Below are positions 1 through 64,000 of a stretch of 64,000 bases of DNA, one piece after another. A program made the translations under genes and the position numbers. The DNA lies in assembly GCA_045648885.1 (NCBI GenBank), contig JAZROV010000003.1, positions 3,179 to 67,178 on the forward strand. Reading direction: 5' to 3'. This DNA comes from Candidatus Enterousia sp. (GTDB taxonomy: Bacteria > Pseudomonadota > Alphaproteobacteria > Rs-D84). The notes under the pieces were generated by a model. That model worked only from the letters and a program-made list of their open reading frames with translations. It searched no databases and had not been told where the DNA came from. The number at the start of each line of letters is the position of its first letter. Within the stretch, counting starts at the first letter, position 1.

Positions 1-2476
1 ATGCACTGTATCCCGGGGCCCAATCTATTTTATCTATTTGTTTTTGAATTTCATTTTGAACTGGGCCAACCGTAGATTTACCAATATTGATGTCTATTTC
101 TGTCACGCGGTTTTTATTCAGACGATATATGTTCGATGTCGCAGGCGCACTTTCCAATATTCCCAATTGCGACAACGCAACCATACCTTTTTGAGAATTT
201 ACATAAACGCTGTCAAACATAGACTGGTTTTTGAATTGTTTTTCAAATTCCAAAATCATCGGATATTCGTCGCCGTTTTCTTTGTATTTATATGTGTCAT
301 TACCAAACAATGCTGTCCGCAAAGTCGATCCTGCAGACGCATTTTTCACACCCCAAAAATTCATTTTTTCTGTATCGGGGATAAAACGAATTTCATTCGC
401 AGGCGTCTGTTGCGCCAAAACCGCGCTTTGCACCGCGTCTATTTGATTAACGATATCTAAAATTTGATTCGCGTATGCATTGCGTTTTGCATCATCTTCA
501 CCAAAAACATTCAATACCATATCTGAATTAAATCCAGAACCACTGATGTTTTCACCAGCGCGAATTTGAATTTCAGCATCCGTTATATCAGCCAAAGTCG
601 GCAGCATTTTTTGCGCTAATTTTTTATCTGAAATTTTACGCTTTGAAACATCAACCAAAGATACTTTCACACTGATATTTTGCAGGCCTTTGTCACCAAT
701 TTTAATTGTGGTCGACGCAACCTCTGGGAATTGTGAAATACGTTGTTCGATTTGTTTTGCGATTGATTCTGATTTTGCGTAAACACTGCCCATCGGCGCA
801 CGCGCAGTTATCGTGATTTCATTTGCGTCTGTGGATGGCGAAAATTCGTTGCCGACGAATTTCATCAATTGCGCAGACAAAATCAATATCAATACTGCAC
901 CAAAAATTACTGTCCACGGATGACGCGATTGATATTCATACCAAATACGCAGACGCGATGAATTATCGTGCTTTTTGATTTCTTGTTTGTTCAACTGATT
1001 TTTTGGCAGCCGCAATAAATGCGCAATCATCATCGGCGTCAATGTGAATGAAAACAATAATGACAAAAGCGTTAAATAAACGACCGTCATACCGAATTGC
1101 AACATAAATTGACCGACTATGCCACCCATAAACGCCAACGGTAAAAACACTACTATATTCGTTCCGACACCCGCCAACACAGGAACTGCGACTTTGCGAG
1201 TACCTTCTTCTGCTGCGATTTCTGGTGTTTTACCTGCACGCAATTCATTTAATGCAGATTCAATCAAAATAATAGCATTCGACACCAATGTCCCCAATGC
1301 CGTCGCGTACGCTAACAAAGTCATCGTGTTGATTGTAAAACCAGAACCATTCATCAAAAAGAAACCTGATAATAACGATGCAGGAATCACGACGCCTGCG
1401 ATAATGGTCGAACGCCAATTACGCGTGAATGCCAACAAAACAAGAATCGTAAATATAACACCCAAAATAATACCGTTTATAGTATTCGCAGTATCTTCTG
1501 AAATGTGCGTCGAAGAATCAGACACTATCTGCATCGTTGCATTTGGAAAATGATTTTGTAAATCTGATTCTAATTCTGGCAATTTTTTACGCAAAGCATT
1601 TGAAATTTTTATCGCGTTACCGTCAGACGCTTTGACCACAGAAATTATGACTGCATCTGAACCGTTATAACGCGCACCTTTCTCAATATCTCGCGCAGCG
1701 TCCGTCACATTGGCGACATCTGATAATTTAAACGTATCACCTTCGACCGTAGTAATTTCCAGATTTGCAATATCTTCTACATTTTTAAATTCGCCAATAA
1801 ATCTGACATTTTCAGAATTTATATCTGTTTCGATTTTTCCACCTGGCACATTTAAATTATGCATCGCAATTGCAGAAACTATATCATTCACCGTAACGCC
1901 ATGCGCCGCCATTAAATCAGGATCCATTGCAATACGAACCGCCCTTTGCCGTCCACCAAACGTATTCACAGACGCAACACCACGTACCGCCGTTATTTTA
2001 TTAGACAATGTATCAGAAACATATTTTTCAACGTCCCTGGCATCTGCATCTTGGATAACAATATCCAACACTGGTGTTTGCAGCGGATTTAATTTTGCAA
2101 TCACAGGTTGTTTCAAATCTGTTGGGAATTCATTTGCCAGACCATCAATTTTCGCTTTCACATCGTTTGCTTTGTCATCAACATTTACACCTAAATTGAA
2201 CTCAGAAATTAAATAAGCCGAATTTTCATAAACCTGGGATGTAATTTTTTTAACGCCTGCAACTTCGGACACTGCGTTTTCAGCCTTTTTCACAACTTGA
2301 GTTTCTATTTCTGCACTGGATGCACCTGGATAAACAAAAGTCACTGTCACATACGGAAAATCAACAGACGGGGTCCGTTCTATATTCATTTTTGGGAAAG
2401 CCACAATACCCAATATAACGAAAAACAAAACAAAAGTTATTGTCGTAACCGGTCTTTTGATAAAGAATTTTAACAT
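1..2476 (-). CDS. RND (AcrB/HAE1-type) inner-membrane efflux permease, N-terminal ~825 aa; 3-prime end lies beyond the window start
   Basis: Manual reverse-strand translation from ATG 2476..2474 (RBS AAGGGA upstream) gives MLKFFIKRPVTTITFVLFFVILGIVAFPKMNIERTPSVDFPYVTVTFVYPGASSAEIE..., a canonical RND N-terminus. The frame appears open to position 1. The + strand ORFs listed here are short antisense fragments. Confidence 0.85.
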   Translation of the reverse strand, partial: MLKFFIKRPVTTITFVLFFVILGIVAFPKMNIERTPSVDFPYVTVTFVYPGASSAEIETQVVKKAENAVSEVAGVKKITSQVYENSAYLISEFNLGVNVDDKANDVKAKIDGLANEFPTDLKQPVIAKLNPLQTPVLDIVIQDADARDVEKYVSDTLSNKITAVRGVASVNTFGGRQRAVRIAMDPDLMAAHGVTVNDIVSAIAMHNLNVPGGKIETDINSENVRFIGEFKNVEDIANLEITTVEGDTFKLSDVANVTDAARDIEKGARYNGSDAVIISVVKASDGNAIKISNALRKKLPELESDLQNHFPNATMQIVSDSSTHISEDTANTINGIILGVIFTILVLLAFTRNWRSTIIAGVVIPASLLSGFFLMNGSGFTINTMTLLAYATALGTLVSNAIILIESALNELRAGKTPEIAAEEGTRKVAVPVLAGVGTNIVVFLPLAFMGGIVGQFMLQFGMTVVYLTLLSLLFSFTLTPMMIAHLLRLPKNQLNKQEIKKHDNSSRLRIWYEYQSRHPWTVIFGAVLILILSAQLMKFVGNEFSPSTDANEITITARAPMGSVYAKSESIAKQIEQRISQFPEVASTTIKIGDKGLQNISVKVSLVDVSKRKISDKKLAQKMLPTLADITDAEIQIRAGENISGSGFNSDMVLNVFGEDDAKRNAYANQILDIVNQIDAVQSAVLAQQTPANEIRFIPDTEKMNFWGVKNASAGSTLRTALFGNDTYKYKENGDEYPMILEFEKQFKNQSMFDSVYVNSQKGMVALSQLGILESAPATSNIYRLNKNRVTEIDINIGKSTVGPVQNEIQKQIDKIDWAPGYSA

Positions 2477-2499
2477 TTGATTTTCCCTTAGCTGTTTTT

Positions 2500-3126
2500 T
2501 TATTTGATTATTTTTATTTTCTGGTTGTCTTTGACATTTGATAAAACAACAATGTCGTTTTCGTCCAGGCCTGATTTAACCAATACATTTTGATAATCAC
2601 GGTCTGAAATTTCTATATTACGTGCACGCGCAACATCATTTTCAACAACATAAACTATATTGCCATGAACCGCAGATGTCGGAACGTAAAACCCGTTTTT
2701 TCTGTTTTTCGCATATTTCAAACCATCTGTACATGATGAAGTTTTAATGACATGCATACCGGTATCTAAATCTATGCTATTTGATACAGAAACAATTTTG
2801 CAATCGCCCAGATCTTGGCCAGATTTGAAAGTATTTACACGCGCCCCAGTCACATATCCACGATTATTTTTTATTGTGATTGGTTCATATAAAATTCCGT
2901 CTGTTTTTGTCATAATTAAAACATCAACAGGTGTCCCATTTTTCAAATCATTACGAACGATATTGAACACATCAAAATTGTTTTCATTTGCGACACAATA
3001 AAAACGATACGCAAAACAGCCAAACACAGCAATCAACACGGACAAATAAATAATATTCTTTGATTTGCGTGTTTTTAATTTTTTAACAATCAATTCTATT
3101 TTTTCAGACGATATCATTTTATTCAC
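2500..3126 (-). CDS. Short (208 aa) membrane-anchored periplasmic adaptor (MFP/HlyD-like), apparently lacking the alpha-hairpin
   Basis: N-terminal TM helix. The C-terminal part resembles the MFP beta-barrel/membrane-proximal region (FYVPTSAVHGNIVYVVENDVARARNIEISDRDYQNVLVKSGLDENDIVV). It sits between the tolC-like and RND genes, and its start overlaps the tolC stop by 8 nt. Confidence 0.55.
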   Translation of the reverse strand: MNKMISSEKIELIVKKLKTRKSKNIIYLSVLIAVFGCFAYRFYCVANENNFDVFNIVRNDLKNGTPVDVLIMTKTDGILYEPITIKNNRGYVTGARVNTFKSGQDLGDCKIVSVSNSIDLDTGMHVIKTSSCTDGLKYAKNRKNGFYVPTSAVHGNIVYVVENDVARARNIEISDRDYQNVLVKSGLDENDIVVLSNVKDNQKIKIIK

Positions 3127-4426
3127 CTAATTTTTTTATTGATTCAGCCGACATTAAAATATTGTATTTTGCATTTAATACTGCAATATCCATTTGATAC
3201 AACGCCCCAGATACATCGGACAATTCAATCGCAGATGTTTGACCTGACGCAAAACGCGATGCAGATACATCATATGCTTTCTGGGCCAAATCATGCGCGT
3301 TATTTAATTTGCCTAAATCATCACAAAGATGTTTATATTTATTCACCGCAGTATTATATTCTTGGGTTTTTAATTTTTTCGATTTATCCAAATCTTGACG
3401 TGCAATCTCTGCATTCATCGCTTCAATAGTCGCATTTGCAGAATGCAAACCACCACTGAACAAAGGCATCTGTAATGCCAGCCCCCAATATGCAGACTGG
3501 TCGCCTGATTTTTCAAATAAATGTCCGGCGTCTTTACCCATAGAATAATAAGAATACGACCCAACCGCCGCCAAAGTTGGATATGCCCCAGCGCGTTTAG
3601 ATTTCGCATTTGATTCATACATTTTAATTTGTTTTTGATAAATATCCCATTCAGGATTTGTTTTTAACTCTGTATTTTCCAGCGGTTCAAATTTATTTGG
3701 AAAATTGTCTGTTAAAACTATCTCTTCATTTTCATCAATGCCCGCCATAATTTTCAACATATTATATGCAGTATCACGATTAAATTGCGCATCTGATAAA
3801 TTGACTTCTTTGGTAGCTATATCAGATTCTATTTTAATCAAATTGCTGCGATTAGCGCGTCCCGCCGCCGTCAATTTCTTTTTGGCAGCACGCGCGTTAT
3901 CCAAATTTTTCTGGCTGGCATTCACGATTTCATCTGTCATTTTCGCAGTCCAATAAAGATTCGCAGCTGCATATCTGACTTCGCGATTTGTCAAATCTTT
4001 GGCAGACATCGACATATCAATCGCATCATGAACTGCATCAACCGCATGCCCTATTTTTCCGAATGTATAAATGGGCTGCGTGATTTTTATACCCGCTGAA
4101 AAGATATTATCAGGTATCGCATCAATTGGTAAAACACTGCCCAACATCGCACCTATTTCTGACGGAATTTTTATACCATCTGAATCTGTCGGTTTAACAG
4201 GATTTACTAAATTCATATAAGACACCGTCCCGTCAATTGACATCCACCGATTTGCATTCACTGCGCTTAATTGCGCTTTTGCTTTTTTAACATTTGCATC
4301 TGCAGTTTTTAAATCATTTGATGTCGCAACAATTTTTTCAACCGCAGAATTAAACGATAAATCCAGTGCATGCGCACCCGGCATCAATACAACCAAAGAT
4401 AACACTGACAATAAAATTTTACGCAT
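3119..4426 (-). CDS. TolC-family outer-membrane efflux protein
   Basis: Signal peptide MRKILLSVLSLVVLMPGAHA. Two-repeat OEP-like architecture with PLFSGG and a C-terminal Y..G..S..EL motif pattern. Overlaps the marR stop and the adaptor start. Confidence 0.8.
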   Translation of the reverse strand: MRKILLSVLSLVVLMPGAHALDLSFNSAVEKIVATSNDLKTADANVKKAKAQLSAVNANRWMSIDGTVSYMNLVNPVKPTDSDGIKIPSEIGAMLGSVLPIDAIPDNIFSAGIKITQPIYTFGKIGHAVDAVHDAIDMSMSAKDLTNREVRYAAANLYWTAKMTDEIVNASQKNLDNARAAKKKLTAAGRANRSNLIKIESDIATKEVNLSDAQFNRDTAYNMLKIMAGIDENEEIVLTDNFPNKFEPLENTELKTNPEWDIYQKQIKMYESNAKSKRAGAYPTLAAVGSYSYYSMGKDAGHLFEKSGDQSAYWGLALQMPLFSGGLHSANATIEAMNAEIARQDLDKSKKLKTQEYNTAVNKYKHLCDDLGKLNNAHDLAQKAYDVSASRFASGQTSAIELSDVSGALYQMDIAVLNAKYNILMSAESIKKLGE

Positions 4427-4868
4427 TTAATAACTCCATCTTTTTTAAAATTCTGTTGGTTTCACGAACCGTCTCCGCCAACGCATCTTCGTCTTCGGAC
4501 GGCAAAACTTTGCACAATCCCTCCAAAGCAGTCATAAATTTATCAATCAATTTTTCTGCCAGATTTTTCCCACTGCGTGTCACTTCGTACCATGTATCAC
4601 GATGATCATTTGGATCAATTGAACGAATGACCAATTTATCTTGCTCTAATTTTTTAAACACACTGCACAAATTAGCCGTCGATATAACCTCGCGATTGGC
4701 AAAATCTTTCAATTTTATTTTTCCTGCCAAATAAAGCCGAACCAGCACAGACATCTGTTGGCGTGAATTTTTCGAAAATTCTTCAAACGTCGGGTTTAAA
4801 CGACTGGACAAACGGCCAATAATACGCATATTTTCAGCCATCAAACGTGTCACCTCTGCATGAGTCAT
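4419..4868 (-). CDS. MarR-family transcriptional regulator
   Basis: Winged-helix MarR-like sequence (SVLVRLYLAGKIKLKDFANREVISTANLCSVFKKLEQDKLVIRSIDPNDHRDTWYEVT). Preferred start is ATG 4868 with RBS AAGGGGG. The tracked ORF extends to 4904. Confidence 0.75.
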   Translation of the reverse strand: MTHAEVTRLMAENMRIIGRLSSRLNPTFEEFSKNSRQQMSVLVRLYLAGKIKLKDFANREVISTANLCSVFKKLEQDKLVIRSIDPNDHRDTWYEVTRSGKNLAEKLIDKFMTALEGLCKVLPSEDEDALAETVRETNRILKKMELLNA

Positions 4869-5018
4869 AAGCACCCCCTTTTGATTATTTAAAAAATAAA
4901 TCATTAAATTTTTTAACGATTATAGTTACAAATAAAATAAAAATCAAGTGTGAAAAACAAAAAAATATTGCAGCAAAAAATATTTTTGATTACTATTAAA
5001 CCATCCAAAGGTGAATAA

Positions 5019-5477
5019 ATGCCAAAAGAAATCAGATTCTGTCAACCCGTTGGCCAATGGTGGTTTTTATCGCCGCTGGCTAAATTCCCAATACAAATGT
5101 CCATAGATGGAACAAACTACACATTTCCTTCGGTTGAACACTATTACCAAGCAATGAAATTTTATACATCTGACCCGCGTTTTAATACGATTTTAAAAAT
5201 GGAAGACGCGGATGCTGCACGTTTGATCACCAAAACCCCAGAATACAAAACAAACCGTCGGCCTGATTTTGATAAAAACAAATTTGATATTATGGAACGT
5301 GGTCTGCGTGCGAAATTCGCACAAAACCCTGTGGCAGCTGAAATGTTAAAGAATACGGGCGATGCGATATTGGTAAAATCTTGTCCTGTGTGTTATAAAT
5401 GCGGTTTTGGCGAAGGCAGCGGCACAAATCGTATTGGTAAAATATTAATGGAAATCAGGAAAGAATTACAAAAATAG
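5019..5477 (+). CDS. NADAR (YbiA/DUF1768) family protein
   Basis: The motif FPSVEHYYQAMKF and the size (152 aa) are typical of the NADAR domain. Confidence 0.7.
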   Translation: MPKEIRFCQPVGQWWFLSPLAKFPIQMSIDGTNYTFPSVEHYYQAMKFYTSDPRFNTILKMEDADAARLITKTPEYKTNRRPDFDKNKFDIMERGLRAKFAQNPVAAEMLKNTGDAILVKSCPVCYKCGFGEGSGTNRIGKILMEIRKELQK

Positions 5478-5535
5478 CACATCACTATTTTTTTATTGCA
5501 AAATCAAAGAATGTATATATAATGTTCTCAGTCAT

Positions 5536-5609
5536 TGGAGCGTCGTCTAATGGTAGGACAAGAGATTTTGGTTCTCTTTATCATGGTTCGAATCCGTGCG
5601 CTCCAACCA
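5536..5609 (+). tRNA. tRNA-Gln (anticodon UUG), CCA encoded
   Basis: Hand-folded cloverleaf. Acceptor TGGAGCG/CGCTCCA, anticodon stem AGAGA/TCTCT with loop TTTTGGT, T-arm CATGG-TTCGAAT-CCGTG, discriminator A then CCA. Promoter TTGCAA-N16-TATAAT lies upstream. Confidence 0.9.
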
Positions 5610-5618
5610 GAATAAACA

Positions 5619-5648
5619 AAAACACCCTTTTGGGTGTTTTTATTTATT
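5619..5648 (+). terminator. Intrinsic terminator after tRNA-Gln
   Basis: AACACCC-TTTT-GGGTGTT followed by a T-rich run. Confidence 0.7.
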
Positions 5649-5770
5649 CCTGGGCGCACGGATACGCCAGAGCGAAGCGCATGGCGAATACGCAGATGAA
5701 CAATTAGCAACCGCGCAAAAACGGATATTTTTAATAGAGTTTTTGCCCAGCGGTTGGTTATTGTTTATCA

Positions 5771-5842
5771 AGGTCTCGTGCGCATTCCAGAGAGCAAAAA
5801 TATAAGACTTTGGCTAGTTCGAAAGTTTGGATTTGAATTTTT
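5771..5842 (+). repeat. ~72 bp intergenic repeat, copy 1 (CATTCCAGAGAGCAAAAA...AGTTCGAAAGTTT...ATTTGAATTTTT)
   Basis: Co-linear with 10039..10110 by eye. Confidence 0.6.
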
Positions 5843-5869
5843 ATGTCGTTATTAACACTTTCGAACTAG
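5814..5869. repeat. Perfect 13 bp inverted repeat CTAGTTCGAAAGT / ACTTTCGAACTAG with a 30 bp spacer
   Basis: 5814..5826 is the reverse complement of 5857..5869. A third TTCGAACT box lies at 5889..5896. Confidence 0.85.
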
Positions 5870-5991
5870 ATACATTAGCAATTTTACATTCGAACTGGTA
5901 AAAAGGTTAAATTTATAATAATAAACCACCCCGTTTGACATTATAGTTCAATGTAGTTGTGGTGTGTGGGCAAAACAGAAATACGATTTCA

Positions 5992-6426
5992 TCACCTTCC
6001 CGAATTTAATTCTTTTTCCATTACGCGCGAACCGAGCGTTTGAGATACCGTTCTTTCAATCTCAATTATTCGCTGTTTGGCTGCATCAACGTGAAGAGCA
6101 TTCAATGGTGCTGAATCTACTAAAAATTCTTGCTGGACCTGGGACAACTTACGCAAATCACCCCCCGAGATGTATAATACTTCTGTTTTTTTATCATCTA
6201 AAGAAACTGTTTTTTTCAAAAATATCCCATGTTTAGCATACACTTCCATGACAAAGTCAATATTTGATATTGCTATTTCATCGTTAAACATACCTGGTTT
6301 GGGGTAAATATACCTATCTGTGCCTGCACCTAGCTTGCAATCAACAATCAAATAATGCAATATTTCCTTATCTAGCCATAAGTGTTCCACTTTTTGTCGG
6401 CCTCTAACAAAATTAAAAATTCCCAT
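5992..6426 (-). CDS. Hypothetical protein (144 aa)
   Basis: Intact ORF. Upstream on the minus strand is TTGCAT-N17-TATAAT, with RBS AAGGAG before the ATG. Confidence 0.55.
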   Translation of the reverse strand: MGIFNFVRGRQKVEHLWLDKEILHYLIVDCKLGAGTDRYIYPKPGMFNDEIAISNIDFVMEVYAKHGIFLKKTVSLDDKKTEVLYISGGDLRKLSQVQQEFLVDSAPLNALHVDAAKQRIIEIERTVSQTLGSRVMEKELNSGR

Positions 6427-6497
6427 TTTGCGCTCCTTGTTTTTATTAATATGCTTGAATTATAACAAAAAAATGTCATTTATGCAACTCGCGTTTC

Positions 6498-6714
6498 GCC
6501 CGCACACCACAACCAATATTCAACCACCCCTTGTGGTGCGTTTTAATATTGGCTTTTGGAGCCACAGTTTGCAATCTGCAACGAAGTTGCCGGTTCGACT
6601 ATGAGTAAGCGAAAACAAGCCTTGCGCAGTTTGAGCGCTAACGAATGCGGCGCAGTGTCGGCATAGCCGACCAAGCCAATCCGTGCGCAGTTATTGTGGT
6701 TGTTGTGTGTGGGC
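6498..6714. repeat. MITE-like GC-rich element (~217 bp) with imperfect 18 bp terminal inverted repeats and internal tRNA-Gln-like fragments
   Basis: Left end GCCCGCACACCACAACCA (6498..6515). Right end TGGTTGTTGTGTGTGGGC (6697..6714), whose reverse complement GCCCACACACAACAACCA matches 16 of 18 positions. Internal TGGAGCC, GGTTCGAC and the 11-mer AATCCGTGCGC (6678..6688) are identical or similar to parts of tRNA-Gln. Confidence 0.5.
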
Positions 6715-6726
6715 GAAAAAACAAAC

Positions 6727-7290
6727 TTATAAACATTCCTGCATTGAATACGATTTACGGCCAACATAAATCTCATTTTTCTTGATTTGTAAATATATTG
6801 GCAAGTGCTCATATTCGCCGACATAATTAGAACTATTTGTATTTTCTGGTGTAAAAATTATGCTGCCACCACCCAGCAGTTGGATTTCTGCTATATCATC
6901 AAAAACCAATATAGATTTCGCAGTTATGAATTTATTATCAACTGTGCATCTAGCATTTAAGAGTTTATATTTTGATTTTTCACAGATATAAAAACCGTTG
7001 ATTTTATGAATCAAGCTTGAATGTTTTGATTGGCATGCTGCAGAACAGTCAGCCAAACAATCTTGGATATTTTTTTCTTTTGCCTCTTTTTCTTTTTGTT
7101 TCGCTAAATCTTTTTTATTTTCATATTTGGTTTCATCAAATTCATATTTTTTATATTCTTTAACGTTTTTCCATTCAGATGACACATGATAATTATCAAC
7201 CGATTCCACATTGCACCAACAATACGGACCAATATTGATATTCTTAAAATTCAAGATTTCTTCATCATCAATACAAATCGCCACACCCAT
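6727..7290 (-). CDS. Cys-rich hypothetical protein. No signal peptide of its own; possibly the downstream part of a frameshifted gene
   Basis: ORF 6727..7299 starts at a TTG; the first in-frame ATG is at 7290. This frame is open for about 20 more codons upstream and overlaps the 3-prime end of the preceding signal-peptide ORF. Confidence 0.45.
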   Translation of the reverse strand: MGVAICIDDEEILNFKNINIGPYCWCNVESVDNYHVSSEWKNVKEYKKYEFDETKYENKKDLAKQKEKEAKEKNIQDCLADCSAACQSKHSSLIHKINGFYICEKSKYKLLNARCTVDNKFITAKSILVFDDIAEIQLLGGGSIIFTPENTNSSNYVGEYEHLPIYLQIKKNEIYVGRKSYSMQECL

Positions 7291-7295
7291 AACAT

Positions 7296-7532
7296 TCAAG
7301 TTATTATCTTTTTCGTTTTGTAATGACCATCGCCCGCTAGTATATGCCCCATCGGCACTTTTATAATCCCTTTTTTCAATTTTATCAGCAGAGATTTTTT
7401 GTTATACATATTTGTACCGAGCTTATCAGATTCCACTTTTATAAGTTTTTCATCCATACCATCTTGACAATCAATTGCGAATCCAGATGAAACAAAAAAA
7501 GATAAAAATACAAACAATAGAAATTTTCTCAT
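7296..7532 (-). CDS. Small signal-peptide protein (78 aa), possibly the N-terminal part of a frameshifted gene
   Basis: Reads MRKFLLFVFLSFFVSSGFAIDCQDG... from ATG 7532. Its stop TGA (7298..7296) abuts the next ORF. Confidence 0.45.
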   Translation of the reverse strand: MRKFLLFVFLSFFVSSGFAIDCQDGMDEKLIKVESDKLGTNMYNKKSLLIKLKKGIIKVPMGHILAGDGHYKTKKIIT

Positions 7533-7623
7533 TACTCTCTCTATCCACAAAGGAATTATATCATAAAAACTTCTATTTATAAACCATTTATGGTATAATT
7601 AGTTCGTTAACCAGGAGAAAAAA

Positions 7624-8025
7624 ATGAAAAAATGGCAAGAAATTTTATTGTGGATTGTATGTTTTGCTTTTGTAGACATAACATTCGAATTCATAAAAAC
7701 ACTGATAGAAAATGGAACTTTGAACAAATGGATTTTCGCATTATTTGCACTGGCGATATTTGTTATTGGATGGACAATAGTATTTATAAGTGCCAAATCA
7801 TTAAAAAGCAAAAAAACAGCAAAAAAGAATAGTTGGGTTGTTGGTTTTATATATTTTGTCATCATCTGGTCCGTTTGCATGATTTTTGATTTAATGAAAT
7901 ATTCGCTAGAAAATAACATACTAAACATATACTATTTCTTTGGTATAGGTTTTGCATTAATGTTTACCGGTTGGGCGTGTGGACATTTGGAATACGTACT
8001 GTCAAAGAACAAAAAACTCAAATAA
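7624..8025 (+). CDS. Small integral membrane protein (133 aa, about 4 TM)
   Basis: RBS AGGAGA upstream; hydrophobic segments throughout. Confidence 0.55.
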   Translation: MKKWQEILLWIVCFAFVDITFEFIKTLIENGTLNKWIFALFALAIFVIGWTIVFISAKSLKSKKTAKKNSWVVGFIYFVIIWSVCMIFDLMKYSLENNILNIYYFFGIGFALMFTGWACGHLEYVLSKNKKLK

Positions 8026-8042
8026 AGAAAATATTTTACTTT

Positions 8043-8262
8043 AACTCGCGTTTTGCCAGCACCCCACAACCACACTTCGCGTCTGCGACGCTTCGTGTGG
8101 CGGGCCACACGGACGGAGCAGTTATCGCAAAGTAGTGCCGCGCCGTAGCCGACGCGTTTATCGGACAATATTAAAAATTCCTGATACTTTATTTTCGAAA
8201 TTAAGCACTTGCGAAGGCGGGCCAGTTCTGCCACACAAGCCAATCTGGGCGATGTAATCAGT
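8043..8262. repeat. GC-rich intergenic repeat fragment related to 6486..6714
   Basis: Shares AACTCGCGTTT(C/T)GCC.GCAC.CCACAACCA at its start, then a hairpin (CCACAC...GTGTGG), then GCCGTAGCCGAC and CAAGCCAATC.G.GCG blocks. Confidence 0.5.
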
Positions 8263-9993
8263 CTATTTGTTTCGCGGATCAGATAATAATGCAATAATAT
8301 TTGCAATAGCTTTTTTTCGTGTTTTTATTTGCTGTTTCCAAGATTCAATGACTTTGTCGTCTATACCAACAATATCATCCAATTTATTTTCCATATAAAT
8401 CGGAACAAAAGATTTGGCGTTTAATCGTGTATCGCGCAAATAAATTTTTCCATAAATATTACGCGGCATTCCATACAACGAAGTTAACGGATTGTTACTA
8501 AAACTGACATCGCGAATAATGGTACGTGGTGCACCATTTAAATTTTGCAATTCATTGCCACCGCAATAGAAAGAACCTCTGATTGTCACAGTATGCATAT
8601 CTGGTAATTTGGTTAATTTCATACCATGTAAATCTAGATAGCTGTTTATCACAAAATTTTCTGGTAAATCAAATACATCATACAGTTGATCATTCTGTTT
8701 AAAATAAGCGATTGCTGGATTCCAGCCATTAACATCAGGAATATCCAATTTTTCTGCGCGCATAAGCATTCTGACCGCCGTTCTTAATTTTTCGTCTTTT
8801 GGTATAGTGTTTTTATAACCACGACATTGGACTATCTGACCATAATTTACCTCTATGGTTAAATGTGGGTAACCAGTTGCGTCACGTACAGAATAGATTT
8901 GACAATATTCTTCGTGAACCAGTTCATCCCAATATCCTTCGCCAACACAATGACTCATACACTGCGATTCAAAATCTAATGATTGTGGTGTAAATAATTG
9001 AACCGCGTAATATCCGTCGTTTAAATCCATTATTTTATATGCACCGCGTTCCGATTCACGATAAAAATTTTCCCTGTTTCTGGCTAAACCGATTTTATTT
9101 TTGTGCCATTGGCGCGCCAATTTCAGCGTCCCAGAAAAATTATTATATTCATTGCAACTTTTCAAATAATCAAATCGAACAATTACATTGTGTTTGGTTT
9201 TAACCGCATTTGATATTTGGGTATCAATATATTGTTCCGCGACAGAATATAAAAAATCACGAATTTGGTTTATGTTTTGTTTTAATTTGTCATCTAATTT
9301 ATTTGCATCAAATTTTCTGGGAAAAGTTATGCGCGCCAAATGCGCACGAATTTTTTTATTAAAATATTGATATAAAATGCCGCGAATAATTATGTCTTTG
9401 TTTTTATAGATTTCATCCAAATTAAATTCTTGTTTAATTGTTTTGCGATATTCAGTTTTTTCTATTTTTCCACTGAATAAAATTTTATTAAAATAATCAT
9501 CCATAGATTGCGGAAACGCTTTTTCAAACGCTATCAATTCACGCTTTAATTCAACAATCGCATTATTACGCAAAGAATTATCCAGACACTTTATTATTAA
9601 TTGCATATTATTAGGCAATATAACAACATTATATCCACGCGCAACCAGCATATTATACATCTTCGTCACAATGTCAGCATCATAGAATGTTATCGTATAT
9701 TGAATAAACTTTTGATTTTTATCCCAATCCAGGCCAATACGAATAAAATCAGACAAAGTTTTTTCGTCCAATATTTCTAACGGGATAACATAATGAAAAC
9801 CGTTATTATCAACGTCTGTTATTGATAATTGGCGAAAATCTTGACGTAATTGACGACAAATTGTATCTGCACGCCCAGAATCACCACAAAACAGCACAAA
9901 ACCCGTCAATTCTTCGAGATTTATGCTTTGAACGTTCGGTATAAAATTAACAAAATCGGTCGTCATAATATGTTTCTGGGTTCTGTTCGCCAT
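8263..9993 (-). CDS. PcfJ-like domain protein with C-terminal leucine-rich repeats (576 aa)
   Basis: The block CMSHCVGEGYWDELVHEEYCQIYSVRDATGYPHLTIEVNYGQIVQCRGYKN matches my recollection of the PcfJ-like (PF14284) core. C-terminal LRR-like units include LTKLPDMHTVTIRGSFYCGGNELQNLNGAP and FSNNPLTSLYGMP. Confidence 0.55.
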   Translation of the reverse strand: MANRTQKHIMTTDFVNFIPNVQSINLEELTGFVLFCGDSGRADTICRQLRQDFRQLSITDVDNNGFHYVIPLEILDEKTLSDFIRIGLDWDKNQKFIQYTITFYDADIVTKMYNMLVARGYNVVILPNNMQLIIKCLDNSLRNNAIVELKRELIAFEKAFPQSMDDYFNKILFSGKIEKTEYRKTIKQEFNLDEIYKNKDIIIRGILYQYFNKKIRAHLARITFPRKFDANKLDDKLKQNINQIRDFLYSVAEQYIDTQISNAVKTKHNVIVRFDYLKSCNEYNNFSGTLKLARQWHKNKIGLARNRENFYRESERGAYKIMDLNDGYYAVQLFTPQSLDFESQCMSHCVGEGYWDELVHEEYCQIYSVRDATGYPHLTIEVNYGQIVQCRGYKNTIPKDEKLRTAVRMLMRAEKLDIPDVNGWNPAIAYFKQNDQLYDVFDLPENFVINSYLDLHGMKLTKLPDMHTVTIRGSFYCGGNELQNLNGAPRTIIRDVSFSNNPLTSLYGMPRNIYGKIYLRDTRLNAKSFVPIYMENKLDDIVGIDDKVIESWKQQIKTRKKAIANIIALLSDPRNK

Positions 9994-10038
9994 AAAACAT
10001 AATACAAATTATTCGTTTTGTCAAATATTGTGTTGTCA

Positions 10039-10110
10039 GGGTCCCACACACATTCCAAAGAGCAAAAAATAATTTTTTCACAAGTTCGAAAGTTTTATTT
10101 TGAATTTTTG
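10039..10110 (+). repeat. ~72 bp intergenic repeat, copy 2
   Basis: GGGTCCCACACACATTCCAAAGAGCAAAAA...AGTTCGAAAGTTTT...TTTGAATTTTT is co-linear with 5771..5842. Confidence 0.6.
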
Positions 10111-10128
10111 CTGGTTTTATTTTTAATA

Positions 10129-10656
10129 TTAATCAAACATTTCATTAAATATTTTATTACATTTTATTAAACTTTCACGCCAATCATCGCCATTTCCATT
10201 ATCACTTATATACTTATAACAACTGAATTGCACATTATTTTCCGGTGCATTGCAAACTTTGGCTATTGCGAAAGATTCCATATCTACTATTTCATAATCA
10301 TTGTTCCAATCAGTCACAAAACTGTCGCCGGTAAAACAAGTTTTTGATTCTGGACCGGCATCACCATTCGTTAAAACTGTCGTATAACCACTGTCTGGGA
10401 AACACCAATCTCTGTCAACAGTTGTCCCTATGTTATACACATGGCCCGCTTTAACTTTGTTCGGATTTCCACCCGCAGAGCCGACATTTATAATTTTTTT
10501 TACATCAAAATTATCAATCAGCCACTGTACAGACATTGCCGCATTTATTTTTCCCATACCTGTATATAAAACATTATGTTTATCCGAAGAAAATTCTTCT
10601 TCCAGTGCGACAACGAACCATGTTGAATCATTTTTATTTTTTACCGATACTTTCAT
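10129..10656 (-). CDS. Nucleoside phosphorylase-I family protein, MTA/SAH nucleosidase (MtnN/Pfs)-like
   Basis: Motif pattern VVALEEE...YTGMGKINAA...IINVGSAGG...FTGDSF...IVDMESFAIAKVC...YKYISD. Preferred start is ATG 10656 with RBS AAAGGAAAA. Confidence 0.6.
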   Translation of the reverse strand: MKVSVKNKNDSTWFVVALEEEFSSDKHNVLYTGMGKINAAMSVQWLIDNFDVKKIINVGSAGGNPNKVKAGHVYNIGTTVDRDWCFPDSGYTTVLTNGDAGPESKTCFTGDSFVTDWNNDYEIVDMESFAIAKVCNAPENNVQFSCYKYISDNGNGDDWRESLIKCNKIFNEMFD

Positions 10657-10896
10657 TTTTGTTTTCCTTTGATATTTACCGACCAAGATTATAGTAAATA
10701 ATATACAAAAAATAAAACTAAAAACATACGTTTTAATATTGGTTATGCCAGATGTGTAAATAGCCTTTATATTCTTTTACAAAGCACACAAATCAAAAAT
10801 ATTATGAACCCCAAAAAAGCGAAAACATTCTGACAAAAAAACATTGCTTTCCGTGAATTTTATCGTAGAATACGCACAAAAAAACAAAGGCCTGCA

Positions 10897-11442
10897 ATGT
10901 TCACAATCAACCAAGATTATTATGTCTTAGATTCAAAAGTTCCCGTTTTAACACTCCAGACAAACGGGCAATTTGAACACAAAAATTCTTATTTTTTGGA
11001 ATTTGTAGTCCAAGACGACAATAAAACATTGAAAAAAATCAAAACAGTTTGCGCGCCTTTTGATTACAGTACTGCTGTGGCGCAAGCGATTTCAAAACAC
11101 AACCTTTTTCATCCTCAACGATTATTTTTGTTGACTGGGCCGGATGCCATCAAAAATTCTTTTAAAGAATCAGATGATTTTTTAGCAATGGCATTTTGCG
11201 CCGACGGCGAACACGCCACAACGATACAATATTTCGAAGTCAATTATCTTTTCAGACGCAGTTATGAACCAAATCAAAAATATAGACGCGTCGGAACCAG
11301 CGCGATAAACGCATTAAAACAAGTTTATCAAGACCGCGAATTAGGTGGTCGCAGTGCTTTAGATGCCCTGAATTTTTGGTTCAAAAATGGTTTTACGCGT
11401 ATGGATGATAACGAACAACATGTGCATTGGTGCCAAAGATAA
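10897..11442 (+). CDS. Hypothetical protein (181 aa), weak GNAT-like C-terminal pattern
   Basis: Own promoter TTGCTT-N16-TAGAAT. The block YRRVGTSAINALKQV...ALNFWFKNGF resembles the GNAT acetyl-CoA-binding core, weakly. Confidence 0.45.
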   Translation: MFTINQDYYVLDSKVPVLTLQTNGQFEHKNSYFLEFVVQDDNKTLKKIKTVCAPFDYSTAVAQAISKHNLFHPQRLFLLTGPDAIKNSFKESDDFLAMAFCADGEHATTIQYFEVNYLFRRSYEPNQKYRRVGTSAINALKQVYQDRELGGRSALDALNFWFKNGFTRMDDNEQHVHWCQR

Positions 11443-11538
11443 TTTATTGGATATCACCACACGTAAAAAAACCTGAAAAATTGTCATTTTTGAACTTTTA
11501 TGATATAATATTTAACAGAAATCAAAAGGAAGAAATAA

Positions 11539-12435
11539 ATGTTTCGTTTTATTAAATCATTGTTTGTAAAGCCCGCGCCTCGACGTAATGGGGTTTCTGT
11601 AAAAGATTTTTACAATGAATCTGCAGAACAAGAATTTACACGGACAACGAAAGATGCTGCCCATATGTTGGAGTTTCAAACAACTGAATATTTTTACAAA
11701 AAATATCTTAAAAAGGGCATGAAAATTTTGGACGCAGGTGGCGGCCCAGGACGCTATACGATTGATTTGGCGAAACAGGGTTATTATATGACATTGTTGG
11801 ATATATCTGACAAAGAATTAGAGGTTGCAAAACGTAAAATCAAAAAATATCGTGTCGGCAAATTTGTTGATTCTGTAGATTTAGGTTCTATCACAGATTT
11901 ACCATACCAAGATAATTCTTTTGATATGGTGCTATGTATTGGTGGCCCGCTATCACATTTACGCACCGAAACGGAACGCAAAAAAGCAATAAAAGAATTA
12001 GTGCGTGTTGCCAAACCAGGTGCGCCTGTATTTATATCTGTTATGGCACGACCTGCGGTGTTAAATTTGTGCGTCAAAGATTTCAATAATTACATAAAAA
12101 CGTACGGATACAAAAACGAACAAGAATTTTGGGATGAAACTTCTGTATTGGCTCACCAAGGCGACGATAATTGGTTTGTTGGTTGTTCCTATGCCCATTT
12201 TTATTGGCCCAGTGAATTAAAAGATTTAGTGTTGAACACAGCAAAAAATACAAAATTATTGCACCAGGTTGCATTAGAATGGCCCAACCAAAACGCACAC
12301 AAAGAATTCAAAGAAATTGCAAAAACTAAACGACACTATAAAAAATGGTTAGATTTGCATTTTTCTGTTTGTGAACACCCGGATATGCTGTCGTTAAGTT
12401 CTCATATAATGATTGTTATTCAAAAGAAAAAATAG
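11539..12435 (+). CDS. Class I SAM-dependent methyltransferase
   Basis: Motif I ILDAGGGPGRYTIDLAKQGYYMTLLDIS. Own promoter TTGTCA-N17-TATAAT and RBS AAGGAAG. Confidence 0.8.
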   Translation: MFRFIKSLFVKPAPRRNGVSVKDFYNESAEQEFTRTTKDAAHMLEFQTTEYFYKKYLKKGMKILDAGGGPGRYTIDLAKQGYYMTLLDISDKELEVAKRKIKKYRVGKFVDSVDLGSITDLPYQDNSFDMVLCIGGPLSHLRTETERKKAIKELVRVAKPGAPVFISVMARPAVLNLCVKDFNNYIKTYGYKNEQEFWDETSVLAHQGDDNWFVGCSYAHFYWPSELKDLVLNTAKNTKLLHQVALEWPNQNAHKEFKEIAKTKRHYKKWLDLHFSVCEHPDMLSLSSHIMIVIQKKK

Positions 12436-12465
12436 AGCCGGCGCACAACAAGAAAGGTTTTACAA

Positions 12466-13143
12466 ATGACAGGTATTGAATATATCAAAAATGCGGTTTA
12501 TGAATTACTGAAAAACAATTCTAATGGGCATGATGATAAACATGTATTTCGCGTTTATAATAATGCTATGAAATTTTGTGATGAAATTCCAAACGCAAAT
12601 CGTGATTTGGTTGCAGCGGTTGCATTATTGCACGATTGCGATGATTATAAATTATTTGGCGAAGAATCAGAACGCGTGTTGACCAACACCAGACGAATAT
12701 TATCACAATCTGGTGTTGATAATGATTTCTGTGAAAAATGTATCAATATTGTAAAAACTATTGGATACAGCAAACGGTTAAAGGGTATCAAAGCATACGG
12801 TATCGAAGGCGAAATTGTATCTGATGCAGACATGTGTGACGCATCTGGGGCGATTGGTATGCTGCGCTGTATTGAATATCGATCGGGTTCTGGCCAACCG
12901 TTTTTTGACCCAGATTGTTTGCCAACTGAAATGGACGCTGAAACATACAGAAAATCAAGTGTTGACCCATGTGTAAATCATTTTTTTACTAAAATATTCC
13001 ATTTGCGCGACATGTGTTTAACTGAACCAGGCCGCAAATATGCAGCAAAAAAACATCAAACTATTGTAAATTTCTTGAACATGTATTTTGATGAAATCGA
13101 TGTCCCACAAATTTGGCGTAATTTATTGAAAAAATACGAATAA
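12466..13143 (+). CDS. HD-domain metal-dependent phosphohydrolase
   Basis: H...H...LLHDCDDYK pattern (NGHDDKHVFRV ... AVALLHDCDD). Confidence 0.75.
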   Translation: MTGIEYIKNAVYELLKNNSNGHDDKHVFRVYNNAMKFCDEIPNANRDLVAAVALLHDCDDYKLFGEESERVLTNTRRILSQSGVDNDFCEKCINIVKTIGYSKRLKGIKAYGIEGEIVSDADMCDASGAIGMLRCIEYRSGSGQPFFDPDCLPTEMDAETYRKSSVDPCVNHFFTKIFHLRDMCLTEPGRKYAAKKHQTIVNFLNMYFDEIDVPQIWRNLLKKYE

Positions 13144-13184
13144 AAATTATGTTGTGATGAATCTAAACAAAAGGCTTTGTTGTT

Positions 13185-13913
13185 ATGACCGAAAAATCAG
13201 AAAAAATTCAAAAAGCATCACAAAATATAAAACAGAAAAAAATTGTTTTATATCATGTCATTGAACCAATCGACGAACAAAAAATCGCCCAGATTAAAAA
13301 TGATGGGTATTTTGCACCGTCCCGCAGCGCGCTGGGCGGGCAAAGCAACGGATATTATTTTTTCACTACACGCACCGGGGCGACAAATCATATTGAAACG
13401 AACAAAGACTCTTGGGATTTTGGTGATAACAAACACGCATATATATTCGAATGCGAAATCGATTCAAACACGGTTAAATATCCAACCTGGAAATTAGATT
13501 ACGAAGCAATGCAAGATTTTTTGTTTGATATGATTGTGGATGCCGCGCGTGATAAAAAAATAAAATTTGACAGCACAGAAATCACAACCACCGACGATGG
13601 TAAATTGACCATTCTCGAAAACAATAAATTTTCAAAGATATCTGCTTTTTCACCCGACCGACATTCGGGTTTAGTCGAAAAAATCGCCGACTTTCTATAT
13701 AAACACAATTCGAAATTTAAAAACGATTATGATAAATTATTAAATGATGTGTTTTTTGGTATCGGCGAAAACCCTGAATTATATGCAGTAAAAACCACAG
13801 AAAAACATAAAATCACTAATATAACACAATTAGATAACATGGCCCAAAAATCGCCCGCCCAGACAAATTCACAAATCGATAAATTTTTTGCCCGTTACGG
13901 GAAACGCCGGTAA
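13185..13913 (+). CDS. Hypothetical protein (242 aa)
   Basis: Intact ORF with RBS-like AAAGG upstream. No confident family assignment; see findings for a weak H-Y-E pattern. Confidence 0.6.
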   Translation: MTEKSEKIQKASQNIKQKKIVLYHVIEPIDEQKIAQIKNDGYFAPSRSALGGQSNGYYFFTTRTGATNHIETNKDSWDFGDNKHAYIFECEIDSNTVKYPTWKLDYEAMQDFLFDMIVDAARDKKIKFDSTEITTTDDGKLTILENNKFSKISAFSPDRHSGLVEKIADFLYKHNSKFKNDYDKLLNDVFFGIGENPELYAVKTTEKHKITNITQLDNMAQKSPAQTNSQIDKFFARYGKRR

Positions 13914-14002
13914 TTTTTTGGCCCCTGATTATATTTTTATTGACAATTTATATTTTTTGTGTTAAATTTATTACAAAACAACACAATCAAAGGAGACAAA
14001 TT

Positions 14003-14125
14003 ATGTCAAACCAAGAAAATAACGCTGTTTTGAATGCATCTGGGTTGCCGCGCTGGTTAGCCGATATGTATCAATTTTCTATATCTGATATCATGGCGTA
14101 TGGTTATGGTTACATCGCACGGTAA
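14003..14125 (+). CDS. Small ORF (40 aa), candidate only
   Basis: Strong RBS AAAGGAGA 6 nt before ATG 14003. An intrinsic-terminator-like hairpin AAATACCCG-ATG-CGGGTATTTTTT follows at about 14156..14181. Confidence 0.35.
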   Translation: MSNQENNAVLNASGLPRWLADMYQFSISDIMAYGYGYIAR

Positions 14126-14141
14126 AAAACGATTATAAATT

Positions 14142-14717
14142 TTATAATTCATAAACAAATACCCGATGCGGGTATTTTTTATGGTTATAAAGTGTATAAC
14201 CATGACCCAAATCTATTACGCGTGTTGGTTTCTTACCTTTTATCTCGAAATCTAACGATATAATAACGCATATTTTGTGTTTATATTTCAATAATTTTTT
14301 TGTAAAACTTGGCCCCAGATACGCCACCGCAACATCAATTTTTTTATCTGTATTGTTCAACCAATCGAAAGCATCACACCAGATTGTTTTACTGCACGCG
14401 CCCATCATAAAATCAAGAAATTTTGAAACACCCGCCGTGAACGGCATATTTTCAAGTGCCCATACATCTGCATTCGTATTATTTGCTATATCGCGTGCCA
14501 GACCACCAAACCCAGACCCAATTTCACATATATTTTTTGCATTGTCATAATACGTTTTAATCTGGTTTATAACCAAACGATGCAGGTCGCGACTGCTGCC
14601 GACCAGTGGTGGTTGATTTTTAACATGAACACAATAAATATATTCAATAAATTTTATCGCCAAAAAAACATAAAGAACTATTAAAAACACAACCAAAGAA
14701 TACAAAAACACCTGCAC
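14142..14717 (-). CDS. Membrane-anchored class I SAM-dependent methyltransferase (191 aa)
   Basis: N-terminal TM helix (VFLYSLVVFLIVLYVFLAIKFI). Motif I ICEIGSGFGGLARDI. Lies 22 nt downstream of the giant gene on the same strand with RBS AAAGGAAAA. Confidence 0.65.
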   Translation of the reverse strand: MQVFLYSLVVFLIVLYVFLAIKFIEYIYCVHVKNQPPLVGSSRDLHRLVINQIKTYYDNAKNICEIGSGFGGLARDIANNTNADVWALENMPFTAGVSKFLDFMMGACSKTIWCDAFDWLNNTDKKIDVAVAYLGPSFTKKLLKYKHKICVIISLDFEIKGKKPTRVIDLGHGYTLYNHKKYPHRVFVYEL

Positions 14718-14739
14718 TGTGGTTTTCCTTTTGGTTTTA

Positions 14740-17700
14740 TTATTTCAAAATTTCTTGGATTTTATTGTAATTATCATTGTACAGTCTACGGTCTGCATCA
14801 GACATATTTGACGATTGAACAACACCATTTGTAAATTCAGAATTTATTATCGGTAACGCAGTCGCCGCAGCAGTTGGAAACGCAACCGCACCCGGAACCT
14901 GGCCATTATAGCGCGCAACTATCGCAGGATTAAACCCAGCATTTAACGCATTCGTTATCGCTGTCAATTTTGTATTATTCTGCAATTTTTCAGATGTTGG
15001 GTAAACATTGAAATAATTATTTTCATTCCCAATACCTAACAACGGCGCCCAAGAAATCCCATTCATATAAAACGGTATCTTTCGCGATTTATACAAAACC
15101 AGGACAACAGGATATCCATTTATCAAAACAATTGGCGCATTTGAATTTACAACCGTCGGCAAAGTTTTCAATCGCAATGGATTATTACCCACAGAACCAA
15201 ATGAACCCTGGGTCCGTTGCATCAAATCTTCCAATTCAGAATCGATTTTTACATCGCCTGCCTTTGTTTTGTTATCGTTTTTATCAGACGCAACAACCAA
15301 ACCGCCGATTATACCGCCAACTGCAACAGTTCCCAAAACCGCAGCCGTCGCAACCAAACCTGTATTTTTTGATTTTTGCGGTCTGAAACGTTGTGACGCA
15401 TTCAATCCAGACGTATCAGGCTTAAACAAATCTGCGATACTTGTATTCGTGGCAGCAGTAGTAGCAGTCGTTGTTGTAGTGGGCGAAACAACATCTGTCA
15501 CATCATCTGTGTCGGTTATTTCATCCGATATTGTTCCCGGCACAACACTGCCGCCACCAGATTGGTTTGTATTTGATGTTTTTTCATCATCGACCAAAGC
15601 GATATAAAATTCACCCTCGTCCCCGCCATGTCCAGGCATTACAGCAATAGCAGTTCCAAATATAGGCGCAAGATTTAATGAAGTCGTTGCAGCAACCCCC
15701 AACAATCTTTGTGCCTGTGCGATGGTTATACGATCGCCGACTTTGACACCTGCATTTAATAATTTTTGAACAACGTCTGCATTTGCACCCTTGCCAGCGA
15801 TTGTAGTCAAACCAGCATTGTATAAATCTGCATTTGATACGATTGGGAACATTTCTTTCGTGGAACCTTCGATAGCCACAGGTTCTACCAGTTGCGTGAC
15901 GCTCTTGCTTCTGCCCATTCCGTTTTTCAGCATTACACCTCTGTTTTGCAACGCGGCTAATGTATTTCTGTATGTTCCAATGGCAGATGCGATATGCAAC
16001 AAACCACCCGCCAGCATCAATGCATCACCAACCTGACTGACATATTCCCATGTTTGATGTTTGGTTTTAAGCGTGCATCCTGTATCTGTACAATTCCATA
16101 AATCTTCATCATTTATAAAATCTTGCCAAAATTGGGAATCTTTTGGAATTCGTTCTATCAATTTTGCAAAAATTCCGTCCAGCGCGTGCGCTTCTTCTTT
16201 AAGGAAATGATCCCCATAACTCATCAGTGTTTGTAAATCTTCGCGCAATATACGTTCTGCACATTCTGTATCATTTGGCGATGCAAAACATTGATTAGCC
16301 TTTTTCACAAACGGTTCATATATTCCCCATGTCATTTTTGCCTGGGCGGCTTCTTTCACAACCGCACCCGTTATCATGGCACCGGTTCCAAAATGGGCAA
16401 CAACAACCCAAACACCAGATGCACCACCACCAGTAACAACAGTCAGCGCAACAGCACCAATAACTATACCCGCTTCCAAAGCATATCTCGCAATTTTGTC
16501 GCGTTGGGCAGATGTTTTCGCATTCGGTAAAATGCACGCATCATCTTTCCATTCGACTTCTTTATCACAATTATCTGTACAGGTTGCGGCTAATTTAGCC
16601 TTTAAATTCATACATTGTTCTTCGGTAAATGTTTCACAGCGTGAACCGTCAAATGTTCCGTCTGCGGCCAAACAAACAACACCCTCGTAACCACCGGCAC
16701 GACGTGTTTTATTTTTTTCATTCACATCATCAAAAACAAAATCAACTTTCTTGTCACCAATACTGCATTGTATAATATCATCTTTTGCGTTTATCCAACC
16801 GGTTCTGCAACCTTTGCCTGTATATGTTCTGAAACCTTTGACACAATCAATCTGGTGTTCAGGAACACCGACTTCAAAAGCCAAGTATTCTTTGATTGCA
16901 TCATTAAACGACAAATTGTTCGTAACCTGAATTGCATTGGTACAAAAATAGAACGAATCAACACCATTTTCTGCAAAATCATTTGCCAAATCTTCTGCTT
17001 TCCCAACAGAAGATACATCTATTTCACATACCTTGGCATCCGCATTATATTTCCCAGAATACCCAAACACACGCGCTGTTTTATTTATTTCACCACATAA
17101 TTTTTCATTATCTGTGCGACAACCATATACATAACACATTGAATTGTTGGTTCCCATTGCGACAGTGGTGTTATCACAATAATATGCCCCGGCACCATAT
17201 TCTGATCCATGAATCTTACAAATACCTTTTTCTATACCGCTTTTGATTTTGTCATCGACAAATGCATCCAATGTATCAAAACGAAATTCATAAAATGCCT
17301 TGTTATTCGCGGACGCGCATTTTAAATAGTCATCTCGTTTTTCGGTGCGAATATTTTTACCATCACATCTTAAAGTATCATCGTTATGTTTTACACGAAC
17401 ATATTCTTGTGATAAACCAGCCCCAGGCGCCGCATTCACACGAATATCTTTGAACATTTCTTTTTCACAGACTTCTGCTCCGCCCGTTTTGCCGGCATCT
17501 TTGCCACAGACTTCTTTGTAATCAACGCCCAATGCTTTTATCAGTTGATATGCAAATTCTTCACATTTTTGTTTATAGGCAGCTTTTTTGATATCCAAAC
17601 CACCCGCCACGCATACTTTCCACAAATCAGATGCAGACACAGTGCCATCGCCAGCCTCAGCCGCCTGGTTCAAAGTGGCGATTGCTGAGGCTTGTGCTTT

Positions 17701-17823
17701 TGGGGTTTTGAAATGCTGTTTAACCACACCATCAACAATTTTGGCATCTATTTTTATATTCGCAGACACTGGCAATACAAAACAAAAACACGACAAAATA
17801 TAAAACAACAAACGTTTCATCAT
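14740..17823 (-). CDS. Giant (about 1027 aa) Cys-rich secreted/membrane-spanning protein of unknown function
   Basis: Signal peptide MMKRLLFYILSCFCFVLPVSA with RBS GGAGGTG. Cys-rich N-terminal ~440 aa, a central Gly/Ala/Val hydrophobic pair, a Thr-rich linker (SPTTTTTATTAATNTS), a second TM helix (GLVATAAVLGTVAVGGIIGGLVVA) and a ~190 aa C-terminal domain. Confidence 0.8.
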   Translation of the reverse strand: MMKRLLFYILSCFCFVLPVSANIKIDAKIVDGVVKQHFKTPKAQASAIATLNQAAEAGDGTVSASDLWKVCVAGGLDIKKAAYKQKCEEFAYQLIKALGVDYKEVCGKDAGKTGGAEVCEKEMFKDIRVNAAPGAGLSQEYVRVKHNDDTLRCDGKNIRTEKRDDYLKCASANNKAFYEFRFDTLDAFVDDKIKSGIEKGICKIHGSEYGAGAYYCDNTTVAMGTNNSMCYVYGCRTDNEKLCGEINKTARVFGYSGKYNADAKVCEIDVSSVGKAEDLANDFAENGVDSFYFCTNAIQVTNNLSFNDAIKEYLAFEVGVPEHQIDCVKGFRTYTGKGCRTGWINAKDDIIQCSIGDKKVDFVFDDVNEKNKTRRAGGYEGVVCLAADGTFDGSRCETFTEEQCMNLKAKLAATCTDNCDKEVEWKDDACILPNAKTSAQRDKIARYALEAGIVIGAVALTVVTGGGASGVWVVVAHFGTGAMITGAVVKEAAQAKMTWGIYEPFVKKANQCFASPNDTECAERILREDLQTLMSYGDHFLKEEAHALDGIFAKLIERIPKDSQFWQDFINDEDLWNCTDTGCTLKTKHQTWEYVSQVGDALMLAGGLLHIASAIGTYRNTLAALQNRGVMLKNGMGRSKSVTQLVEPVAIEGSTKEMFPIVSNADLYNAGLTTIAGKGANADVVQKLLNAGVKVGDRITIAQAQRLLGVAATTSLNLAPIFGTAIAVMPGHGGDEGEFYIALVDDEKTSNTNQSGGGSVVPGTISDEITDTDDVTDVVSPTTTTTATTAATNTSIADLFKPDTSGLNASQRFRPQKSKNTGLVATAAVLGTVAVGGIIGGLVVASDKNDNKTKAGDVKIDSELEDLMQRTQGSFGSVGNNPLRLKTLPTVVNSNAPIVLINGYPVVLVLYKSRKIPFYMNGISWAPLLGIGNENNYFNVYPTSEKLQNNTKLTAITNALNAGFNPAIVARYNGQVPGAVAFPTAAATALPIINSEFTNGVVQSSNMSDADRRLYNDNYNKIQEILK

Positions 17824-24460: not shown

Positions 24461-24826
24461 TTACAACAAATCGCTTGCTTGGTTTAACAAATCAATAACA
24501 GCATCAATTTCGTCGGAATCAATTTTTTTAGAATTTTTTTCGATTTTTTGAGGCACCACATCCTGAACTTCAATTTCTGAAAATTCGCCGCTGTGCATCA
24601 TTTTTTTAACACCGGCAATTGTCATTCCACGGTCATAAAGCAATGTTTTAATCGTTGCAATTTTTTCAACGACTTCAGGACGATAATAACGTCGACCCGC
24701 TGCACCAGTTGTTGGCTTTATCAGTCCACCAAATTGTTTTTCCCAATACCGCAAAGTATGCGCAGGTATGTCCAAACGTTTTGCGACTTCGTTTATCGGA
24801 ACAAAATACAAATCGTTATTTTCCAT
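24461..24826 (-). CDS. MerR-family transcriptional regulator
   Basis: HTH block INEVAKRLDIPAHTLRYWEKQF...GRRYY. Confidence 0.8.
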   Translation of the reverse strand: MENNDLYFVPINEVAKRLDIPAHTLRYWEKQFGGLIKPTTGAAGRRYYRPEVVEKIATIKTLLYDRGMTIAGVKKMMHSGEFSEIEVQDVVPQKIEKNSKKIDSDEIDAVIDLLNQASDLL

Positions 24827-24847
24827 GACCTGCGCATTCCTTTGTTT

Positions 24848-27631
24848 TTATTCATTCATTCCGTTGTCAACGGCGGAATCTGTCGTTGACACGGTTTCAG
24901 TATTTTCTGTTGTTGTTTCAATTTCATCACTTTCTTCTTCGTGATCAATTGAAATAGCAGATACAACTTTTTCCCCATCAGCAGTGCGGAACAATGTCAC
25001 ACCAGCGGTCGAACGACCTGCGATGCGAACATCCCGAACCGGCGTACGAATAATTTTTCCACCGTTTGTCACCATCATAACATCCTGGGTGTCGCGCACA
25101 GGGAATGAACCTGCGACCGCAGTATTTTTTCCGCCCAATTTGATATTAGTGAATCCGCCGCCACCACGATGTGTCAAACGATATTCATACGAAGATGTCC
25201 GTTTGCCAAACCCATTTTCAGAAATTGTTAAAATGAATTCTTCGCGCAAAGCCATTTTCGCCATTTGTTCATCGCTTAATACCAACGTGGTATTTTCTTC
25301 TTCGGCGTCGGCTTCTTCTTCTATACCGGTCATTGCGCGGCGCAATGCACGACTTTGTTTAACATATGCCGCACGCACCACAGAATCAGATTCACCATGA
25401 TTTAACATCGCCATACCGATTACATAATCATCTTTCTGTAAAGTAATTCCGCGAACACCGGTTGAATTGCGGCCTGCAAAGATACGAATTTCAGGAACTG
25501 CGAAACGTATGCAGCGACCACGATATGTTGACAAGAATACATCTTGGTCTTCGTTACATGGCATCACAGAAATCAAAGTGTCACCTTCGTCTAATTTCAT
25601 CGCGATTTTTCCGTTGCTGCGTATTGAATCAAAATCAGACATACGATTACGACGCACCGTTCCAGACGCAGTCGCAAACATCAAGAAATGTTCTTTGCCA
25701 GATTCTTGGGCGCGTTTAACTTCGTCTTCTGGCACTGGCAAAATCGCAGTTATTGTTTCGCCATCTGTCAATGGCAACAAATTCACCAGTGGACGGCCCT
25801 TGCCTGCTGCGGATGCTTCTGGTAATTTATAGGTTTTTAATTTATAGCACAACCCCTTAGACGAAAAGAACAACAATGGTGTATGAGTATTTGCAACAAA
25901 TACGTTCACAACATAATCATCATCTTTTGTTGTCATCGCATTGCGTCCCTTTCCGCCACGTTTTTGTGCGCGGTATGTATCCAGGCTTACGCGTTTGATA
26001 TAGCCTGTATTTGATACAGTGACGACCATATCTTCACGTGCGATTAAATCTTCGATATCGATATCAATTTCTGCATCAGAAATTTCTGTGCGACGTGGTT
26101 GTGACCAATTATCACGCACCGCAGTCGTTTCATCGCGAATGATTTGAACAATGCGTTCATGACTACCCAATATCGCCAATAAATCTTTAATTGTTGCGCC
26201 TAATTCAGTTAAATCATTATGAATTTTATCGCGTTCCAGACCGGTTAAACGATGCAATTGCAATTCCAAGATTGCTTTGGCCTGGTCTTCAGACATATAA
26301 AACATACCATCTTTGTATTCTGTATTCGGGTCATCAATTAAATTGATATAAGATTCAATATCAGACGCCGCCCAACCACGCGCAACCAATGCAGCACGCG
26401 CATCGTCTGGGTTTGCAGATTCTTTTATCAATTTGATAACTTCGTCTAAATTACCGCACGCAACCGACAACCCCAACAAAGTATGTGCACGATTACGCGC
26501 TTTGTTCAAATCAAAAATAGTACGGCGACGAATGACTTCTTCACGGAATTCAATGAATGCGTCCAATACAGTCCGCACAGTGAACAACATAGGACGTCCA
26601 CGATTCAACGCCATCATATTCACCGGGAAATTAGATTGCATTTCTGTATCTTGGAACAAATGATTTAATACAACATCTGATATCGCATCACGTTTCAATT
26701 CTATGACAACACGCAAACCTTCTTTGGATGATTCATCACGGATATCAGAGATTCCTTCGATGCGTTTATCTTTCACCATTTCGGCAATTTTTATAATCAA
26801 TTGCGCTTTGTTCACCTGGTACGGTAATTCATCGATAATTATCGCAGGATGATCATGTATTGTTTCGAAATGCGTTTTAGAACGAACTATGATAGAACCA
26901 CGACCTGTTGTGTGCGCTTTATATGCACCGGCATGCCCCATGATAATTCCACCTGTTGGAAAATCGGGCCCTGGGATAATAGAAAACAATTCATCGTCTG
27001 AAATTTCTTTGTTATCCAAAATAGCCAAAATACCGTTGCACACTTCACCCAAATTATATGTCGGAACATTTGTCGCCATACCAACCGCAATACCCGAACC
27101 ACCATTCACCAAAAAGTTTGGAAATTTAGTTGGCAATACAATTGGTTCCTGTAATGTGCCGTCAAAATTCGGTTGCCAATCAACAGTGTCTTTGTCCAAA
27201 TCTTCCATCAATGATGCACCAAGTTTAGACAAACGTGCCTCTGTATAACGCATAGCCGCCGGTTTATCACCATCGCGCGACCCGAAATTACCCTGGCCCT
27301 GGACCAACATTTCACCCATTGAAAAATCCTGGGCCATGCGGGCCATCGCTTCGTAAATAGAAGAATCACCGTGTGGATGATAACGCCCCATAACATCACC
27401 AACAATACGCGCAGATTTCACAGTTGATTTTGTCGCCGGCGCAACATCATTCATAACATACAAAATACGACGATGCACAGGTTTACAACCATCACGAACA
27501 TCCGGCAACGCGCGGTCAACAATAACCGACATCGCATAGTCCAAAAAGCTGGTGCGCATTTCGTGTTCAATCGGAGAAGTTGGCACCCGAATTTCGTTTA
27601 TTTCATTATTTGTTTCATTGATTTCAGACAT
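24848..27631 (-). CDS. gyrA: DNA gyrase subunit A
   Basis: [29 protein letters not shown] ... [23 protein letters not shown]; 927 aa with a C-terminal beta-pinwheel region and an acidic tail. Confidence 0.97.
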
Positions 27632-27803
27632 TACTTTTTCCCTTAGTTTTTCAATACCTAAACCCTAGCAATTTTTACTATTTTGGTCAAGGGATAAAGC
27701 ACAAAAACATCAACATTTTTTCAATAAAATTCAACCTATACAAAAACTTGACAAACATTCATTGCGTGCTAAAATATTTTCAAACAAAAAAGGTAAGAAA
27801 AAC

Positions 27804-27932
27804 ATGACAGCAACATCAACCAGTGGAACATCTGGAATATTTTTACCACTTTGGAAATTGATGGGGGCGATTTTCGTCTGGTATTTATTCGTAGAATTCT
27901 TGAAATCTGTGGGTTTGGTAAAAAGTAAATAA
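27804..27932 (+). CDS. Small hydrophobic ORF (42 aa) upstream of rpmH, candidate only
   Basis: Promoter TTGACA-N16-TAAAAT. RBS AAAAGG before the ATG. One predicted TM helix (IFLPLWKLMGAIFVWYLFVEF). Confidence 0.3.
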   Translation: MTATSTSGTSGIFLPLWKLMGAIFVWYLFVEFLKSVGLVKSK

Positions 27933-27988
27933 AATATTTGCTTTTTCATAAAACGTATGGTTAAATGTAGGGGCAAAAGGATTTAATT

Positions 27989-28141
27989 ATGGCAACGAAA
28001 AGAACATATCAACCATCTAAAACTCGTCGTGTGAAAACACATGGTTTTCGTGAAAAGATGGCAACCAAGAGCGGACGCGATGTTTTGAATCGTCGTCGCG
28101 CAGCGGGCCGCAAACGTTTGGCGGTTTCGGCAAAGAATTAA
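27989..28141 (+). CDS. rpmH: 50S ribosomal protein L34
   Basis: Manual translation gives [50 protein letters not shown]. Not in the ORF track because it is under 60 aa. Confidence 0.92.
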
Positions 28142-28145
28142 AAAA

Positions 28146-28169
28146 ATCGCCGTTTGGCGATTTTTTTTA
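28146..28169 (+). terminator. Intrinsic terminator after rpmH
   Basis: ATCGCC-GTTT-GGCGAT followed by TTTTTTTT. Confidence 0.7.
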
Positions 28170-28904
28170 TTCCCTTTTTTCCCAATAACAAACTATCTTT
28201 GCGTGTTCTATTTCATCGGTCATTATTTTATGATGCGTTTCAGTGTTACCCATTGCAACCTCTATACGCACAGTCGGTGTATTCGGGTTGATTTCATGTT
28301 CGAAATAAATCGCCATTCCACGTAATTTATGTTCATTTCGGAAATTAAAGCCGACCGATTCGGTTGCCCATACCGCATAGACCGCATTATTTATATGTTG
28401 GTTCACATCGATATCATCAAAACGACATCCAATAACACTGGATTTAGTCGGAACAAAATCTGGACATTTATCAAAATCGCGTTCCCAGACACGTTCTGGT
28501 AATCCGGTCCATTCTGGGAACCAATCGGAAATACGAACCGGACGACGCGTACGCAAATCTATCAGCACCCATTGACTGATTGCGCGAATTTTTAATTTAC
28601 CGTTTTCGTCGCGCACTTCAAAATCACGTTCAGATTTCACAGCCCCTGATACAGATGGCCATGTTGAATACGTCAATTGATCACCAGTGCGTGGCATTTC
28701 AATAATATCTATGAAATAATGCGTGACAACCCAAGCAATGCTGTTTTCCAAACAATATTCACGACCTGCCCCCAACATAGTCGCATGTTTATCAGCCAAA
28801 CCCTGCAATTCATTCATCAACATAATTGGCCGCATAAAACCATAGCGATCACATTGATATGCTTTTAACGCATGCGTTTCAACTAATTTTGATACCATCT
28901 CCAT
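28167..28904 (-). CDS. Acyl-ACP thioesterase (FatA/B-type hotdog-fold family)
   Basis: Family-typical layout, with YQCDRYGFMRPIMLMNELQGLADKH...SIAWVVTHYFIDI in the N-terminal hotdog and DIDVNQHINNAVY in the second. Confidence 0.7.
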   Translation of the reverse strand: MEMVSKLVETHALKAYQCDRYGFMRPIMLMNELQGLADKHATMLGAGREYCLENSIAWVVTHYFIDIIEMPRTGDQLTYSTWPSVSGAVKSERDFEVRDENGKLKIRAISQWVLIDLRTRRPVRISDWFPEWTGLPERVWERDFDKCPDFVPTKSSVIGCRFDDIDVNQHINNAVYAVWATESVGFNFRNEHKLRGMAIYFEHEINPNTPTVRIEVAMGNTETHHKIMTDEIEHAKIVCYWEKRE

Positions 28905-28927
28905 TCCCTCCTTGTTAACAGGTTGGT

Positions 28928-31333
28928 TTATTTTTCACTGTTATCTTGCATGACAACAAAATCAATTTCTTTGCCCAATACCAATTCATTTGCGCGCGCC
29001 GCAGATTTAATCAGGCCGTGCAAAATTTCAGGTGTATCATCTGGAATCGTCAAAGATTCTAATTTTGCACCATTTCCGATTTTGCGTTCTGTGCGCAAAC
29101 CGCGAACTGTTTTCAAAATATTCAGCGCGATTCCCATTTGTGAAACATCTGTATCGTATTCAGCACGCACAGACGGGTATTGCGTCAAATGCAGAGTTTC
29201 GCCACCCTCTATATCTTTGTAAATCTTTTGCCATAATTCTTCGGTGACAAATGGAATAAATGGCGCATATAAACCAATTATCGCACGCAACACAGTGAAC
29301 AATGTCCATTGTGCAGACAATTTTGATTCAGCACTGTATTTTTCAGGCGACCAAAATCTGTCTTTGATAAATTCAATATATTGGTCGCAGAAGATATCCC
29401 AGAAAAACGTATCTATTGCACTGCGCGCGTTATAGTTATCATATTTGTCCAGGTTTTTCCGTGTATCTGCAATCGTTTTGTTTAATTCAGATAACACCCA
29501 TCTGTCTTCGACGAAACGTTTTTCAACAGGGATGTCTTTGGCTGTTTTTGAATCAAAATCAGTCAAATTCATCAAAACAAATTTTGCCACATTCCATAAT
29601 TTTGTTAAAAGTTTTGAACCGCGTTTTACTTCGTCATCACTGTATCTTAAATTCGTTCCAATCGGGGCGGTTGCAATCCAATAACGCACTGCATCAGAAC
29701 CAAATTTAGCAATCGCATCCAATGGATCTGTACCGTTGCCTTTGGTTTTAGACATTTTTTGTCCTTTGGAATCTAAAACTAATCCGTGGAAATTCACCGT
29801 ATGGAACGGGACATCACCCATCACATACATCCCCATCATAACCATACGCGCAACCCAGAAAAATATAATGTCAGCAGCAGTGTACAACAAATCTGTTGGA
29901 TAATATTTTTTCAATTCCAAAGTATCATCTGGCCAACCCAGCGTTGAAAACGGCCACAATCCAGACGAAAACCAAGTATCCAAAACATCTGTATCTTGTG
30001 TTAATTTTTTACCGCCAGATTGTTTGATTGCTTCATCTTCGGTTTCGGCAACATAGACGTTCCCTTTGTCGTCATACCACGCAGGTATATGATGTCCCCA
30101 CCACAACTGACGAGAAATAGTCCACGGACGAATTTCACGCATCCATGCCATAAATAAATTATATCTGTGTTCTGGTAAAAACTTTATTTTGCCGGATTCG
30201 ACCGCTTTGATTGCAGGCTGGGCAAGTTTTTCAGCATCCACAAACCATTGCGTAGTCAACATTGGTTCGACCGGCACACCACCACGTTGAGAATATGGTG
30301 TTGGAATGATTTTATCTTCGATTTTTGTCATTAAACCTGCGGCTTCGATATCTTCGACAATTGCTTTGCGAGCGACATATCGATCCATACCACGATATTT
30401 TTCAGGCACCACTTCATTATCATTCAATTTTGCATCTGGTGTTAAAATGCAAAGCGGTTCCAGATTATGACGCAAACCAACTTCATAGTCATCAAAATCG
30501 TGTGCAGGTGTAATTTTCACCGCACCTGTTCCTTTTTCAGGGTCTGCATGAACATCGCCAACAATTGGAATTTCGATATTTGTCAATGGAATAATCGCAT
30601 GTTTACCAATTAAATGTTTTAATTTTTCATTTTCTGGATGAATTGCAATTGCTTTATCCCCAAATAAAGTTTCAGGACGTGTTGTTGCAATTTCAACAAA
30701 ACCACCATCAACCAATGGATAATTGAAATAATAAAATTTACCATGTTCTTCACGCGTTTCAATTTCCAAATCTGAAACAGATGTTTGTTGTTTCGGACAC
30801 CAATTAACCAGACGTTTTGCGCGATAAATCAAACCTTCGTTGTACATCTTTACAAACAATTTAGTGACTGCGCGCGATAAACCTTCGTCCATTGTGAAAC
30901 GTTCGCGTTTCCAAACAGGCGTCACACCTAAAATATGCAATTGATTTAAAATTTGACCACCTTTGTCCGCTTTCCACTTCCACGCATAATCTAATTTTTC
31001 AGCCAACGACAACGAATGCGGATTTATTCCACGTTTAGACAAATCGCGTTCAACCAACAACTGGGTCGCAATTGAAGCATGGTCAGTTCCCGGCTGCCAT
31101 AACACATCGAAACCGTCCATACGTTTATATCTGCAAATGATATCAGTCAAAACATTATCCAACGCGTGTCCCATATGCAAATTGCCCGTCACATTTGGTG
31201 GTGGCATCATGATACAGAACGGTTTTTTAGACGATTTTACATCATTTTTCCAAAAATCGTTTGAATCCCAAAAATTCTGGATTTTTGTTTCTAATTCGCG
31301 AGTGTCTATATTTTTACCTAAATCGATATTCAT
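28928..31333 (-). CDS. valS: Valine--tRNA ligase
   Basis: PPPNVTGNLHMGHA (HIGH) and KMSKTKGN (KMSKS) motifs. Start placed at ATG 31333 (MNIDLGKNIDTRELETKIQNFW) with RBS AAGGAA. The 66-codon upstream extension of the tracked ORF looks spurious. Confidence 0.95.
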   Translation of the reverse strand: MNIDLGKNIDTRELETKIQNFWDSNDFWKNDVKSSKKPFCIMMPPPNVTGNLHMGHALDNVLTDIICRYKRMDGFDVLWQPGTDHASIATQLLVERDLSKRGINPHSLSLAEKLDYAWKWKADKGGQILNQLHILGVTPVWKRERFTMDEGLSRAVTKLFVKMYNEGLIYRAKRLVNWCPKQQTSVSDLEIETREEHGKFYYFNYPLVDGGFVEIATTRPETLFGDKAIAIHPENEKLKHLIGKHAIIPLTNIEIPIVGDVHADPEKGTGAVKITPAHDFDDYEVGLRHNLEPLCILTPDAKLNDNEVVPEKYRGMDRYVARKAIVEDIEAAGLMTKIEDKIIPTPYSQRGGVPVEPMLTTQWFVDAEKLAQPAIKAVESGKIKFLPEHRYNLFMAWMREIRPWTISRQLWWGHHIPAWYDDKGNVYVAETEDEAIKQSGGKKLTQDTDVLDTWFSSGLWPFSTLGWPDDTLELKKYYPTDLLYTAADIIFFWVARMVMMGMYVMGDVPFHTVNFHGLVLDSKGQKMSKTKGNGTDPLDAIAKFGSDAVRYWIATAPIGTNLRYSDDEVKRGSKLLTKLWNVAKFVLMNLTDFDSKTAKDIPVEKRFVEDRWVLSELNKTIADTRKNLDKYDNYNARSAIDTFFWDIFCDQYIEFIKDRFWSPEKYSAESKLSAQWTLFTVLRAIIGLYAPFIPFVTEELWQKIYKDIEGGETLHLTQYPSVRAEYDTDVSQMGIALNILKTVRGLRTERKIGNGAKLESLTIPDDTPEILHGLIKSAARANELVLGKEIDFVVMQDNSEK

Positions 31334-31471
31334 TTGTATATTCCTTAAGTGTTTCAATATGCTGAGAATCTTACACGATAAAAATCGCAAAATCAAGTTA
31401 TTGCATCTGTTCCTAGTGAAAAATAGATAAAAAACAAATATCATTATGTCGACATGAAAAAGGGGAAAAAT

Positions 31472-31834
31472 ATGAACAAAGTTATCAAAATGTTGATTAA
31501 AGAAATCATTCATAATAACCTTTTGGCTCATATAAAAACAGCCAGTGGCGACCGTTATGTAATTTTTGCGCCAAATGGGACTGAAATATTATCCATAGAT
31601 AATGGCTGGGCAAAAAATAATTACAGTATATCTGTGAATAATAAAATTATTTTATCTGTCCGTTGGGACGAATCAAATTCAAGACCTTTGAACCATGACC
31701 AAAAAGATATGTTAGATATCATCAACACTTCCAAAGAAAAAATGGATTTGCAAGAAACTGCACAAACTATGAATGGTTCAGAACTTGAAACCGCTAATTT
31801 TTTACAAAAATTTTTGTGCGATATAAAAAAATAA
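31472..31834 (+). CDS. Hypothetical protein (120 aa)
   Basis: RBS AAAAGGGG before ATG 31472. The tracked ORF starts at 31454. Confidence 0.5.
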   Translation: MNKVIKMLIKEIIHNNLLAHIKTASGDRYVIFAPNGTEILSIDNGWAKNNYSISVNNKIILSVRWDESNSRPLNHDQKDMLDIINTSKEKMDLQETAQTMNGSELETANFLQKFLCDIKK

Positions 31835-31838
31835 AAAA

Positions 31839-32561
31839 TTAAATCGAATGAACAACACGACAAAAAGAAACCGCGTATACGGCGGATGCGCCGGCTTTGC
31901 GCAAAATACGATTTAATTCATAAAATGTTGCGCCCGATGTCATAACATCATCAACCAATAAAATTTTTTTATTCTTTATTTTATCTTTATCAATAATTTT
32001 AAACACACCACGAACATTTTCACGACGCTGTTTTGTAGTTTTATGCCCCATGTCTGGTTTATATTTTCGACGCAAAGAATTAACGTCTAAAACCGCATTA
32101 AAATGTTTAGCAATTGGACGTGCCAAAAGGGTCGCCTGGTTATATCCACGTTTAAATAAACGTTGCCACGCTAATGGCACAGGCATCACAACATCAACAT
32201 CTAAATCGATGTCGCGCAACGCATTTATCATCGCACGTGACATCATTGTCTGGTATTTTAATTGAGACGCATGTTTAAACGGCAACATTATATTTTTCGA
32301 AACATCATCATATACACATGCAGACCGAATAAAATCTAAATCACATTCACCGGCTGCACAATGCGGACACATTGGTTTTGGACCTAAATCTAAATCGGCA
32401 GGAAACGGATATCCACATTTAAAGCATTTTGGATTTGATATCCAATTAAATAAATTCCAACACCGCGCACAAATCGTTCCGTGCGAATCAACATAATCTC
32501 CACAAATCGGACAAATTGGCGGATATAAAAAATTTAAAAAACGATTAAAGATTTTTACCAC
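31839..32561 (-). CDS. comF: ComF-family phosphoribosyltransferase-like protein
   Basis: N-terminal Cys-rich zinc-finger-like region (CPICG...CARC...CFKCG...CPHC) and the C-terminal PRTase motif ILLVDDVMTSGAT. Confidence 0.8.
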   Translation of the reverse strand: MVKIFNRFLNFLYPPICPICGDYVDSHGTICARCWNLFNWISNPKCFKCGYPFPADLDLGPKPMCPHCAAGECDLDFIRSACVYDDVSKNIMLPFKHASQLKYQTMMSRAMINALRDIDLDVDVVMPVPLAWQRLFKRGYNQATLLARPIAKHFNAVLDVNSLRRKYKPDMGHKTTKQRRENVRGVFKIIDKDKIKNKKILLVDDVMTSGATFYELNRILRKAGASAVYAVSFCRVVHSI

Positions 32562-33865
32562 GACATACTTTTGTATGTTTTCTTTGATACACTGTCACCA
32601 AAAACATTGCGTTTTTGTTGTGTCAAAGTTTCAAATACATCACCAGAAATAACGCGCAGCACAAAAACATCATCATCGCGCTGTGACAAAACCGGAATTA
32701 TACGTTGTTCAGAAACACCAGTATCGCGCAAAACCTGTTCTACTATCGCCAAACGGCGCGCAGCCAATTTCCGCGCATCCCGCGTATATGTCGCAGATTC
32801 AGGTATCGCAATTTGAATCGCACGTTTTGGATTATTTACAACAATCGACGCAGTCTCACTGAGCAGCGAATAATTATCACGTGATAACCCAGAATCGCCA
32901 TTTAAAAACGATATTTTAACCTCTAGGGGGCGAACGCCACTGGATATCTCAGACAAATCACGTTGCGCAGAAAAACCCTCTATTTCCGAAGTCATATCAC
33001 TGGCCACATCATAACGGTCATCAATTTGATATGTTGATAAATGTTTATTTTCGGATAAATAAGTTTTCTTGAAAGCCTTTTTCAATTCATTCGGCGACAT
33101 ATTTGTCATAGCATTATCACGCGAAACAATGCGTGGTTCAACATCAGATGTTTTAACACTGCGCATGACAACTTCATTCGTTGTTTCCATCGGGACGATT
33201 TCACGACGAACATTTACATTACGCGCAACATCACGACGAACAACATCTTTTTCAACAGCGTCATTTTTCGCGATATTTACAATTTCTGATTTTTTATTAT
33301 TTTCAACAACATCACGTTGCGCAACACTGCGAACAATGGCGATATTTTCTTCTGTCTTTTTTTGACGTTCATTCAAACGCGCGATTTCTTTGCGCAGCGC
33401 ATCCAATTCAGCCAACGATTCCCGCACAGAAATCGGTGTTTCATTTTTTGTTTGTGCAACCACACGTGGGTTATCATTCAATGTTTCTTCGGGTAAAATC
33501 GCATCAGAACGCACAATTGATATTTCGTCCATCCGCGGCATACGTAATGGTGCATCATTATTCGCCCACAAATCAGCACTGGGGCGCAAAGGTTTTAAAA
33601 AATCCCCCGACGAAGAATTATTGCGCGCAACGGTGGTTGGCGTGGTCTTTTTTGCATTACGTGCGACAACTTTTTTTGGTGCGGTCTTTTCAATTTTTTT
33701 CGGCAATGGTGCCACCGAAACATTTTCGTTTTTCACGATTTCTTCACCAAACGCAGCGCGCGCCGACACCGAACCATTTGACACATCAACGACCGGCAAA
33801 TACGCGCCCGCCATGGCATTCGCACATAACAACAAACCAACGAAAGACAATGAGAAACGTTGCAT
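32555..33865 (-). CDS. Secreted protein with a C-terminal OmpA/MotB-like domain (about 436 aa)
   Basis: Signal peptide MQRFSLSFVGLLLCANAMAGA from ATG 33865 with RBS AGGAAGGAAAGG. The C-terminus LEVKISFLNGDSGLS...LAARRLAIVEQVLRDTGVSEQRI fits an OmpA_C-like pattern. Confidence 0.5.
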   Translation of the reverse strand: MQRFSLSFVGLLLCANAMAGAYLPVVDVSNGSVSARAAFGEEIVKNENVSVAPLPKKIEKTAPKKVVARNAKKTTPTTVARNNSSSGDFLKPLRPSADLWANNDAPLRMPRMDEISIVRSDAILPEETLNDNPRVVAQTKNETPISVRESLAELDALRKEIARLNERQKKTEENIAIVRSVAQRDVVENNKKSEIVNIAKNDAVEKDVVRRDVARNVNVRREIVPMETTNEVVMRSVKTSDVEPRIVSRDNAMTNMSPNELKKAFKKTYLSENKHLSTYQIDDRYDVASDMTSEIEGFSAQRDLSEISSGVRPLEVKISFLNGDSGLSRDNYSLLSETASIVVNNPKRAIQIAIPESATYTRDARKLAARRLAIVEQVLRDTGVSEQRIIPVLSQRDDDVFVLRVISGDVFETLTQQKRNVFGDSVSKKTYKSMSW

Positions 33866-33973
33866 AATCCTTTCCTTCCTGATTGAATCATAGAACAAAT
33901 CAGGAAAGCGGTGCAAGCAAAAAAAATACATTTATTTTTACGAATTAAAACAGCGCCCATCTGGGCGCCATTT

Positions 33974-35020
33974 TTATTTCGTAACTACGTCCGATATTTT
34001 TGTGACGGCCAGGTTTTCTACATATGATTTTTTTGCCATTTTATCCAGGCGCGACGGATTATCAAACAATTCATCCAATGTCGCAGCCAACCATTTCGCG
34101 GAAAATTTACCCTGTTCAATTGCAAAACCACCGCCCAATTTAGCAAACGATGCCGCATTTGCCGCCTGGTCAGGGTTGATATTCAACGGAACCAAAATCG
34201 CAGGACGTCCGATTGTTTCTAATTCAATAACTGTGCTGGCACCACTGCGCCCGATTATTAAATCTGCATCAATAATCGCGCCCGCCATGTCGTGAATGAA
34301 AGACAATACATTTGCACGAATTTTATGTTCTGCATAAAAATGTTGTAATTTTTCAACATTCTCGGGCCGCGTTTGATGTGTGATAAATATTTTTTTATTT
34401 TTCATTTCGCTGACTGCTATCGGCACAATTTCATCCAGAATTTGCGCACCCAACGAACCGCCCGTCACCAATAATTTATTTTCATGTTTTAATGGTGATT
34501 TTGATGCATTTAAAAAATCACTGCGCACTGGCAGACCAGTATAAACGACTTTTGCATTGGTTTTCTTTGGCATGCCAGATACGGTTTCAAAACTGGTCAT
34601 CAAAGTTTTAACCCAGCGCATTGTGAATTTATTCGCGCGTCCAATTGCTGCATTTTGTTCATGCAAAAATGTCGGTATTTTCCAAAAATGTGCAGCAAAT
34701 ACCGCCGGCACAGACGCATATCCGCCAAACGCAACCAGTCGGTCTGGTCTGAAAAACATAAAACGAAATACCAACGCGATTGCAGATAAACCAATCTTTG
34801 ACAACGCGAACATTTGTTTGATTTTTGATTTCGCCCCAACGCCCGACGCCCAAACAAATGCCATTTTTGCATTTTCGGGTTTACCATCACGCACCATCTT
34901 CAAAACACGACCATCAGTTGAAATTGTTATCTTATGACCACGTGCCGCCAATTCGTTTGCCACACTGAGCGCGGGAAAAACATGTCCGCCGGTTCCGCCT
35001 GTTGCAATCCAGATTTTCAT
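33974..35020 (-). CDS. murG: UDP-N-acetylglucosamine--N-acetylmuramyl-(pentapeptide) pyrophosphoryl-undecaprenol GlcNAc transferase
   Basis: N-terminal GGTGGHVFPALSVANEL and a typical MurG length of 348 aa. Confidence 0.93.
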   Translation of the reverse strand: MKIWIATGGTGGHVFPALSVANELAARGHKITISTDGRVLKMVRDGKPENAKMAFVWASGVGAKSKIKQMFALSKIGLSAIALVFRFMFFRPDRLVAFGGYASVPAVFAAHFWKIPTFLHEQNAAIGRANKFTMRWVKTLMTSFETVSGMPKKTNAKVVYTGLPVRSDFLNASKSPLKHENKLLVTGGSLGAQILDEIVPIAVSEMKNKKIFITHQTRPENVEKLQHFYAEHKIRANVLSFIHDMAGAIIDADLIIGRSGASTVIELETIGRPAILVPLNINPDQAANAASFAKLGGGFAIEQGKFSAKWLAATLDELFDNPSRLDKMAKKSYVENLAVTKISDVVTK

Positions 35021-35032
35021 TTTTTACCCCTT

Positions 35033-36184
35033 TTATTTATTCCATGTATCTTCACGAATTATTGCTAATAACATACCAAATAAAACGCAATAAGTAATGA
35101 AAGACACACCACCATACGATACAAATGGCAAAGTCATACCTTTGTTTATAAACAAATGCAGGGCCGTCATTAAATTAAAACATATCTGGCCCCCGAACAG
35201 TGCCGCCGCCCCTGTAATCGCATAGATAACAAAATCATCTTTGGCATAGGTCGCATGTTTAATCAATTTATTTAAAATCAAAAATAATAAAACCACCAAT
35301 AAACACGCGCCAATCGCACCCCAATCTTCTGCGATTGCAGAATACACAAAATCGTTCGTTGATTCAGGCAACACGTCTTTCACATATGATTCATCACCAC
35401 TGCCAAACAGCCCACCATGTTTAATAGAATTCAACGAATACCAAACCTGGGTTCGTGGGGCAACAGTGAACATTTGAGCAGCACGCGCACGAACGTGTGG
35501 CATAACTGCAAATGCGGCGGCGGCCATCAAAGCCAACACCCCCAACATAGCCGGTATCAATTTCCATGGCAAACCTGCGACAAACAACATCACAAACAAC
35601 ACGCAAACATAAAGCAATGAATTACCAACGTCTGGATGTCTGAATATAATAAATATACAAATTGCAAATAATATTAAATACGGCCACCAACTGATTTTAT
35701 TTATTTTCCATGCGTTTTTATTTAAGAAAATATCACCACCATATACTTTGTGCATTTTCGCCAAAAACCACGCAGTCAGCATGATAAACGCAGGCTTTAA
35801 AATATCCGCCGGCATGAAAGTTAAACCGCCCAGATTCGCCCAACGACGCGAACCTTTGACAACCATTGGATGTGCAATCGTCAACACCAGCCCAATTAAA
35901 CCAATGACCAACCCAACAACAGATACGCGTATAACCTGTTTTTTATTCAGCATACCGAACCCAAATAAACACACCAGTCCCAACAGATATGCCGGCATAG
36001 CCTTTTGAATAAAATAAAACCATGGTTGTGGCGGAATCATACGTGCCGCCTGGGCAGAACCCGCCGATATCATCGTTATCGCACCGATAAACACCAAAAT
36101 CAACACATAGCCCAGAAGTCTGCGATCTATTTCAAAATACCAACTGGTTAATTTGCTTTCTTCGCCACGTGTGATTCTTAACAT
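35033..36184 (-). CDS. ftsW: SEDS-family peptidoglycan glycosyltransferase FtsW
   Basis: Polytopic SEDS pattern (NDFVYSAIAEDWG, GMTLPFVSYGG). Lies between mraY and murG. Start placed at ATG 36184 after RBS GGTGGGG. Confidence 0.9.
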   Translation of the reverse strand: MLRITRGEESKLTSWYFEIDRRLLGYVLILVFIGAITMISAGSAQAARMIPPQPWFYFIQKAMPAYLLGLVCLFGFGMLNKKQVIRVSVVGLVIGLIGLVLTIAHPMVVKGSRRWANLGGLTFMPADILKPAFIMLTAWFLAKMHKVYGGDIFLNKNAWKINKISWWPYLILFAICIFIIFRHPDVGNSLLYVCVLFVMLFVAGLPWKLIPAMLGVLALMAAAAFAVMPHVRARAAQMFTVAPRTQVWYSLNSIKHGGLFGSGDESYVKDVLPESTNDFVYSAIAEDWGAIGACLLVVLLFLILNKLIKHATYAKDDFVIYAITGAAALFGGQICFNLMTALHLFINKGMTLPFVSYGGVSFITYCVLFGMLLAIIREDTWNK

Positions 36185-36204
36185 TTTCTGCCCCACCTAC
36201 AATT

Positions 36205-37338
36205 TTATGCAAATTTTAACAGCACCAACGCCAATCCCGAAAACAGCACAGACAGAACAAAAAATCTGTCTACGATTTTCGTTTCAGGCCAACCTAATTC
36301 TTCAAAATGATGATGTAATGGCGCACGCAGAAAAATGCGTTTTCCTTCACCTGTCATTTTACGGGTAATTTTGAAATACATTATCTGGGTAAATGAAGAT
36401 AATAAAATCAGAACCATCATGCCTGCGGCAACACCCATTATGATTTCAGATTTTAACAACATCGCTACCGTTCCCATAAATCCGCCCAACGCCAATGACC
36501 CAACATCACCCATGAATATTGATGCAGGTTTTGCGTTAAACCATAAAAATCCCAATACTGCACCGAATGCGGCACCCAACAGAGCATAAAGTGCGCTGGC
36601 TTCTGGTAAAAACATAACCGCATCCATAAAACCTATACGTGTTGCACCATATAACGCAACAGTCAAAACAATCAATACTGGCAAATACAATTTTGCCAAC
36701 ATCCCGTCCAGACCGTCTGTGATATTTGTAGTATTTGCAGAACCACAAATCACAAAATACGCAAACACATAATATAAAAATCCCAATGTCAATGGAATAC
36801 CGAACAAGAAGCCCAATTCTATATTATCCAATGGCAATACTATACTGGACCCCAATACAATAGATAAATTCGGCACATATCCCGGCATAGTTTTATTTAT
36901 AAAATATGCCAACACGATAACACAAACCAATTCCAATCCCAACCGCATCGCGGGTGACAGACCATTTGACGCTTTCTTTGATTGGCTTTTGATTTTCTTG
37001 TAATCGTCTGCAAAACCAATTGCTGCAAACGATAACAGCGCAAACAATGCTATCCATCCTGTTGCATTACGCATCGGCATGAAAAGCAATACCGACACCA
37101 ACATTGCAATAATAATTAAAATACCACCCATTGATGGGGTACCGGCTTTCTTGCGATGTTCGGCAGGGACATTTTCACTGATTGGTTGGCCCTGACCCTG
37201 AATTTTTCGCATAAAACGAATAAAACTGTTTCCGAAAATCAACATTATTGCAAAAGACATACCAAACGCAGCAGCAAATTGAACCCAACCGCTTACGAAA
37301 AATTGATATCCGTGATTTATCATAAAATCTGTCAGCAT
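36205..37338 (-). CDS. mraY: Phospho-N-acetylmuramoyl-pentapeptide transferase
   Basis: HRKKAGTPSMGG, NTTNITDGLDG and the APLHHHFE motifs. Confidence 0.95.
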   Translation of the reverse strand: MLTDFMINHGYQFFVSGWVQFAAAFGMSFAIMLIFGNSFIRFMRKIQGQGQPISENVPAEHRKKAGTPSMGGILIIIAMLVSVLLFMPMRNATGWIALFALLSFAAIGFADDYKKIKSQSKKASNGLSPAMRLGLELVCVIVLAYFINKTMPGYVPNLSIVLGSSIVLPLDNIELGFLFGIPLTLGFLYYVFAYFVICGSANTTNITDGLDGMLAKLYLPVLIVLTVALYGATRIGFMDAVMFLPEASALYALLGAAFGAVLGFLWFNAKPASIFMGDVGSLALGGFMGTVAMLLKSEIIMGVAAGMMVLILLSSFTQIMYFKITRKMTGEGKRIFLRAPLHHHFEELGWPETKIVDRFFVLSVLFSGLALVLLKFA

Positions 37339-37413
37339 AAAAACTCCTTTTCTTCCATACGAAACATTTTATCACAAAAACCAGACCAAATAAACGAATA
37401 TGAAAAAGATAAT

Positions 37414-39468
37414 TTAAAATATACCGCCCAATGTAGGTTTCAGATTATCGTTTTCTGATACTTTCCCTGGATTCGGTTTTTGCCCAGGTTTGAACGCTTC
37501 GTTTATAATTGTACCATTTGGATCTTGGACCGCAGAAACACCACTGTTGCGATTCACACGAACAAATGTCAAACCATCAGGCACAGGGAATGGCTGATTA
37601 CTTTCGCCGTCTAATGCAACTTTCATAAAATCAGCAAACACACGTGCCGCCATGTGCGAACCTGCACCTTTGCCCAATGGCTGGGGCGTATCATAACCTA
37701 AATAAACCCCGGCAATTAAATTTTTTGAAAAACCGACAAACCAAACATCTTTGACATCATTTGTAGTTCCTGTTTTACCTGCAATCGTATGTCCAGGAAC
37801 ACGTGCCTGCTTTCCTGTTCCACGTTCAACTGCACCCTGTAAGATTGAAACCAATTGATATAAACTTTGCGGATCAGATAACGGTTCGCCGTCTTCGTCT
37901 GATGTCGGCGGCAACAAACCAGGATCCCATTCTATTTGCACACTGGGTTTGCCCCCCAAAACATTTCCATATCTGTCTTCGATATAATCGACCATTTGTG
38001 GTTTTATAACATGACCACCATTTACGAACGCAGAATAACCAGACACTAATTTTTCCAGCGTTGTTTCACCCGATCCCAACGCCAAAGATTCATTTAATTT
38101 CCCAGCACTTAAATTTTTTGGATAAACCCCAAATCGTTGCGCTGTTTCAATAGCGTCTCCTACACCAATTTCTTCAACCAAACGAACCGTCGGGACATTC
38201 CGTGATGTTTCCAACGAAAAACGCAATGTGATATCACCTAAAAATTTTCGGTCGTAATTTTCAGGTTTCCATTCACGATTATTTTCACGCCACCCAACCA
38301 CTGGCGCGTCTAAAATCAAAGACTGGGGTCCATAACCTTTTTCCAGCGCAGACAAATACACAAACGGTTTTATCGTAGAACCAATTTGACGATACGCCTG
38401 GGTCGCACGATTAAAAGAACTTTCTATGAACGAACGACCGCCCACCATGGCCAATATACGCCCGGTATGTGGATTCATGGCAATTATCGCCCCTTGAAGT
38501 TTTGGTTCGCCATTTTGTTTGTTTTTGTTAAAATCATCTAATTCTTTGGATAATGCCGCCGCCGCCGCACGTTGATATTCTGGGATAATAGTGGTTTTGA
38601 TGTACAAACCTTCGTTATACAAAGTTTCACGACCGATTTTTTCCAACAATTTACGACGAACATCTTCTGCAAAATATTGAAAATCCATTTCCATTTGTTC
38701 TGTGAATCCAGAATTTATATTTAATGGCTGGGCAGCTGCAATTTGTGCCTCTTCTTTTGTCACAAAACCATCTTGGACCATACGACGCAAAACATAATTA
38801 CGACGTTCAACCGCACGATTTCTGTCGTTTGGCGCTTTCGGCAATGATGCTAAAAAAGCACATTCTGCCAAAGTTAAATCTTTCACAGGTTTGTTAAAAT
38901 ACATCAACGCAGCAGACCCAACCCCATATGCACGCGCACCCAAAAATATCTGATTCAGATAAAGCGTCATTATGTGTTGCTTTGAAAAACTGCGTTCCAG
39001 ACGCAGGGCCAAAATGACCTCTTTAATTTTACGAGACATCGTCCGGTCAGATGTTAAAAAGAAATTTTTTGCCACCTGTTGTGTGATTGTCGATGCACCT
39101 GTGAATTTAGCATTAAACCCCAGCAATCGCACAGTATTATTCAATGACGCACGAATAATTCCACGCAAATCAATCCCAGGATGTGTCCAGAAATTTTGAT
39201 CTTCGGCTGCAACAAATGCGTTCACCAGTTGTTTCGGCATATCTTCGAAATCAATAAACACGCGCCGTTCAGCCGCATATTCAATCAACAAAGAACCATC
39301 GGCCGCATACAAACGCGTTGCCACAGGTGGCGCGTATGTCGCCAAATTTTTATAATCTGGCAAATCATTACCATACACCAAAACCAAAGTCGCCAAACCC
39401 GCAATACCGGCGACAACACACCAAAATATTGCACCTATGAAATAATGAAAGGCCTTTCTGAATTTCAT
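37414..39468 (-). CDS. mrcA: Class A penicillin-binding protein (PBP1A-type transglycosylase/transpeptidase)
   Basis: GT51 motifs (EDQNFWTHPGIDLRG, GASTITQQVAKN) and transpeptidase motifs STIKPF and KTGTTN. Confidence 0.92.
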   Translation of the reverse strand: MKFRKAFHYFIGAIFWCVVAGIAGLATLVLVYGNDLPDYKNLATYAPPVATRLYAADGSLLIEYAAERRVFIDFEDMPKQLVNAFVAAEDQNFWTHPGIDLRGIIRASLNNTVRLLGFNAKFTGASTITQQVAKNFFLTSDRTMSRKIKEVILALRLERSFSKQHIMTLYLNQIFLGARAYGVGSAALMYFNKPVKDLTLAECAFLASLPKAPNDRNRAVERRNYVLRRMVQDGFVTKEEAQIAAAQPLNINSGFTEQMEMDFQYFAEDVRRKLLEKIGRETLYNEGLYIKTTIIPEYQRAAAAALSKELDDFNKNKQNGEPKLQGAIIAMNPHTGRILAMVGGRSFIESSFNRATQAYRQIGSTIKPFVYLSALEKGYGPQSLILDAPVVGWRENNREWKPENYDRKFLGDITLRFSLETSRNVPTVRLVEEIGVGDAIETAQRFGVYPKNLSAGKLNESLALGSGETTLEKLVSGYSAFVNGGHVIKPQMVDYIEDRYGNVLGGKPSVQIEWDPGLLPPTSDEDGEPLSDPQSLYQLVSILQGAVERGTGKQARVPGHTIAGKTGTTNDVKDVWFVGFSKNLIAGVYLGYDTPQPLGKGAGSHMAARVFADFMKVALDGESNQPFPVPDGLTFVRVNRNSGVSAVQDPNGTIINEAFKPGQKPNPGKVSENDNLKPTLGGIF

Positions 39469-39546
39469 AAGATTGATTGTATTTTAAATATTTATATTTT
39501 GCAAGTAATGTTTAATAAAAAAACCGGTTTGATACCGGTTTAAATC

Positions 39547-40257
39547 TTATATTTCAACACTGGCATTCGTGGCGATTATATCGCCCCCACGCTCAAACAC
39601 GCGACCACCCGCTTCGCGTACTAATAATTCGCCTGCGGCCATTTCTGCATAATCTAATGGGTCAGAAACAAACGCGTCCATTTTACCCGCGGCAACCCAC
39701 GCCAAATCCAGCGCAGGGCAACCCGTTTCACGCGCAACACCACTGACAATCGGGCGCACCCCAGTTGTATTATAACCAATTGTCAAATCAGCCGGTTCTT
39801 TCAACGCAGATACACGAATTTTTTCAGAATGGTATGCGCTGAACACATATGCGCCGTTTTCAGATTCTGCGTAATACAAACGTTCGTCAATCGGCGAATA
39901 AACCAATGCGATTTTTGTTTCACCATTCGTCCGCAGCGCCAAAGATATTGCAAAATGCGGATTTCCACGAACAAAATTCGCAGCCCCAGATAATGCCAAC
40001 ACAAATTCGTCACGACCATCGCCAACCTTTGACACATCGGGGGTCAACAAACCCGCACTGGGACGAACCAATTGCAAATCTGATAAAATACTTTCTTCGA
40101 TTCGTGCAGACGCCTTTGCAACAAAATCGCGCGCACTGGGCAAAGATTGCTGAAGATTTTCAACTTCACCAAAATCATGCCGCAAACCCATTGCAGTATT
40201 CTGCAACGCTGCGAACATTTTGTTTAATTCCGTTGAACCTTTAATCAGCAATTCCAT
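39547..40257 (-). CDS. Inositol monophosphatase/SuhB-family homologue with degenerate metal-binding motifs
   Basis: Co-linear with the SuhB pattern (NFVRGNPHFAISLAL, ALDLAWVAAGKMDAF, AAGELLVREAGG). The DPxDGT motif reads LALSGA here. Confidence 0.75.
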   Translation of the reverse strand: MELLIKGSTELNKMFAALQNTAMGLRHDFGEVENLQQSLPSARDFVAKASARIEESILSDLQLVRPSAGLLTPDVSKVGDGRDEFVLALSGAANFVRGNPHFAISLALRTNGETKIALVYSPIDERLYYAESENGAYVFSAYHSEKIRVSALKEPADLTIGYNTTGVRPIVSGVARETGCPALDLAWVAAGKMDAFVSDPLDYAEMAAGELLVREAGGRVFERGGDIIATNASVEI

Positions 40258-40275
40258 ATCAAACCGCCCGAAATA

Positions 40276-40488
40276 TTAGAATTTAAAGCCTGCAAATTTG
40301 CTTTTGAATTCAGCAGCGCGTTTACCCTTTACGCCTTCGTTATTGCGTTGACCAGTCCACGCAGGATGATTCAAATTATCTGTAGACAACACCAAATCTT
40401 TTTTAACCGAAGAATACATTTTCACGGTTTTTCCATCAGTAGTTGTGACATTTATTTCATGATATTCTGGATGAATTCCTTGTTTCAT
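40276..40488 (-). CDS. rpmE: 50S ribosomal protein L31
   Basis: Starts MKQGIHPEYHEINVTTTDG...; 70 aa; no CxxC zinc motif. Confidence 0.9.
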   Translation of the reverse strand: MKQGIHPEYHEINVTTTDGKTVKMYSSVKKDLVLSTDNLNHPAWTGQRNNEGVKGKRAAEFKSKFAGFKF

Positions 40489-40584
40489 CGTTTTGTCCTT
40501 TTTTTATAAATTACCCGTAATAGCGCAAAGATTATACCTGGTTTTTTCGTAAAATCAAGATAAAGTTGTTCAAACAGACTTGTT

Positions 40585-41094
40585 TTAATATTGTCCGATG
40601 CAGCCCAAATAAGAATTACCCGTAGATTCCAATATATTTATAAATTGATTCTGATTTTTCCCAGAAAACAGCGCCAACACAGTCCCTGCATCCGTTGCCA
40701 ACATATCTGCAACCGTTGCAATCGAAGAATTCATTTTTTTGAAAAAACCACTGGTTGGATGAATTTCAGCCGCCAATAATTGATTCCGACCATGCAATTT
40801 TGCGTTTTCTTCGGCAACAATGACCATCAATTGACATTCCGGGGATACAATCATTTTTTCAACAATAACACCGCCACCACCCAGCAATTCACCCCACCAA
40901 CCCGTCGATTCGCAAAATACAGGATAATAAACCGTCGCCTGGGGGTTTTTATCAAAAATTTCCACGATATCCAAATTATCCGTTATCACATCAGGCATCA
41001 TACCGGTATCGGCATTTATAACCTTGCGCGACAACTGGTAATCAGTATCGCCATTCGTTTTTTTTGGCCAATAAAGAATCGGAAACTTTCTCAT
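40585..41094 (-). CDS. Hypothetical protein (169 aa)
   Basis: Intact ORF, with CTGATATAAT upstream on the minus strand. Confidence 0.5.
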   Translation of the reverse strand: MRKFPILYWPKKTNGDTDYQLSRKVINADTGMMPDVITDNLDIVEIFDKNPQATVYYPVFCESTGWWGELLGGGGVIVEKMIVSPECQLMVIVAEENAKLHGRNQLLAAEIHPTSGFFKKMNSSIATVADMLATDAGTVLALFSGKNQNQFINILESTGNSYLGCIGQY

Positions 41095-41163
41095 CAGTGA
41101 GAATTATATCAGATTCGGTTGTGATAAAAAAGGGGGGGTAAGTTAAATAAAGCACTTGATTTT

Positions 41164-42456
41164 TTATTTTTTTATGGCTTCGCCCCATTTTTTAAGGTTT
41201 TTCCACATTGTATCTAAGTCTTTTTTAGCAGTCTGATAGTATTTATCAGAGATTTTTATCTTGAATAACATATCTGTCAATTGCGGAATCATCGTCATAA
41301 ACATCGCAATAAATATCCCCATCAAAATCGTGGTTATAATGCTGTTATTCTGCAACAGCAAGCCATCCAGGAATATTTTCGAATCGTTTTGCGCAATCGA
41401 TTGAGCAATAACATTTGCACCCGACCAATCTCCGAATGCTGCATTTAAAAACATTATTGAAAAAGTCAAAAATATAACCGTCAACGCGATTCCTACGACT
41501 GCTTTGATTACATCATCTATCATTTTGCGAATCGTTTGACCACCCTGGGGGAATATTTTGAATTCATCTTCGTCAAACATCCACGCCATCAACATCAAAG
41601 GCAACATTATCAAATCCATAGATAATTTCACAAATATTTCCAAAAAATACAGTGGTATCGGCAACAACGCATAAAAATACAACACCAATATCAATATTCC
41701 ACCCAACAACAATGGTATATTCGGAAATATCGGCACATTGAATAAAATTTTATGTTGATACTCTGCATTAAACGCCATATTCATCATTGTCCAACCGACC
41801 GTCATGCCCAGACCAGTTATTTGATGCACATTTGCAATCTGGCACGCCAATTGATGCCGCAATTTTGGAGAAAACGCACCGTACGCCGCCGCCCCACCAG
41901 ACACAGAAACAGGATCAGCAATCGCCGTAGCAACCATACATTCTGCAAAATTATCATTGTTTGAAACCATATAATCAAACGAAGTCCCCAATGTCAGCGC
42001 AGGTTCAATAAACACGCCCGTTATCAATCGTGGCAGTGGCATCAACAACAACCCCGCCAACACCGCCAATTTCACAACGTATGTGTTGAAATTGCCAATC
42101 AGTTTTGACCCAGATTCCATTTTTCCATTTATCTGATTTGAAAACAAACGCCACGCAACCAATACCGCCAACAGCGTCGCAGACATCGGTATTACTACAA
42201 AACCCAAACCACGATATACCCCCGGCAACAAATTAGACATCGCAATCATAACATCTGAAAATATTTGGCATGTCCAACACGAAGAAAAAAAATCAAACGC
42301 ATCCGCCATATTTACCGGTGCCAAACTGCGCCAAATTGAAACACCCAATATTCCGACACCCGCTGCAATACCACCGATTGCCAACGGCGCCAGCGCCCAT
42401 GCACCCCCCGGTACCAATGCCACCAACACCAACCAAATTTTTTTTAGCGTTTTCAT
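41164..42456 (-). CDS. Polytopic membrane protein, VirB6/TrbL-like paralogue a (divergent from b-e)
   Basis: Signal/TM start MKTLKKIWLVLVALVPGGAWA (ATG 42456). N-terminal CWTCQIFSDV motif, many TM helices, and a central LPLMLMAWMF segment resembling the VirB6 P....F core. Confidence 0.55.
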   Translation of the reverse strand: MKTLKKIWLVLVALVPGGAWALAPLAIGGIAAGVGILGVSIWRSLAPVNMADAFDFFSSCWTCQIFSDVMIAMSNLLPGVYRGLGFVVIPMSATLLAVLVAWRLFSNQINGKMESGSKLIGNFNTYVVKLAVLAGLLLMPLPRLITGVFIEPALTLGTSFDYMVSNNDNFAECMVATAIADPVSVSGGAAAYGAFSPKLRHQLACQIANVHQITGLGMTVGWTMMNMAFNAEYQHKILFNVPIFPNIPLLLGGILILVLYFYALLPIPLYFLEIFVKLSMDLIMLPLMLMAWMFDEDEFKIFPQGGQTIRKMIDDVIKAVVGIALTVIFLTFSIMFLNAAFGDWSGANVIAQSIAQNDSKIFLDGLLLQNNSIITTILMGIFIAMFMTMIPQLTDMLFKIKISDKYYQTAKKDLDTMWKNLKKWGEAIKK

Positions 42457-42525
42457 AATTTTAATTATACCACAAATTATTTTAAATGTGATATAATTCA
42501 ATAGATAAATAATATAAAAGAGAGA

Positions 42526-43836
42526 ATGTTCATTAAAAACACGCGAATTTCACGGTTTTTTAGATATATCCCAAAAATCTTTGGGATTGTGTGTGTTGCT
42601 TTTTTGTTTGGGGCAACACCTGCACGGGCTGATATTCTGGACGCATATAATCTGGCACCGTTTGTTCCATTGGTTTTGGAAAGCATGATGAACATCGCAA
42701 CATCGCTTTATAAATTTTTTGTTGGTAATGGAACAGGCCTGATTTACATTTTGATTTACGTGTTCTTGGGATTTTATATCAGTTTATATCTGGCAAAAAT
42801 GTTTTTACCAAAAGATTGGCTGTCGTTTTTTGGTTTTTCAAATGGTGGCGAAATATGGTCCGGGGCATCGGGTTGGTCAATTGCAGAAAATGTTGCGAAA
42901 CCATGTGTCCGTGTTATTTTTGCGTGTATAATATTGTTGCAAATAAAACCTGTATATGTGACAAAATGGTTGGTAGATCCATTTTTAGAGTTCGGTTCAA
43001 TCTACACAGAACAGATTTTAAAAACAATCAATCGTTCTTCGATATCCGCATCTGATGCACCGGTTTGCCCTGTATCAATTCAAGAATCGGGGTGGATATC
43101 AAAGCGTAGTTGTGATTTTTTGGTTAAACCTGTTTATATAATTTCCAAAGAAAACAATCGCGTTATAAAATATGGTCTGAATTTTTTAAAAACCGGTCTG
43201 GCAGGTTTGATGACTTTGATTCCACATGGCGGAGAAAATATTTTAAACATTATTTCGGGTTTAACTTTGTTGACTGCGTTTATATCTGCGAATTTATTTA
43301 TGGCACTGCTGATTATCCAGGCGATATTTGATTTTTGTTTATCATTGATACTGTATCCGTTTAATGTGTTGATGTGGGTCGGAAAAAAATCAGACAAATG
43401 GTTGGATTTTTTACCTGTGTTCAATCAAATCATTGATGCATTAAAGAAATTGATTATCACTATGATTGCATGCGCGTTTATTTTGTGTATAAATCTGGCG
43501 ATTGTTCGTGCACTGTTTAATTGGACTTCGTCAGTTTTTGTTGTGGCAACAAGTGGCGTCGCATCATCAAATGTGCCGTCAATTACAAATACAGCCATGA
43601 ATTTTGGTCAACATTCTATTTTATGGATATCGTCAATTTTGACATTCTTTTTGATGCAAAATATTTTCAAAATGACACGCGAGAGATTAGATTTATACAC
43701 CAACAGAAAACCACACGACCTGGACCTTTACAACAATGTGTCTGGGGATATAAAAACCGTGTGGGGCAAAGTGAAATCAACACCAAAGACGATAGAAACT
43801 ATCTGGCATGGTGGCAAAAAACTGGCAGGCAAATAA
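42526..43836 (+). CDS. Polytopic membrane protein, VirB6/TrbL-like paralogue b
   Basis: Promoter TGTGATATAAT at 42487..42497. Signal-like N-terminus, multiple TM helices, central LILYPFNVLMWVGKKSDKW. Confidence 0.55.
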   Translation: MFIKNTRISRFFRYIPKIFGIVCVAFLFGATPARADILDAYNLAPFVPLVLESMMNIATSLYKFFVGNGTGLIYILIYVFLGFYISLYLAKMFLPKDWLSFFGFSNGGEIWSGASGWSIAENVAKPCVRVIFACIILLQIKPVYVTKWLVDPFLEFGSIYTEQILKTINRSSISASDAPVCPVSIQESGWISKRSCDFLVKPVYIISKENNRVIKYGLNFLKTGLAGLMTLIPHGGENILNIISGLTLLTAFISANLFMALLIIQAIFDFCLSLILYPFNVLMWVGKKSDKWLDFLPVFNQIIDALKKLIITMIACAFILCINLAIVRALFNWTSSVFVVATSGVASSNVPSITNTAMNFGQHSILWISSILTFFLMQNIFKMTRERLDLYTNRKPHDLDLYNNVSGDIKTVWGKVKSTPKTIETIWHGGKKLAGK

Positions 43837-43840
43837 ACAT

Positions 43841-45028
43841 ATGGAACAAATTGGTAATTTCTTTATAGATACTACTATGAAATGTTGGGCATGTCCCATC
43901 TTTGACAATTTGTTTGTGATTATTTCTGATGCTGCGGGCAAAATGTACAAACAATTGACTGTGTTTGGGGTTATCATATTCTGCATTTTATTTTCTTTCT
44001 TTGTAATAAACGCAGTATGGGAAAATATCAAAAGCAAAGAACCTGATAATTTTTTCAAAAAATCAATAAAGCCTGTTGTAATAAAAGCGTTGATTGCATT
44101 GTCTTTGTTGGGTATGGGGCTTCAAGTGCCGCGGCTTATTTCTAAAATTACATTCGAACCTGTTGCTGCGGTTACATTGGAATTTTCAAAAGTGATGATT
44201 CCGACCGATTATCCGATAACCAAAGATTATCAAAAAATAGAATTAAAAAATGATGGTTTTTTTACACCAAAATTACGTGACACAATTCTTGATTTGATAC
44301 AAACCAGCATCGCAAATTTCCAAGTCTATGTAAAAATTGGCTTAAACATTATGGACAGTGCTTTTTCGCTTAAAAGCCTGATTTATATTGGTTCATTGGT
44401 GAAACATATTATAGTGTTTTTCATAGGTGCACTTTTGACATATAATTTTGTTCGATTGTTTATAAAATATTCATTTTGTTTTATGGATATCATTATTGCG
44501 ATGGCAATGTTCGCGTTCTTTTTCCCATTGTCGATAATATTTTTCATATTCAAAGGTGCAGATAATTTACCCGGATGGATGAAAAGTTTTGGCGGCGATT
44601 TAGGTTCAGGTCAAATCAAATCATTGATAAATGCGATTGTATCTGTGGCGGCTGCGATATTGGGATATACAATTATTATGATGATTATCCGTGGATATTT
44701 AAATTCAAATGGGGTTGATATAAATGCTTTCCATGCGAACATAGAAACTTTGTTTGATTTTGATTTAGAAAATTCGAATGCAATGCAAATAACATTCGCA
44801 GGCGCAATCGTTTTGGTTTATGTTATTCGATATATCGCAGACGAAATTCCAAAAATAACCAATAAAATTTTGGAAACTTTCAATTTATCAATGAACGATT
44901 CTGCATCCAAAGAGATGGGCGAAAATATGTTAAAATTGACAACTGTGGTTGCAAAAGAAGCAAAAGAAATTGCATCTGCGATTATAAATCCAGAGGCAGC
45001 GTCTAAGAAAGAAGAAAAGAAAAAATGA
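43841..45028 (+). CDS. Polytopic membrane protein, VirB6/TrbL-like paralogue c
   Basis: ATG 43841 lies a few nt after the stop of b. N-terminal MKCWACPIFDNLF motif. Central FFFPLSIIFFIFKGADNLPGW. Confidence 0.55.
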   Translation: MEQIGNFFIDTTMKCWACPIFDNLFVIISDAAGKMYKQLTVFGVIIFCILFSFFVINAVWENIKSKEPDNFFKKSIKPVVIKALIALSLLGMGLQVPRLISKITFEPVAAVTLEFSKVMIPTDYPITKDYQKIELKNDGFFTPKLRDTILDLIQTSIANFQVYVKIGLNIMDSAFSLKSLIYIGSLVKHIIVFFIGALLTYNFVRLFIKYSFCFMDIIIAMAMFAFFFPLSIIFFIFKGADNLPGWMKSFGGDLGSGQIKSLINAIVSVAAAILGYTIIMMIIRGYLNSNGVDINAFHANIETLFDFDLENSNAMQITFAGAIVLVYVIRYIADEIPKITNKILETFNLSMNDSASKEMGENMLKLTTVVAKEAKEIASAIINPEAASKKEEKKK

Positions 45029-46455
45029 TAAAAAAGTGGTTGATAGAAAAAGGTTTTAAAATCGTTATCGGCGCAATTTTGTTGGGCGTTGGTATATGGT
45101 ATTTATCTTCGTCTATTGGTGGTGCTTCTTTGTCATACACATCGATGGATACATTTATGCATCAAATTGATAATGGCACCGATGCATATGGTGTCCCGGG
45201 CTGTTTCTTGTGCAAATATATTGGCGATTTGTTTGCGACATTGGGCCGCGCAACAGAAATGTTCTGGAATGGCATAGTTCATAATTTATGGATATTGATG
45301 GCCATTGGTTTTGGTATTTTCTTAATATTTCATACTTTGAAATTTTTGCGCGAACAGGCCACATCCAAAGATATCAAAGATTTAACCGACGCGGAACCCA
45401 AATTAGATTTCAAAAAATGGTTTGATCAAGTCTGGAAAACAGGCGTTCGTGTTTTAATGGTCGGTGCGCTAATTGGTGCGTTGAATTGGTCTGGGACCGG
45501 GGCATTGCGAACAATGACAAATATAACTGTGACGCCGGTTATGTATATGGGGTCTGCGCTTTCTATGGGCGCGACCGGCGTAATCAGCGATGCACAATGC
45601 GAAATAACAACTACTGCGCAAAACCCTGATGACATTTTAAATCCAGTATTAAAACCGTTTATGTGTGTTATTGGTAATTTGAATACGGTTATGTTGGCAG
45701 GCGCAGGTGGTGGTTTTGCACTGATGAATTACGCATGGATGGGCATGGGCGGTGGTGTCTTTACCTGGGTTGCAGGGTTGGCATTGGTTATTATGTTTTT
45801 AATTATCGGTTTTGATTTATTGTTCCAGGTTTTAACTGTGATTTTCAAATTGATATTCATAATAATATTTATGCCGATTTTATTAGCTGCTGTCGCATTT
45901 GAACAGGTCTGGGCATTGGCCAAAGGTTTAATGAATTCTGCAATAAATATGCTGGTAAATTCTGCGGTCAGTATATTGAGAATCAGTTTGAAAATTTGTA
46001 TTGTTTATGCTGTTGTTTATTTTTCTGCATCACAATATGGTTTCACAACTATTTTACCACCATTGTTGGGAAATGTCAGGAACGAAACATTCACTGAAAA
46101 ATCACAAATGGTATTCGATGCATTTTCAACCTGTGAAAAGACAGCATTGGTTGATGGCGAAATAAACAAAGAGAAATTTAAAATATGTTTTGAACAACAA
46201 CGCAGTTCCATTGTCGCACAATATCCAGATGCTTTTGATTTCATGTCAGACGGTCTGGGATTTTTATTATTTATGATTGGTGTGGCGTTCCTTTATTTCT
46301 GGATAATATCACCAAAGATAGATGGATTGTTGGGCAAAGATGGCAAAGAAACATTTGATTATGGTCAATGGGTAAAAGATTTTGGCAAAGCGTCTGTGAA
46401 TGCGCCGCATACTGTGTACACCAAAGTCAAAGAAATTATGGACAAAGGAAAATAA
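45025..46455 (+). CDS. Polytopic membrane protein, VirB6/TrbL-like paralogue d
   Basis: ATGA start/stop overlap with c. GCFLCKYIGDLF motif. Central IIIFMPILLAAVAFEQVWALAKG. Confidence 0.55.
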   Translation: MIKKWLIEKGFKIVIGAILLGVGIWYLSSSIGGASLSYTSMDTFMHQIDNGTDAYGVPGCFLCKYIGDLFATLGRATEMFWNGIVHNLWILMAIGFGIFLIFHTLKFLREQATSKDIKDLTDAEPKLDFKKWFDQVWKTGVRVLMVGALIGALNWSGTGALRTMTNITVTPVMYMGSALSMGATGVISDAQCEITTTAQNPDDILNPVLKPFMCVIGNLNTVMLAGAGGGFALMNYAWMGMGGGVFTWVAGLALVIMFLIIGFDLLFQVLTVIFKLIFIIIFMPILLAAVAFEQVWALAKGLMNSAINMLVNSAVSILRISLKICIVYAVVYFSASQYGFTTILPPLLGNVRNETFTEKSQMVFDAFSTCEKTALVDGEINKEKFKICFEQQRSSIVAQYPDAFDFMSDGLGFLLFMIGVAFLYFWIISPKIDGLLGKDGKETFDYGQWVKDFGKASVNAPHTVYTKVKEIMDKGK

Positions 46456-46458
46456 AAA

Positions 46459-47739
46459 ATGCAATTAAAAACATTTTTTAAACGTTTGTTTATCGCCATT
46501 GTATGTGTGGTTGGTGTATATGGTGCATCATATGCGGCTGGAAACATGCCTTTGGGCGAAGTTGGCGAATATGGCGCATGGATAAATGAAGACAATATGT
46601 CAGAATACAAACAAAATATTTCTGATGATTTTACAAAATTCCAACAAAATTTTGAAACGGATGTCAAAGCGCCAAACTTTGTCCCAATCGAAGTAAAATT
46701 AGGTTTAGCATTTATGAAATCTTTGTATGCGATTGATGCAGTGCTGCAAATCTCTTTGGTTCGATTCACAATTATATTTTTGTTTATTATGTATGCTTTC
46801 TGGATAGCATTAGAAGCATATAAAATGATTCGTGATTCTAATGATTATAAATCGGCTTTTTATGACATATTTAAGAAAGGAATAACTATTGCAGTATGGG
46901 TTATGATTTTAAATTATGGGCCTGCAAAAATATTTACCATGATTATCGGACCAATTATGTCAATCGGAACATATCTATCGAATTTCATTTTGGATACAAT
47001 CGCATCAAATTATGATGTAAATATTCCAGACACATGCGCGACTATCCACCAATATGTTGACGCTAATACAAATGGAAAATTGTTAATAGACGCCGATGCT
47101 GCTGCAAATATTATGTGTTTGCCCGGACGTATATCAACCTATTTTTATTACGCAACATCAACTGGTTTTAAATGGATGATTTACGGATTCACCCAGGGTA
47201 TCACTGCGATAGTTATTGGTGCGGTCTGTGTGTTTGTTTTTGTAAAATGTGTTTTCAAATATGCGTTTATGACTTTGGGTGTGGTTGCAGATTTATTTTT
47301 AACATTATTGATGTTGCCGTTCACTGCGATTGCAGAATCTATGCCATCCACCAAAGAATCAAATTATATCGGTCAAATATTCAGTGGCTTATTAAAAATA
47401 TTCAGCACAAAAAAATTATCAGATGTAATTTCTGTTTTCGTAAATGCGACAATATATTTCGTCAGTTTATCTATTATCATCGCAATTTGTGCATTGTTGT
47501 TGTCTAATGCAATCGGTTTGAACGCGGATAATTCTTATTCTGTGGCATCTGGAATGACATCTTTGTTAACAGGGTGTTTGATATTATATCTGGCGAACAA
47601 ATCTGATGAATTAGCCAAAAAAATCGGCGGTAAAATCGATAATTCATTTGGAAAAACATTACAAAGCGATGCAAAAAATTTGGTCAAACAAACAAAAGAT
47701 TTGGGTGGTAAATTGGTTAAAGCATGGGTAAAAAAATAA
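46459..47739 (+). CDS. Polytopic membrane protein, VirB6/TrbL-like paralogue e
   Basis: Starts 3 nt after the stop of d. Signal peptide. NFVPIEVKLGLAFMKSLY resembles b (APFVPLVLESMMNIATSLY). Central LLMLPFTAIAES. Confidence 0.55.
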   Translation: MQLKTFFKRLFIAIVCVVGVYGASYAAGNMPLGEVGEYGAWINEDNMSEYKQNISDDFTKFQQNFETDVKAPNFVPIEVKLGLAFMKSLYAIDAVLQISLVRFTIIFLFIMYAFWIALEAYKMIRDSNDYKSAFYDIFKKGITIAVWVMILNYGPAKIFTMIIGPIMSIGTYLSNFILDTIASNYDVNIPDTCATIHQYVDANTNGKLLIDADAAANIMCLPGRISTYFYYATSTGFKWMIYGFTQGITAIVIGAVCVFVFVKCVFKYAFMTLGVVADLFLTLLMLPFTAIAESMPSTKESNYIGQIFSGLLKIFSTKKLSDVISVFVNATIYFVSLSIIIAICALLLSNAIGLNADNSYSVASGMTSLLTGCLILYLANKSDELAKKIGGKIDNSFGKTLQSDAKNLVKQTKDLGGKLVKAWVKK

Positions 47740-49821
47740 TTAAACAAATTTTACAAAATCACGCGCTACATTTTTGATACCTGTCTTTTTAAATGCAACT
47801 GTCAATATATTTTCATTTTGCGCAATCACAACACCCGTCCCCATTTCACAATGCGACACCATTTTACCCACAACAGATTGTATTTTTTCACGCTTTGGCT
47901 TACATGTTTCTGGTGTTGCGCGGTTTTGTGTGTATTGATGCTTTTGTTCACCCTGGTTACAGATAAATTTTTCATCAATTTCTCCGATAAAACGCGACTG
48001 CGTTTGATATAAACGTTGTCCGAACAGCGACCGCACCATTGCATTAGTTATAATTAAACGAACGCGCGCACGTGTGATTGCAACATATGCCAAACGACGT
48101 TCTTCTTCTAAATCGCCTTCTTTGGTGGTTTTATCGTTCGGGAATATACCCTCTTCCCAACCTGGTAAAAACACAGTATTAAATTCCAAACCTTTGGCGG
48201 CATGAATCGTCATAATTGAAACAACGTTTTTATCTTCGTTTTCGTTGTCATTATCATCTGTCATCATTAATGCTGCATGTTCCAAAAATTCCGGCAGTGT
48301 GTCATATTTAGCAACAACTACGTTTATCAATTCACGAATATGTTCTATGCGTTCGTTTGCGTCAGTATCCTTTGATTGGCGCCACATATTTATATAGCCT
48401 GATTTTTCCAGCAATTGTTGCGTGGCATCTTTCGGAGACATATTTTGCCAATCAAAATCAAATGCGTTTAAAAATTCATCTGCGTTTATACGTTGAACAC
48501 TTGAAAGTTTTGCGTTTTTTAACCCGTCCATTAAACAGGTTCCACTTTCACGCAATTTTGCAATCGCCGCTGGTCCAATTTTACGCGATGGTTTTGAAAT
48601 AATTCTTTCGAATGATATATTATCAAATGGATATACCAATAAACGTATATATGCAATTGCATCACGAATTTCTGCACGGTCGTAAAATTTAGTCGCACCA
48701 ATCAATTTATATGGAATTTGTTTTGATGTAAATTCTTCTTCGAATGTGCGCGAAAGAGAACCCGCCCGAATCAATATCGCAAAATCAGAATAATTATTAT
48801 GTGCATTTCGAATAATTGTATCGGCGACAAAGCGCGCTTCGTCCCAATCAGACGGCACAGTGAACACATATATCAATTCACCCATATTTACATTTGGGGC
48901 GACTTTTAATTCTTTGCCCAAACGCCCCATATTATTTTTTATCAATGAATTAGCCGCCCCCAATATATTACCTGTGCTGCGATAATTAGTTTCCAAACGA
49001 ATTATTTTTGCCCCAGGATACGTTTTTTCAAATTCCAAAATATTTCTTATTTCTGCACCGCGCCAAGAATAAATCGATTGATCATCATCCCCCACACAAC
49101 AAATATTTGGTTTTTCAATGCCACGCGTCAACATTTTTAACAACATCATTTGGGATGCGTTTGTATCCTGGAATTCATCAACCAATATATATTTAAATTG
49201 ACGTTGATATTTACTTAAAATTTCAGGGTTTGATTCAAATAAACGTAAAACATCCAATATAATATCGCCAAAATCAATCGCACCCGCATCCAATAACGCT
49301 GAATTATATGCCATCAAAATTTTTCGAGCGATATCCGACATAGGTATTTTGGTAAAATCTGTGATTCCTTTGTCTTTAAAGCCCGAAATTCGTTCCACCC
49401 AATCAGACGGGTTATATTCTTTGACATCCAAACCTAAATCAGCAATAGTGCGTTTTAATATAGCCTTTTGATCATCTTCGCCATAAATCAAAAAATCACG
49501 ACGCAAACCGGCAGCCATATAATTAGACCGCAAAATACGCAAACAAATTGAATGAAATGTCCCCATCCATAAATCACCACATAAATGTGCGATTTGTTGG
49601 TATTGTGCCACACGAAAACGCATTTCGTTGGCCGCTTTGTTAGTAAAAGTTAACGCTAATATTTGCCACGGCAAAGCAGCGTTTGTATATAAAATATGCG
49701 CAATTCGCGATGTTAAAACCCGGGTCTTTCCTGTTCCTGCCCCGGACAACACCAACAAAGGCCCGTCCAGTGTCGTGACAGCCAGTTTTTGTTCATCATT
49801 CAAATCTGACATATAATCCAT
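47740..49821 (-). CDS. uvrD: UvrD/Rep/PcrA-family ATP-dependent DNA helicase
   Basis: Walker A LVLSGAGTGKT, ILVDEFQDTN, and helicase motifs V-VI (TIHAAKGLEF, RLAYVAITRAR). Confidence 0.9.
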   Translation of the reverse strand: MDYMSDLNDEQKLAVTTLDGPLLVLSGAGTGKTRVLTSRIAHILYTNAALPWQILALTFTNKAANEMRFRVAQYQQIAHLCGDLWMGTFHSICLRILRSNYMAAGLRRDFLIYGEDDQKAILKRTIADLGLDVKEYNPSDWVERISGFKDKGITDFTKIPMSDIARKILMAYNSALLDAGAIDFGDIILDVLRLFESNPEILSKYQRQFKYILVDEFQDTNASQMMLLKMLTRGIEKPNICCVGDDDQSIYSWRGAEIRNILEFEKTYPGAKIIRLETNYRSTGNILGAANSLIKNNMGRLGKELKVAPNVNMGELIYVFTVPSDWDEARFVADTIIRNAHNNYSDFAILIRAGSLSRTFEEEFTSKQIPYKLIGATKFYDRAEIRDAIAYIRLLVYPFDNISFERIISKPSRKIGPAAIAKLRESGTCLMDGLKNAKLSSVQRINADEFLNAFDFDWQNMSPKDATQQLLEKSGYINMWRQSKDTDANERIEHIRELINVVVAKYDTLPEFLEHAALMMTDDNDNENEDKNVVSIMTIHAAKGLEFNTVFLPGWEEGIFPNDKTTKEGDLEEERRLAYVAITRARVRLIITNAMVRSLFGQRLYQTQSRFIGEIDEKFICNQGEQKHQYTQNRATPETCKPKREKIQSVVGKMVSHCEMGTGVVIAQNENILTVAFKKTGIKNVARDFVKFV

Positions 49822-49898
49822 AGCGTTTTTCTATTTTCTGTATTGTAATTTATAAAAGTTTTCTATACAATCGTTTTGTTAAAACCGAACGAGATTTT

Positions 49899-50579
49899 AT
49901 GACACGTATTATATGTTTCGATATTGAAACCACAGGATTTGAATATATGCGGGGCGATCGCTGTATTGAAATCGGTGCAGTAGAATTGGTTGACGGCAAA
50001 TTGACCGACAATAATTTCCACGAATATATCAACCCAGAAGGTAAAATCATTCCGCCTGAAACATATATGGTCCACAAAATATCAAACGCTTTTTTGGAAG
50101 ACAAACCGACTATGGCGGTTATTGCGCCGAAATTTCTGGAATTTATCGGCGATTCACAAATTGTTGCACATAATGGGCTGGATTTCGACTTTCCATTTAT
50201 CAATTATGAATTATCAAAATTGAATTTACCAAATATACCACGTTCCCAGATGCTGGATTCCATCGTAATCGCACGCAATCGTGTTTTTGGACCAAAAGCG
50301 TACACTTTGGACGCATTGGCAAAATGGTTTGGTGTTTCGTTGACTGCACGTGCAGATGCACACGGCGCGTTGATTGACGCTGAAATTCTGGCACACGTTT
50401 ATCTGGAACTGGAAAACACTGCGCCGGCCATAGATATAAACGAATTGATGAAAAAACAACATGATGCGTTTTTAAAAACGCCTAAGATTGGAAATGATTT
50501 TCCACGGCGTAATTTTACTGTGCCAGACGAAGAATTAAAAATTCATAACGAATTTATGGATAAAATTTTAAACGCGTAA
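49899..50579 (+). CDS. dnaQ: DNA polymerase III epsilon subunit (DEDDh 3-prime to 5-prime exonuclease)
   Basis: Exo I ICFDIETTG, Exo II VAHNGLDFDFPF, Exo III HGALIDAEILAHVY. Confidence 0.88.
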   Translation: MTRIICFDIETTGFEYMRGDRCIEIGAVELVDGKLTDNNFHEYINPEGKIIPPETYMVHKISNAFLEDKPTMAVIAPKFLEFIGDSQIVAHNGLDFDFPFINYELSKLNLPNIPRSQMLDSIVIARNRVFGPKAYTLDALAKWFGVSLTARADAHGALIDAEILAHVYLELENTAPAIDINELMKKQHDAFLKTPKIGNDFPRRNFTVPDEELKIHNEFMDKILNA

Positions 50580-50586
50580 AAATATA

Positions 50587-52872
50587 TTACGACCCGGAAC
50601 AGGTATTATTTTCAATTTTCTGAACCGTCACACTGTGTTGTGGTTCCAATACACCACCGGTTGCAGTCCCAGTTTCACACGATACGCATGCGCCCAGATT
50701 ATTACGATATTCATTTATTGAACACGATGCCAAACACGCACCACCCCAAACAGTATAACCATCATCACATTTACAACGTGCATTTGCATATCCACCGACG
50801 GTTCTGTTTGCCGATACAGTTTGCGCAGACGCAACAAATGTCGAATTAGTCGGACACAGCAACGATTGATAGAACAAATCAGAAACAGCCTGAATTAAAT
50901 ACGCCTTTTGCAAAGTATCTATAGTTTTCAATTCCGCCGCTGATGGTTGATTTCCAGATGTATTATCAGATGCGATTCTTTCCATTTCGGCTGCAACATT
51001 TGCATCATACGCAAACACAGCGTATCCACACGTCAATGCAACATTGTAACATGCACCCGTCATGACGCTGTAAATGCTGTTTGCGTTCGCAGTTGTGCTT
51101 AACGAAGAAATCTGGGTCATCTGTTGATTATAGCAATCAGAAATATCAGACATACATGTTGATGCATAATCAGATATTACACGCGATTGGGCCGCTTTGA
51201 TATTCACCATCGCACGTTGAATGTAATTCACAACAATATCGTTATACGGTTTGTACGACGCGGTTTTACCGGTTGCAGAATACGTATAATCTTGGCATTT
51301 ATCCAAAACAGCACGACACAAACCACCATCTTTGGCAGATTGACCAGTTCCAATTTTATTCATCAAATAATTCACTATGCACGCACCATCGTGATTGCTG
51401 CACGTTGTATCCGCACTGGCCGCTTTGATAAAATCAGCAGTTATATTCGCATTGTTATAATTTTCTGTGATACCTGCAATGGCAGCGATATTGCGACCCA
51501 AAACCACATTACCATTTTCATCAATATAATTTTTAGTTGGATCCAAACATTTAACATAATCTTCACCACAAACCATATCATCCAACATGCAATTTTCGAG
51601 TGCTCCTACACACCCACGCGCATCATATTGATTTTTATTTTGCAGAACGGTTAAACGACCTTTTTGCAACATCAAATTCGCACTGCGCACATTAGACAAT
51701 AATGTCTGATTTAATTTTTCCAATCCCTGTTCATATGCAGCGCAATCTTTTACGATAGCCAAATCATAATTACCAGTAATTTGAGATTCGGTTGCACCCG
51801 CATCTTTGCATTGATTCAAAACAACTTTGCAACGTTTTGTTGCCTCTTTATACAAATCTTTGCCACGTTTTGAAGATATATCATTCGAAGAAGATGTAAA
51901 TAAATCCAGCCCAAACAAATCAGATGCGTCGGACGAAAAATCAAATTCCATATCCAACAAAGAATTTCCATTCGCAGAATATGAATATGCAGATGACGAT
52001 GTCGGATCTTTTATCATTTCTGCAATATCGTCCAACATAGAGCGTGTTTGCGTATTATCTTTGGTTTTAGATAATTCTAATTCCGCCTCAGTCGCGTTCA
52101 TAATCGCACGAATTTCATCAGCCGACAACCCCAAATATCTGATATTTTGCGCAACTTCGTTTAATTCAACATTCGCGTCTTCGACCGCCGCCTGGACCCG
52201 CGCATATTTCGCCAGATTTTCAGAACACGAACAACGCTTTTGATTTGCATCAACGACCGCACAGAATTGATCCATGCATTCATTGTATTGCTCTTGACAT
52301 GTATTATTCAAATCAGCCGTTTTTTCCAAAACATCTTTGGCCGCAGAAATAGATTCCGCAGTCGGCGTCACACTTTTCCGCGTATTTCCCAACAACGATG
52401 CACGCCCCTGGATATTGCGAATTTCTTGGTTTATGTTAGACCCAGTCTGGGTATCAGTGCCAGTAATTTTTGCACGTCCGCCCACTTCCGCAGTTGTGGC
52501 ACGCAAAACAACGCCTGCGCGACGAACCGACGGATCTGAATTGATACTGGCCGCATCAGTGCGCGCATTACGACCAACCGTATTCACTGCCGTATCCAAA
52601 GAATTGCGCGTCACAGTATTTCTTTGCGCACCACGCGAAACGACATTTACATCTGGTTTTTGATTATTTGTTCGGGCAATTGCACGTGCAACATTACGCG
52701 AAATTGCCGCTTTGTCATCTGATTTTTTTCCTGTTTCACCGTCATAAACATTTGAATTTGTTCCGACACTTGTGCGCCGCGCGCCACGATTTGTGGACGT
52801 GTCAGACACCGCCGCAAAACCATTCGCAGCAAACAAAACAGTCATGAAAAAACATAAAACTATATTTTTCAT
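50587..52872 (-). CDS. Cys-rich secreted protein, paralogue 1 (761 aa)
   Basis: Signal peptide MKNIVLCFFMTVLFAANGFA. Arg/Ser/Thr/Asn-rich low-complexity N-terminal region. Motif CQEQYNECMDQFCAVVDANQKRCSC. Cys pairs throughout, with an EGF/furin-like Cys-rich C-terminus. Confidence 0.8.
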   Translation of the reverse strand: MKNIVLCFFMTVLFAANGFAAVSDTSTNRGARRTSVGTNSNVYDGETGKKSDDKAAISRNVARAIARTNNQKPDVNVVSRGAQRNTVTRNSLDTAVNTVGRNARTDAASINSDPSVRRAGVVLRATTAEVGGRAKITGTDTQTGSNINQEIRNIQGRASLLGNTRKSVTPTAESISAAKDVLEKTADLNNTCQEQYNECMDQFCAVVDANQKRCSCSENLAKYARVQAAVEDANVELNEVAQNIRYLGLSADEIRAIMNATEAELELSKTKDNTQTRSMLDDIAEMIKDPTSSSAYSYSANGNSLLDMEFDFSSDASDLFGLDLFTSSSNDISSKRGKDLYKEATKRCKVVLNQCKDAGATESQITGNYDLAIVKDCAAYEQGLEKLNQTLLSNVRSANLMLQKGRLTVLQNKNQYDARGCVGALENCMLDDMVCGEDYVKCLDPTKNYIDENGNVVLGRNIAAIAGITENYNNANITADFIKAASADTTCSNHDGACIVNYLMNKIGTGQSAKDGGLCRAVLDKCQDYTYSATGKTASYKPYNDIVVNYIQRAMVNIKAAQSRVISDYASTCMSDISDCYNQQMTQISSLSTTANANSIYSVMTGACYNVALTCGYAVFAYDANVAAEMERIASDNTSGNQPSAAELKTIDTLQKAYLIQAVSDLFYQSLLCPTNSTFVASAQTVSANRTVGGYANARCKCDDGYTVWGGACLASCSINEYRNNLGACVSCETGTATGGVLEPQHSVTVQKIENNTCSGS

Positions 52873-52922
52873 CTCTCGCGTTTATTATATCACAAAGAAG
52901 GCGCGAAAAAAAGATGTTTATA

Positions 52923-52953
52923 TTATAAAAACGCCTGTGGGAATCCACAGGCG
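52923..52953 (-). terminator. Intrinsic terminator after rpmA
   Basis: Minus strand reads CGCCTGTGG-ATTC-CCACAGGCG followed by TTTTTATAA. Confidence 0.7.
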
Positions 52954-52976
52954 CAAATAAATAAATGTCTTATTTA

Positions 52977-53240
52977 TTATTTTGATTCTTCAGGAATGAC
53001 CGAAACAGTTTTACGATCACCATTTCCGCGTTTAAAAGAAACAATTCCTGCAATTTTGGCGAACAAAGTATGATCTTTGCCCATACCGACATTCAAACCT
53101 GGATGAACAGATGTTCCGCGTTGACGGATAATGATATTTCCAGGAATTACGCGGCTGCCGCCACTTTTCTTTACACCTAATCTGCGTCCGGCCGAATCGC
53201 GTCCGTTTGTTGATGCAGAACCAGCTTTCTTATGTGCCAT
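52977..53240 (-). CDS. rpmA: 50S ribosomal protein L27
   Basis: [25 protein letters not shown]... Confidence 0.95.
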
Positions 53241-53271
53241 GATTAAACTCCTTACGTTCTAGATACGGGCG

Positions 53272-53571
53272 TTAGGCCTTGATTGATTTAATTTTCAACA
53301 CAGTAATAAACTGACGATGACCGGCAGTTCTGCGATAATTTTGGCGACGTTTTTTCTTGAACACCAAAACTTTGTCACTGCGTTTTTGTTCGATTACATC
53401 GGCAACAATTTTCGCACCGTCAATATATGGTGTGCCAACTTTGTCACCAACCATTAAAACCTTGTCAAATTCGACAGACCCTGTGGCGTTCAGTTTTTCA
53501 ACCTTGATAATATCGCCCTCAGAGACACGATATTGTTTGCCACCGGTTTGAAATATAGCAAATGTAGACAT
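53272..53571 (-). CDS. rplU: 50S ribosomal protein L21
   Basis: MSTFAIFQTGGKQYRVSEGDIIKVEKL... Confidence 0.95.
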   Translation of the reverse strand: MSTFAIFQTGGKQYRVSEGDIIKVEKLNATGSVEFDKVLMVGDKVGTPYIDGAKIVADVIEQKRSDKVLVFKKKRRQNYRRTAGHRQFITVLKIKSIKA

Positions 53572-53771
53572 ATTCGTTTTTCCTACTTTGGTTTGTTATT
53601 TTTGTTATTCAAATTTCGCTTTTGCACAAAATTTTATGCAAATTATACACACAAAACACCAAAAGTCAACCATTTTGTAGAAAAATTTATGCAAATTACA
53701 CAATTCCCTTTCCGCCACATTTATTAAACACAAAAAACCGCCTAAACGGCGGCGAATCTGACATCAACAAA

Positions 53772-56024
53772 TTATTTATCCCGATAGGAACGATTTCTGT
53801 CACGTTCAACCGCGGTTTTGGCAGTAGAAATATTCAAAGTCAACCCATTAACACAATCGCGAATTTGAGATTCTTTGACAGAACCTTTGTCACAAGTTTC
53901 TTGTTTTCTAAAATCTGGACTAGTGCATTTGCTAGAAAGCGTTACAGCATTACCCGCATTTCCGTCTTTGTCTGGAATACTTCCAAATATGTCTTCGGCA
54001 GCACCGACCGTCGAAACCAATTGCTGGCAAGCTTTTTTCTTCTGACTTTTTATTGAACCTTGGACAACGCTGAGATTCGAACGCAAACAATTCAACATAG
54101 TGTCTGTATCGCCCGTATAACAATTTGCGGCACCAGACAGATAAATTCCTTCTTCCCGGTCGGCACGTGATGTTGACCAAGATGAACCAGTTGAATCATC
54201 GTCTTTTTTGGCACCAGATGCTTCCAAAGTCGCTTGGAACACTGCTTTTTCCAGATGTGTTTTCAACCGACGCAATGTTGCCGCCAGATATTCATATTGT
54301 TTATACATTTGTTGCGCAACGACAGTCGTTTTCAAACCAACTATTTCTGCGATTTTGTCACGATTTGTTGTTGAATTTGTTGTTTCGCCGATATTATACG
54401 CATGTGTATCGCACATTGCATAAATCGGATTCACGAACGGACAACTTGCGTCTTCGGTCGTGCTGCCCAGTTCATCAACACAAAGTTTTTGACCACCTTT
54501 CGTTGAAATAGATTTGCTTAACCGCGCAGTTTCCAATACAGTCTGGGCTTCAGCATTATAACAAGAATCATACATATGTTTATTGGCATCAGACGGTTTA
54601 ACATTCGGTTCTGTTTGTGTCAACCAAGTACTTAAAAATTCAATATCAACCAAACCTGCGCCATTTTTACGTTTTGCACGACGCCCCAGAAAACCACTAC
54701 GTTCTACCATTTTTGAAGCGCACCCAACGACAACAGAATTTCTGGATCTGTCAACTTCACCACCTTCTTCGACCCAACTGCCATAGATTTCATCATCATT
54801 GGTCAGTTTTTTATTTACAGTGCACATTGTACAATATGATTTTATGCAATTTCTGAAACCTGTTTCATCATTTTGATGGGCAGATTTACAGGCCTGATAA
54901 TTTGAACCATATGCGTCTTTACCATCCACAGTTGGTCCAACAACCGAACGGTCGCAAACCATTGGCACACCGTCATCATAGACTAATTCGCCATTAACCT
55001 TGTACGGACAAAGGAAATTCGCCCATTCTTTGCAGGAATCACTAAGCATCATATAAATCGGTGTAATGTCAACCCCGACCAATGACGCATCGTCCAGCGC
55101 ATCATAAATTTTATCCGCTACATTATCGTATGGGTCGATAAAATCAAGCGCCAATTCGCGGAATTTTTTCACACGTTTTGGGCCACTGCAATTATTTCCA
55201 TGTGAATCACAGCCCGCATATTCAAACGCCGCAGACATAGATTTTTTCACTTCGGCCAACGACACATCGGCATCTTCGATTTCGGTCATTATTTTACCCG
55301 TCGCCTGTTGCCGCAATAAAATTTCTGCAGATATACCATCATCAATTGCATTCGTTTGGGTCGCGGTTAAATCCATTGTTGATACAGGTATTGTATTTAC
55401 AGTGTTCACTGTATTCGCCGCACTGGTCAAATTTTCAATTGCAGCCGCATTTTGTTCGCGCTGTTCTGCCAATGCGTCCTGTAATTGACGTTGAGTCTGG
55501 GCATTTTGTGCAGCCATCTGTTGTTGCATTTGCGCCATTTGTTGCGTCATATTTGATTGCATTTGTGCGATTTGCGCAGCCATTTGTTCAGACTGTGCGT
55601 TTTGTGCCGCCATATTGGCCATAGCCTGTTGTTCGTTCGCCCGCGCCGTAGAATTTGCAACCAATTGAGCCGCCATATACGACACCAATTCATTGCCATA
55701 TTGTTTGCAAGACGCATTTGATTCCACACAGCCCGCCACAATCGCAGTCGCCACATTCGCGTCAACACAACCACCATTCGCGCATTTTGGCGATGCACAG
55801 CGCATAACAATTGCATTACAATTTCCAAAATCCGCCCGCGCATTAGGTTGTGCCAAATCTGAACGACCATTGACCAAAGTGTTCCATTGATTGTTATAAG
55901 TGTTGCTGGGGTTATATGCAGTCAGATTATGTCCGGCATTTGTTGCAACGACAGCATGCGCCCCGAAATTAAGCAAAGGCGCAGAACACAAACACACTGT
56001 CAAAACACGCGATAATTTTTTCAT
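53772..56024 (-). CDS. Cys-rich secreted protein, paralogue 2 (about 750 aa) with a Gln/Ala/Met-rich coiled coil
   Basis: Signal peptide MKKLSRVLTVCLCSAPLLNFGAHA from ATG 56024. The context GAGAGATGAAAAA resembles the paralogue 1 start. Coiled-coil tract AAQNAQSEQMAAQIAQMQSNMTQQMAQMQQQMAAQNAQ. Many Cys pairs. Confidence 0.75.
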   Translation of the reverse strand: MKKLSRVLTVCLCSAPLLNFGAHAVVATNAGHNLTAYNPSNTYNNQWNTLVNGRSDLAQPNARADFGNCNAIVMRCASPKCANGGCVDANVATAIVAGCVESNASCKQYGNELVSYMAAQLVANSTARANEQQAMANMAAQNAQSEQMAAQIAQMQSNMTQQMAQMQQQMAAQNAQTQRQLQDALAEQREQNAAAIENLTSAANTVNTVNTIPVSTMDLTATQTNAIDDGISAEILLRQQATGKIMTEIEDADVSLAEVKKSMSAAFEYAGCDSHGNNCSGPKRVKKFRELALDFIDPYDNVADKIYDALDDASLVGVDITPIYMMLSDSCKEWANFLCPYKVNGELVYDDGVPMVCDRSVVGPTVDGKDAYGSNYQACKSAHQNDETGFRNCIKSYCTMCTVNKKLTNDDEIYGSWVEEGGEVDRSRNSVVVGCASKMVERSGFLGRRAKRKNGAGLVDIEFLSTWLTQTEPNVKPSDANKHMYDSCYNAEAQTVLETARLSKSISTKGGQKLCVDELGSTTEDASCPFVNPIYAMCDTHAYNIGETTNSTTNRDKIAEIVGLKTTVVAQQMYKQYEYLAATLRRLKTHLEKAVFQATLEASGAKKDDDSTGSSWSTSRADREEGIYLSGAANCYTGDTDTMLNCLRSNLSVVQGSIKSQKKKACQQLVSTVGAAEDIFGSIPDKDGNAGNAVTLSSKCTSPDFRKQETCDKGSVKESQIRDCVNGLTLNISTAKTAVERDRNRSYRDK

Positions 56025-56131
56025 CTCTCTTAAAGACAATTTTATCATAAAAAACATTTGGTGTAAAGCAGAACATAGGTTTTATTCACAAAAAAACACC
56101 GCCCAGACGGGCGGCGTTTTGATTCAGATTT

Positions 56132-58312
56132 TTAATCTTCGGTTTTCACGGTCTTTTTCCATCCGCGCAAACATGTCTGATTTGATGTATCACAATAACC
56201 TTCTGATTGTAATGCAGATTGCAAACATCTTTCACGTACCGCCGCAGAATTCAAATTGGTTGTTCCAAATGTCAACGGTTGCGAGATTGCATTAACCTCT
56301 AATTGCGACGCACCTGTGCCGTACAAGATTTCACTTATCGTCACAATATTACGGCATGTGTTTGTTTTATAATCATCTGTGTAATCGCATCTGGTCGAAT
56401 CTTCTTTATCAACGACAGCAACCAACGGCGATTGCAACGGTGAACAAATCATCGTTTCATAGCAATGTGGAACCTGGGAAACCTGGCTGCAATATGCTTT
56501 GATACGTGCAGTTGTCCATTTGTCTTCGTCTTCATAATCTTCATAACAATCCCAGATTTCAGATATACACTGGTTGAAATTATCAATTGCAGTGGTCGCG
56601 TCAGCAAATACAGCATCGTCTTCTTCTTGTTTGAATTCCAGACGTTTTTGTTGTAATGCCTGTTCCGCAGCAATTTTTTGATAATTGATGTTCTGGGCAG
56701 TTTGTTTCAACGCCGCGCCATATGTATCACATGCAGAATTTGCGTCCAACAAATATTTTTGCATAATGCTGCGACGCGCATCCGCAACCGGACCACGAAT
56801 CGTCACATACGGATCGTTCGATGTCGATGTAGTCGTTCTGGTCCCCGTGGTTGTTGTGGTAGTTGTTGAATAACCAAAGCAACTGGCCGCGGACGCAACC
56901 GTCGCGCTGGTTGAGCCACGTTCATTCAAAACAACATCACCCGTTGAAGAATCAACAGAAATATAACTGTTGTAATTAAACGGACAATTTGATGTCGCAG
57001 ATGTTGCGCATTTTGAATGAGTTTTACCATCCGAATCTGTCAGTGTTCCCGGATTTCCGCAACTTTCATAAATTCCGTTAAAGCAAGAATCTAAGACACG
57101 ACCACAAACATTGTTATGGGCATATTCAAACAATTTATATCCCCATTTATTTGCCAAAGAATCCAGCGCAGCCGAATCTTCATCCACAGAATCTGTAACC
57201 CCAGACAACGCATTCACAACACCCGACACAGTTGTATATTGTGCAATCAAATTATTAGAATCATCAGATGTGTATTGTTTTGCCAAATCTTTTGCATCTG
57301 CCCAGGCTTTTAATTGCGCCAAAATATCAGATGACGAACCATCAATCGACGAAACATCAAATCCGAAATTATTGTTGCTTGATGTGCAATAAGACGGTTG
57401 AGAACAACTGGACACTTTGCCACCGTTGCTGCCATAAATATTATGACTTGAACACCATTCAATTGCTTCATCCGAACTGGCGCCATATTGCGCGATTGTT
57501 TCTTTCCATGATACGCAATTCATAACTTTTTCAGCATCGGTCAGCGAAAACGCATAGGATAAATCGTCGCCTTTGCCTTTGGTGGCAATCAAAAGTGACA
57601 ATTGACCCGACAATTTTATCAATTCTTCGTTTGCCGCTTCCAATGCATCTTCGGCCGCCAAGAAATTAGTTGCACGACCCGCACATGAACAGCGACCCTT
57701 GGTATCACTGCGCGCGGTGCAGATTTCGTCCATACAGGTATAATACGAAGACAAACAATTCGAATACGCATCGGCAGAAATCAATCCAGTTGAAGAATCA
57801 ATAATGTCTGAATATCCACCCGAATATAATTTACTGGTTAAATACGCATATGTCGTCGTCCCAGCACGTGTTCCGGCTATTGGTGTATTTGCAACACTTA
57901 AACGAGCCGGTGTCCCGGTTGTACGCGCACGAACGGCACGATTATCAGAACTGCGCGAAGATGCGGTTTGCGCACGTGATGTCACATTACGCGATGCATT
58001 TGTTGTCCGTGACGCAGTATTTGCGCGCGACGCCACAGAACGCGATGCAGTTCCCCGCGAAACCGTTGTTGTTGGACGCCCCCCGGTTGTCCGCGAAACC
58101 GTAGAACGCGACACAGTCCGATTAGATGTAGTCGTGTTTGAACGCGGGCTTTGCCGTCCAGAACGAACAACATTTTGATTATCTGGAACAATCGGATCTG
58201 CGAACACAGACCGCATGGATATAAATGTGGAACAAACAAAAAATGCCGTCGCCAAAAGGAACATAGTCCCCAATGCATTTTTACAAGAATCCATATTCAT
58301 ACGAATTTTCAT
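56132..58312 (-). CDS. Cys-rich secreted protein, paralogue 3 (about 726 aa)
   Basis: ATG 58312 with RBS AGGAGA. Signal peptide within MKIRMNMDSCKNALGTMFLLATAFFVCSTFISMRSVFA. Repeats of (S/T)R type (TVSRSTVSRTTGGRPTTTVSRGTASRSVASR). Motif CLSSYYTCMDEICTARSDTKGRCSC. Confidence 0.8.
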   Translation of the reverse strand: MKIRMNMDSCKNALGTMFLLATAFFVCSTFISMRSVFADPIVPDNQNVVRSGRQSPRSNTTTSNRTVSRSTVSRTTGGRPTTTVSRGTASRSVASRANTASRTTNASRNVTSRAQTASSRSSDNRAVRARTTGTPARLSVANTPIAGTRAGTTTYAYLTSKLYSGGYSDIIDSSTGLISADAYSNCLSSYYTCMDEICTARSDTKGRCSCAGRATNFLAAEDALEAANEELIKLSGQLSLLIATKGKGDDLSYAFSLTDAEKVMNCVSWKETIAQYGASSDEAIEWCSSHNIYGSNGGKVSSCSQPSYCTSSNNNFGFDVSSIDGSSSDILAQLKAWADAKDLAKQYTSDDSNNLIAQYTTVSGVVNALSGVTDSVDEDSAALDSLANKWGYKLFEYAHNNVCGRVLDSCFNGIYESCGNPGTLTDSDGKTHSKCATSATSNCPFNYNSYISVDSSTGDVVLNERGSTSATVASAASCFGYSTTTTTTTGTRTTTSTSNDPYVTIRGPVADARRSIMQKYLLDANSACDTYGAALKQTAQNINYQKIAAEQALQQKRLEFKQEEDDAVFADATTAIDNFNQCISEIWDCYEDYEDEDKWTTARIKAYCSQVSQVPHCYETMICSPLQSPLVAVVDKEDSTRCDYTDDYKTNTCRNIVTISEILYGTGASQLEVNAISQPLTFGTTNLNSAAVRERCLQSALQSEGYCDTSNQTCLRGWKKTVKTED

Positions 58313-58533
58313 GAAAATCTCCTGCCTATTGTTGCACACAAACAACGCCAGATTTCTGACATGATTTGCGAACAATTCCTTCACTTAAAGAAAATTATAA
58401 CATTTTTAGACGAATGTGTAAATAACAAAAATCGTATTTTATATATAAAAACAACTTTATTTTATTAGACATAAAAACAAAAAAATTTGTAGTATTATTT
58501 TAAAGAAACATACTTTTATGAACAAAGGTGGAT

Positions 58534-59091
58534 ATGATGAAAAAAATTTTAATTTCTTTGATTGCTTTGACGCTGACGCTGCCTGCCGTTGCAGAAACAA
58601 ACATTATGTTTGGTGATAAAATAAATTCAATGACTTTTTACGCAGCCCAAGGCGTAGGTTCTGGCTCTTTATTAAAAGTTGTTCAACCTGGGCTGTGGGA
58701 TTTTAATCCACAAACATTTGTTATGCTGCAATACAGTCAACCTATTCAATTCTTTCGTCTGGATTCACGTTTGAATTTGAATGTCGGGCAAAATTTTGCC
58801 TATAATTCCAGCCAGGGTCTTTATTTCATGGGCATCGGGATTTCAGTAGATACCGCTTTGTTGCAATATAATGATTGGTATATGGGAATCGGTATTGGGC
58901 CATTTATGCGCGAAAGACGCGATCGTTGGGTCGAAAGTCGTCTGGTATTTGGCGAAAAAGTTTTTATCGGAAAAAATATTTCAGAAAATTGGCATATTGA
59001 ATTATTTACTATACATTTTTCAAATGGCAATTTCACCACGAAAAACGAAGGATTTAATTTCGCAGGTCTGGGTTTTGGGTATAAATTCTGA
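58534..59091 (+). CDS. Outer-membrane acyloxyacyl hydrolase / lipid A 3-O-deacylase (PagL)-like protein
   Basis: Signal peptide, a small beta-barrel-like alternating pattern, the HFSNG motif near the C-terminus and a terminal aromatic residue (GYKF). Confidence 0.55.
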   Translation: MMKKILISLIALTLTLPAVAETNIMFGDKINSMTFYAAQGVGSGSLLKVVQPGLWDFNPQTFVMLQYSQPIQFFRLDSRLNLNVGQNFAYNSSQGLYFMGIGISVDTALLQYNDWYMGIGIGPFMRERRDRWVESRLVFGEKVFIGKNISENWHIELFTIHFSNGNFTTKNEGFNFAGLGFGYKF

Positions 59092-59093
59092 CG

Positions 59094-59270
59094 ATTTAAG
59101 AAATCATACCTGTGGAACAAATATATAAAAAAACACATAATATAAACGTTCACATTTCGACAGCCCCATAAAAAAAACAAACAAACGGGTAAATGTGAAC
59201 AACAAGGTGCCCCTTAACGTGGTTGGTGGCATCAAAGGCCCCTGTCTTTTGACGGGGGTTTCGTGTTTTT
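59094..59270 (+). ncRNA. Candidate sRNA unit 1 (promoter-like box to intrinsic terminator)
   Basis: The 24-mer ATTTAAGAAATCATACCTGTGGAA, then ACACATAAT 39 nt after the unit start, a GC-rich body, and terminator CCCCTGTC-TTTT-GACGGGG plus GTTTCGTGTTTTT (59239..59270). Confidence 0.4.
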
Positions 59271-59283
59271 ACCCCCAACAATT

Positions 59284-59500
59284 ATTTAAGAAATCATACC
59301 TGTGGAAAACACATTAAAAATAACACATAATCATATTGTCTATGATACACGGCAACCCCAAAGAATTTATTTCGACGGCGGGTTGAGGCATAGACCATCA
59401 ATGCCCCATTCACCGTGGTTCGGGGCGTTGAAAACAAGACCCCGCGTCACCATATCCGCGACGAAAGTCAACGACACATGGTGGGCGGGGTTTTTATTTT
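59284..59500 (+). ncRNA. Candidate sRNA unit 2 (tandem paralogue of unit 1)
   Basis: The same 24-mer at 59284..59307 and ACACATAAT at the same 39 nt offset. GC-rich body with GGCAT/ATGCC and CCCC/GGGG stems. Long terminal hairpin CCCCGC..CACCAT/ATGGTG.GCGGGG plus TTTTTATTTT. Confidence 0.4.
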
Positions 59501-59516
59501 ATATTTTTTCTCGTGA

Positions 59517-59918
59517 TTAACAACCGCGATTACATGTACGTCTTACGCGAGTATATGTACCCGATGGAACATATCTGATAACCGGTTTGTATTGTTGAAC
59601 AGTTTCACGAACAAAATATTCACGACGAACAACCGCTTCAACATCACGTGGTTGATATACGCGCGCTTCATATGTATCAACATATGCTGGTGCAACATTA
59701 TAAACCTGGGTTTGAGTTGTTGTTTGGGTTGTTTGTGTTTCGTCTGCCATTTCGCATTCAACAACAGTAATAACTGTGCGATTGTCGGCTGCCGCTTCGT
59801 CCAGCACCGCACGCATGTGCGATTCATCACAATTTGAAACAGACATTTTGTAATAATCGGCCATCGCAGATACAGATGCCAAAGCAGCAACAAAAGAAAC
59901 CAGAACAATTTTTTTCAT
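59517..59918 (-). CDS. Small secreted protein (133 aa)
   Basis: Signal peptide MKKIVLVSFVAALASVSAMA from ATG 59918. Thr/Gln-rich linker. C-terminal CNRGC. Confidence 0.55.
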   Translation of the reverse strand: MKKIVLVSFVAALASVSAMADYYKMSVSNCDESHMRAVLDEAAADNRTVITVVECEMADETQTTQTTTQTQVYNVAPAYVDTYEARVYQPRDVEAVVRREYFVRETVQQYKPVIRYVPSGTYTRVRRTCNRGC

Positions 59919-60059
59919 GTTTTTAACTCTTTTTGTTTTGTTCTCTCTGCCTCTTAACGGCAATTTTATAATATATTTTTTTGTCTGCAAGAAAAAAACT
60001 TAATGGTTGACAAAATAAATAAACGTATTATATTTATATAAAAGAAAAAAAAGGAAACC

Positions 60060-60914
60060 ATGTTGAAAGACAAAATAAATGAAATTCAACAAATTATAAA
60101 ATACAATCCGTATCGCGAATACGTTGGGGAATGGTCACCAAAAAAAATCCAAAACATATATCGTGAAATTTACGAAAATCCTTTTCGCCCATGGGTTTTT
60201 GTTTCTGTTGGTGGATTGTCGATAAAAATGGTTATTGATGCAATATGGAACGAAATGTCATATAACCCATTGCGTTTTGGCATTCAAAACCCATTTGCAA
60301 AAAACGACATTCAATCTGTCAGACAATTTTGTAAAAAATATGATGACCATAACCCTGAAACCAAAGACATTATGTCAAACATTGCACATAAATTATCATC
60401 ATTTTTGTATTTCATAGGAAAATCAAATCCTGAATTTAATACAAACGAAAAAATCAATGGTTCCAGCATACTGATAAAATGCAATTACAATCGCAAACCA
60501 AACGATGGATATATTGCTTTGTCGTGTTTGGTTGGCGCAATACATTTAATTGCATCTCAAAATTTAAAAGATTATAAAATCAAAGCGTTCCGCAAACAAA
60601 TCAACGAGATTGCCATGTCACGTCATCCAAACCTGCAACGCTCTAGACAATATCTGAATTTTATAAACATGGCCAGAATTGGTGAAAAGAAAGATTCTTT
60701 GTATGACAATATAATGAAAAAAACAAACGAAATATCAGAAACCCAGACACGCATACAAACACTGAACGATTATGATCCGCCCGTTGACACATCAGACGAA
60801 TACAGACAATTGGCACGTCAACAATCTGAATTACAAAGTCTGGAAGAACAATATGAAAATGTAAAAATAAAATATGATAAAATGGTCGTGCAACAAAACG
60901 GTATTGAAAAATAA
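60060..60914 (+). CDS. Hypothetical protein (284 aa) with a C-terminal coiled coil
   Basis: RBS AAGGAAA. Intact ORF followed by hairpin ACGCC-TGTC-GGCGT plus a T-run at about 60915..60940. Confidence 0.6.
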   Translation: MLKDKINEIQQIIKYNPYREYVGEWSPKKIQNIYREIYENPFRPWVFVSVGGLSIKMVIDAIWNEMSYNPLRFGIQNPFAKNDIQSVRQFCKKYDDHNPETKDIMSNIAHKLSSFLYFIGKSNPEFNTNEKINGSSILIKCNYNRKPNDGYIALSCLVGAIHLIASQNLKDYKIKAFRKQINEIAMSRHPNLQRSRQYLNFINMARIGEKKDSLYDNIMKKTNEISETQTRIQTLNDYDPPVDTSDEYRQLARQQSELQSLEEQYENVKIKYDKMVVQQNGIEK

Positions 60915-60991
60915 AAAACGCCTGTCGGCGTTTTTTTATTTACGAAAAAATACTTGTAAAAAAATTCGCATAATTTAATATAATTATATTC

Positions 60992-61459
60992 ATGAACAAA
61001 GACTTTAACTACACAGGTTCTATTATTTTGGGAATGCACGACGCAATTGTATCTTTGACAGGATTGATTGTGGGGTTAAGTTTTGCATTCACAGACTCAA
61101 ATATTATCGTTTTATCATGCATAATATCATCAATAACTGCGTCACTGTCCATGGGGGCAGCAAATTATCTTGCAACTAAAACAACACATAAACAGCACGC
61201 TATTCGGGCCGCATTATACACATGTGCTGCATATATAATAACTTGTATTATTTTGATTTTGCCTTTCGTTATATTTTACAATCGAATAACTGCGCTTTTA
61301 TCTGTATTTATTTTAGTTATACTTATAATTTACACATTTAACCGTATTGTATATCGACGAATCAACAAACATTTTTATGAAATGTTGACTATATGTTTTA
61401 TTGTTTCACTGGTTGCATTTTTAATCGGCGAAGGCGCCAAGATTATCTTTGGTATATAA
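60992..61459 (+). CDS. VIT1/CCC1-family membrane protein (membrane domain only)
   Basis: GSIILGMHDAIVSLTGLIVGLSFAF...ITASLSMGAANYLATK pattern. Confidence 0.5.
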   Translation: MNKDFNYTGSIILGMHDAIVSLTGLIVGLSFAFTDSNIIVLSCIISSITASLSMGAANYLATKTTHKQHAIRAALYTCAAYIITCIILILPFVIFYNRITALLSVFILVILIIYTFNRIVYRRINKHFYEMLTICFIVSLVAFLIGEGAKIIFGI

Positions 61460-61490
61460 AAAAAACGCCCATACGGGCGTGAATGTTTGT

Positions 61491-62021
61491 TTACCTTTTG
61501 CATGAACGTTTTTGTTCTTCGTACCATTGGCTTTGTAAATCTGCATAATTGACTTTTTTGCCACCGTGCAACGTAACCGTTTTATCAAATCCTGTAAACC
61601 CCAAAGAATCGCCCAATTTGCGTCTTAATTTTTCATCTGCTTGACGCATTTTCTCTTCACGTTTTTTGTAAACATAAAATCCAATTCCCGGAGAAAATTT
61701 GCCATCATCAAAAATACTATTGTATAATTTGGCCAATTGTTTTTCATATTTATCTGCAAAATCAGTCATCTGTTTAATAGTCCAACCTTTAAAAACCTCA
61801 TCAAAAAGCATTTTTTGATTTTCTGAAAATTCATCTATTGGCAATCTGCCTAAAACAACTTTTCGTATTTTTTCACGCTGAGCAGGGTCATGTTGCCAAT
61901 TTGGATATTTTGCTTCCATTTCTTGGTTGACTTGAGTTCTGCTTTTCAATTTCACATTATTATATTTACGATAAAAATTATTTATACGTTCAAACGCATG
62001 TTGTTCAGATAATCTTGTCAT
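61491..62021 (-). CDS. Hypothetical protein (176 aa)
   Basis: Intact ORF. A minus-strand terminator hairpin ACGCCC-GTAT-GGGCGT plus a T-run lies downstream at about 61458..61480. Confidence 0.55.
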   Translation of the reverse strand: MTRLSEQHAFERINNFYRKYNNVKLKSRTQVNQEMEAKYPNWQHDPAQREKIRKVVLGRLPIDEFSENQKMLFDEVFKGWTIKQMTDFADKYEKQLAKLYNSIFDDGKFSPGIGFYVYKKREEKMRQADEKLRRKLGDSLGFTGFDKTVTLHGGKKVNYADLQSQWYEEQKRSCKR

Positions 62022-62034
62022 TTTTATTTTTCCT

Positions 62035-62541
62035 TTATTCTTCGTCGACCAAAGCCATATTCAAACCATATTTACCGGCCGGACCAATAATACTGTATTT
62101 CTTTTTATTTACAAACCCCATCAAACCGGCATTACCATGGAACAAATACACATGCGACGCGTCGTTTTCCAGCGCTTTTTGATCAATATCAAAACCGTTT
62201 GTATAAACCAGATTGTGAACCGTATGGTCTTTTTCTTTATCACGTTGTTTCACCAGCCACGCATTCAACGGACAACGATAAACCAAATTTTCTTGTTCTA
62301 TCTTGGCATTTTGTTCCGCGATATATTTTTCACATTGTTCAGGCGTTTTCGCGCGTTTCAAACAAATCTGTAAATCTTCGGGGAACCGCGCAAAATCTGT
62401 ATTACAACTTTCAACCGTATTACAATCTTTTTCGTTCATAGTCCCCTTTTGATGACCAATAACTTCACAATCAGAAACATCAATCGCTGCAAAACCCAAC
62501 GCTGGCGCAAAACAGAACAAAACAAAAAACAATTTACGCAT
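62035..62541 (-). CDS. Secreted hypothetical protein (168 aa)
   Basis: Signal peptide MRKLFFVLFCFAPALGFA. Promoter TGTGATATAAT on the minus strand at 62567..62577. RBS AAAGGA. Confidence 0.6.
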   Translation of the reverse strand: MRKLFFVLFCFAPALGFAAIDVSDCEVIGHQKGTMNEKDCNTVESCNTDFARFPEDLQICLKRAKTPEQCEKYIAEQNAKIEQENLVYRCPLNAWLVKQRDKEKDHTVHNLVYTNGFDIDQKALENDASHVYLFHGNAGLMGFVNKKKYSIIGPAGKYGLNMALVDEE

Positions 62542-62626
62542 AAAAACATCCTTTCTTTTCGGACATATTATATCACATTTTTACCAAAATAGATAATAAA
62601 AAAACCGCCCTATCGGACGGGATTTA

Positions 62627-62869
62627 TTAACGACAATTTTTAGCCAGAGCCTGTTGTATCATCATGTCTTTCACGCATTGGCGTGCCACAGCAATCTGTT
62701 CGGGACTCATACAATCTTCATCACACGAATTCATCGCATTGATAATATATGCGGCACGATCACTGGCAGACATTTCAATCAAAGAATTAAATTCCTTTTC
62801 TTGGCCATTGTCTACAACAATTCTGCGTTTTTGTAATTTTGGACCTATTGAACGTAAAAATTTTTTCAT
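62627..62869 (-). CDS. Small protein (80 aa), paralogue of 62891..63082
   Basis: Shares EMSASDR.AY with its neighbour. Confidence 0.5.
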   Translation of the reverse strand: MKKFLRSIGPKLQKRRIVVDNGQEKEFNSLIEMSASDRAAYIINAMNSCDEDCMSPEQIAVARQCVKDMMIQQALAKNCR

Positions 62870-62890
62870 TTTTTTAACCTTTGTATTTAT

Positions 62891-63082
62891 TTATGCACCG
62901 CGCACACGACGCCAAGAATTCAACAAACCCGTATAATACGCGAAACGATCACTGGCAGACATCATTTCAGGCGAAGAATAAAAACGATGCACAATTTGGT
63001 TATTTTTCTTTTCAACAACCTCTATATTCATTGGGTTGTACGATTGCATAAAAGTTTTTTTGCCTTTTATTATAATATTCAT
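62891..63082 (-). CDS. Small protein (about 63 aa), paralogue of 62627..62869
   Basis: Start placed at ATG 63082 with RBS GGAGA. Contains EMMSASDRFAY. Confidence 0.45.
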   Translation of the reverse strand: MNIIIKGKKTFMQSYNPMNIEVVEKKNNQIVHRFYSSPEMMSASDRFAYYTGLLNSWRRVRGA

Positions 63083-63113
63083 TTCAATCTCCATTTTTAT
63101 ATATCCCATTTTG

Positions 63114-63141
63114 GGCAAAAAAACCGCCGAAATCGGCGGTT
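63114..63141 (-). terminator. Intrinsic terminator of the rRNA operon (after 5S)
   Basis: Minus strand reads AACCGCCG-ATTT-CGGCGGTT followed by TTTTTTGCCC. Confidence 0.75.
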
Positions 63142-63173
63142 AAAACTCGGTTTTTATGCGTTCTGGATTTAAT

Positions 63174-63288
63174 TCTGGCGACGACCTACTCTTCCGTGGC
63201 TTAAGCCAAAGTACCATCGGCGATACGGCTTTTCCCTGTCTGGTTCGGAATGGAACAGAGGGTTGCATCCGCTCTATAATCACCAGAA
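63174..63288 (-). rRNA. rrf: 5S ribosomal RNA
   Basis: Minus strand reads TTCTGGTGATTATAGAGCGGATGCAACCCTCTGTTCCATTCCGAACCAGACAGGGAAAAGCCGTATCGCCGATGGTACTTTGGC...GAAGAGTAGGTCGTCGCCAGAA. It has the conserved CCGAAC and GATGGTA boxes and a closing helix I. Confidence 0.9.
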
Positions 63289-63393
63289 TTAAATCCAGCG
63301 AACAGTATTATAATCTCTTCTTTCTTGATGTCAAGAATCTTTCAACGTTCTCTTCAAGCATTCGTTTGATAAAAATCAAACGATAAGATAAAA

Positions 63394-64000
<607 letters not shown>

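Follow-up and report, generated by a model that had tools for sequence, protein, structure and literature searches.

A probable gene-cassette dock, assembled from reusable modules, 3' of tRNA-Gln in Candidatus Enterousia

What are the GC-rich sequences that separate the genes following tRNA-Gln in this genome? In the window (the whole stretch of 64,000 nucleotides of Candidatus Enterousia DNA that was analysed) a first-pass annotation had described them as diverged copies of one family, including a 217 bp MITE-like element, that marks gene boundaries across the entire accessory tract. Comparison with related loci (L numbers) indicates instead that positions 5610-10128 are, in our judgement probably, the tRNA-proximal end of a hypervariable gene-cassette dock 3' of tRNA-Gln, built from several reusable modules. 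The anatomy of this dock, comprising its ends, cassettes and spacer modules (Table 1), is the part in which we have high confidence.

Results

The stretches in question are indeed GC-rich (0.46-0.57 vs 0.38 for the window and 0.34 for 5610-10128) and the repeats are real, but they comprise at least five module families rather than one. Self-BLAST joined only 6470-6515 to 8028-8072 (E 4e-5), plus the inverted ends, and neither 5650-5725 nor 23633-23695 significantly matched the other stretches; in other genomes the six supposed copies belong to different conserved modules. The first is the 5' half of the A-module, 23633-23661 is the leader of a GIY-YIG mini-element (100% match to L056), and 8043-8262, where the block match holds and the single family does not, starts with the right end of cassette 2 (8043-8072) and another GIY-YIG leader (8073-8150). 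Among the blocks cited as shared, AACTCGCGTTT.GCC.GCAC.CCACAACCA was present at 6486-6515 and 8043-8072 (core 4 vs 0.15 expected), and three others had 2 matches vs 0 expected: AAAACAAGC..GCGCAGTTT (6612-6632 and 19090-19115), TWACGAATGNNGCGCAG (6639-6655 and 19227-19243) and CAAGCCAATCNGNGCG (6672-6687 and 8236-8251), patterns that were picked post hoc and are validated by homologues in other genomes. G.C.TAGCCGAC was near chance (3 vs 0.83 expected). What stands is that GC-rich non-coding modules with tRNA-derived pieces mark gene boundaries beside tRNA-Gln.

An array of cargo cassettes follows tRNA-Gln(UUG) in more than 70 related loci. Read in the direction of the tRNA gene, the locus runs from tRNA-Gln through a leader spacer into repeated units, each made up of a left end, one or two cargo genes on either strand, a right end and a spacer. 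The cassette boundaries are conserved 22 bp inverted ends, left TGGTTGTGGTGTGTGGGCGAAA and right (AACTCGCG)TTTCGCCCACACACCACAACCA, with the AACTCGCG side distal to tRNA-Gln in every array whose orientation is set by the tRNA gene. Exact-motif scans yielded 33 genome loci and 38 metagenome loci, with almost all matches 0.2-1.7 kb 3' of tRNA-Gln, next to conserved OEP-MarR genes; tRNA-Gln adjoins the motif in nearly all related loci, a frequency that depends on the sampling, as the loci were gathered by motif search. All motif-bearing genome records are named as Enterousia, Alphaproteobacteria or uncultured proteobacterium MAGs, sourced from gut or rumen. The dock appears common to the whole lineage of these gut alphaproteobacteria, Candidatus Enterousia and relatives (order Rs-D84, genomes <1 Mb). 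Within the window the end-motif core occurs four times vs 0.15 expected, at 5956-5975 (-), 6494-6513 (+), 6699-6718 (-) and 8051-8070 (+); these are the only sites in 64 kb and all lie inside 5954-8072, which contradicts a single family extending over the accessory tract.

Table 1. Features of the tRNA-Gln-proximal dock and of related elements elsewhere in the window
Feature	Position	Strand	Evidence or remark
tRNA-Gln(UUG)	5536-5609	+	ARAGORN; Rfam tRNA 58.7 bits; locus anchor
Terminator-like hairpin directly 3' of tRNA-Gln	5618-5641	+	Terminator scan; one of the interchangeable terminator modules
A-module, ~130 nt structured element	5654-5783	+	Fold, BLAST, covariation
R80 promoter/operator-like module	5784-5953	+	Direct repeats D4 and D6, 78%
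Cargo cassette 1, 562 bp	5954-6515	.	Motif matches; left end 5954-5975, right end 6486-6515 (AACTCGCG + 22-mer)
Cassette 1 ORF, 144 aa	5992-6426	-	No family
Terminator-like hairpin after cassette 1 right end	6523-6537	+	Terminator scan, comparison of loci
Pseudo-tRNA-Gln 5' part	6557-6597	+	Acceptor-like TGGAGCC 6557-6563; hairpin GCAAC-GAA-GTTGC 6578-6590; T-arm 5' half GGTTCG 6592-6597
TLI type 1, 80 nt	6598-6677	+	Between G57 and A58 of pseudo-T-loop; flanks GTTCG and AATCC
Pseudo-tRNA-Gln 3' piece AATCCGTGCGC	6678-6688	+	Identical to tRNA-Gln 5591-5601
Cargo cassette 2, 1376 bp	6697-8072	.	Motif matches; left end 6697-6718, diverged right end 8043-8072
Cassette 2 frameshifted lipoprotein-like gene	6727-7299 / 7296-7550	-	
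Cassette 2 membrane-protein ORF	7624-8025	+	
5' leader of tRNA-Gln-type GIY-YIG mini-element	8073-8150	+	95% identity to L033 and L029, both with an 81-aa GIY-YIG ORF next
Degenerate junction, TLI 3' end / pseudo-tRNA 3' piece (CAAGCC, then AATCTGGGCG)	8236-8251	+	Pattern in common with 6672-6687
tRNA-Glu(CUC)	18929-19003	+	ARAGORN, Rfam; second anchor with the same kinds of modules
Pseudo-tRNA-Glu 3' half, split T-loop	19065-19193	+	CATGGGTTCG 19065-19074; insert 19075-19174; 19 nt copy 19175-19193
Second TLI copy	19194-19260	+	Directly after pseudo-tRNA-Glu ...GCCA
Degenerate tRNA-Glu 3' end (GGCCCTGCCA), then leader of tRNA-Glu-type GIY-YIG mini-element	23623-23661	+	GIY-YIG leader 23633-23661

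The four sites delimit two cassettes. Cassette 1, whose cargo had no Pfam or PADLOC match, is also present in L004 (93% DNA and 99% protein identity); window 5799-6692 as a whole is 93% identical to that locus, against 78% for the L004 backbone. In cassette 2, identity to L035:1796-3125 is 91% over 6697-8025 and begins precisely at the left end; the right-end segment differs in L035, an example of a breakpoint internal to a cassette (here 8025/8026). The right end itself (8043-8072) is 100% identical to L033:4186-4215.

Comparison of loci shows that the cassette between its inverted ends is the unit swapped between genomes and between slots. L004:7509-8782, in the second slot, is 98.7% identical to L021:3560-4833, in the first, and three further pairs were found: L018:905-1783 and L023:3235-4113 (98.5%), L011:3862-4585 and L024 (99.3%), and L018:1975-2710 and L019:1717-2449 (83.6%). 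In all four the high identity runs no further than the inverted ends, stopping inside or at them, and the flanking sequence differs. Derived variants are common to both ends of one cassette in L011, L017, L018, L035 and L055, and ends resemble each other more within a cassette than between cassettes (permutation p = 0.004), although this covariation is weak (20.2 vs 19.8 of 22 positions); all four combinations are present at two polymorphic end positions. Where the crossover falls inside the 22 bp cannot be located, given that every end has almost the same sequence. The cargo is diverse, forming at least 23 protein clusters, none of them a recombinase. The arrays displayed no target-site duplication, empty slot or abutted end-to-end junction; what was observed was thus exchange alone, and never insertion or excision.

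The spacers from a right end to the next left end range from 72 to 554 nt and vary in content. They are mosaics of terminator hairpins, pseudo-tRNA 3' pieces, the A-module, GIY-YIG-element leaders and the R80 module, TLI being a separate element. The terminator module at 5618-5641 also follows cassette right ends elsewhere, for example in L019, and the hairpin after cassette 1 is homologous to that following tRNA-Gln itself in L002, L008, L016, L034 and L035. The same terminators are found behind the tRNA-Gln 3' end and cassette right ends, and the spacer hairpins are copies from the tRNA-Gln 3' flank. The A-module (MFE -63.8 kcal/mol, z -6.9) has an outer stem in which GCGCACGGAT, the reverse complement of tRNA-Gln positions 58-67, pairs with CTCGTGCGC and encloses two covarying hairpins; where the tRNA-Gln allele differs (L015, L047) the stem becomes GCAGCTGGAT/AGCTGCC. 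BLAST gave 32 matches in 27 loci (85-98%), the distinct copies number 24, and the RNAalifold energy is -32 kcal/mol with compensatory changes at 12 of 35 pairs. The R80 module carries GTTCGAA boxes at 5817-5824, 5859-5866 and 5888-5895, and its end (...AGTTCAATG) always adjoins a left cassette end and was never found without one; a second, partial copy lies at 10033-10109. The tRNA-Gln 3' end (...CGCTCCAACCA) serves as the standard against which every pseudo-tRNA piece is read. TGGAGCC, GGTTCGAC (6592-6599) and the exact 11-mer were all present as annotated, the 3' pieces match each genome's own tRNA-Gln allele, the hairpin (RCAAC-NNN-GTTGY) covaries in other loci, and in L084 the unit corresponding to 6557-6597 ends with the full ...CGCTCCAACCA.

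The pseudo-T-loop is split by what appears, on comparative grounds, to be a new structured insertion element of ~80 nt with a conserved two-domain fold, TLI, found at GTTCG^AA. All 34 copies in 76 loci lie at GTTCG|AA, some in T-loop-like sequence and others in unrelated TTCGAA boxes; in L029, L024 and L060 TLI splits R80 boxes that are intact elsewhere. In the seed alignment 94% of cells pair and 10 of 24 pairs are compensatory, a value reached by 0 of 500 shuffles, and across 29 distinct copies 88.6% of cells pair (slid controls, maximum 44%) with 17 of 23 pairs compensatory, the A4 pair counts coming from a model-fitted alignment that is biased toward structure. Several positions carry G-U pairs. 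The copy at 6598-6677 has no inverted ends and no duplication. A covariance model (R1), built from other genomes' TLI copies only, matched 6592-6682 (E 5e-6) and 19187-19265 (E 5e-4; 1e-4 with filters off); the scores at 19069-19173 (E 4.3) and 8192-8246 (E 6.6) were not significant. The sequence at 8236-8251 is a TLI remnant at best.

Beside tRNA-Glu the T-loop copy is split as described, with CATGGGTTCG separated by 100 nt from an exact 19 nt copy of the tRNA-Glu 3' end. The proposed homology of this insert to the one beside tRNA-Gln extends to one shared hairpin; it is of a different type (type B, ...GAAAGGGGCCC-hairpin-GGGAATTAC), which occupies the same T-loop position in the pseudo-tRNA-Gln of L009, L011 and L016. 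The clear homologue of the tRNA-Gln-side insert is the second TLI copy, after the pseudo-tRNA-Glu 3' end. The idea of a small element family at T-loop-like sequence near two different tRNA genes survives, in the form of TLI.

In 5 loci, GIY-YIG ORFs of 79-81 aa (PF01541, E 2.5e-16) lie directly 3' of tRNA-Gln, tRNA-Glu or a cassette right end; in L056 the tRNA-Glu 3' end recurs as an exact 19 nt repeat flanking the element. Window 23627-23661 is 100% identical to L056:5375-5409, directly 3' of tRNA-Glu and before a 79-aa GIY-YIG ORF; the mini-element at 8073-8150 has lost its nuclease ORF.

Discussion

Our proposal for how the dock works is tentative overall, with somewhat less than an even chance of being right. 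A trans-acting protein would recognize the 22 bp ends and swap cassettes at fixed slots in one orientation. New units would join at ...CAACCA, a sequence that every cassette right end has in common with the 3' end of tRNA-Gln, pushing older units outward and leaving tRNA 3' copies behind; joining at this site would explain why the same terminators follow tRNA-Gln and right ends. TLI may spread as a non-autonomous insertion element recognizing GTTCG^AA, possibly as folded single-stranded DNA. The mechanism is one that we infer for both TLI and the cassettes, since searches of all cassettes and spacers, and of 10-20 kb on the flanks of L004, L085 and L087, turned up neither a transposase nor an integrase.

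It could be argued that no dedicated cassette recombinase exists and that, once DNA has been taken up, cassettes move by standard homologous recombination or by gene conversion. The conserved 22-30 bp ends and the tRNA-like flanks would then provide homology anchors, and the exchange may be stimulated, in a homing-like manner, by double-strand breaks from the small GIY-YIG nucleases that some spacers encode. Homologous recombination at cassette ends would be expected to leave the same pattern, and the lack of a recombinase in cassettes, spacers and flanks, the four combinations of polymorphic end positions and the intra-cassette breakpoints are all consistent with it. So are the GIY-YIG ORFs, the L056 repeat and the remnants at 8073-8150 and 23633-23661; the phage T4 GIY-YIG endonuclease SegB drives preferential inheritance of a tRNA gene region. 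It should be emphasized, however, that 22 bp lies at the lower limit for RecA-dependent exchange, that homology anchors require neither an inverted arrangement nor a fixed orientation, and that the GIY-YIG ORFs occur in only 5 of >70 loci and lack a DNA-binding domain. Furthermore, the ends are near-identical across genomes in which the flanking MarR proteins are ~40% identical, indicating selection on the sequence itself. We regard this explanation as unlikely, if the most serious competitor to end-specific exchange.

A role at the RNA level is less probable still. The inverted ends would form processing or stabilizing stems round cassette transcripts, akin to the stems flanking rRNAs; TLI and the A-module would function as small RNAs or as structures regulating in cis, and shuffling would be incidental. 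The strong covariation in both elements, the G-U pairs in TLI, the terminators and promoter-like boxes among the modules and the fold of the spacer with both arms (6486-6722; -88.7 kcal/mol, z -4) are in keeping with such a role. Many cassettes, however, have mismatched ends (G-A or C-U oppositions), so that pairing is not maintained; the ends keep sequence and not just complementarity, TLI shows the behaviour of an insertion in disrupting otherwise intact boxes in only a subset of genomes, and Rfam offered no match.

The MITE-like reading, in which 6498-6714 would be a 217 bp element bounded by 18 bp terminal inverted repeats and one diverged family of it would partition the whole accessory tract, is contradicted and very improbable. 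Its arms (6498-6515 and 6697-6714) are 16/18 complementary, the unit folds well, and right-end-to-left-end spacers of ~150-200 nt recur in arrays. The arms, however, belong to the two neighbouring cassettes, one being the right end of cassette 1 and the other the left end of cassette 2, and segregate with those cassettes rather than with the spacer, and the interior directly follows tRNA-Gln without the left arm in L002, L008, L034 and L035. In addition, spacers between the same kind of ends vary widely in length and content, 6498-6714 has no target-site duplication and the other "copies" are different modules. The unit is a composite of cassette 1 right end, terminator, pseudo-tRNA-Gln carrying TLI and cassette 2 left end, of which the mobile-looking piece is the 80 nt insert.

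We give slightly less credence to an integron-like array, in which right end, spacer and next left end would form a long attC-type folded site and an integron integrase would move the cassettes. Promoter-poor single-gene cassettes with imperfect inverted repeats and variable centres between them recall such arrays, but no intI-like gene lies near any array, ORFs are on both strands, the GTTRRRY core is absent and the spacers exceed attC sizes. Moreover, an integron cassette would include its own attC in full and just 6 nt of the preceding site, whereas here identity spans both full inverted ends and excludes the spacer; on the defining features tested the model is contradicted. Least probable of all is that a single decayed protein-coding gene left the GC-rich blocks behind, as the 21-codon ORF readable in 6601-6666 (ATGAGTAAG...TAG) has TGA as fourth codon in L008 and L015 and has gained an in-frame TGA in L002, and the variation takes the form of compensatory changes in stems rather than changes at third positions of codons, which together contradict it. 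gyrA is open under the standard code.

A cassette platform behind tRNA-Gln

The locus is a cassette platform accompanied by miniature insertion elements, a variation on known kinds. It lies on a bacterial chromosome (38% G+C in the window), the window also containing gyrA, an outer-membrane efflux operon and, at its end, 5S and 23S rRNA genes. The strongest repeat signal is a 22-30 nt motif, (AACTCGCG)TTTYGCCCRCACACCACAACCA, which occurs four times, against 0.15 expected, and is absent elsewhere in the 64 kb. An exact-pattern scan for the repeat core, covering one genome per species, returned 33 loci. The MAGs that hold them are all of rumen or gut origin and bear the titles Candidatus Enterousia sp., Alphaproteobacteria bacterium or uncultured proteobacterium. 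Enterousia belongs to the order Rs-D84, whose genomes are smaller than 1 Mb (PMC12306168).

Mapping of the motif (mismatches allowed) and of tRNA genes in 33 genome loci and 38 metagenome loci revealed a common layout, consisting of OEP-MarR, tRNA-Gln(UUG), 0.2-1.7 kb of DNA, a left end (TGGTTGTGGTGTGTGGGCGAAA), one or two ORFs per cassette on either strand, and a right end, with further cassettes often following after a 72-554 nt spacer, up to three in a row. The upstream flank was OEP-MarR-(NADAR)-tRNA-Gln in all loci; the OEP and MarR proteins of the closest loci are 80-88% identical to those of the window, and an exact-protein lookup for the NADAR gene matched no record. In every array oriented by the tRNA gene the AACTCGCG side is distal to tRNA-Gln. 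It is the right end that carries this extra conserved AACTCGCG, and its terminus is tRNA-like (..CAACCA). The right end is not itself a tRNA 3' half, as it forms no T-arm and, by eye, matches tRNA-Gln at 14 of 28 positions.

More than 40 cassettes of 0.4-2 kb possess 22 bp inverted ends with only cargo inside, and their recurrence between loci shows that cassettes bounded by the inverted ends are the units of exchange. In all four recurring pairs (see table), one of which occupies the second slot of one locus and the first slot of another, identity breaks off at the inverted ends or inside them, and the flanks are unlike. Within the window, 5799-6692 is 93% identical to L004, the backbone of which is only 78% identical, while cassette 2 is 91% identical to its L035 counterpart, the first matching base falling exactly at the left end. 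The same derived variant is present at both ends of one cassette in L011, L017, L018, L055 and L077. An ankyrin-repeat cassette in L035 (ends TGCTTGTGGCCGGCCAGCATAACGC / GCGTTATGCTGGCCGGCCACAACCA) has a wholly different inner repeat at both ends and retains the outer 9 bp, and an alternative right end, CGCGAATTGCACA.A.AGCACAACCA, is partnered with the canonical left end (the loci listed for variant ends being L035, L015, L033 and L011). Across 39 distinct cassettes, a cassette's own two ends agree at 20.2/22 positions compared with 19.8/22 between cassettes (permutation p = 0.004), a small effect, and strict pairing between the two ends was weakly supported.

No fewer than 23 unrelated clusters are represented among the cargo proteins. 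They include RNase T-type exonuclease, Pol-beta nucleotidyltransferase, EEP nuclease, methyltransferase, APH-like, membrane and surface proteins and many unknowns, and no recombinase. The lipoprotein-like cargo gene of cassette 2 is broken by a frameshift; its homologue in the matching L035 cassette is 96-98% identical. PADLOC found no defence-system match among ten window proteins. In L010 a cassette is occupied by a 578-aa LRR protein, distinct from the 576-aa PcfJ-domain protein of the window.

The first-pass annotation had viewed this tract differently, assigning six GC-rich stretches to one repeat family and describing 6498-6714 as a 217 bp MITE-like element with 18 bp terminal inverted repeats. 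The GC-richness is real (0.46-0.57 versus 0.38 for the window), and every short block it quoted is where it was reported. Gapped self-BLAST, which was required because a gapless repeat finder missed the repeat family, detects no similarity except between 6470-6515 and 8028-8072 and between the inverted arms, and the six stretches are separate conserved modules in other genomes. Nor does the MITE anatomy hold: the arms co-segregate with the neighbouring cassettes, the interior is also found lacking the left arm, no direct repeats that would represent a target-site duplication lie in the flanks (...AACTCGCGTTTC and GAAAAAACAAAC...), and in place of dispersed whole copies self-BLAST matches the ends only, the end-to-end spacers varying in content as well as length (72-554 nt). 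The recurrence of cassettes between genomes and slots identifies the 18 bp arms as the right end of cassette 1 and the left end of cassette 2.

Coordinates of the features discussed (window positions unless a locus is named; L numbers denote related genome or metagenome loci carrying the inverted-end motif, each with its own coordinates)
Feature	Locus	Position	Remark
A-module	window	5654-5783	130 nt structured element
R80 module	window	5784-5953	promoter/operator-like
Cassette 1	window	5954-6515	motif at 5956-5975 (-) and 6494-6513 (+)
Terminator hairpin	window	6523-6537	
TLI, tRNA-Gln side	window	6598-6677	model match 6592-6682, E 5e-6
Cassette 2	window	6697-8072	motif at 6699-6718 (-) and 8051-8070 (+)
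Lipoprotein-like gene	window	6727-7299 / 7296-7550 (-)	
GIY-YIG element leader	window	8073-8150	95% to L033, L029
PcfJ-domain protein	window	8263-9993 (-)	
tRNA-Glu repeat, 19 nt, exact	window	18985-19003; 19175-19193	
GGGGATCGAACCC	window	19053-19065	
Second-type T-loop insert	window	19075-19174	
TLI, tRNA-Glu side	window	19194-19260	model match 19187-19265, E 5e-4
243 nt direct repeats	window	19919-20161; 22468-22711	89% identity
53 nt palindromes	window	20089-20141; 22639-22691	TACGAAC...GTTCGTA
121 nt direct repeats	window	20705-20825; 22407-22527; 23500-23620	
GIY-YIG element leader	window	23627-23661	100% to L056
GTTCGAAA boxes	window	5817, 5859, 10084, 19361, 20047, 22596, 28298	
Recurring cassette	L004; L021	7509-8782; 3560-4833	98.7% identity
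Recurring cassette	L018; L023	905-1783; 	98.5% identity
Recurring cassette	L011; L024	3862-4585; 	99.3% identity
Recurring cassette	L018; L019	1975-2710; 	83.6% identity
Ankyrin-repeat cassette	L035	425-1628	3197-3222 also listed for variant ends
GIY-YIG mini-element	L056	5381-5861	
GIY-YIG mini-element	L029	3672-4060	
GIY-YIG mini-element	L033	4216-4600	
GIY-YIG mini-element	L020		
GIY-YIG mini-element	L030		
31 nt insert	L021	3529-3559	
31 nt insert	L024		
31 nt insert	L034		two places

Modular composition of the spacers

Comparison of sequences between loci indicates that the spacers are mosaics of modules. A small set of terminator hairpins follows the tRNA-Gln 3' end (...CTCCAACCA) and the cassette right ends (...CCACAACCA) interchangeably; indeed, the hairpin behind cassette 1 is the one found directly behind tRNA-Gln in L002, L008, L016, L034 and L035. 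The tRNA-Gln 3' end and the cassette right ends are thus equivalent junction points for the same downstream modules. The pseudo-tRNA pieces in the spacers are kept in step with the resident tRNA, as the homologue of 6557-6688 closes with the full AATCCGTGCGCTCCAACCA in L084 and with AATCAGCTGCCCCAACCA, which matches the tRNA-Gln allele of that genome group, in L015 and L070.

Across 27 loci there are 24 distinct copies of the A-module, at 85-98% identity. Its folding energy is -63.8 kcal/mol (z -6.9), and 12 of its 35 pairs show compensatory changes in RNAalifold. In the outer, closing stem, an inverted copy of the tRNA-Gln 3' part (positions 58-67 as reverse complement) pairs with a direct copy, a pseudo 3' piece, and the stem varies with the tRNA allele of the genome. 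It represents either a target duplication in inverted form or a guide-like segment complementary to the tRNA.

Five loci contain GIY-YIG ORFs of 79-81 aa (PF01541, E 2.5e-16), comprising the catalytic domain only, which lie directly behind the 3' end of tRNA-Gln or tRNA-Glu or behind a cassette right end. In L056 a 19 nt stretch of the tRNA-Glu 3' end, beginning at T-loop position 58, is repeated exactly on either side of the element. The window retains only the leaders of such elements.

The R80 module contains AGTTCGAAAGT / ACTTTCGAACT boxes, and its end always abuts the left cassette end; in many loci AGTTCGAAAGT-N35-ACTTTCGAACT lies just upstream of TATAAT. The seven GTTCGAAA boxes of the window represent no overall enrichment, and all except one are in intergenic DNA of the accessory tract. 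To judge from this sequence evidence, the boxes are probably the operator of one accessory-gene regulator. Separately, three loci have a GC-rich insert of 31 nt, cgaagtcacggcgtagcaaagcgaagacgga, which lies precisely at the junction of the R80 end (..TTCAATG) with the left cassette end and may be another tiny insertion element.

A structured element inserted at T-loops

The first-pass annotation was correct that a small element family is associated with T-loop-like sequences beside two tRNA genes. The split T-loop recurs in pseudo-tRNA-Gln and pseudo-tRNA-Glu copies of many genomes, with 53-116 nt between TTCG and A(A/T)TCC. Inserts of types 1 (the tRNA-Gln-side form), 3 and 4 have a common grammar, A-N4-N-AGTAR, hairpin, YACG-N4, SSCGCAG, hairpin, GAGSS, and constitute the element of about 80 nt that we term TLI. 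A coding reading of TLI was ruled out by in-frame TGA codons.

A five-helix structure was drawn on eight type 3 and type 4 copies, all from other genomes. In this seed 94% of cells pair, and 10 of 24 pairs display two-sided changes and none one-sided changes; the observed value was attained by 0 of 500 shuffles, and slid controls reached at most 41% paired. The covariance model (R1) built from the eight copies detected both window copies and a total of 34 copies across 76 loci. Among 29 distinct copies 88.6% of cells pair, with 17 of 23 pairs compensatory and slid controls at 44% or below, although this alignment is model-fitted and its pair counts therefore lean towards the structure. Helix P4 is 98.8% paired, with GGC/GCC, CGC/GCG and CCC/GGG alternating. 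RNAalifold applied to a MAFFT alignment of type 1 copies alone gave a weak fold (-6 kcal/mol) because these copies barely vary, the covariation being visible only when types 3 and 4 are included.

Every one of the 34 copies has (G)TTCG directly on its 5' side, two variants excepted, and AA on its 3' side. Hairpins P3 and P5 are subterminal, some 8-11 nt from the boundaries, and are enclosed by helices P1 and P4. Outside T-loops, TLI splits an R80 box between AGTTCG and AAAGT in L029 (twice), and between ACCAGTTCG and AATGT in L024 and L060; these boxes stay intact in most genomes. The behaviour of TLI is therefore that of a small insertion element which has GTTCG^AA as its target, lacks inverted ends and target duplication, and occupies such sites polymorphically.

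It had also been proposed that the inserts on the tRNA-Gln and tRNA-Glu sides are homologous, which is true of one hairpin only. The insert in the pseudo-tRNA-Glu T-loop is of a second type, ...GAAAGGGGCCC-hairpin-GGGAATTAC, found also in the pseudo-tRNA-Gln of L009, L011 and L016; it has in common with type 1 only the hairpin AAAACAAGC..GCGCAGTTT, and is missed by the TLI model (E 4.3). Neither insert type matches Rfam 15, searches of which at gathering and permissive thresholds returned tRNA and rRNA only, 5400-10300 and 18800-24000 being empty even at E values up to 5-10. It is well supported that TLI and the A-module are two new structured non-coding families, both of which covary clearly and have no counterpart in Rfam.

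Relation to known systems

A literature search for a tRNA-anchored array of inverted-end cassettes yielded nothing relevant. In kind the cassettes are like mobile insertion cassettes (MICs), in which IS-type inverted repeats surround passenger genes with no transposase, as in the qnrD and qnrS2 MICs and the Tn3-like MICs of Xanthomonas (PMC3913671, PMC4337579). Both have short conserved inverted ends around one or two cargo genes, no internal transposase, and one cassette in several contexts. In contrast to MICs, the Enterousia cassettes lack target-site duplications, have no known cognate IS with the same ends, have a right end with the extra AACTCGCG and tRNA-like terminus, and are all stacked in one orientation at a single chromosomal site 3' of tRNA-Gln, in slots that are always filled.

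Prochlorococcus tycheposons are tRNA-anchored islands that arise by serial integration, are at least 3-10 kb, and encode a tyrosine recombinase and replication genes (10.1101/2020.12.28.424599). The resemblance lies in the streamlined genome, the flexible genes beside tRNA genes, the scattered partial tRNAs and newer units that would push older ones outward. Direct repeats of the tRNA 3' part, typical of tRNA islands, are indeed present (19 nt at tRNA-Glu, 19 nt in L056, and pseudo-tRNA-Gln 3' ends in many spacers). The Enterousia units, however, are 0.4-2 kb, cargo-only and bounded by inverted repeats, and no integrase was seen in an element in any locus examined.

Integron arrays and CALINs (attC clusters without an integrase) are similar in having a chromosomal platform, a variable array of mostly single-gene cassettes with diverse, often unknown functions, and imperfect palindromic non-coding units between cassettes. 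Unlike integrons, the Enterousia locus is tRNA-anchored, has genes on either strand, lacks an integrase, attI and attC core sites, and has cassettes with two inverted ends rather than one attC. No intI or attI lies beside the array in any locus, and identity between recurring cassettes ends at both inverted ends, excluding the spacer, with no GTTRRRY core motif. Lacking an integrase and an attC core, and with a cassette unit of another kind, the locus has the defining features of neither an integron nor a tycheposon.

The small elements also have recognizable relatives in kind. IS200/IS605-derived miniature elements (PATEs) have no inverted ends, generate no duplication, insert immediately 3' of a fixed short target and possess subterminal hairpins. 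TLI displays all four features, with P3 and P5 near its ends, but differs in its enclosing helices P1 and P4, which are not a known PATE feature, in a target preference that extends beyond 4-5 nt to a T-loop-like context, and in that no Y1 (HUH) transposase or TnpB was seen in the loci examined. Rickettsia palindromic elements are one group of bacterial MITEs, others being Correia, REP/BIME and RUP. By description TLI and the A-module resemble these in being short, GC-richer, strongly folding and selfish-looking, in having no known transposase, and in the reduced alphaproteobacterial genome that they inhabit. We know of no sequence similarity of TLI to any of them, and it is set apart, again by description, by the lack of terminal inverted repeats and duplication, the strict GTTCG^AA target and the covarying two-domain fold. 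Phage T4 SegB is a free-standing GIY-YIG homing endonuclease in a tRNA region. The Enterousia GIY-YIG genes are likewise small, lie between or behind tRNA genes and accompany mosaic inheritance of the region; in contrast with SegB, the proteins are predicted, consist of the catalytic domain only, and are associated with a duplicated tRNA 3' end.

How cassettes might be exchanged

The inverted ends are near-identical across genomes in which flanking proteins are only ~40% identical, which points to a trans-acting protein that would bind the 22 bp ends and exchange cassettes directionally at fixed slots, units being joined at the common ..CAACCA. A cassette circle, if formed, would join CCACAACCA to TGGTTGTGG. 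Recognition of TLI may take place on folded single-stranded DNA, as it does for IS200/IS605 elements. The cassettes, the spacers and the 10-20 kb flanks all lack an integrase or transposase, and no called gene matches Phage_integrase. Target-site duplications, empty slots and abutted end-to-end junctions were looked for and none was seen; cassette flanks have no consistent direct repeats. A cognate autonomous IS with the same ends was found neither in ~0.5 Mb of related loci nor in viral contigs, scans of which for the inverted end and TLI gave chance-level matches only.

The main rival to exchange by a trans-acting protein is that cassettes are swapped by homologous-recombination crossovers within the ends, perhaps provoked by the GIY-YIG nucleases, an explanation that stands because the ends are nearly identical everywhere. 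A bolder proposal, which we regard as improbable, is that Enterousia-type reduced genomes have a hitherto undescribed cassette-docking system with no integrase gene at the locus, in which cargo between 22 bp ends, the right one mimicking a tRNA 3' end, would be docked directionally behind tRNA-Gln. The same locus would breed TLI and the A-module, whose fold or tRNA-complementary segments would enable them to recognize the T-loop or acceptor DNA of tRNA genes. This would amount to structure- or nucleic-acid-guided recombination, neither classical transposon nor integron. The PcfJ-domain protein was weighed as a candidate recombinase; it has ~40 homologues of 560-590 aa (one from an alphaproteobacterial MAG), which in the contexts fetched lie in the gyrA-to-tRNA accessory tract, shared with the arrays in relatives, or in another variable region, and it adjoins arrays inconsistently and has no informative domain.

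Rs-D84/Enterousia, with genomes below 1 Mb (PMC12306168), keep one conserved locus for the exchange of diverse accessory genes as discrete cassettes. This would be a compact route of gene flux in streamlined gut symbionts, functionally comparable to integrons and tycheposon islands and built differently. As TLI targets the universal GTTCGA of tRNA T-loops, its targeting mechanism is directly testable, and the element might find use in site-specific insertion. Rumen and gut metagenomes can be mined for cassettes with the 22-mer and the TLI model as ready probes.

Repeats on the tRNA-Glu side

The sequence GGGGATCGAACCC, which adjoins the pseudo-tRNA-Glu T-arm half on its 5' side, resembles a T-arm in reverse orientation, and thus the tRNA-Glu side also has inverted tRNA fragments. 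This side contains a second repeat system as well, in which the 243 nt and 121 nt direct repeats bracket a GNAT gene, a phage-lysozyme-domain gene and a small ORF. Each 243 nt repeat includes one GTTCGAAA box and a near-perfect palindrome of 53 nt.

Follow-up and report, generated by a model that had tools for sequence, protein, structure and literature searches.

Analysis of a 64,000-nucleotide stretch of DNA (the window) from a Candidatus Enterousia-type gut alphaproteobacterium, whose genome is about 0.75-1.0 Mb, indicated that five adjacent genes at positions 41164-47739 probably code for very divergent proteins of the VirB6/TrbL family and make up the VirB6 islet of a scattered, rvh-like chromosomal T4SS. 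This reading is based on the paralogy of the five genes, their conservation, a VirB6-like fold, a homology to VirB6 that was reached transitively, and the presence of virB3, virB4 and virD4 in related genomes that have the cluster.

The five ORFs, all coding for polytopic membrane proteins, comprise one divergent gene (a) and four tightly packed co-directional genes (b to e). These and the features on the gene a side are the following:

40276-40488, rpmE, beyond the 169-aa hypothetical gene on the gene a side
40585..41094, minus strand, soluble protein of 169 aa, function unassigned, directly downstream of gene a
41164..42456, minus strand, paralogue a, VirB6-like polytopic protein of 430 aa, CWxC subtype, the most conserved of the five
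42457..42525, no strand, a/b spacer, 69 nt, AT-rich, between the divergent genes a and b
42526..43836, plus strand, paralogue b, VirB6-like protein of 436 aa, N-terminal (A)PFVP subtype
43841..45028, plus strand, paralogue c, VirB6-like protein of 395 aa starting with the ATG at 43841, CWxC subtype
45025..46455, plus strand, paralogue d, VirB6-like protein of 476 aa, CFxC subtype, its start overlapping the stop of c (ATGA)
46459..47739, plus strand, paralogue e, VirB6-like protein of 426 aa, FVP(I)E subtype

An ORF check bore out the arrangement given in the earlier note, that of one divergent and four co-directional genes with short gaps or an ATGA overlap, and led to revised starts for a and c. 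Genes b and c are separated by 4 nt, c and d share the ATGA overlap, d and e are separated by 3 nt, and the stop of e directly abuts the stop of the convergent uvrD gene. The flanks were also as that note had them, with the 169-aa hypothetical gene and rpmE on one side and uvrD on the other. The full ORF of a spans 41164-42501 on the minus strand, with a TTG at 42501 as its upstream limit, and the start is most likely the ATG at 42456 (430 aa) and not 42501, since nearly all orthologues are 429-431 aa long and a promoter-like site lies within the longer ORF. Similarly, the full ORF of c spans 43808-45028 on the plus strand while its most likely start is 43841 (395 aa), after a 4-nt gap from b, because orthologues at many loci are 394-397 aa long. 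Moving the start of a to 42456 gives the a/b spacer its length of 69 nt. One sigma-70-like site was found there on the minus strand (42492-42464), and since promoter-like sites overall were not above chance expectation in this AT-rich DNA, the spacer is only presumed to be a divergent promoter region. Elsewhere the window contains a PcfJ-like gene and a gene with a phage-lysozyme domain.

The conservation of the block was assessed in 56 species-level related genomes, 53 of which had a contig covering the whole cluster. The five genes occurred in the same order and orientation in all of these 53, the contig being too short in the remaining three, and in every genome with a full-cluster contig the paralogues were kept 1:1:1:1:1. 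Each gene formed its own orthologous group, identities in the block ranged from 36 to 82% across relatives, and the block was intact where the flanks were rearranged; such conservation is far beyond chance. For the individual paralogues, identities were 48-97% for a, 47-78% for b (56 loci) and 46-75% for d. The gene for the 169-aa protein adjoined a in 56/56 loci, even where the outer flanks were rearranged (identity 53-91%), and its product showed no match in Pfam, NCBIfam, PDB or among the pTi-Vir proteins.

Alignment of the orthologues revealed that the two N-terminal subtypes noticed earlier, CxxC in a, c and d and FVP in b and e, are present with all quoted motifs and are conserved. The CxxC motif was invariant in a (57/57), c (55/55; C26 and C29) and d (54/54; C60 and C63), while the VP motif was kept in b (56/56; P48) and e (54/54). 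A Cys pair occurs in the loop of b (C181/C196), and such a pair is absent from the loop of c. Several transmembrane helices and a loop of roughly 90 aa were indicated by hydropathy and by the helices of the AF2 models. A hydrophobic-Pro segment followed by an aromatic or Trp-containing loop had been ascribed to all five; the Pro-containing transmembrane helix was conserved in all five paralogues, while a Trp after it was found in a, b, c and d and was lacking in e.

No VirB or VirD4 gene was found in the 64-kb window, and the partners were seen in relatives only, in which protein a shares about 50-59% identity with that of the window. In one relative (L027) a VirD4 gene (PF02534, E=2e-50) lies beside the block. 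VirD4 was detected in 80 Enterousia-type loci with 70-100% identity, and virD4 and the cluster share a contig in two cases, DJQW01000001.1 (L021, L196) and JAGBHZ010000011.1 (L034, L210). The MAG SC0338_S5_7 contains, in addition to the cluster (L055), virB3 (PF05101, 21.6 bits) and virB4 (PF03135, 30.4 bits, cutoff 21). The virB3-virB4 pair was found in 22 metagenome loci and only one type of virB4 locus was seen; the ORF after virB4 was not VirB5-like by Pfam and PDB profile searches. VirB2, VirB5 and VirB7-B11 were not found in the loci searched (about 60 kb inspected per genome). The VirB6 array, virB3-virB4 and virD4 form three separate loci among housekeeping genes, which supports the suggestion that the T4SS is scattered across the genome; as would be expected of TrbL/VirB6 proteins, the five genes share their genome with further T4SS genes in relatives, without being adjacent to them.

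The rvh system is regarded as an order-level signature of Rickettsiales, with RvhB4, RvhB8 and RvhB9 duplicated and no VirB5 analogue (PMC11077975). In Rickettsia it includes five tandem virB6 genes with about 80% mutual divergence, in which the VirB6/TrbL domain averages 413 aa, a VirB3 of 95 aa and a VirB4a of 805 aa, the genes lying in scattered islets (PMC2653234). Judged by the published description of RvhB6a-e (Gillespie et al. 2009, PMC2653234), the present genes are likewise five in tandem, co-conserved and very divergent (identity about 20%). Their products of 395-476 aa are close in size to the VirB6 domain of about 413 aa, VirB3 is 98 aa as compared with 95 aa, VirB4 is 805 aa in both, and the T4SS genes are dispersed in islets on a small alphaproteobacterial chromosome. 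On the contrary, the array lies apart from virB3-virB4 and has one divergent gene, while the rvh islet A reads virB3-virB4-virB6a-e; virD4 stands alone, whereas in rvh it follows virB8-virB11; and the window proteins are without the large N- or C-terminal extensions of RvhB6 (670-1150 aa) and fall below the Pfam TrbL threshold. The host also differs, belonging to the order Rs-D84 (GTDB, PMC12306168; 'Alphaproteobacteria incertae sedis' at NCBI) and not to Rickettsiales. A few MAG records were submitted as 'uncultured Rickettsiales bacterium'. Of the features that define rvh, multicopy tandem VirB6 (five copies) and dispersed islets were therefore found here, while a Rickettsiales host and the islet-A layout with extended RvhB6 were not. 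A further parallel came from a low-G+C lineage (L217, Logan SRR28370466; G+C 30%), in which five paralogues belonging to the same superfamily stand in tandem (E-values with profile A6 of 4e-16 to 2e-36) and in whose distant group the CWxC motif is also common. Unlike the window genes, all five of L217 are co-directional, they code for 474-857 aa with N-terminal extensions, and a gene for an 86-aa membrane protein precedes them.

We consider it unlikely that the five proteins derive from VirB6 but have been repurposed, forming a channel or scaffold of their own in the inner membrane (for example in DNA or nutrient uptake) and no longer acting in a complete T4SS; VirB4 and VirD4 might then still serve as motors, while an outer-membrane core complex would be lacking. 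Such a role would agree with the failure to find VirB2, VirB7, VirB8, VirB9, VirB10 and VirB11 in any locus searched and with the uncoupling of the five genes from virB3-virB4, unlike in Rickettsia. These genomes are also reported to be without standard transporters and to contain many unexplained membrane proteins (PMC12306168), and a role in DNA import has been speculated for the multiplied VirB6 of Rickettsia (PMC2653234). However, the missing VirB genes were judged on only about 60 kb per genome, and VirB3, VirB4 and VirD4 are strongly conserved in a genome of about 0.9 Mb, as expected for a working T4SS.

The assignment of the five proteins to VirB6 was examined at the sequence level. The search with PF04610 (TrbL/VirB6) proposed in the earlier note failed for all five proteins, none of which showed any Pfam or NCBIfam match at E<=1 or a direct PDB sequence match. 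Pairwise HHalign comparisons among the five families gave 90-98% (a-c 98.3%, b-e 96.9%, a-d 95.1%, c-d 93.8%, a-b 90.4%), and against a bridging profile built from 20 distant relatives gave 99.9% for a, 99.3% for b, 99.9% for c, 99.8% for d and 99.9% for e (E=1e-20 to 1e-38), while FtsW and MraY from the same genomes, used as negative controls, gave at most 1.1%. These values support the view that the five genes are ancient paralogues. Each family alone gave at most 6% against the VirB6 alignments, and since there was no direct signal the sequence link to VirB6 is transitive. Between the bridging profile and a broad alignment of VirB6, 274 columns matched at 95.3% (E=2.1e-8), covering VirB6 positions 12-287 of 346, and with TrwI-type sequences alone the profile reached 92.8%; the merged superfamily matched the TrwI-type sequences at 76%, and TrwI-type against Agrobacterium-type VirB6, the positive control, reached 98.4%. 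With profile A7 the top PDB sequence was TrwI, aligned on the LPL...W/F transmembrane motif, at a level that was not significant. For three distant relatives PF04610 was the sole Pfam match, namely P0459 (25.6 bits, E=1.2e-5, cutoff 25.9), P0478 (21.2 bits; this is the member of L217 that matches PF04610 marginally) and P0494 (17.2 bits).

Models predicted with AF2 for a (pLDDT 67, pTM 0.62) and e (pLDDT 67.3) were compared with about 350,000 PDB chains using Foldseek. The top matches of a were TrwI/VirB6 chains (probability 0.96-1.0, TMt 0.44-0.48), the six best matches of e were all TrwI/VirB6 (best E=7.7e-3, probability 1.0, TMt 0.46-0.48), and nearly all other matches of both models had TMt below 0.2. 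The top-matching R388 chains were verified as TrwI, and the structural alignments spanned about 340 columns. The models therefore suggest that paralogues a and e share the fold of a solved VirB6, R388 TrwI, a match tempered by Foldseek E-values of 0.008-0.2, an rmsd of about 10 A and the moderate confidence of the models (pLDDT 67). Because a bona fide VirB6, that of A. tumefaciens, itself fails to find R388 TrwI by phmmer, and given the models of a and e, the bridging profile and the PF04610 matches of relatives, the failure of PF04610 reflects divergence and not unrelatedness.

TrwI of R388 (PDB 7O3V, 8RT9, 8RTD), the best structural match for both models, is collinear with the window proteins in the profile match via the bridging relatives, including its N-terminal helix and its Trp-bearing and Pro-containing transmembrane helices (the latter reading LGPL in TrwI and (M/L)LP(L/F) here). 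Unlike the window genes, trwI, which codes for 342 aa, is present as a single copy and lies in a compact operon on a plasmid, with virB5/eex on one side and virB8 on the other, and its product has neither the CxxC motif nor the loop Cys pair, with an identity of about 12-13%. VirB6 proteins are polytopic in the inner membrane; they have a large loop in the periplasm and a conserved region, partly transmembrane and partly cytoplasmic, that carries an essential Trp (PMC2653234). The VirB6 of A. tumefaciens (pTiC58), the founding PF04610 member, resembles the window proteins in being polytopic, in having a large loop behind its second hydrophobic segment, and in a conserved transmembrane helix with Pro, after which comes a cytoplasmic loop; its N-terminal 'PAPF...IFD' resembles the 'APFVP' of the b/e type together with the 'C..IF.D' of the a/c/d type. 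On the contrary, it is a single-copy protein of 295 aa coded within the virB1-11 operon, its essential cytoplasmic-loop Trp is not clearly conserved in a and e, with no clear counterpart in e, and HHalign gave no direct signal between it and any of the window families taken singly.

An unrelated polytopic family, for example a transporter or envelope-biogenesis factor whose likeness to VirB6 arose by convergence or is an artefact of comparing helical membrane proteins, would account for the housekeeping neighbours, the Foldseek E-values above 1e-3 and the lack of direct Pfam, NCBIfam or PDB sequence matches. We regard this as improbable, since two independent models ranked VirB6 first among the chains searched, with TM-scores exceeding all others by a factor of two to three, the match through the bridging profile is collinear and nearly full-length while unrelated membrane families stay at the level of the negative controls, and PF04610 is the only Pfam match in the three relatives. 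Moreover, the lineage has virB3, virB4 and virD4, yet no other VirB6 candidate was seen in it. The earlier suspicion of VirB6/TrbL-like proteins is thereby preferred over its alternative of a distinct membrane-protein family.

That the cluster is the decaying chromosomal remnant of an integrated conjugative element or of a plasmid-derived T4SS is very improbable, for although T4SS genes are commonly mobile and the window holds the PcfJ-like and phage-lysozyme-domain genes, the five genes are intact and fixed in order in 53/53 full-cluster species with orthologous groups under clear constraint, the pattern is uniformly vertical, the cluster resembles the genome around it in G+C content, no plasmid codes for a relative, no integrase, relaxase or repeat boundary was found among the neighbours inspected, and pseudogenes have not accumulated in the published genomes (PMC12306168).

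In the R388 machine, VirB6 is a polytopic inner-membrane subunit that forms the pentameric stalk base above the VirB4 ATPase. If the five genes constitute the VirB6 islet of a scattered T4SS, the VirD4 coupling protein and the VirB4 ATPase, anchored by VirB3, would power the system and hand over the substrate on the cytoplasmic side, and the VirB6-like proteins would provide the inner-membrane platform or conduit through which the substrate, and a pilin if any, passes towards the periplasm. Both the large loop, with its conserved Cys pair, and the segment with CxxC or VP near the N-terminus would face the periplasm; we infer this topology, the assembly with VirB3, VirB4 and VirD4 and the nature of the substrate. 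Since the VirB6 pentamer is the stalk base (PMC12981334), the five paralogues might conceivably co-assemble, possibly one of each in a five-fold, heteropentameric base. The presence of just four VirB6 paralogues in Anaplasmataceae (PMC2653234) speaks against a general rule by which the pentamer strictly contains one of each.

The five genes would thus point to a Rickettsia-style scattered T4SS in gut Alphaproteobacteria of the order Rs-D84, outside Rickettsiales, a lineage in which none has been reported before.

Analysis of the window confirmed that all five open reading frames (ORFs) listed in the earlier note as VirB6-like polytopic membrane proteins, designated a to e, are present in the sequence, with a divergent from the co-directional genes b to e. 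The start sites of a and c were revised on the basis of the lengths of their orthologues.

41164-42501, minus strand, ORF a; likely start ATG 42456, giving 430 aa
42526-43836, plus strand, ORF b
43808-45028, plus strand, ORF c; likely start 43841, giving 395 aa
45025-46455, plus strand, ORF d
46459-47739, plus strand, ORF e

Following this revision b and c are separated by 4 nt, c and d share an ATGA overlap and d and e are separated by 3 nt, in agreement with the junctions described earlier, and the spacer between the divergent genes a and b is an AT-rich stretch of 69 nt. The flanks were also as stated: a 169-aa hypothetical gene, rpmE (40276-40488) and a suhB-like gene lie downstream of a, and the convergent uvrD lies downstream of e. 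At 47737-47742 the stop codons of e (plus strand) and uvrD (minus strand) abut with zero intergenic bases, leaving no space for a terminator between them. A promoter and terminator scan was uninformative (37 sites versus 34.7 expected). The remaining neighbours in the window comprise gyrA, a class I aminoacyl-tRNA synthetase, murG, ftsW, mraY, a class A penicillin-binding protein, a dnaQ-like exonuclease and several unannotated ORFs. The 169-aa gene (40585-41094, minus strand) codes for a soluble protein found directly downstream of a in 56 of 56 loci at 53-91% identity; it carries the conserved motifs FPILYWP, YYPVFCESTGWWGELLG, SPECQLMVI and ESTGNSYLGCIG, and had no match in Pfam, NCBIfam, PDB or the Vir proteins of the Agrobacterium tumefaciens Ti plasmid (pTi).

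The relatives of protein a are 'hypothetical proteins' of gut and rumen metagenome-assembled genomes (MAGs) labelled Alphaproteobacteria or Candidatus Enterousia, in which no Pfam domain was found. A scan of species-representative genomes yielded 56 loci with a at 48-82% identity, and all five genes occurred in identical order and orientation in every sufficiently long locus (53/56). Each of a to e forms a separate orthologous group across these loci, with identities to the window proteins of 47-78% for b, 36-70% for c, 46-75% for d and 36-71% for e. The block e-d-c-b and divergent a, together with the 169-aa ORF, was unbroken in loci L025, L039, L043, L045 and L049 despite rearranged outer flanks. 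A mobile-element origin of the block was rejected, as synteny is uniform and no relative was found on a plasmid. The N-terminal motifs quoted previously are not peculiar to one genome, being conserved through the orthologues: every orthologue has the CxxC pair in a (57/57), c (55/55) and d (54/54), and b (56/56) and e (54/54) retain the VP motif. A Cys pair in the large loop is likewise conserved, in a, b, d and e.

BLASTP matches among a to e were marginal. Profile-profile comparison of the orthologue alignments with HHalign gave matches spanning almost the full protein length, with probabilities of 98.3% for a-c, 96.9% for b-e, 96.5% for c-e, 95.6% for a-e, 95.1% for a-d, 93.8% for c-d, 92.2% for d-e and 90.4% for a-b. 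When 1.84 billion cluster representatives were searched exhaustively with an HMM of the superfamily alignment A6, which joins the a family, the e family and the window proteins b, c and d, 874 proteins were returned at E<=1e-3. Most are orthologues of a to e; about 17 are distant, sharing <30% identity with each of the five families, and in several of these, 540-1018 aa in length, the homologous region is C-terminal. A profile of 20 distant relatives matched all five families at 99.3-99.9% (E=1e-20 to 1e-38). Control FtsW and MraY families from the same genomes scored <=1.1% against all these profiles, so that composition fails to account for the HHalign scores and a compositional artefact was rejected. 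The columns common to all five paralogues are L141, P152, G253 and P286 in the numbering of a.

The Pfam TrbL/VirB6 profile PF04610, with which the earlier note had proposed to search, matched none of a to e, and Pfam and NCBIfam scans of the five proteins gave nothing at E<=1; by the curated Pfam criterion they fall outside TrbL/VirB6. No match was obtained with the a-family profile A1 against PDB sequences, and HHalign gave no signal between any one family and a VirB6 alignment restricted to Rhizobiales. The weight of the negative PF04610 result is limited by the great divergence within the VirB6 family: phmmer with A. tumefaciens VirB6 misses TrwI, the VirB6 of plasmid R388, and a profile of A. 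tumefaciens VirB6 reaches TrwI only at E=3e-5.

The distant relatives provided a bridge. PF04610 was the sole Pfam match in three of the ten scanned, P0459 (E=1.2e-5, 25.6 bits versus a cutoff of 25.9), P0478 (E=2.8e-4) and P0494 (E=4.5e-3), all aligning to the same core of the model; none of the 11 directly scanned most divergent relatives, the five window proteins included, reached the Pfam cutoff. A broad VirB6 reference was assembled from IncW TrwI, three IncN-type proteins, 13 Rhizobiales VirB6, one Pseudomonas plasmid protein and one Xylella plasmid protein; its breadth came from plasmids with a TrwI fragment as query, and a genome contig scan with the VirB6 alignment gave Rhizobiales only. 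HHalign of the distant-relative profile against this reference scored 95.3% (E=2.1e-8) over 274 columns (VirB6 12-287 of 346), and 92.8% against TrwI-type proteins alone; the positive control, TrwI-type versus Agrobacterium-type, scored 98.4%. The merged superfamily scored 76% against TrwI-type proteins and each single window family <=6% against VirB6. The alignment of the distant relatives with VirB6 is collinear over the whole protein, from an N-terminal helix with an (I/Y)(F/I)xD motif through the first transmembrane helices with a conserved Trp, the large loop and a Pro-containing transmembrane helix, (M/L)LP(L/F)...W/F in the family and (I/L)GPL in VirB6, to the loop following this helix and the C-terminal transmembrane helices. 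Searched against PDB sequences, the distant-relative profile A7 ranked TrwI first, aligned on the motif of this Pro-containing helix, at a non-significant E=2.6.

For a, an AlphaFold2 model built on 90 aligned sequences (pLDDT 67, pTM 0.62) gave as best structure matches the TrwI/VirB6 chains of 8RTD, 8RT9 and 7O3V, with E 0.03-0.2, probability 0.96-1.00 and a target-normalised TM-score of 0.44-0.48 over ~340 columns; nearly all remaining matches were GPCRs or transporters with TM-scores <0.2. Paralogue e was modelled independently from 97 sequences of 35-92% identity (pLDDT 67.3), and its six best matches were all TrwI chains (top E=7.7e-3, probability 1.00, target-normalised TM-score 0.46-0.48). 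Given the weak E-values and an rmsd of ~10 A, the modelled fold-level similarity of a and e to VirB6, reproduced on two paralogues, is graded as probable. The bridging profile matches and the structure matches together support homology of a to e to VirB6, transitively and at the level of predicted structure, and the VirB6/TrbL-like reading proposed from the sequence is upheld in this form.

None of the neighbours in the window is a gene of a type IV secretion system (T4SS), and tblastn with pTi Vir proteins was likewise without match there. Across the window and all Enterousia loci, tblastn with pTi VirB1-B11 detected solely VirB4 (one locus) and VirD4. A coupling protein of the VirD4/TraG type (753 aa; PF02534, E=2e-50) adjoins the block in locus L027, and of the 246 loci matched with it as query the best 80, with 70-100% identity, all belong to Enterousia-type MAGs. 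Among the assemblies with virD4 loci, at least 24 also have five-gene cluster loci; DJQW01000001.1 carries both ~55 kb apart (L021, L196), JAGBHZ010000011.1 also carries both (L034, L210), and in the circular 958-kb MAG OZ007020.1 virD4 is solitary among housekeeping genes. In L197, from the MAG SC0338_S5_7 that is also the source of cluster locus L055, an ORF of 98 aa with two TM segments lies immediately next to the gene for an 805-aa VirB4 (PF03135, 30.4 bits versus a cutoff of 21; 24% identical to pTi VirB4 over 799 aa); the sole Pfam match of the 98-aa ORF is PF05101 VirB3 (21.6 bits versus a cutoff of 23.9). The virB3-virB4 pair was met again in 22 metagenome loci (69-93% identity), where it precedes a secreted ORF of ~200 aa; no virD4 and no five-gene block lies within 10 kb of these loci. 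The lineage thus has its T4SS genes dispersed in at least three islets, with the block, virD4 and virB3-virB4 at separate loci. The scattering suggested as one option in the earlier note is therefore borne out by virD4 and virB3-virB4 in relatives, with none of these seen in the window or its own genome; of the virB2-B11 and virD4 genes sought, virB3, virB4 and virD4 were recovered, and the ~60 kb inspected per genome yielded no VirB2, VirB5 or VirB7-B11.

The secreted ORF occupies the canonical virB5 position but was rejected as VirB5, showing no VirB5 similarity and an HExxH motif instead; the ORF (L197 4453-5061) and its homologues in L218-L239 carry this motif and several Cys as invariant residues, and may from their sequence be small metalloproteases. 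A weak 'VirB11' match in L222 was really a 542-aa T2SSE-family ATPase (PF00437), located with a PilO-like gene (PF06864) at L222 67-3702 (minus strand), ~6 kb upstream of virB3-virB4; the two make up a type IV pilus-type module of this Enterousia-like genome. Loci L051 and L195 (both CAVGNU01) and L203 (OZ246409.1) have the Enterousia-type cluster, virD4 or both, with identities in the usual range, in records titled 'Bacteroides fragilis' and 'uncultured Muribaculaceae bacterium', and their bins or labels are probably misassigned. Near the cluster of one species, L042 16980-20054 (plus strand) codes for a 1025-aa autotransporter with Chlamydia polymorphic-membrane-protein repeats (PF03797, PF02415).

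Several further ORFs of the window were recorded.

50587-52872, minus strand, large ORF with a signal peptide; C-terminal half very rich in Cys
53772-56057, minus strand, large ORF
56132-58384, minus strand, large ORF
20838-22049, plus strand, 404-aa protein with a C-terminal phage-lysozyme domain (PF00959)
8266-9993, minus strand, 576-aa PcfJ-like protein (PF14284)
14743-17841, minus strand, 1033-aa ORF without match

The three large ORFs (750-761 aa, no significant Pfam match) could be secreted or surface proteins and possibly T4SS substrates or adhesins. The 404-aa protein, near which the 576-aa and 1033-aa ORFs lie, could be a peptidoglycan-degrading effector or have a VirB1-like function.

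The closest known arrangement, compared by its published description, is the Rickettsiales vir homolog (rvh) T4SS. Rickettsia carry five tandem virB6 genes, mutually ~80% divergent, with VirB6/TrbL domains averaging 413 aa, a VirB3 of 95 aa and a VirB4a of 805 aa, and all their vir genes are placed in an 'archipelago of five islets' (PMC2653234). The presence of several RvhB6 copies counts as one hallmark of rvh, and rvh has been called a bona fide rickettsial signature (PMC11077975). Unlike rvh, the array described here is detached from virB3-virB4 with one gene divergent, encodes 'bare' VirB6 domains (395-476 aa) that lack the long extensions of RvhB6, and is accompanied by a solitary virD4 in a host not classified in Rickettsiales. 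NCBI places the genus Enterousia in Alphaproteobacteria incertae sedis; it belongs to the order Rs-D84, with genomes of ~0.75-1.0 Mb, no pseudogene accumulation and no TCA cycle, respiration or standard transporters (PMC12306168). Five tandem paralogues of this superfamily were also found in L217 (Logan SRR28370466), from a distant lineage of 30% G+C, and five-fold VirB6 arrays therefore recur. The L217 genes (4967-15968) are co-directional and code for 770, 781, 857, 474 and 650 aa, with an 86-aa membrane protein before and an OmpA-like protein after the array.

VirB6 is thought to be a platform recruiting pilin and passing substrate (PMC12981334). Such a platform would be built by the five Enterousia proteins in a T4SS with VirB4, VirB3 and VirD4 as its power source. 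Their alignment with VirB6 predicts a periplasmic position both for the N-terminal CxxC or VP segment and for the large loop that bears the Cys pair, a placement that would suit disulfide formation. Strict retention of all five genes in ~0.9-Mb genomes argues that the paralogues are non-redundant, and a hetero-oligomer, possibly with one of each in a five-fold ring, would be an attractive if speculative arrangement, although the four VirB6 paralogues of Anaplasmataceae (PMC2653234) indicate that a one-of-each pentamer is not a universal rule. It is a tentative and rather unlikely proposal that paralogues present 1:1:1:1:1 under strong genome reduction form the heteropentameric, pseudo-symmetric base of the stalk, in a scattered, multi-VirB6 (rvh-like) architecture that would not have been invented by Rickettsiales, would be older or more broadly spread in Alphaproteobacteria with reduced genomes, and would let these gut organisms exploit or kill the cells around them. 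Overall, with a transitive sequence link and models of moderate confidence, a to e are read as a new, very divergent variant of the known VirB6 family, probably belonging to a Rickettsia-like scattered T4SS outside Rickettsiales.

Five genes annotated 'hypothetical protein' across hundreds of gut MAGs would thereby gain a function, and the curated TrbL/VirB6 profile would overlook a whole clade of the family. No paper joining Rs-D84 with 'type IV secretion' was found in the literature and the Enterousia genome paper does not mention secretion; this is the first indication we found of a T4SS in Candidatus Enterousia and the order Rs-D84. A T4SS would be a concrete mechanism for the partner dependence implied by ~0.9-Mb Enterousia genomes. 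The occurrence in another order of multicopy VirB6 and scattered islets, treated as a Rickettsiales signature, bears on the origin of rvh, as does the second five-gene array in a further lineage. Why Rickettsiales multiply VirB6 is a long-standing question, and it may be directly testable, since VirB6 is a pentamer in the solved machine and five paralogues are obligatorily co-retained here.

Follow-up and report, generated by a model that had tools for sequence, protein, structure and literature searches.

Three conserved, cysteine-rich and predicted exported protein families located around rplU-rpmA in Candidatus Enterousia

The three genes of about 2.2 kb located around rplU-rpmA in Candidatus Enterousia, hereafter P1, P2 and P3, are conserved core genes of this uncultured gut alphaproteobacterium (order Rs-D84), the source of the 64-kb window, i.e. 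the whole stretch of DNA that was analysed. Comparison of the sequences indicates that they do not form one three-member paralogous family; only P1 and P3 are demonstrably related. With a probability of about 40%, we consider the three proteins to be disulfide-stapled, helical structural proteins of the envelope or surface with variable adhesive tips, where export, disulfide formation, assembly, surface exposure and adhesion are all features that we infer. The Enterousia genome is smaller than 1 Mbp and is devoid of respiration and most of biosynthesis, and dependence on a partner has been proposed (PMC12306168). The three genes are retained despite this small genome.

All three genes are ORFs on the minus strand (Table 1), as an earlier sequence-only reading had held, and the start codons chosen there are the best supported ones by family consensus, conserved starts and promoter positions. 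Met1 (52872) is the family consensus start of P1, the conserved start of P2 is ATG 56024 (MKKLSR...), just downstream of the promoter-like site 56067-56039, and ATG 58312 of P3 is also the start of the database protein P0241. Sec-type N-termini, consisting of a K/R n-region, a hydrophobic core and an AxA-like site, can be read in all three proteins.

Table 1. Positions, in the window, of the features of P1, P2, P3 and rplU-rpmA.
Feature	Position	Strand	Description
P1 gene	50587..52872	-	ORF, 761 aa, predicted exported, 29 Cys
P1 variable C-terminal region	50590..51012	-	residues 621-761; beta-rich Cys repeats (CKCDDGYTVWGGAC...)
P1 conserved core	51013..52002	-	residues 291-620; low-confidence linker 293-332, then helices with C-x6-C pairs
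P1 copy of shared Cys-helix domain	52003..52335	-	residues 180-290; C192-x6-C199-x4-C204-x9-C214-x-C216 and helices
P1 Arg-rich region, predicted disordered	52363..52806	-	residues 23-170; Arg positions conserved
P1 predicted signal peptide	52807..52872	-	about residues 1-22, MKNIVLCFFMTVLFAANGFAAV; read from sequence, consensus start at Met1
Extended -10-like box (TGaTATAAT)	52884..52892	-	11 nt upstream of P1 ATG
Intrinsic terminator after rpmA	52931..52954	-	10-bp stem and T-run; between rplU-rpmA and P1
rpmA	52977-53240	-	ORF; Pfam L27 on orthologous genes
rplU	53272-53571	-	ORF; Pfam L21p on orthologous genes
rplU-rpmA promoter-like site	53669-53642	-	conserved in orthologous loci
Terminator-like hairpin and T-run after P2	53737..53753	-	
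P2 gene	53772..56024	-	750 aa from conserved start, predicted exported, 26 mature Cys; longest ORF to 56057
P2 Q/A/M-rich low-complexity segment	55383..55685	-	residues ~125-225
P2 N-terminal Cys cluster	55707..55820	-	C80-x6-C87-x4-C92-x4-C97-x12-C110-x6-C117, numbered from 56057
P2 promoter-like site	56039..56067	-	TTTACA-17-TAAAAT, with TG
Intrinsic terminator after P3	56099..56114	-	GCCGCCCGTCTGGGCGG then TTTTTTT on minus strand
P3 gene	56132..58312	-	ORF, 726 aa, predicted exported or signal-anchored, 26 mature Cys
P3 89-residue predicted helix	56531..56797	-	residues 506-594, then C582/C589 ... C608/C617; AF2 pLDDT 70-88
P3 copy of shared Cys-helix domain	57458..57793	-	residues 174-285; C186-x6-C193-x4-C198-x9-C208-x-C210
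P3 Arg/Ser/Thr-rich disordered region	57797..58198	-	residues 39-172; repeated xSR motifs
P3 N-terminal hydrophobic segment	58199..58312	-	residues 1-38; h-region ~21 residues, then VFA|DP
P3 5' leader, ~80 nt	58313..58393	-	conserved AAGTGAAGG box, GC hairpin 58362-58345, AGGAGA Shine-Dalgarno
P3 promoter	58394..58422	-	TTTACA-17-TATAAT, with TG; near-consensus

Family sizes, counted as 90%-identity clusters, range from 871 to 1206. P1 (family A1) has at least 1001 homologous clusters with identities of 56-93%, P2 (A2) has 871 (38-91%) and P3 (A3), the most conserved of the three, has at least 1206 (64-100%), with a P3 relative present in 264 GTDB species-representative genomes. P1 and P3 diverge slightly faster than UvrD (median cross-species identity 57% and 56% as compared to 66%) and slower than most other lineage-specific neighbours, and P2 evolves faster. 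An S-layer-like role, one of those suggested earlier, is doubtful because at these identities conservation of the P1 and P3 cores greatly exceeds that usual for S-layer proteins or antigenically variable adhesins.

The motif noticed previously in P1 and P3 is real and homologous. BLASTP gave an E-value of 2e-4, while profile-profile comparison with hhalign gave a probability of 97.6% and an E-value of 2.8e-12 over 97 columns. The homologous segment of about 100 residues comprises the CxxxYxxCMDxxC...RCSC motif and the helices after it, and the profile of this shared Cys-helix domain matches 453 clusters (50%-identity clusters). The preceding basic regions of the two proteins also align (BLASTP), the Arg-rich disordered N-terminus being common to both, and their description as basic and of low complexity is borne out: residues 23-170 of P1 and 39-172 of P3 are S/T/N-rich and carry net charges of +12 (18 Arg) and +15 (19 Arg), with acidic remainders of -23 and -29, respectively. 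Beyond this N-terminal module hhalign detected no similarity between P1 and P3, the C-terminal 450 residues being unrelated. P2 has no detectable homology to either protein by BLASTP, hhalign or HMM search and is similar in layout only. Of the three paralogues originally proposed, kinship is therefore retained for the P1/P3 module and withdrawn for P2.

AF2 models of P1 and P3 are mostly helical. In P1, pLDDT is below 50 for residues 16-104, 120-135 and 141-167, which is most of the Arg-rich region; residues 100-160 are nearly invariant in the family alignment. Helices 172-211 and 217-246 hold the P1 copy of the shared domain. The core, conserved at 66-91% per 20-residue block, contains C-x6-C pairs at 348/355, 421/428/435/442, 491/498, 519/526, 573/580 and 608/615, and three adjacent pairs of such motifs each lie around a predicted helix-turn-helix. 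Residues 420-750 mostly have pLDDT of 80-94, falling to 69-78 near residues 581-600. Conservation drops to 11-46% in six of the seven blocks of residues 621-761, a region with many insertion hot spots and with predicted strands at 677-760, where the sequences of orthologues are longer by up to 171 aa through insertions or extensions and the long ones contain tandem C-x3-C-P-x-G-x-Y-type repeats. P3 likewise has a conserved core and a variable C-terminus by block conservation, although its model as a whole is of low confidence (pLDDT 57, and below 50 for residues 27-170). Flg_new repeats are present in P0385 and P0377, two long members of the domain family, and a few orthologues of P3 have them as well. 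As for the coiled coils described earlier, their support consists of the long AF2 helices of P1 and P3, and a crude heptad scan gave a marginal signal.

The six cysteines of the P2 N-terminal cluster are all invariant, and the first three have the C-x6-C-x4-C spacing of P1 and P3 with no statistical similarity. In the Q/A/M-rich segment the heptad scan gave no significant signal; matches of this segment to TFIIA and JetC were rejected as weak and spurious.

Cysteine content is 3.7-3.9% in all three proteins, in agreement with their earlier description as Cys-rich, and the number of mature cysteines is always even (28, 26 and 26 in P1, P2 and P3). Cysteines are retained at 0.99, 0.95 and 0.93 across the respective families as compared to 0.60, 0.44 and 0.66 for other residues, and 26 of the 28 in P1 are at least 90% retained. 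Cysteine pairs at i,i+7 number nine in P1 (1.0 expected, P<5e-5) and four in P3 (0.94 expected, P=0.013), and CxxC is almost absent from the three proteins. The window holds further Cys-rich exported orphans, and its classical envelope proteins are almost free of cysteine, which suggests that Cys-rich exported proteins are a recurring class in Enterousia.

In the reading that we favour, P1, P2 and P3 would be lineage-specific, Sec-exported structural proteins of the Enterousia envelope or surface. After export, the invariant and even-numbered cysteines, many of them seven residues apart on predicted helices, would form disulfides, and these would lock the helix-turn-helix units and the long helices together as rigid bodies of mostly alpha-helical structure. 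The N-terminal module of P1 and P3, a positively charged disordered tether followed by the Cys-helix domain, would hold both proteins at one site, which may be an anionic polymer of the envelope or a partner that they have in common. A fixed structure would be assembled from the conserved cores of the two, with the variable C-terminal ends, which bear tandem Cys repeats or, in some orthologues, Flg_new repeats, facing outward to touch partner or host cells. P2 would follow the same principle as an independent family, with a Cys cluster, a helical low-complexity stretch and a Cys-containing body. The envelope or surface role suggested by the sequence-only reading fits the Sec-type N-termini, the variable C-terminal tips and the near-consensus promoters. 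However, the very high conservation of the P1 and P3 cores is unusual for adhesins.

None of P1, P2 and P3 was found to have an outer-membrane anchor, a lipobox, a beta-barrel or a signal for a secretion system, and a surface as opposed to a periplasmic location is therefore a prediction. The envelope is that of a normal diderm, as shown by genes for peptidoglycan synthesis and by outer-membrane proteins of TolC-like and PagL-like type. It is possible, though we think it unlikely, that the proteins are periplasmic scaffolds or tethers, with the Arg-rich tail bound to peptidoglycan or to the outer membrane at its inner leaflet and with helical bodies that reach across or organise the periplasm, replacing envelope-integrity systems lost in genome reduction. 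The diderm envelope, the housekeeping-like conservation of the cores and the lack of any outer-membrane targeting feature are all consistent with such an arrangement. The P3 N-terminus is unusually conserved, with 16 invariant positions between residues 15 and 40 and 94% conservation of the 21-40 block, and AF2 predicts a helix at residues 7-34. From its sequence, the segment could be either a cleavable signal or a membrane anchor; its almost invariant hydrophobic stretch of about 21 residues would be more usual in an anchor than in a signal peptide, and the helix may keep P3 in the inner membrane. The orthologues, however, have variable arrays of Cys or Flg_new repeats at the C-terminus, as is typical of exposed and diversifying regions.

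Gene order P3-[P2]-rplU-rpmA-P1 is kept in many species, and in many genomes the three genes are adjacent on the same contigs. The order is not universal, and of 80 loci 49 have no P2 within 10 kb of P3. The units are separated by terminators, so the proposed duplication around a ribosomal operon could not be upheld. P1, P2 and P3 are predicted to be separate transcription units with a positional link to rplU-rpmA, because a promoter-like site precedes each gene and P2 and P3 also have terminators of their own; rplU-rpmA is likewise bounded, by a promoter-like site and a terminator, and P1 therefore starts after a terminator. The P3 promoter lies about 80 nt upstream of ATG 58312; in 78 of 79 orthologous loci a site at this distance matches at 10 or more of 12 positions, as compared to 16 of 300 background windows, and a TATAAT box is present 11-13 nt upstream of P1 in four of six loci compared. 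Alignments of the P3 5' leader contain compensatory changes in three pairs, with a fold z-score of -2.0 and no Rfam match.

A more specific form of our preferred explanation is that the three chains build one hetero-oligomeric fibre, in which disulfide rings closed by the Cys clusters would join the chains where a helical bundle begins, as is known from fibrinogen or laminin. Their adjacency, their near-equal lengths (P1 750-761, P2 750 and P3 726 aa) with the same order of parts, the C-x6-C-x4-C that opens the folded part of each protein and the i,i+7 cysteines on one helical face argue for such a fibre. However, the frequent absence of P2 from the neighbourhood of P3, its faster evolution, the three separate transcription units and the weak heptad signal make it improbable.

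Searches of Pfam, NCBIfam, PHROGs, PADLOC, PDB sequences and Foldseek (PDB, BFVD) gave no significant match, in line with the earlier failure to place the motif in a known family, and no catalytic domain or known metal-binding domain was detected. The best Foldseek matches, which are not significant, include LidA, colicin Ia and Tc-toxin helical regions; all structural matches have E-values of at least 0.007 and TM-scores of at most 0.24 under either normalisation and were set aside as helical-bundle noise. That the proteins are secreted effectors or toxins acting on host or partner cells would suit the partner-dependent lifestyle (PMC12306168) and these matches, but it is quite improbable, since effectors normally vary in presence and sequence whereas P1, P2 and P3 are near-universal, syntenic and slowly evolving, and no catalytic domain was found.

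Enterousia is a strict fermenter with no respiratory chains (PMC12306168), and the classical DsbA/DsbB-quinone pathway may therefore be missing from it, which counts against the disulfides of our preferred explanation. No Dsb gene is present in the window, about 90% of the genome lying outside it. The anoxic habitat, the want of a respiratory chain to drive DsbB (PMC12306168) and the conservation of cysteine, which exceeds that of every other residue type in P1 and P2 and is among the highest in P3, could also speak for metal binding by the cysteines, or for their use as a redox or thiol buffer, in place of structural disulfides. This is the least probable of the alternatives given that CxxC, CxxH and His-rich motifs are almost absent, that i,i+7 helix spacing is an unusual metal-site geometry and that these are large, acidic, helical proteins with no detected metal-binding domain.

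OmcB and OmcA are the chlamydial cysteine-rich envelope proteins of the outer membrane complex, and OmcB has beta-sandwich DUF11 repeats. Like them, P1-P3 are predicted Sec-exported proteins rich in conserved cysteines from bacteria with small genomes and an obligate dependence on a partner, which for Enterousia is proposed, and P1 and P3 share with OmcB a basic N-terminal region before the Cys-rich part; for both systems the working model is an envelope cross-linked by structural disulfides, here as a prediction. In contrast to OmcB, P1-P3 are predicted to be mainly alpha-helical and have no sequence or fold similarity to it, and we count the retained peptidoglycan synthesis genes as a further difference from the chlamydial system. 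The twin-CX9C/twin-CX3C (CHCH-type) helical hairpins occur in the mitochondrial intermembrane space, which corresponds to the periplasm, and resemble P1 in having fixed-spacing cysteine pairs on helices flanking a turn. However, the P1 spacing is 6 and not 9 or 3, the units lie within 750-residue and not 10-kDa proteins, the pairing is predicted and P1-P3 have no CHCH Pfam match; the terms 'twin CX6C' and 'CX6C motif' had zero occurrences in the literature searched. Helicobacter cysteine-rich proteins (Hcp), with Sel1-like repeats, are also secreted and alpha-helical with short-range cysteine pairs that staple neighbouring helices, as predicted here, but P1-P3 lack a Sel1/SLR Pfam match, the 36-residue repeat periodicity and a structural match. 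In fibrinogen, laminin and COMP, as in P1-P3, a Cys cluster directly precedes long helices, several chains are of similar size and the distal domains are variable or globular, although these are eukaryotic matrix proteins with no homology to P1-P3, whose heptad signal is weak and whose oligomers are hypothetical. Trimeric autotransporters and M-like and Flg_new/internalin-type adhesins differ from P1-P3 in their YadA-type anchor, LPXTG motif, beta-barrel or passenger domain and in a far less conserved core, but resemble them in having a signal peptide, a helical part of elongated shape and a distal end that varies, and the Flg_new repeats of some orthologues are a further likeness to bacterial fibrous adhesins.

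The three minus-strand genes picked out in the sequence-only reading (P1, P2 and P3) are present as long ORFs, and the start codons proposed there are the ones best supported by family consensus and promoter position. Met1 of P1 is the beginning of the P1 family consensus; the P2 family consensus begins MKxLSR, corresponding to the ATG at 56024, and has a TTTACA-17-TAAAAT site just upstream; and P3 from the ATG at 58312 is identical to a database protein (P0241). A longer, GTG-initiated reading of P3 up to 58384 is unlikely, as it overlaps the P3 promoter. The G+C content of the region holding the three genes is 41-44% as compared to 32-40% in most of the window, which probably reflects the Ala/Arg/Gly-rich composition of the proteins.

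Coordinates of the P1, P2 and P3 genes, their surroundings and further features of the window
Feature	Coordinates	Strand	Description
P1	50587-52872	minus	Long ORF, 761 aa
P2	53772-56057	minus	Longest ORF; 750 aa from the conserved start
P3	56132-58312	minus	ORF, 726 aa
P3 residues 1-38	58199-58312	minus	Signal-peptide region
P3 promoter and leader	58313-58422	minus	Equivalent region compared in 80 retrieved orthologous loci (L001-L080)
P1 upstream region	52872-52892	minus	-10-like box; GAGAG directly before ATG
P2 upstream region	56024-56067	minus	-10-like box; GAGAG directly before ATG
rpmA	52977-53240		Between P1 and P2
rplU	53272-53571		Between P1 and P2
Raised G+C	52001-58000		Region of the three genes
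PcfJ-like protein	8263-9993	minus	576 aa
Large Cys-rich exported orphan	14740-17841	minus	1033 aa; signal peptide; 28 Cys in first ~590 residues, hydrophobic stretches beyond
Membrane protein	17820-18920	minus	366 aa; sub-threshold match to mycoplasma MG_279/MG_280 two-TM family (E 8e-7, 29 bits against a cut-off of 125)
Phage-lysozyme protein	20838-22052	plus	404 aa; domain at C-terminus, E 7e-29
MurG-, FtsW- and MraY-like sequences	33974-37338		N-terminal sequences, resemblance by eye
Five consecutive orphan ORFs	41164-47739		406-476 aa; signal-peptide/membrane-like N-termini; no Pfam/NCBIfam family
Small exported orphan	59517-59990	minus	157 aa; 4 Cys; C-terminal CNRGC
Small exported orphan	62035-62541	minus	168 aa; 7 Cys

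P1, P2 and P3 each form an orphan family, and structure searches with the P1 model found no known counterpart. At 90% identity their orthologues form at least 1001, 871 and at least 1206 clusters, respectively, with full-length matches that are almost all unnamed. None of the three proteins gave a significant match in Pfam (a set without the PF27023 model), NCBIfam, PHROGs or PADLOC, nor did PDB sequence-profile searches with all three family alignments, in agreement with the earlier statement that the motif could be placed in no family known to its reader. Some orthologues carry an existing PF27023 annotation. Matches to TFIIA, JetC and DUF2959 were below cut-offs and were rejected as low-complexity or helical noise. 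In Foldseek, the P1 model (searched in PDB and BFVD) and the P3 model (searched in PDB) drew only helical-bundle noise (no E <= 0.001, TM <= 0.24), the best E for P1 in BFVD being 0.007 with TM of 0.06-0.08. A phage or plasmid origin was rejected, as tblastn of P1 against phage records and of P3 against plasmid records gave no match, no PHROG match was significant and the BFVD matches were noise.

P1 and P3 had been described as carrying a common signature motif, and the two are homologous in this region. BLASTP aligns them across the basic region and the Cys motif (E 2e-4), and profile-profile comparison with hhalign gives a probability of 97.6% and an E of 2.8e-12 over 97 columns, which span the C-x6-C-x4-C-x9-C-x-C motif and the helices after it. 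This segment of ~100 residues, the Cys-helix domain, is marked by five conserved Cys and by invariant Y, M-D, R, A-N..L and T.AE positions. Within the window, its HMM finds P1 (E 1e-43) and P3 (E 1e-31) and no other protein, while the domain profile matches 453 clusters at 50% identity. Among 159 classified domain sequences (the best 150 matches and nine cluster members), 95 are P1-type, 23 P3-type and 41 partial or divergent; every named sequence of the domain family that was examined is a gut Alphaproteobacteria MAG protein. Judged from sequence, the Cys-helix domain defines a new, unnamed family to which P1 and P3 belong. No homology beyond the N-terminal module was detected by hhalign in the C-terminal 450 residues of the two proteins.

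The proposal that all three proteins are paralogues holds for the N-terminal module of P1 and P3 but does not extend to P2, whose layout is analogous only. P2 showed no relation to P1 or P3 by BLASTP, by full-length hhalign or by sub-region hhalign with alternative alignments; its family of 120 sequences (P0121-P0240) gave no match to the domain HMM at E<=10 with filters off, and hhalign of P2 against a broadened profile of 156 domain sequences gave an E of 0.82. The layout itself resembles that of P1 and P3, with a signal peptide, then a Cys cluster likewise opening with C-x6-C-x4-C, then a stretch that is helical or of low complexity, and last a body that contains Cys. The earlier observation was largely correct.

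The number of Cys in the mature proteins is even in all three cases (28 in P1, 26 in P2 and 26 in P3). In the family alignments, Cys retention is 0.99, 0.95 and 0.93 for P1, P2 and P3 as compared to 0.60, 0.44 and 0.66 for other residues, and no residue type is better kept than Cys in P1 and P2; in P3 it ranks third. Cys pairs spaced i,i+7 number nine in P1 against 1.0 expected (P<5e-5), four in P3 against 0.94 (P=0.013) and three in P2 against 0.88 (P=0.055). The C-x6-C motifs of P1 occur in adjacent pairs (421/428 with 435/442, 491/498 with 519/526 and 573/580 with 608/615), each of which flanks a predicted helix-turn-helix in the model. A 'symmetry' test for twin C-x6-C hairpins was discarded as evidence, since its outcome follows from the motif itself: two C-x6-C motifs are always symmetric. 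Metal motifs are almost entirely lacking from all three proteins, and the Cys pattern appears to fit structural disulfides stapling helices, not metal clusters. The even counts, the retention of 93-99% and the scarcity of metal motifs support disulfide bonding only indirectly.

The AlphaFold2 model of P1, built from a 120-sequence alignment, has a mean pLDDT of 69. Its residues 16-167 are mostly disordered; long helices of moderate confidence span residues 172-411, and in residues 420-750, where pLDDT is mostly 80-94, a helical domain leads into a beta-rich end of Cys repeats. For P3 the model, although weak at pLDDT 57, is again helical and has one helix of 89 residues. A crude heptad scan gave a marginal coiled-coil signal only. 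The disordered N-terminal regions of P1 and P3 carry charges of +12 and +15 with conserved Arg positions, and the bodies carry -23 and -29. Both proteins have conserved cores and C-termini that vary in sequence and length. In long P1 orthologues, the C-terminus is extended by tandem C-x3-C-P-x-G-x-Y-type repeats, and Flg_new repeats are present in long members of the domain family (P0385 and P0377) and in a few P3 orthologues. Median identity across orthologous loci is 57% for P1, 56% for P3 and 43% for P2, as compared to 66% for UvrD, 81% for both DnaQ and L21 and 70% for the PagL-like protein; among five further neighbours specific to the lineage, four (o157, o155, o426 and o476) have medians of 43-59%.

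We favour, with a probability of roughly 40%, the reading that P1-P3 are exported proteins with a structural role in the envelope or at the surface, mainly helical and stapled by disulfides, and that P1 and P3 would use a common tethering module and present variable tips. An envelope or surface role is plausible from the sequences, and the main weak point of the disulfide model is the lack of a respiratory chain in the organism. The main rival, less probable than this, is that the proteins are periplasmic scaffolds or tethers. A membrane anchor could be provided by the hydrophobic N-terminus of P3, which is 21 residues long and nearly invariant. Residues 1-38 of P3 are almost invariant over 120 orthologues, with 16 invariant positions including F24, F25, C27, S28 and T29, which is unusual for a cleavable signal peptide. 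It is distinctly unlikely that the three chains form a hetero-oligomeric fibre, and secreted effectors are a somewhat fainter prospect. Metal or redox proteins come last, as the Cys pattern does not fit metal clusters and CxxC is nearly absent.

A promoter-like site, TTTACA-17-TGnTATAAT, lies ~80 nt upstream of the P3 ATG. In 78 of 79 orthologous loci a site matching at 10 or more of 12 positions lies equally far upstream; only 16 of 300 background windows score as high. The P3 leader (~80 nt) contains an invariant-like AAGTGAAGG box, a GC hairpin that covaries across species through compensatory changes and a strong AGGAGA Shine-Dalgarno; a search of Rfam gave no match. In more distant species the hairpin is directly followed by UUUU and looks like an attenuator or terminator. 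Since the -10-like boxes of P1 and P2 are only 11-14 nt upstream of the ATG, the leaders of these genes are suggested to be very short, unlike that of P3. Intrinsic terminators are present 3' of P3, P2 and rpmA and, together with the promoters between the genes, indicate that P1, P2 and P3 are separate transcription units. The common gene order is pagL(-), P3, [P2], rplU, rpmA, P1, dnaQ(-), uvrD; only 31 of 80 loci have P2 within 10 kb, its position sometimes being upstream of P3, and rpmA and P1 are not adjacent in some genomes. An operon of the P genes with rplU-rpmA was rejected on account of the intervening terminators and promoters and of this variable synteny, and rplU and rpmA are read as neighbours of the P genes, not operon partners.

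Candidatus Enterousia (Rs-D84), which has yet to be cultured, is widespread in the guts of humans, ruminants, horses and chickens. In a scan of one genome per GTDB species, P3 relatives were found in 264 genomes. The titles of 80 retrieved records name Candidatus Enterousia, uncultured Alphaproteobacteria or proteobacterium, 'Rickettsiales' and one Bacteroides fragilis, and those that state a source give rumen, sheep, goat, yak, horse, water buffalo and roe deer; two P3-bearing contigs are from a Hadza (human gut) assembly. The locus labelled Bacteroides fragilis (L075, CAVGNU010000001.1) has the full Enterousia-type P3-rplU-rpmA-P1-dnaQ-uvrD arrangement, and this public bin is probably mislabelled or contaminated. 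Enterousia is placed in the order Rs-D84, has genomes below ~1 Mbp, lacks respiration, the TCA cycle, part of glycolysis and most biosynthesis, and is thought to be partner-dependent (PMC12306168). With such a small genome and scarcely any biosynthesis, it must draw its living from other cells. The window encodes a class A PBP, a TolC-like protein and a PagL-like protein which, together with the MurG-, FtsW- and MraY-like sequences, point to a normal diderm envelope.

Several other genes of the window encode orphans. The 1033-aa protein, which has no Pfam/NCBIfam family and no Cys-helix domain, is the fourth large Cys-rich exported orphan there, and the gene of the 157-aa orphan is syntenic, adjoining pagL and P3 in many Enterousia loci. 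The five consecutive orphan ORFs, the last two of which adjoin uvrD in most orthologous loci, may be a further lineage-specific envelope gene block. The phage-lysozyme and PcfJ-like proteins may be mobile-element remnants or have envelope-remodelling functions.

The three genes occupy ~0.75% of a genome of less than 1 Mbp and are among its best-conserved lineage-specific genes. Because they are conserved, predicted to be exported and without relatives in any characterised family or solved fold, P1-P3 rank as prime candidates for an envelope or attachment machinery that underlies the dependent lifestyle. As specific markers or antigens, they could help to detect, sort or image these bacteria, and as orphan families of an ecologically widespread, uncultured, reduced-genome lineage they are worthwhile targets. 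A bolder and unlikely proposal is that P1, P3 and, where present, P2 are subunits of a previously unseen extracellular apparatus that defines Rs-D84. Built as a disulfide-knotted helical fibre or coat with Arg-rich tails as tethers, it would attach the metabolically dependent bacterium to its partner cell through variable Cys-repeat tips. Its cross-linking could be redox-switched, staying reduced under the anoxia of the gut and locking when oxygen is met during transmission, by analogy with chlamydial elementary bodies. The evidence on P1-P3 so far shows no new kind of system.

P1-P3 were also compared with known systems. Chlamydial OmcB consists of DUF11 beta-sandwich repeats, whereas P1-P3 have no Pfam/NCBIfam match and the P1 and P3 models are mostly helical. 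For the Sel1-like repeat proteins such as Helicobacter Hcp, no Sel1 match was found in P1-P3 at E<=1, and Foldseek searches of P1 and P3 gave no SLR match. Autotransporters, including the trimeric ones, end in a C-terminal beta-barrel translocator or YadA anchor, neither of which Pfam detects in P1-P3; the C-terminus of P1 is modelled as a Cys-repeat beta region of ~85 residues and that of P3 as mostly helical. The Pfam search of P1-P3 gave no SLH or other S-layer domain. CHCH (twin-CX9C) proteins hold two CX9C motifs in a helix-turn-helix of ~40-60 residues; P1-P3 have neither this pair pattern (offset-10 Cys pairs number one in P1, two in P2 and one in P3) nor a Pfam CHCH match. The three proteins may offer a new disulfide-stapled helical architecture, which would be built on repeated C-x6-C.

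Follow-up and report, generated by a model that had tools for sequence, protein, structure and literature searches.

The window analyzed here is a 64,000-nucleotide stretch of the Candidatus Enterousia genome (835,793 bp, 39% G+C, 94.5% complete). At 59094–59500 it carries two adjacent units on the + strand, flanked by a gene for a PagL-like outer-membrane protein and a convergent gene for a small secreted protein. The features of the locus are as follows, with the helices and transcription signals given as predicted.

58528–59091, + strand: upstream gene, PagL-like lipid A 3-O-deacylase/outer-membrane protein (Pfam PF09411, E = 8.8e-12)
59094–59270, + strand: unit 1 (promoter box, −10, body, intrinsic terminator)
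59094–59115, + strand: unit 1 promoter box, ATTTAAGAAATCATACCTGTGG (genus consensus TTTAAGAAWWCRTACCTGTGG)
59136–59141, + strand: unit 1 −10 hexamer CATAAT, 20 nt past the box (...CCTGTGG)
59148–59200, + strand: unit 1 hairpin P1′, GUUCACAUUU/AAAUGUGAAC, closed inside by CCC/GGG around an A-rich loop of ∼20 nt (MFE fold z = −3.2; covaries)
59206–59233, + strand: unit 1 hairpin P2′, GGUGCC/GGCAUC with loop CCUUAACGUGGUUGGU, homologous to P2 of unit 2
59236–59270, + strand: unit 1 intrinsic terminator (11-bp stem at 59236–59261, then a T run to ∼59270)
59284–59500, + strand: unit 2 (promoter box, −10, body, intrinsic terminator)
59284–59305, + strand: unit 2 promoter box, identical to that of unit 1
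59302–59520, + strand: 72-aa ORF, spurious, beginning within the unit 2 promoter box
59326–59331, + strand: unit 2 −10 hexamer CATAAT, 20 nt past the box
59336–59436, + strand: unit 2 structured core (covariance model R2, 95.5 bits)
59338–59344/59389–59395, + strand: unit 2 helix P1a
59348–59352/59413–59417, + strand: unit 2 pseudoknot CACGG/CCGUG (5 bp)
59353–59358/59380–59385, + strand: unit 2 helix P1b
59363–59365/59371–59373, + strand: unit 2 helix P1c
59399–59407/59422–59430, + strand: unit 2 helix P2
59440–59500, + strand: unit 2 P3 terminator (CCCCGC 59440–59445/GCGGGG 59485–59490 with an internal sub-hairpin, then a U run)
59517–59990, − strand: downstream convergent gene, small secreted protein with signal peptide and without known family (ORF list and Pfam)

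Both units open with the same 24-mer, ATTTAAGAAATCATACCTGTGGAA, of which the window has exactly two copies, both on the + strand (59094 and 59284). Allowing up to three mismatches yielded no extra copies in the window (0.00 expected by chance), and the 24-mer is absent from the rest of the 835,793-bp genome. The −10-like element ACACATAAT lies 39 nt into each unit, and transcription is predicted to begin at ∼59147–59149 in unit 1 and ∼59337–59339 in unit 2. Whereas the first 48 nt of the units agree at 42 positions, the bodies are identical at 72 of 141 aligned columns, with 49 gap columns. With 47% (unit 1) and 54% (unit 2) G+C, the bodies are richer in G+C than the genome. An earlier inspection of the letters alone, below called the sequence-only reading, had described tandem same-strand units with an identical 24-mer, a common −10-like element, GC-rich bodies that diverged far more than the promoters, and an intrinsic terminator closing each unit; all of this was borne out.

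The same reading had noted a shared CGTGGTT.G.GGC block. It is real (59219–59231 in unit 1, 59414–59426 in unit 2) and comprises the 3′ part of the loop and the 3′ strand of the homologous P2 hairpins. The C4/G4 runs mentioned there are also present, but mostly as the two strands of helices and not as free C-rich loops, and with this assignment the proposal that such loops pair with targets is not supported.

The stop codon of the PagL-like gene lies 2 nt ahead of the unit 1 promoter box, with no terminator between them. Relatives of this gene come from MAGs labeled Alphaproteobacteria or Candidatus Enterousia, from rumen and gut. At the other end, the P3 stem of unit 2 is followed by TTTTTATTTT, which reaches 59500; a simple terminator scan overlooks this terminator because of its long loop. 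The stop codon of the convergent gene directly adjoins P3, which may also terminate that gene. The next + strand ORF beyond that gene begins at 60060.

Distribution and fold of the unit 2 RNA family

Conservation in related genomes, which had been suggested as a check, was found. The first orthologues of unit 2 were located by BLAST and protein-anchored synteny, as single copies in other species. A covariance model built from two sequences and a hand-drawn structure (R1) gave exactly one match per genome in 38 of 299 genomes of the family, and with the rebuilt model (R2) 45 of 328 genomes of the order had a match, again a single one each. All matches of both models are confined to the window's own genus, Candidatus Enterousia, where about 1 in 6 genomes has one. 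A degenerate pattern located the RNA on 30 further metagenome contigs.

The gene order (PagL gene, RNA, convergent secreted-protein gene) is kept at most orthologous loci. Some loci carry extra genes between pagL and the RNA, with the box still adjoining the RNA, and at several the convergent gene is absent or far away. The promoter box lies 45–47 nt upstream of the core in all orthologues with enough upstream sequence, the −10 stands 13–17 nt ahead of ACAC in nearly all, and a hairpin and U run directly follow the A-rich linker in every one. From these signals, the RNAs are predicted to be ∼120–135 nt long, or 155–175 nt where P3 is long. The single-copy, syntenic and covarying orthologues indicate that unit 2 is a member of a predicted RNA family outside Rfam that is restricted to some species of one genus.

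The fold modeled for unit 2 is a hairpin of helices P1a, P1b, and P1c, followed by hairpin P2 and a 5-bp pseudoknot between the 5′ internal loop of P1 (CACRG) and the loop of P2 (CYGUG). The final alignment holds 61 sequences, of which 48 are distinct. Across the 48 distinct sequences, 97.3% of cells are standard-paired (82.9% in shuffles), and 18 of 26 pairs vary on both sides. The covariation score is 0.414 versus 0.165 in shuffles (0 of 500 as high) and 0.03–0.08 in slid controls; for the nested helices, the covariation counts derive from an alignment that had been fitted to the model. Helix P1a occurs in compensatory variants such as GUCUAUG/CAUAGAC, GUUCAG/CUGAAC, and GUCUGAU/AUCAGAC, and compensatory changes are also seen in P1b, P1c, and P2.

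The signal from the pseudoknot is independent of the fitting because the pseudoknot lies outside the search model. Its pair 21–97 is G-C in 34 sequences, A-U in 13, and unpaired in none, and a second pair changes from C-G to U-A in one lineage (ACAUGG/CCAUGU). The periphery is more variable. Some species have a short hairpin in place of P1b/c, and in others P3 is extended into a conserved sub-domain (...CCCCGUAAUUACGCGUGG...) with CCC/GGG to UUU/AAA changes. An outlying variant (loci L021/L120, genome G301) keeps P1 and P2 and shows no clear pseudoknot. A conserved single-stranded seed was not found in unit 2: of 50 unpaired core positions, only 3 reach a conservation of 97% or more, and most conserved nucleotides reside in helices or the pseudoknot.

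At the gathering threshold, Rfam 15 (4227 families) returned only rRNA and tRNA matches in the window. With E values up to 10, the region 58900–59700 gave nothing above 21 bits and no alphaproteobacterial sRNA family. The orthologues and the other units that share the promoter box (see below) produced only sub-threshold, terminator-driven matches. The sequence-only reading could not match the pair to any family, and the cmscan search agrees with this.

Several other identities were rejected. The 72-aa frame, already suspected to be spurious, stays open at a single locus among 51 orthologous ones; at the others it ends after 3–43 codons, its start codon is not conserved, and it has no Pfam match. 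A dispersed repeat or mobile element (REP, MITE) does not agree with a single locus per genome in conserved synteny and a box that is confined to this locus in the window genome; a match to a known repeat or mobile element was among the refuting outcomes named by the sequence-only reading. A tRNA or tmRNA was also rejected; a permuted tmRNA is located elsewhere in the genome.

Unit 1 and the shared promoter box

Unit 1 scores only 8.2 bits with the R2 model. Homologues of its body precede the unit 2 orthologue by ∼190 nt in three related genomes (G317, G288, and G133) and on several metagenome contigs. The tandem arrangement is present at 8 loci, with boxes 229–249 and 45–46 nt upstream of the core. 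The P1′ helix covaries in 7 related sequences (GUUCACAUUU/AAAUGUGAAC, GUCCGUACC/GGUACGG, and GUUUACAU/AUGUAAAC are examples) and always encloses a CCC...GGG pair of strands around an A-rich loop of ∼17–20 nt.

In two relatives (L154 and L148), the loop of the second hairpin of unit 1 is ACCGUGGUU, as it is in P2 of unit 2. In the window genome this loop reads AACGUGGUU (AACGUGG, mutated), and the motif is lost in G317, G133, and L149. A pairing between the 5′ tail and the P2′ loop of unit 1 can be drawn by eye (AUCGUU/AACGAU in G317); it overlaps P1′ and concerns a few sequences only.

Judged by promoter, P2 block, and tandem context, unit 1 is a divergent putative paralogue of unit 2, so that the paralogous sRNA-like pair seen by the sequence-only reading holds at the level of sequence. 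Since unit 1 shares promoter and P2 with unit 2, and its relatives share the ACCGUGGUU loop, unit 1 probably derives from a duplication of unit 2. Unit 2 would then be the ancestral gene, composed of the P1a–P1b–P1c hairpin, P2, the pseudoknot, an A-rich linker, and the P3 terminator. Unit 1 would have arisen in one subclade, keeping the promoter and P2, losing the pseudoknot partner, and gaining a 5′ hairpin with an A-rich loop.

The promoter box is not confined to these two RNAs. Whereas the window genome has it only at units 1 and 2, twenty matches were sampled in other species of the genus. There, the box, a spacer of 19–20 nt, and the −10 are found ahead of members of the unit 2 family, and box and −10 also precede at least three other terminator-ended, ORF-less units in related species. 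One such unit has the conserved core GAUGUUUAAGGCAAGGAAUUCUUUUCUUUCGUCAUUUG (L068, L072–74, and L078), another contains GAACCCACAUCCCU (L067 and L069), and a third is represented by L070. The box also leads protein genes with a normal SD, which encode a 116-aa protein without known family (L075/76/80/85) and a membrane protein (L081). In a sister genus (L083), it leads a gene for a BOF/YgiW-type periplasmic protein (PF04076, E = 2.2e-23). Many two-mismatch matches to the box pattern are coding sequence, for example CAGAACGCATACATGTGG within aspS.

The box looks like a regulatory module shared across the genus, an idea that draws on the other species, the box being limited to this locus in the window genome. 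Only the TGG of the box sits at the position of a −35 hexamer, and the conserved part reaches to about −52. The box is therefore most likely an activator site or a promoter-specificity element, presumably joined to a σ70-type −10. It shows no resemblance to the σ32, σ54, ECF/EcfG, or CtrA consensus sequences. The genome encodes only two σ70-family proteins, one RpoD-like and one of ∼300 aa.

Proposed mode of action and alternative explanations

We consider it probable that the locus comprises two tandem paralogous ncRNA genes, each with its own promoter and terminator, whose products are Hfq-independent riboregulators acting in trans. Each gene would be transcribed from its own σ70-type promoter, in which the conserved box of ∼20 nt (TTTAAGAAWWCRTACCTGTGG), 19–20 nt upstream of CATAAT, replaces the −35 element. 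Each transcript would end at its own intrinsic terminator, giving RNAs of ∼120 nt (unit 1) and ∼160 nt (unit 2). Both RNAs are probably co-induced as part of one regulon, because in relatives the same box appears to drive a few protein genes as well as further, unrelated small-RNA-like units.

Independence of Hfq is suggested by the gene content. When all six-frame ORFs of ≥40 aa were searched by phmmer with the E. coli Hfq sequence, nothing matched at E up to 1, and an Hfq motif scan of the genome was negative as well, making the absence of Hfq from this 94.5%-complete genome probable. CsrA was likewise not detected in the genome. For unit 2, the most likely mode of action is that the folded core or the P2 loop binds a protein, a ligand, or an RNA, and not that a long seed is used; folded-core action is favored over seed pairing because few unpaired nucleotides are invariant and the P2 loop is engaged in the pseudoknot.

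A more far-reaching version of this reading is conceivable, if doubtful. Unit 2 might represent a new class of trans-acting, aptamer-like or protein-binding RNA that forms one arm of a TTTAAGAAWWCRTACCTGTGG-defined, mostly small-RNA regulon in an Hfq-less genome, with unit 1 as a P2-only decoy or competitor.

The units could instead be classical sibling sRNAs that repress or activate mRNAs, for example those of envelope genes such as pagL, by pairing through a seed in the P2 loop ACCGUGGUU or in the A-rich loop of unit 1. Architecture and tandem duplication are like those of known sibling sRNAs, the units adjoin an outer-membrane gene, and the persistence of the P2 loop motif in unit 1 copies without the pseudoknot partner hints at a role beyond folding. 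However, all members of the unit 2 family have this loop engaged in the pseudoknot, few single-stranded positions are conserved, and the motif is altered or missing in unit 1 of the window and of three relatives, as described above. Hfq was not found, and a crude RNAduplex scan, in which the complete RNAs were run against 1164 putative start regions, gave only uninterpretable full-length duplexes and no target. We regard seed pairing as unlikely.

It is quite improbable that unit 2 is a riboswitch-like sensor that controls its own P3, with read-through producing an antisense RNA over 59517–59990. The compact pseudoknotted fold is aptamer-like, with conserved nucleotides clustering around the pseudoknot, and the convergent gene directly follows at most loci. 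Moreover, pairing is possible between the 3′ strand of P2, which is G-rich, and the C-rich 5′ strand of P3 (about −7.4 kcal/mol). This pairing, however, shows no co-evolution: the mean energy is −7.43 kcal/mol for strands from the same locus versus −7.63 kcal/mol across loci (permutation p = 0.89). Several loci have no convergent gene or only a distant one, unit 1 stands upstream of another RNA gene and not of a regulated gene, and Rfam gave no riboswitch match. A conventional cis-acting riboswitch or leader was rejected, as no same-strand gene lies downstream, either here or in the orthologues.

The conserved sequence might also be read as a 3′-UTR element of pagL, as a bidirectional terminator between convergent genes, or as both. 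The lack of a terminator between the pagL stop codon and unit 1 would permit the former, and the position of P3 against the stop codon of the convergent gene, where it could terminate both strands, the latter. This explanation is nevertheless very improbable: at several loci other genes intervene after pagL, with box and −10 still at a fixed distance from the core, a terminator needs neither P1 and P2 nor a covarying pseudoknot, and the same box and −10 precede SD-bearing protein genes, as a promoter would.

Finally, a disguised housekeeping RNA (SRP or 6S) that the Rfam models missed in an AT-rich reduced genome can practically be dismissed, even though RF00169 and RF00013 find nothing in this genome: the family is limited to 45 of the 328 genomes in the order and to ∼1 in 6 species of the genus; its three successive hairpins and pseudoknot have no closing stem, unlike the rod of 6S RNA; there is no helix-8 motif, either GGAAGCAGC-like or GGAA/AGCA; this genome and the genus as a whole appear to lack Ffh and FtsY, so that no SRP RNA is expected; and the genome's tmRNA is found elsewhere.

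Related systems, the organism, and the signal recognition particle

PrrF1 and PrrF2 of Pseudomonas aeruginosa are tandem, Fur-controlled sRNAs that are >90% identical and pair with their targets through an Hfq-dependent seed. Like them, the Enterousia units are nearby duplicates on the same strand, each with a copy of the same, presumably regulated, promoter and its own intrinsic terminator. In contrast to PrrF1 and PrrF2, the bodies of the Enterousia units are ∼51% identical over aligned columns, Hfq was not found, and unit 2 is predicted to be pseudoknotted. There is also no sequence similarity to PrrF and no Rfam match.

AbcR1 and AbcR2 (the αr15 family) of the Rhizobiales, the example given by the sequence-only reading, are Hfq-dependent and pair through exposed loop motifs. 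They too are tandem paralogous alphaproteobacterial sRNAs with a promoter and terminator each, whereas the Enterousia units give no cmscan match to any alphaproteobacterial sRNA family even at E up to 10, and their host belongs to a different order (Rs-D84) and has a 0.84-Mb genome. The adjacent paralogues OmrA and OmrB of enterobacteria share a 5′ seed, and their promoters are bound by one regulator. The Enterousia pair resembles them in that the promoters are better conserved than the middle of the RNA, and differs in what is shared, namely the promoter and the second hairpin, with 5′ domains that are unlike each other.

Unit 2 also resembles the orphan motifs of the Breaker/Weinberg type in Rfam, being defined by covariation, pseudoknotted, and of narrow range in uncultured gut and rumen bacteria. 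Unlike those, it lies outside the 4227 families of Rfam 15 and appears to be a free-standing gene with a promoter and terminator of its own, not a 5′ leader. The locus is best described as a new predicted RNA family with a sibling copy, of a known general kind, small RNA genes that stand in tandem in bacteria. Its fold has unusually strong support, and the 48 distinct sequences and the calibrated model define the family well enough for inclusion in RNA databases and for use in annotation.

Candidatus Enterousia is an uncultured, abundant alphaproteobacterium of gut and rumen whose gene regulation is barely known. Its reduced, apparently Hfq-less genome retains a pseudoknotted RNA whose fold is supported by covariation, and with it a duplicated sibling, and one unusual promoter module seems to serve several different small RNAs across the genus. 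The retained pair and the shared module point to an RNA-centered regulatory circuit.

A separate observation concerns protein targeting. Enterousia belongs to the order Rs-D84 and has genomes of <1 Mb (PMC12306168); the published genome description makes no mention of an absent SRP (PMC12306168). The genus appears to lack Ffh, FtsY, and SRP RNA, that is, the whole SRP targeting pathway, an apparent absence that is possibly of wider interest than the RNA itself. PF00448 (the SRP54-type GTPase domain of Ffh and FtsY) has no match in the window genome and 24 other genomes of the genus, whereas 15 of 16 genomes of sister families have matches, nearly always two. In a set of 208 family genomes with a completeness of ≥90%, a PF00448 match was present in 17, every one from another genus, and in none of the ∼185 Enterousia species representatives. 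RF00169 has no match in 25 of 25 genus genomes versus matches in 13 of 16 genomes of sister families, and no canonical SRP helix-8 motif was found in the window genome.

The terminator region of unit 2 orthologues

In many species, the terminator hairpin of unit 2 (P3) is lengthened into a conserved sub-domain of ∼55 nt, as seen in the orthologues L009 (1640-1725), L010, L018, L019, and L021. This sub-domain contains the palindrome CGUAAUUACG and displays compensatory changes of its own, with CCC/GGG replaced by UUU/AAA in L088 and L115. Between the unit 2 RNA and the convergent gene for a small secreted protein, one metagenome-derived species carries a further G+C-rich element (L021, 3290-3375). 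This element reads TTCCCCTCCCGCGGAGGGGG...GTGGGGAGGG and is followed by a T run.

Other genes behind the promoter box

The promoter box and −10 element that precede units 1 and 2 are also found upstream of other small units. A second terminator-ended unit that lacks an ORF and carries the same box is present at five loci of other Enterousia species (L068, L072, L073, L074, and L078), where its conserved core comprises ...GAUGUUUAAGGCAAGGAAUUCUUUUCUUUCGUCAUUUG... This unit was not found by BLAST in G000, the genome that holds the window, and has no match in Rfam. The same box and −10 element head two more small units in other Enterousia species, one at L067/L069 and one at L070. The L067/L069 unit has GAACCCACAUCCCU ahead of a terminator, and the L070 unit, which is hairpin-rich and spans ∼120 nt, is located upstream of a gene for a Cys-rich secreted protein.

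Protein-coding genes are preceded by the same combination as well (L075, L076, L080, and L085; L081; and L083), and their products are as follows.

Proteins encoded behind the box and −10 element
Conserved 116-amino acid protein (MHDYI...) of unknown family
Small membrane protein
BOF/YgiW-type periplasmic OB-fold protein (PF04076), in a sister genus

Regulators and RNAs of the genome

Only two sigma-70-family proteins were found in G000, one of them RpoD-like and the other ∼300 amino acids long, and phmmer identified no homologue of Hfq or CsrA in this genome. The regulatory protein repertoire encoded by G000 therefore looks minimal. ARAGORN predicted 42 tRNA genes and a permuted (two-piece) tmRNA with the tag peptide AANDNVRLAMAA.

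Regulator and tmRNA genes in G000
Contig C14, ∼12902, − strand: sigma-70-family protein
Contig C12, ∼29212, − strand: sigma-70-family protein
Contig C1, 20332-20662, − strand: permuted tmRNA

The SRP pathway

At the genome level, outside the window, the genus Enterousia seems to lack the entire SRP protein-targeting pathway. Scans of G000 returned neither a helix-8 motif nor a P-loop ORF resembling Ffh/FtsY. PF00448, which covers Ffh and FtsY, had no match in G000 and 24 further genomes of the genus, and SRP RNA (RF00169) was detected in none of 25 genomes of the genus; in sister families, PF00448 was matched in 15 of 16 genomes, nearly always twice each, and RF00169 was detected in 13 of 16. 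Among genomes of the family that are at least 90% complete, PF00448 was matched in none of ∼185 Enterousia species and in 17 genomes, all of which belong to other genera.
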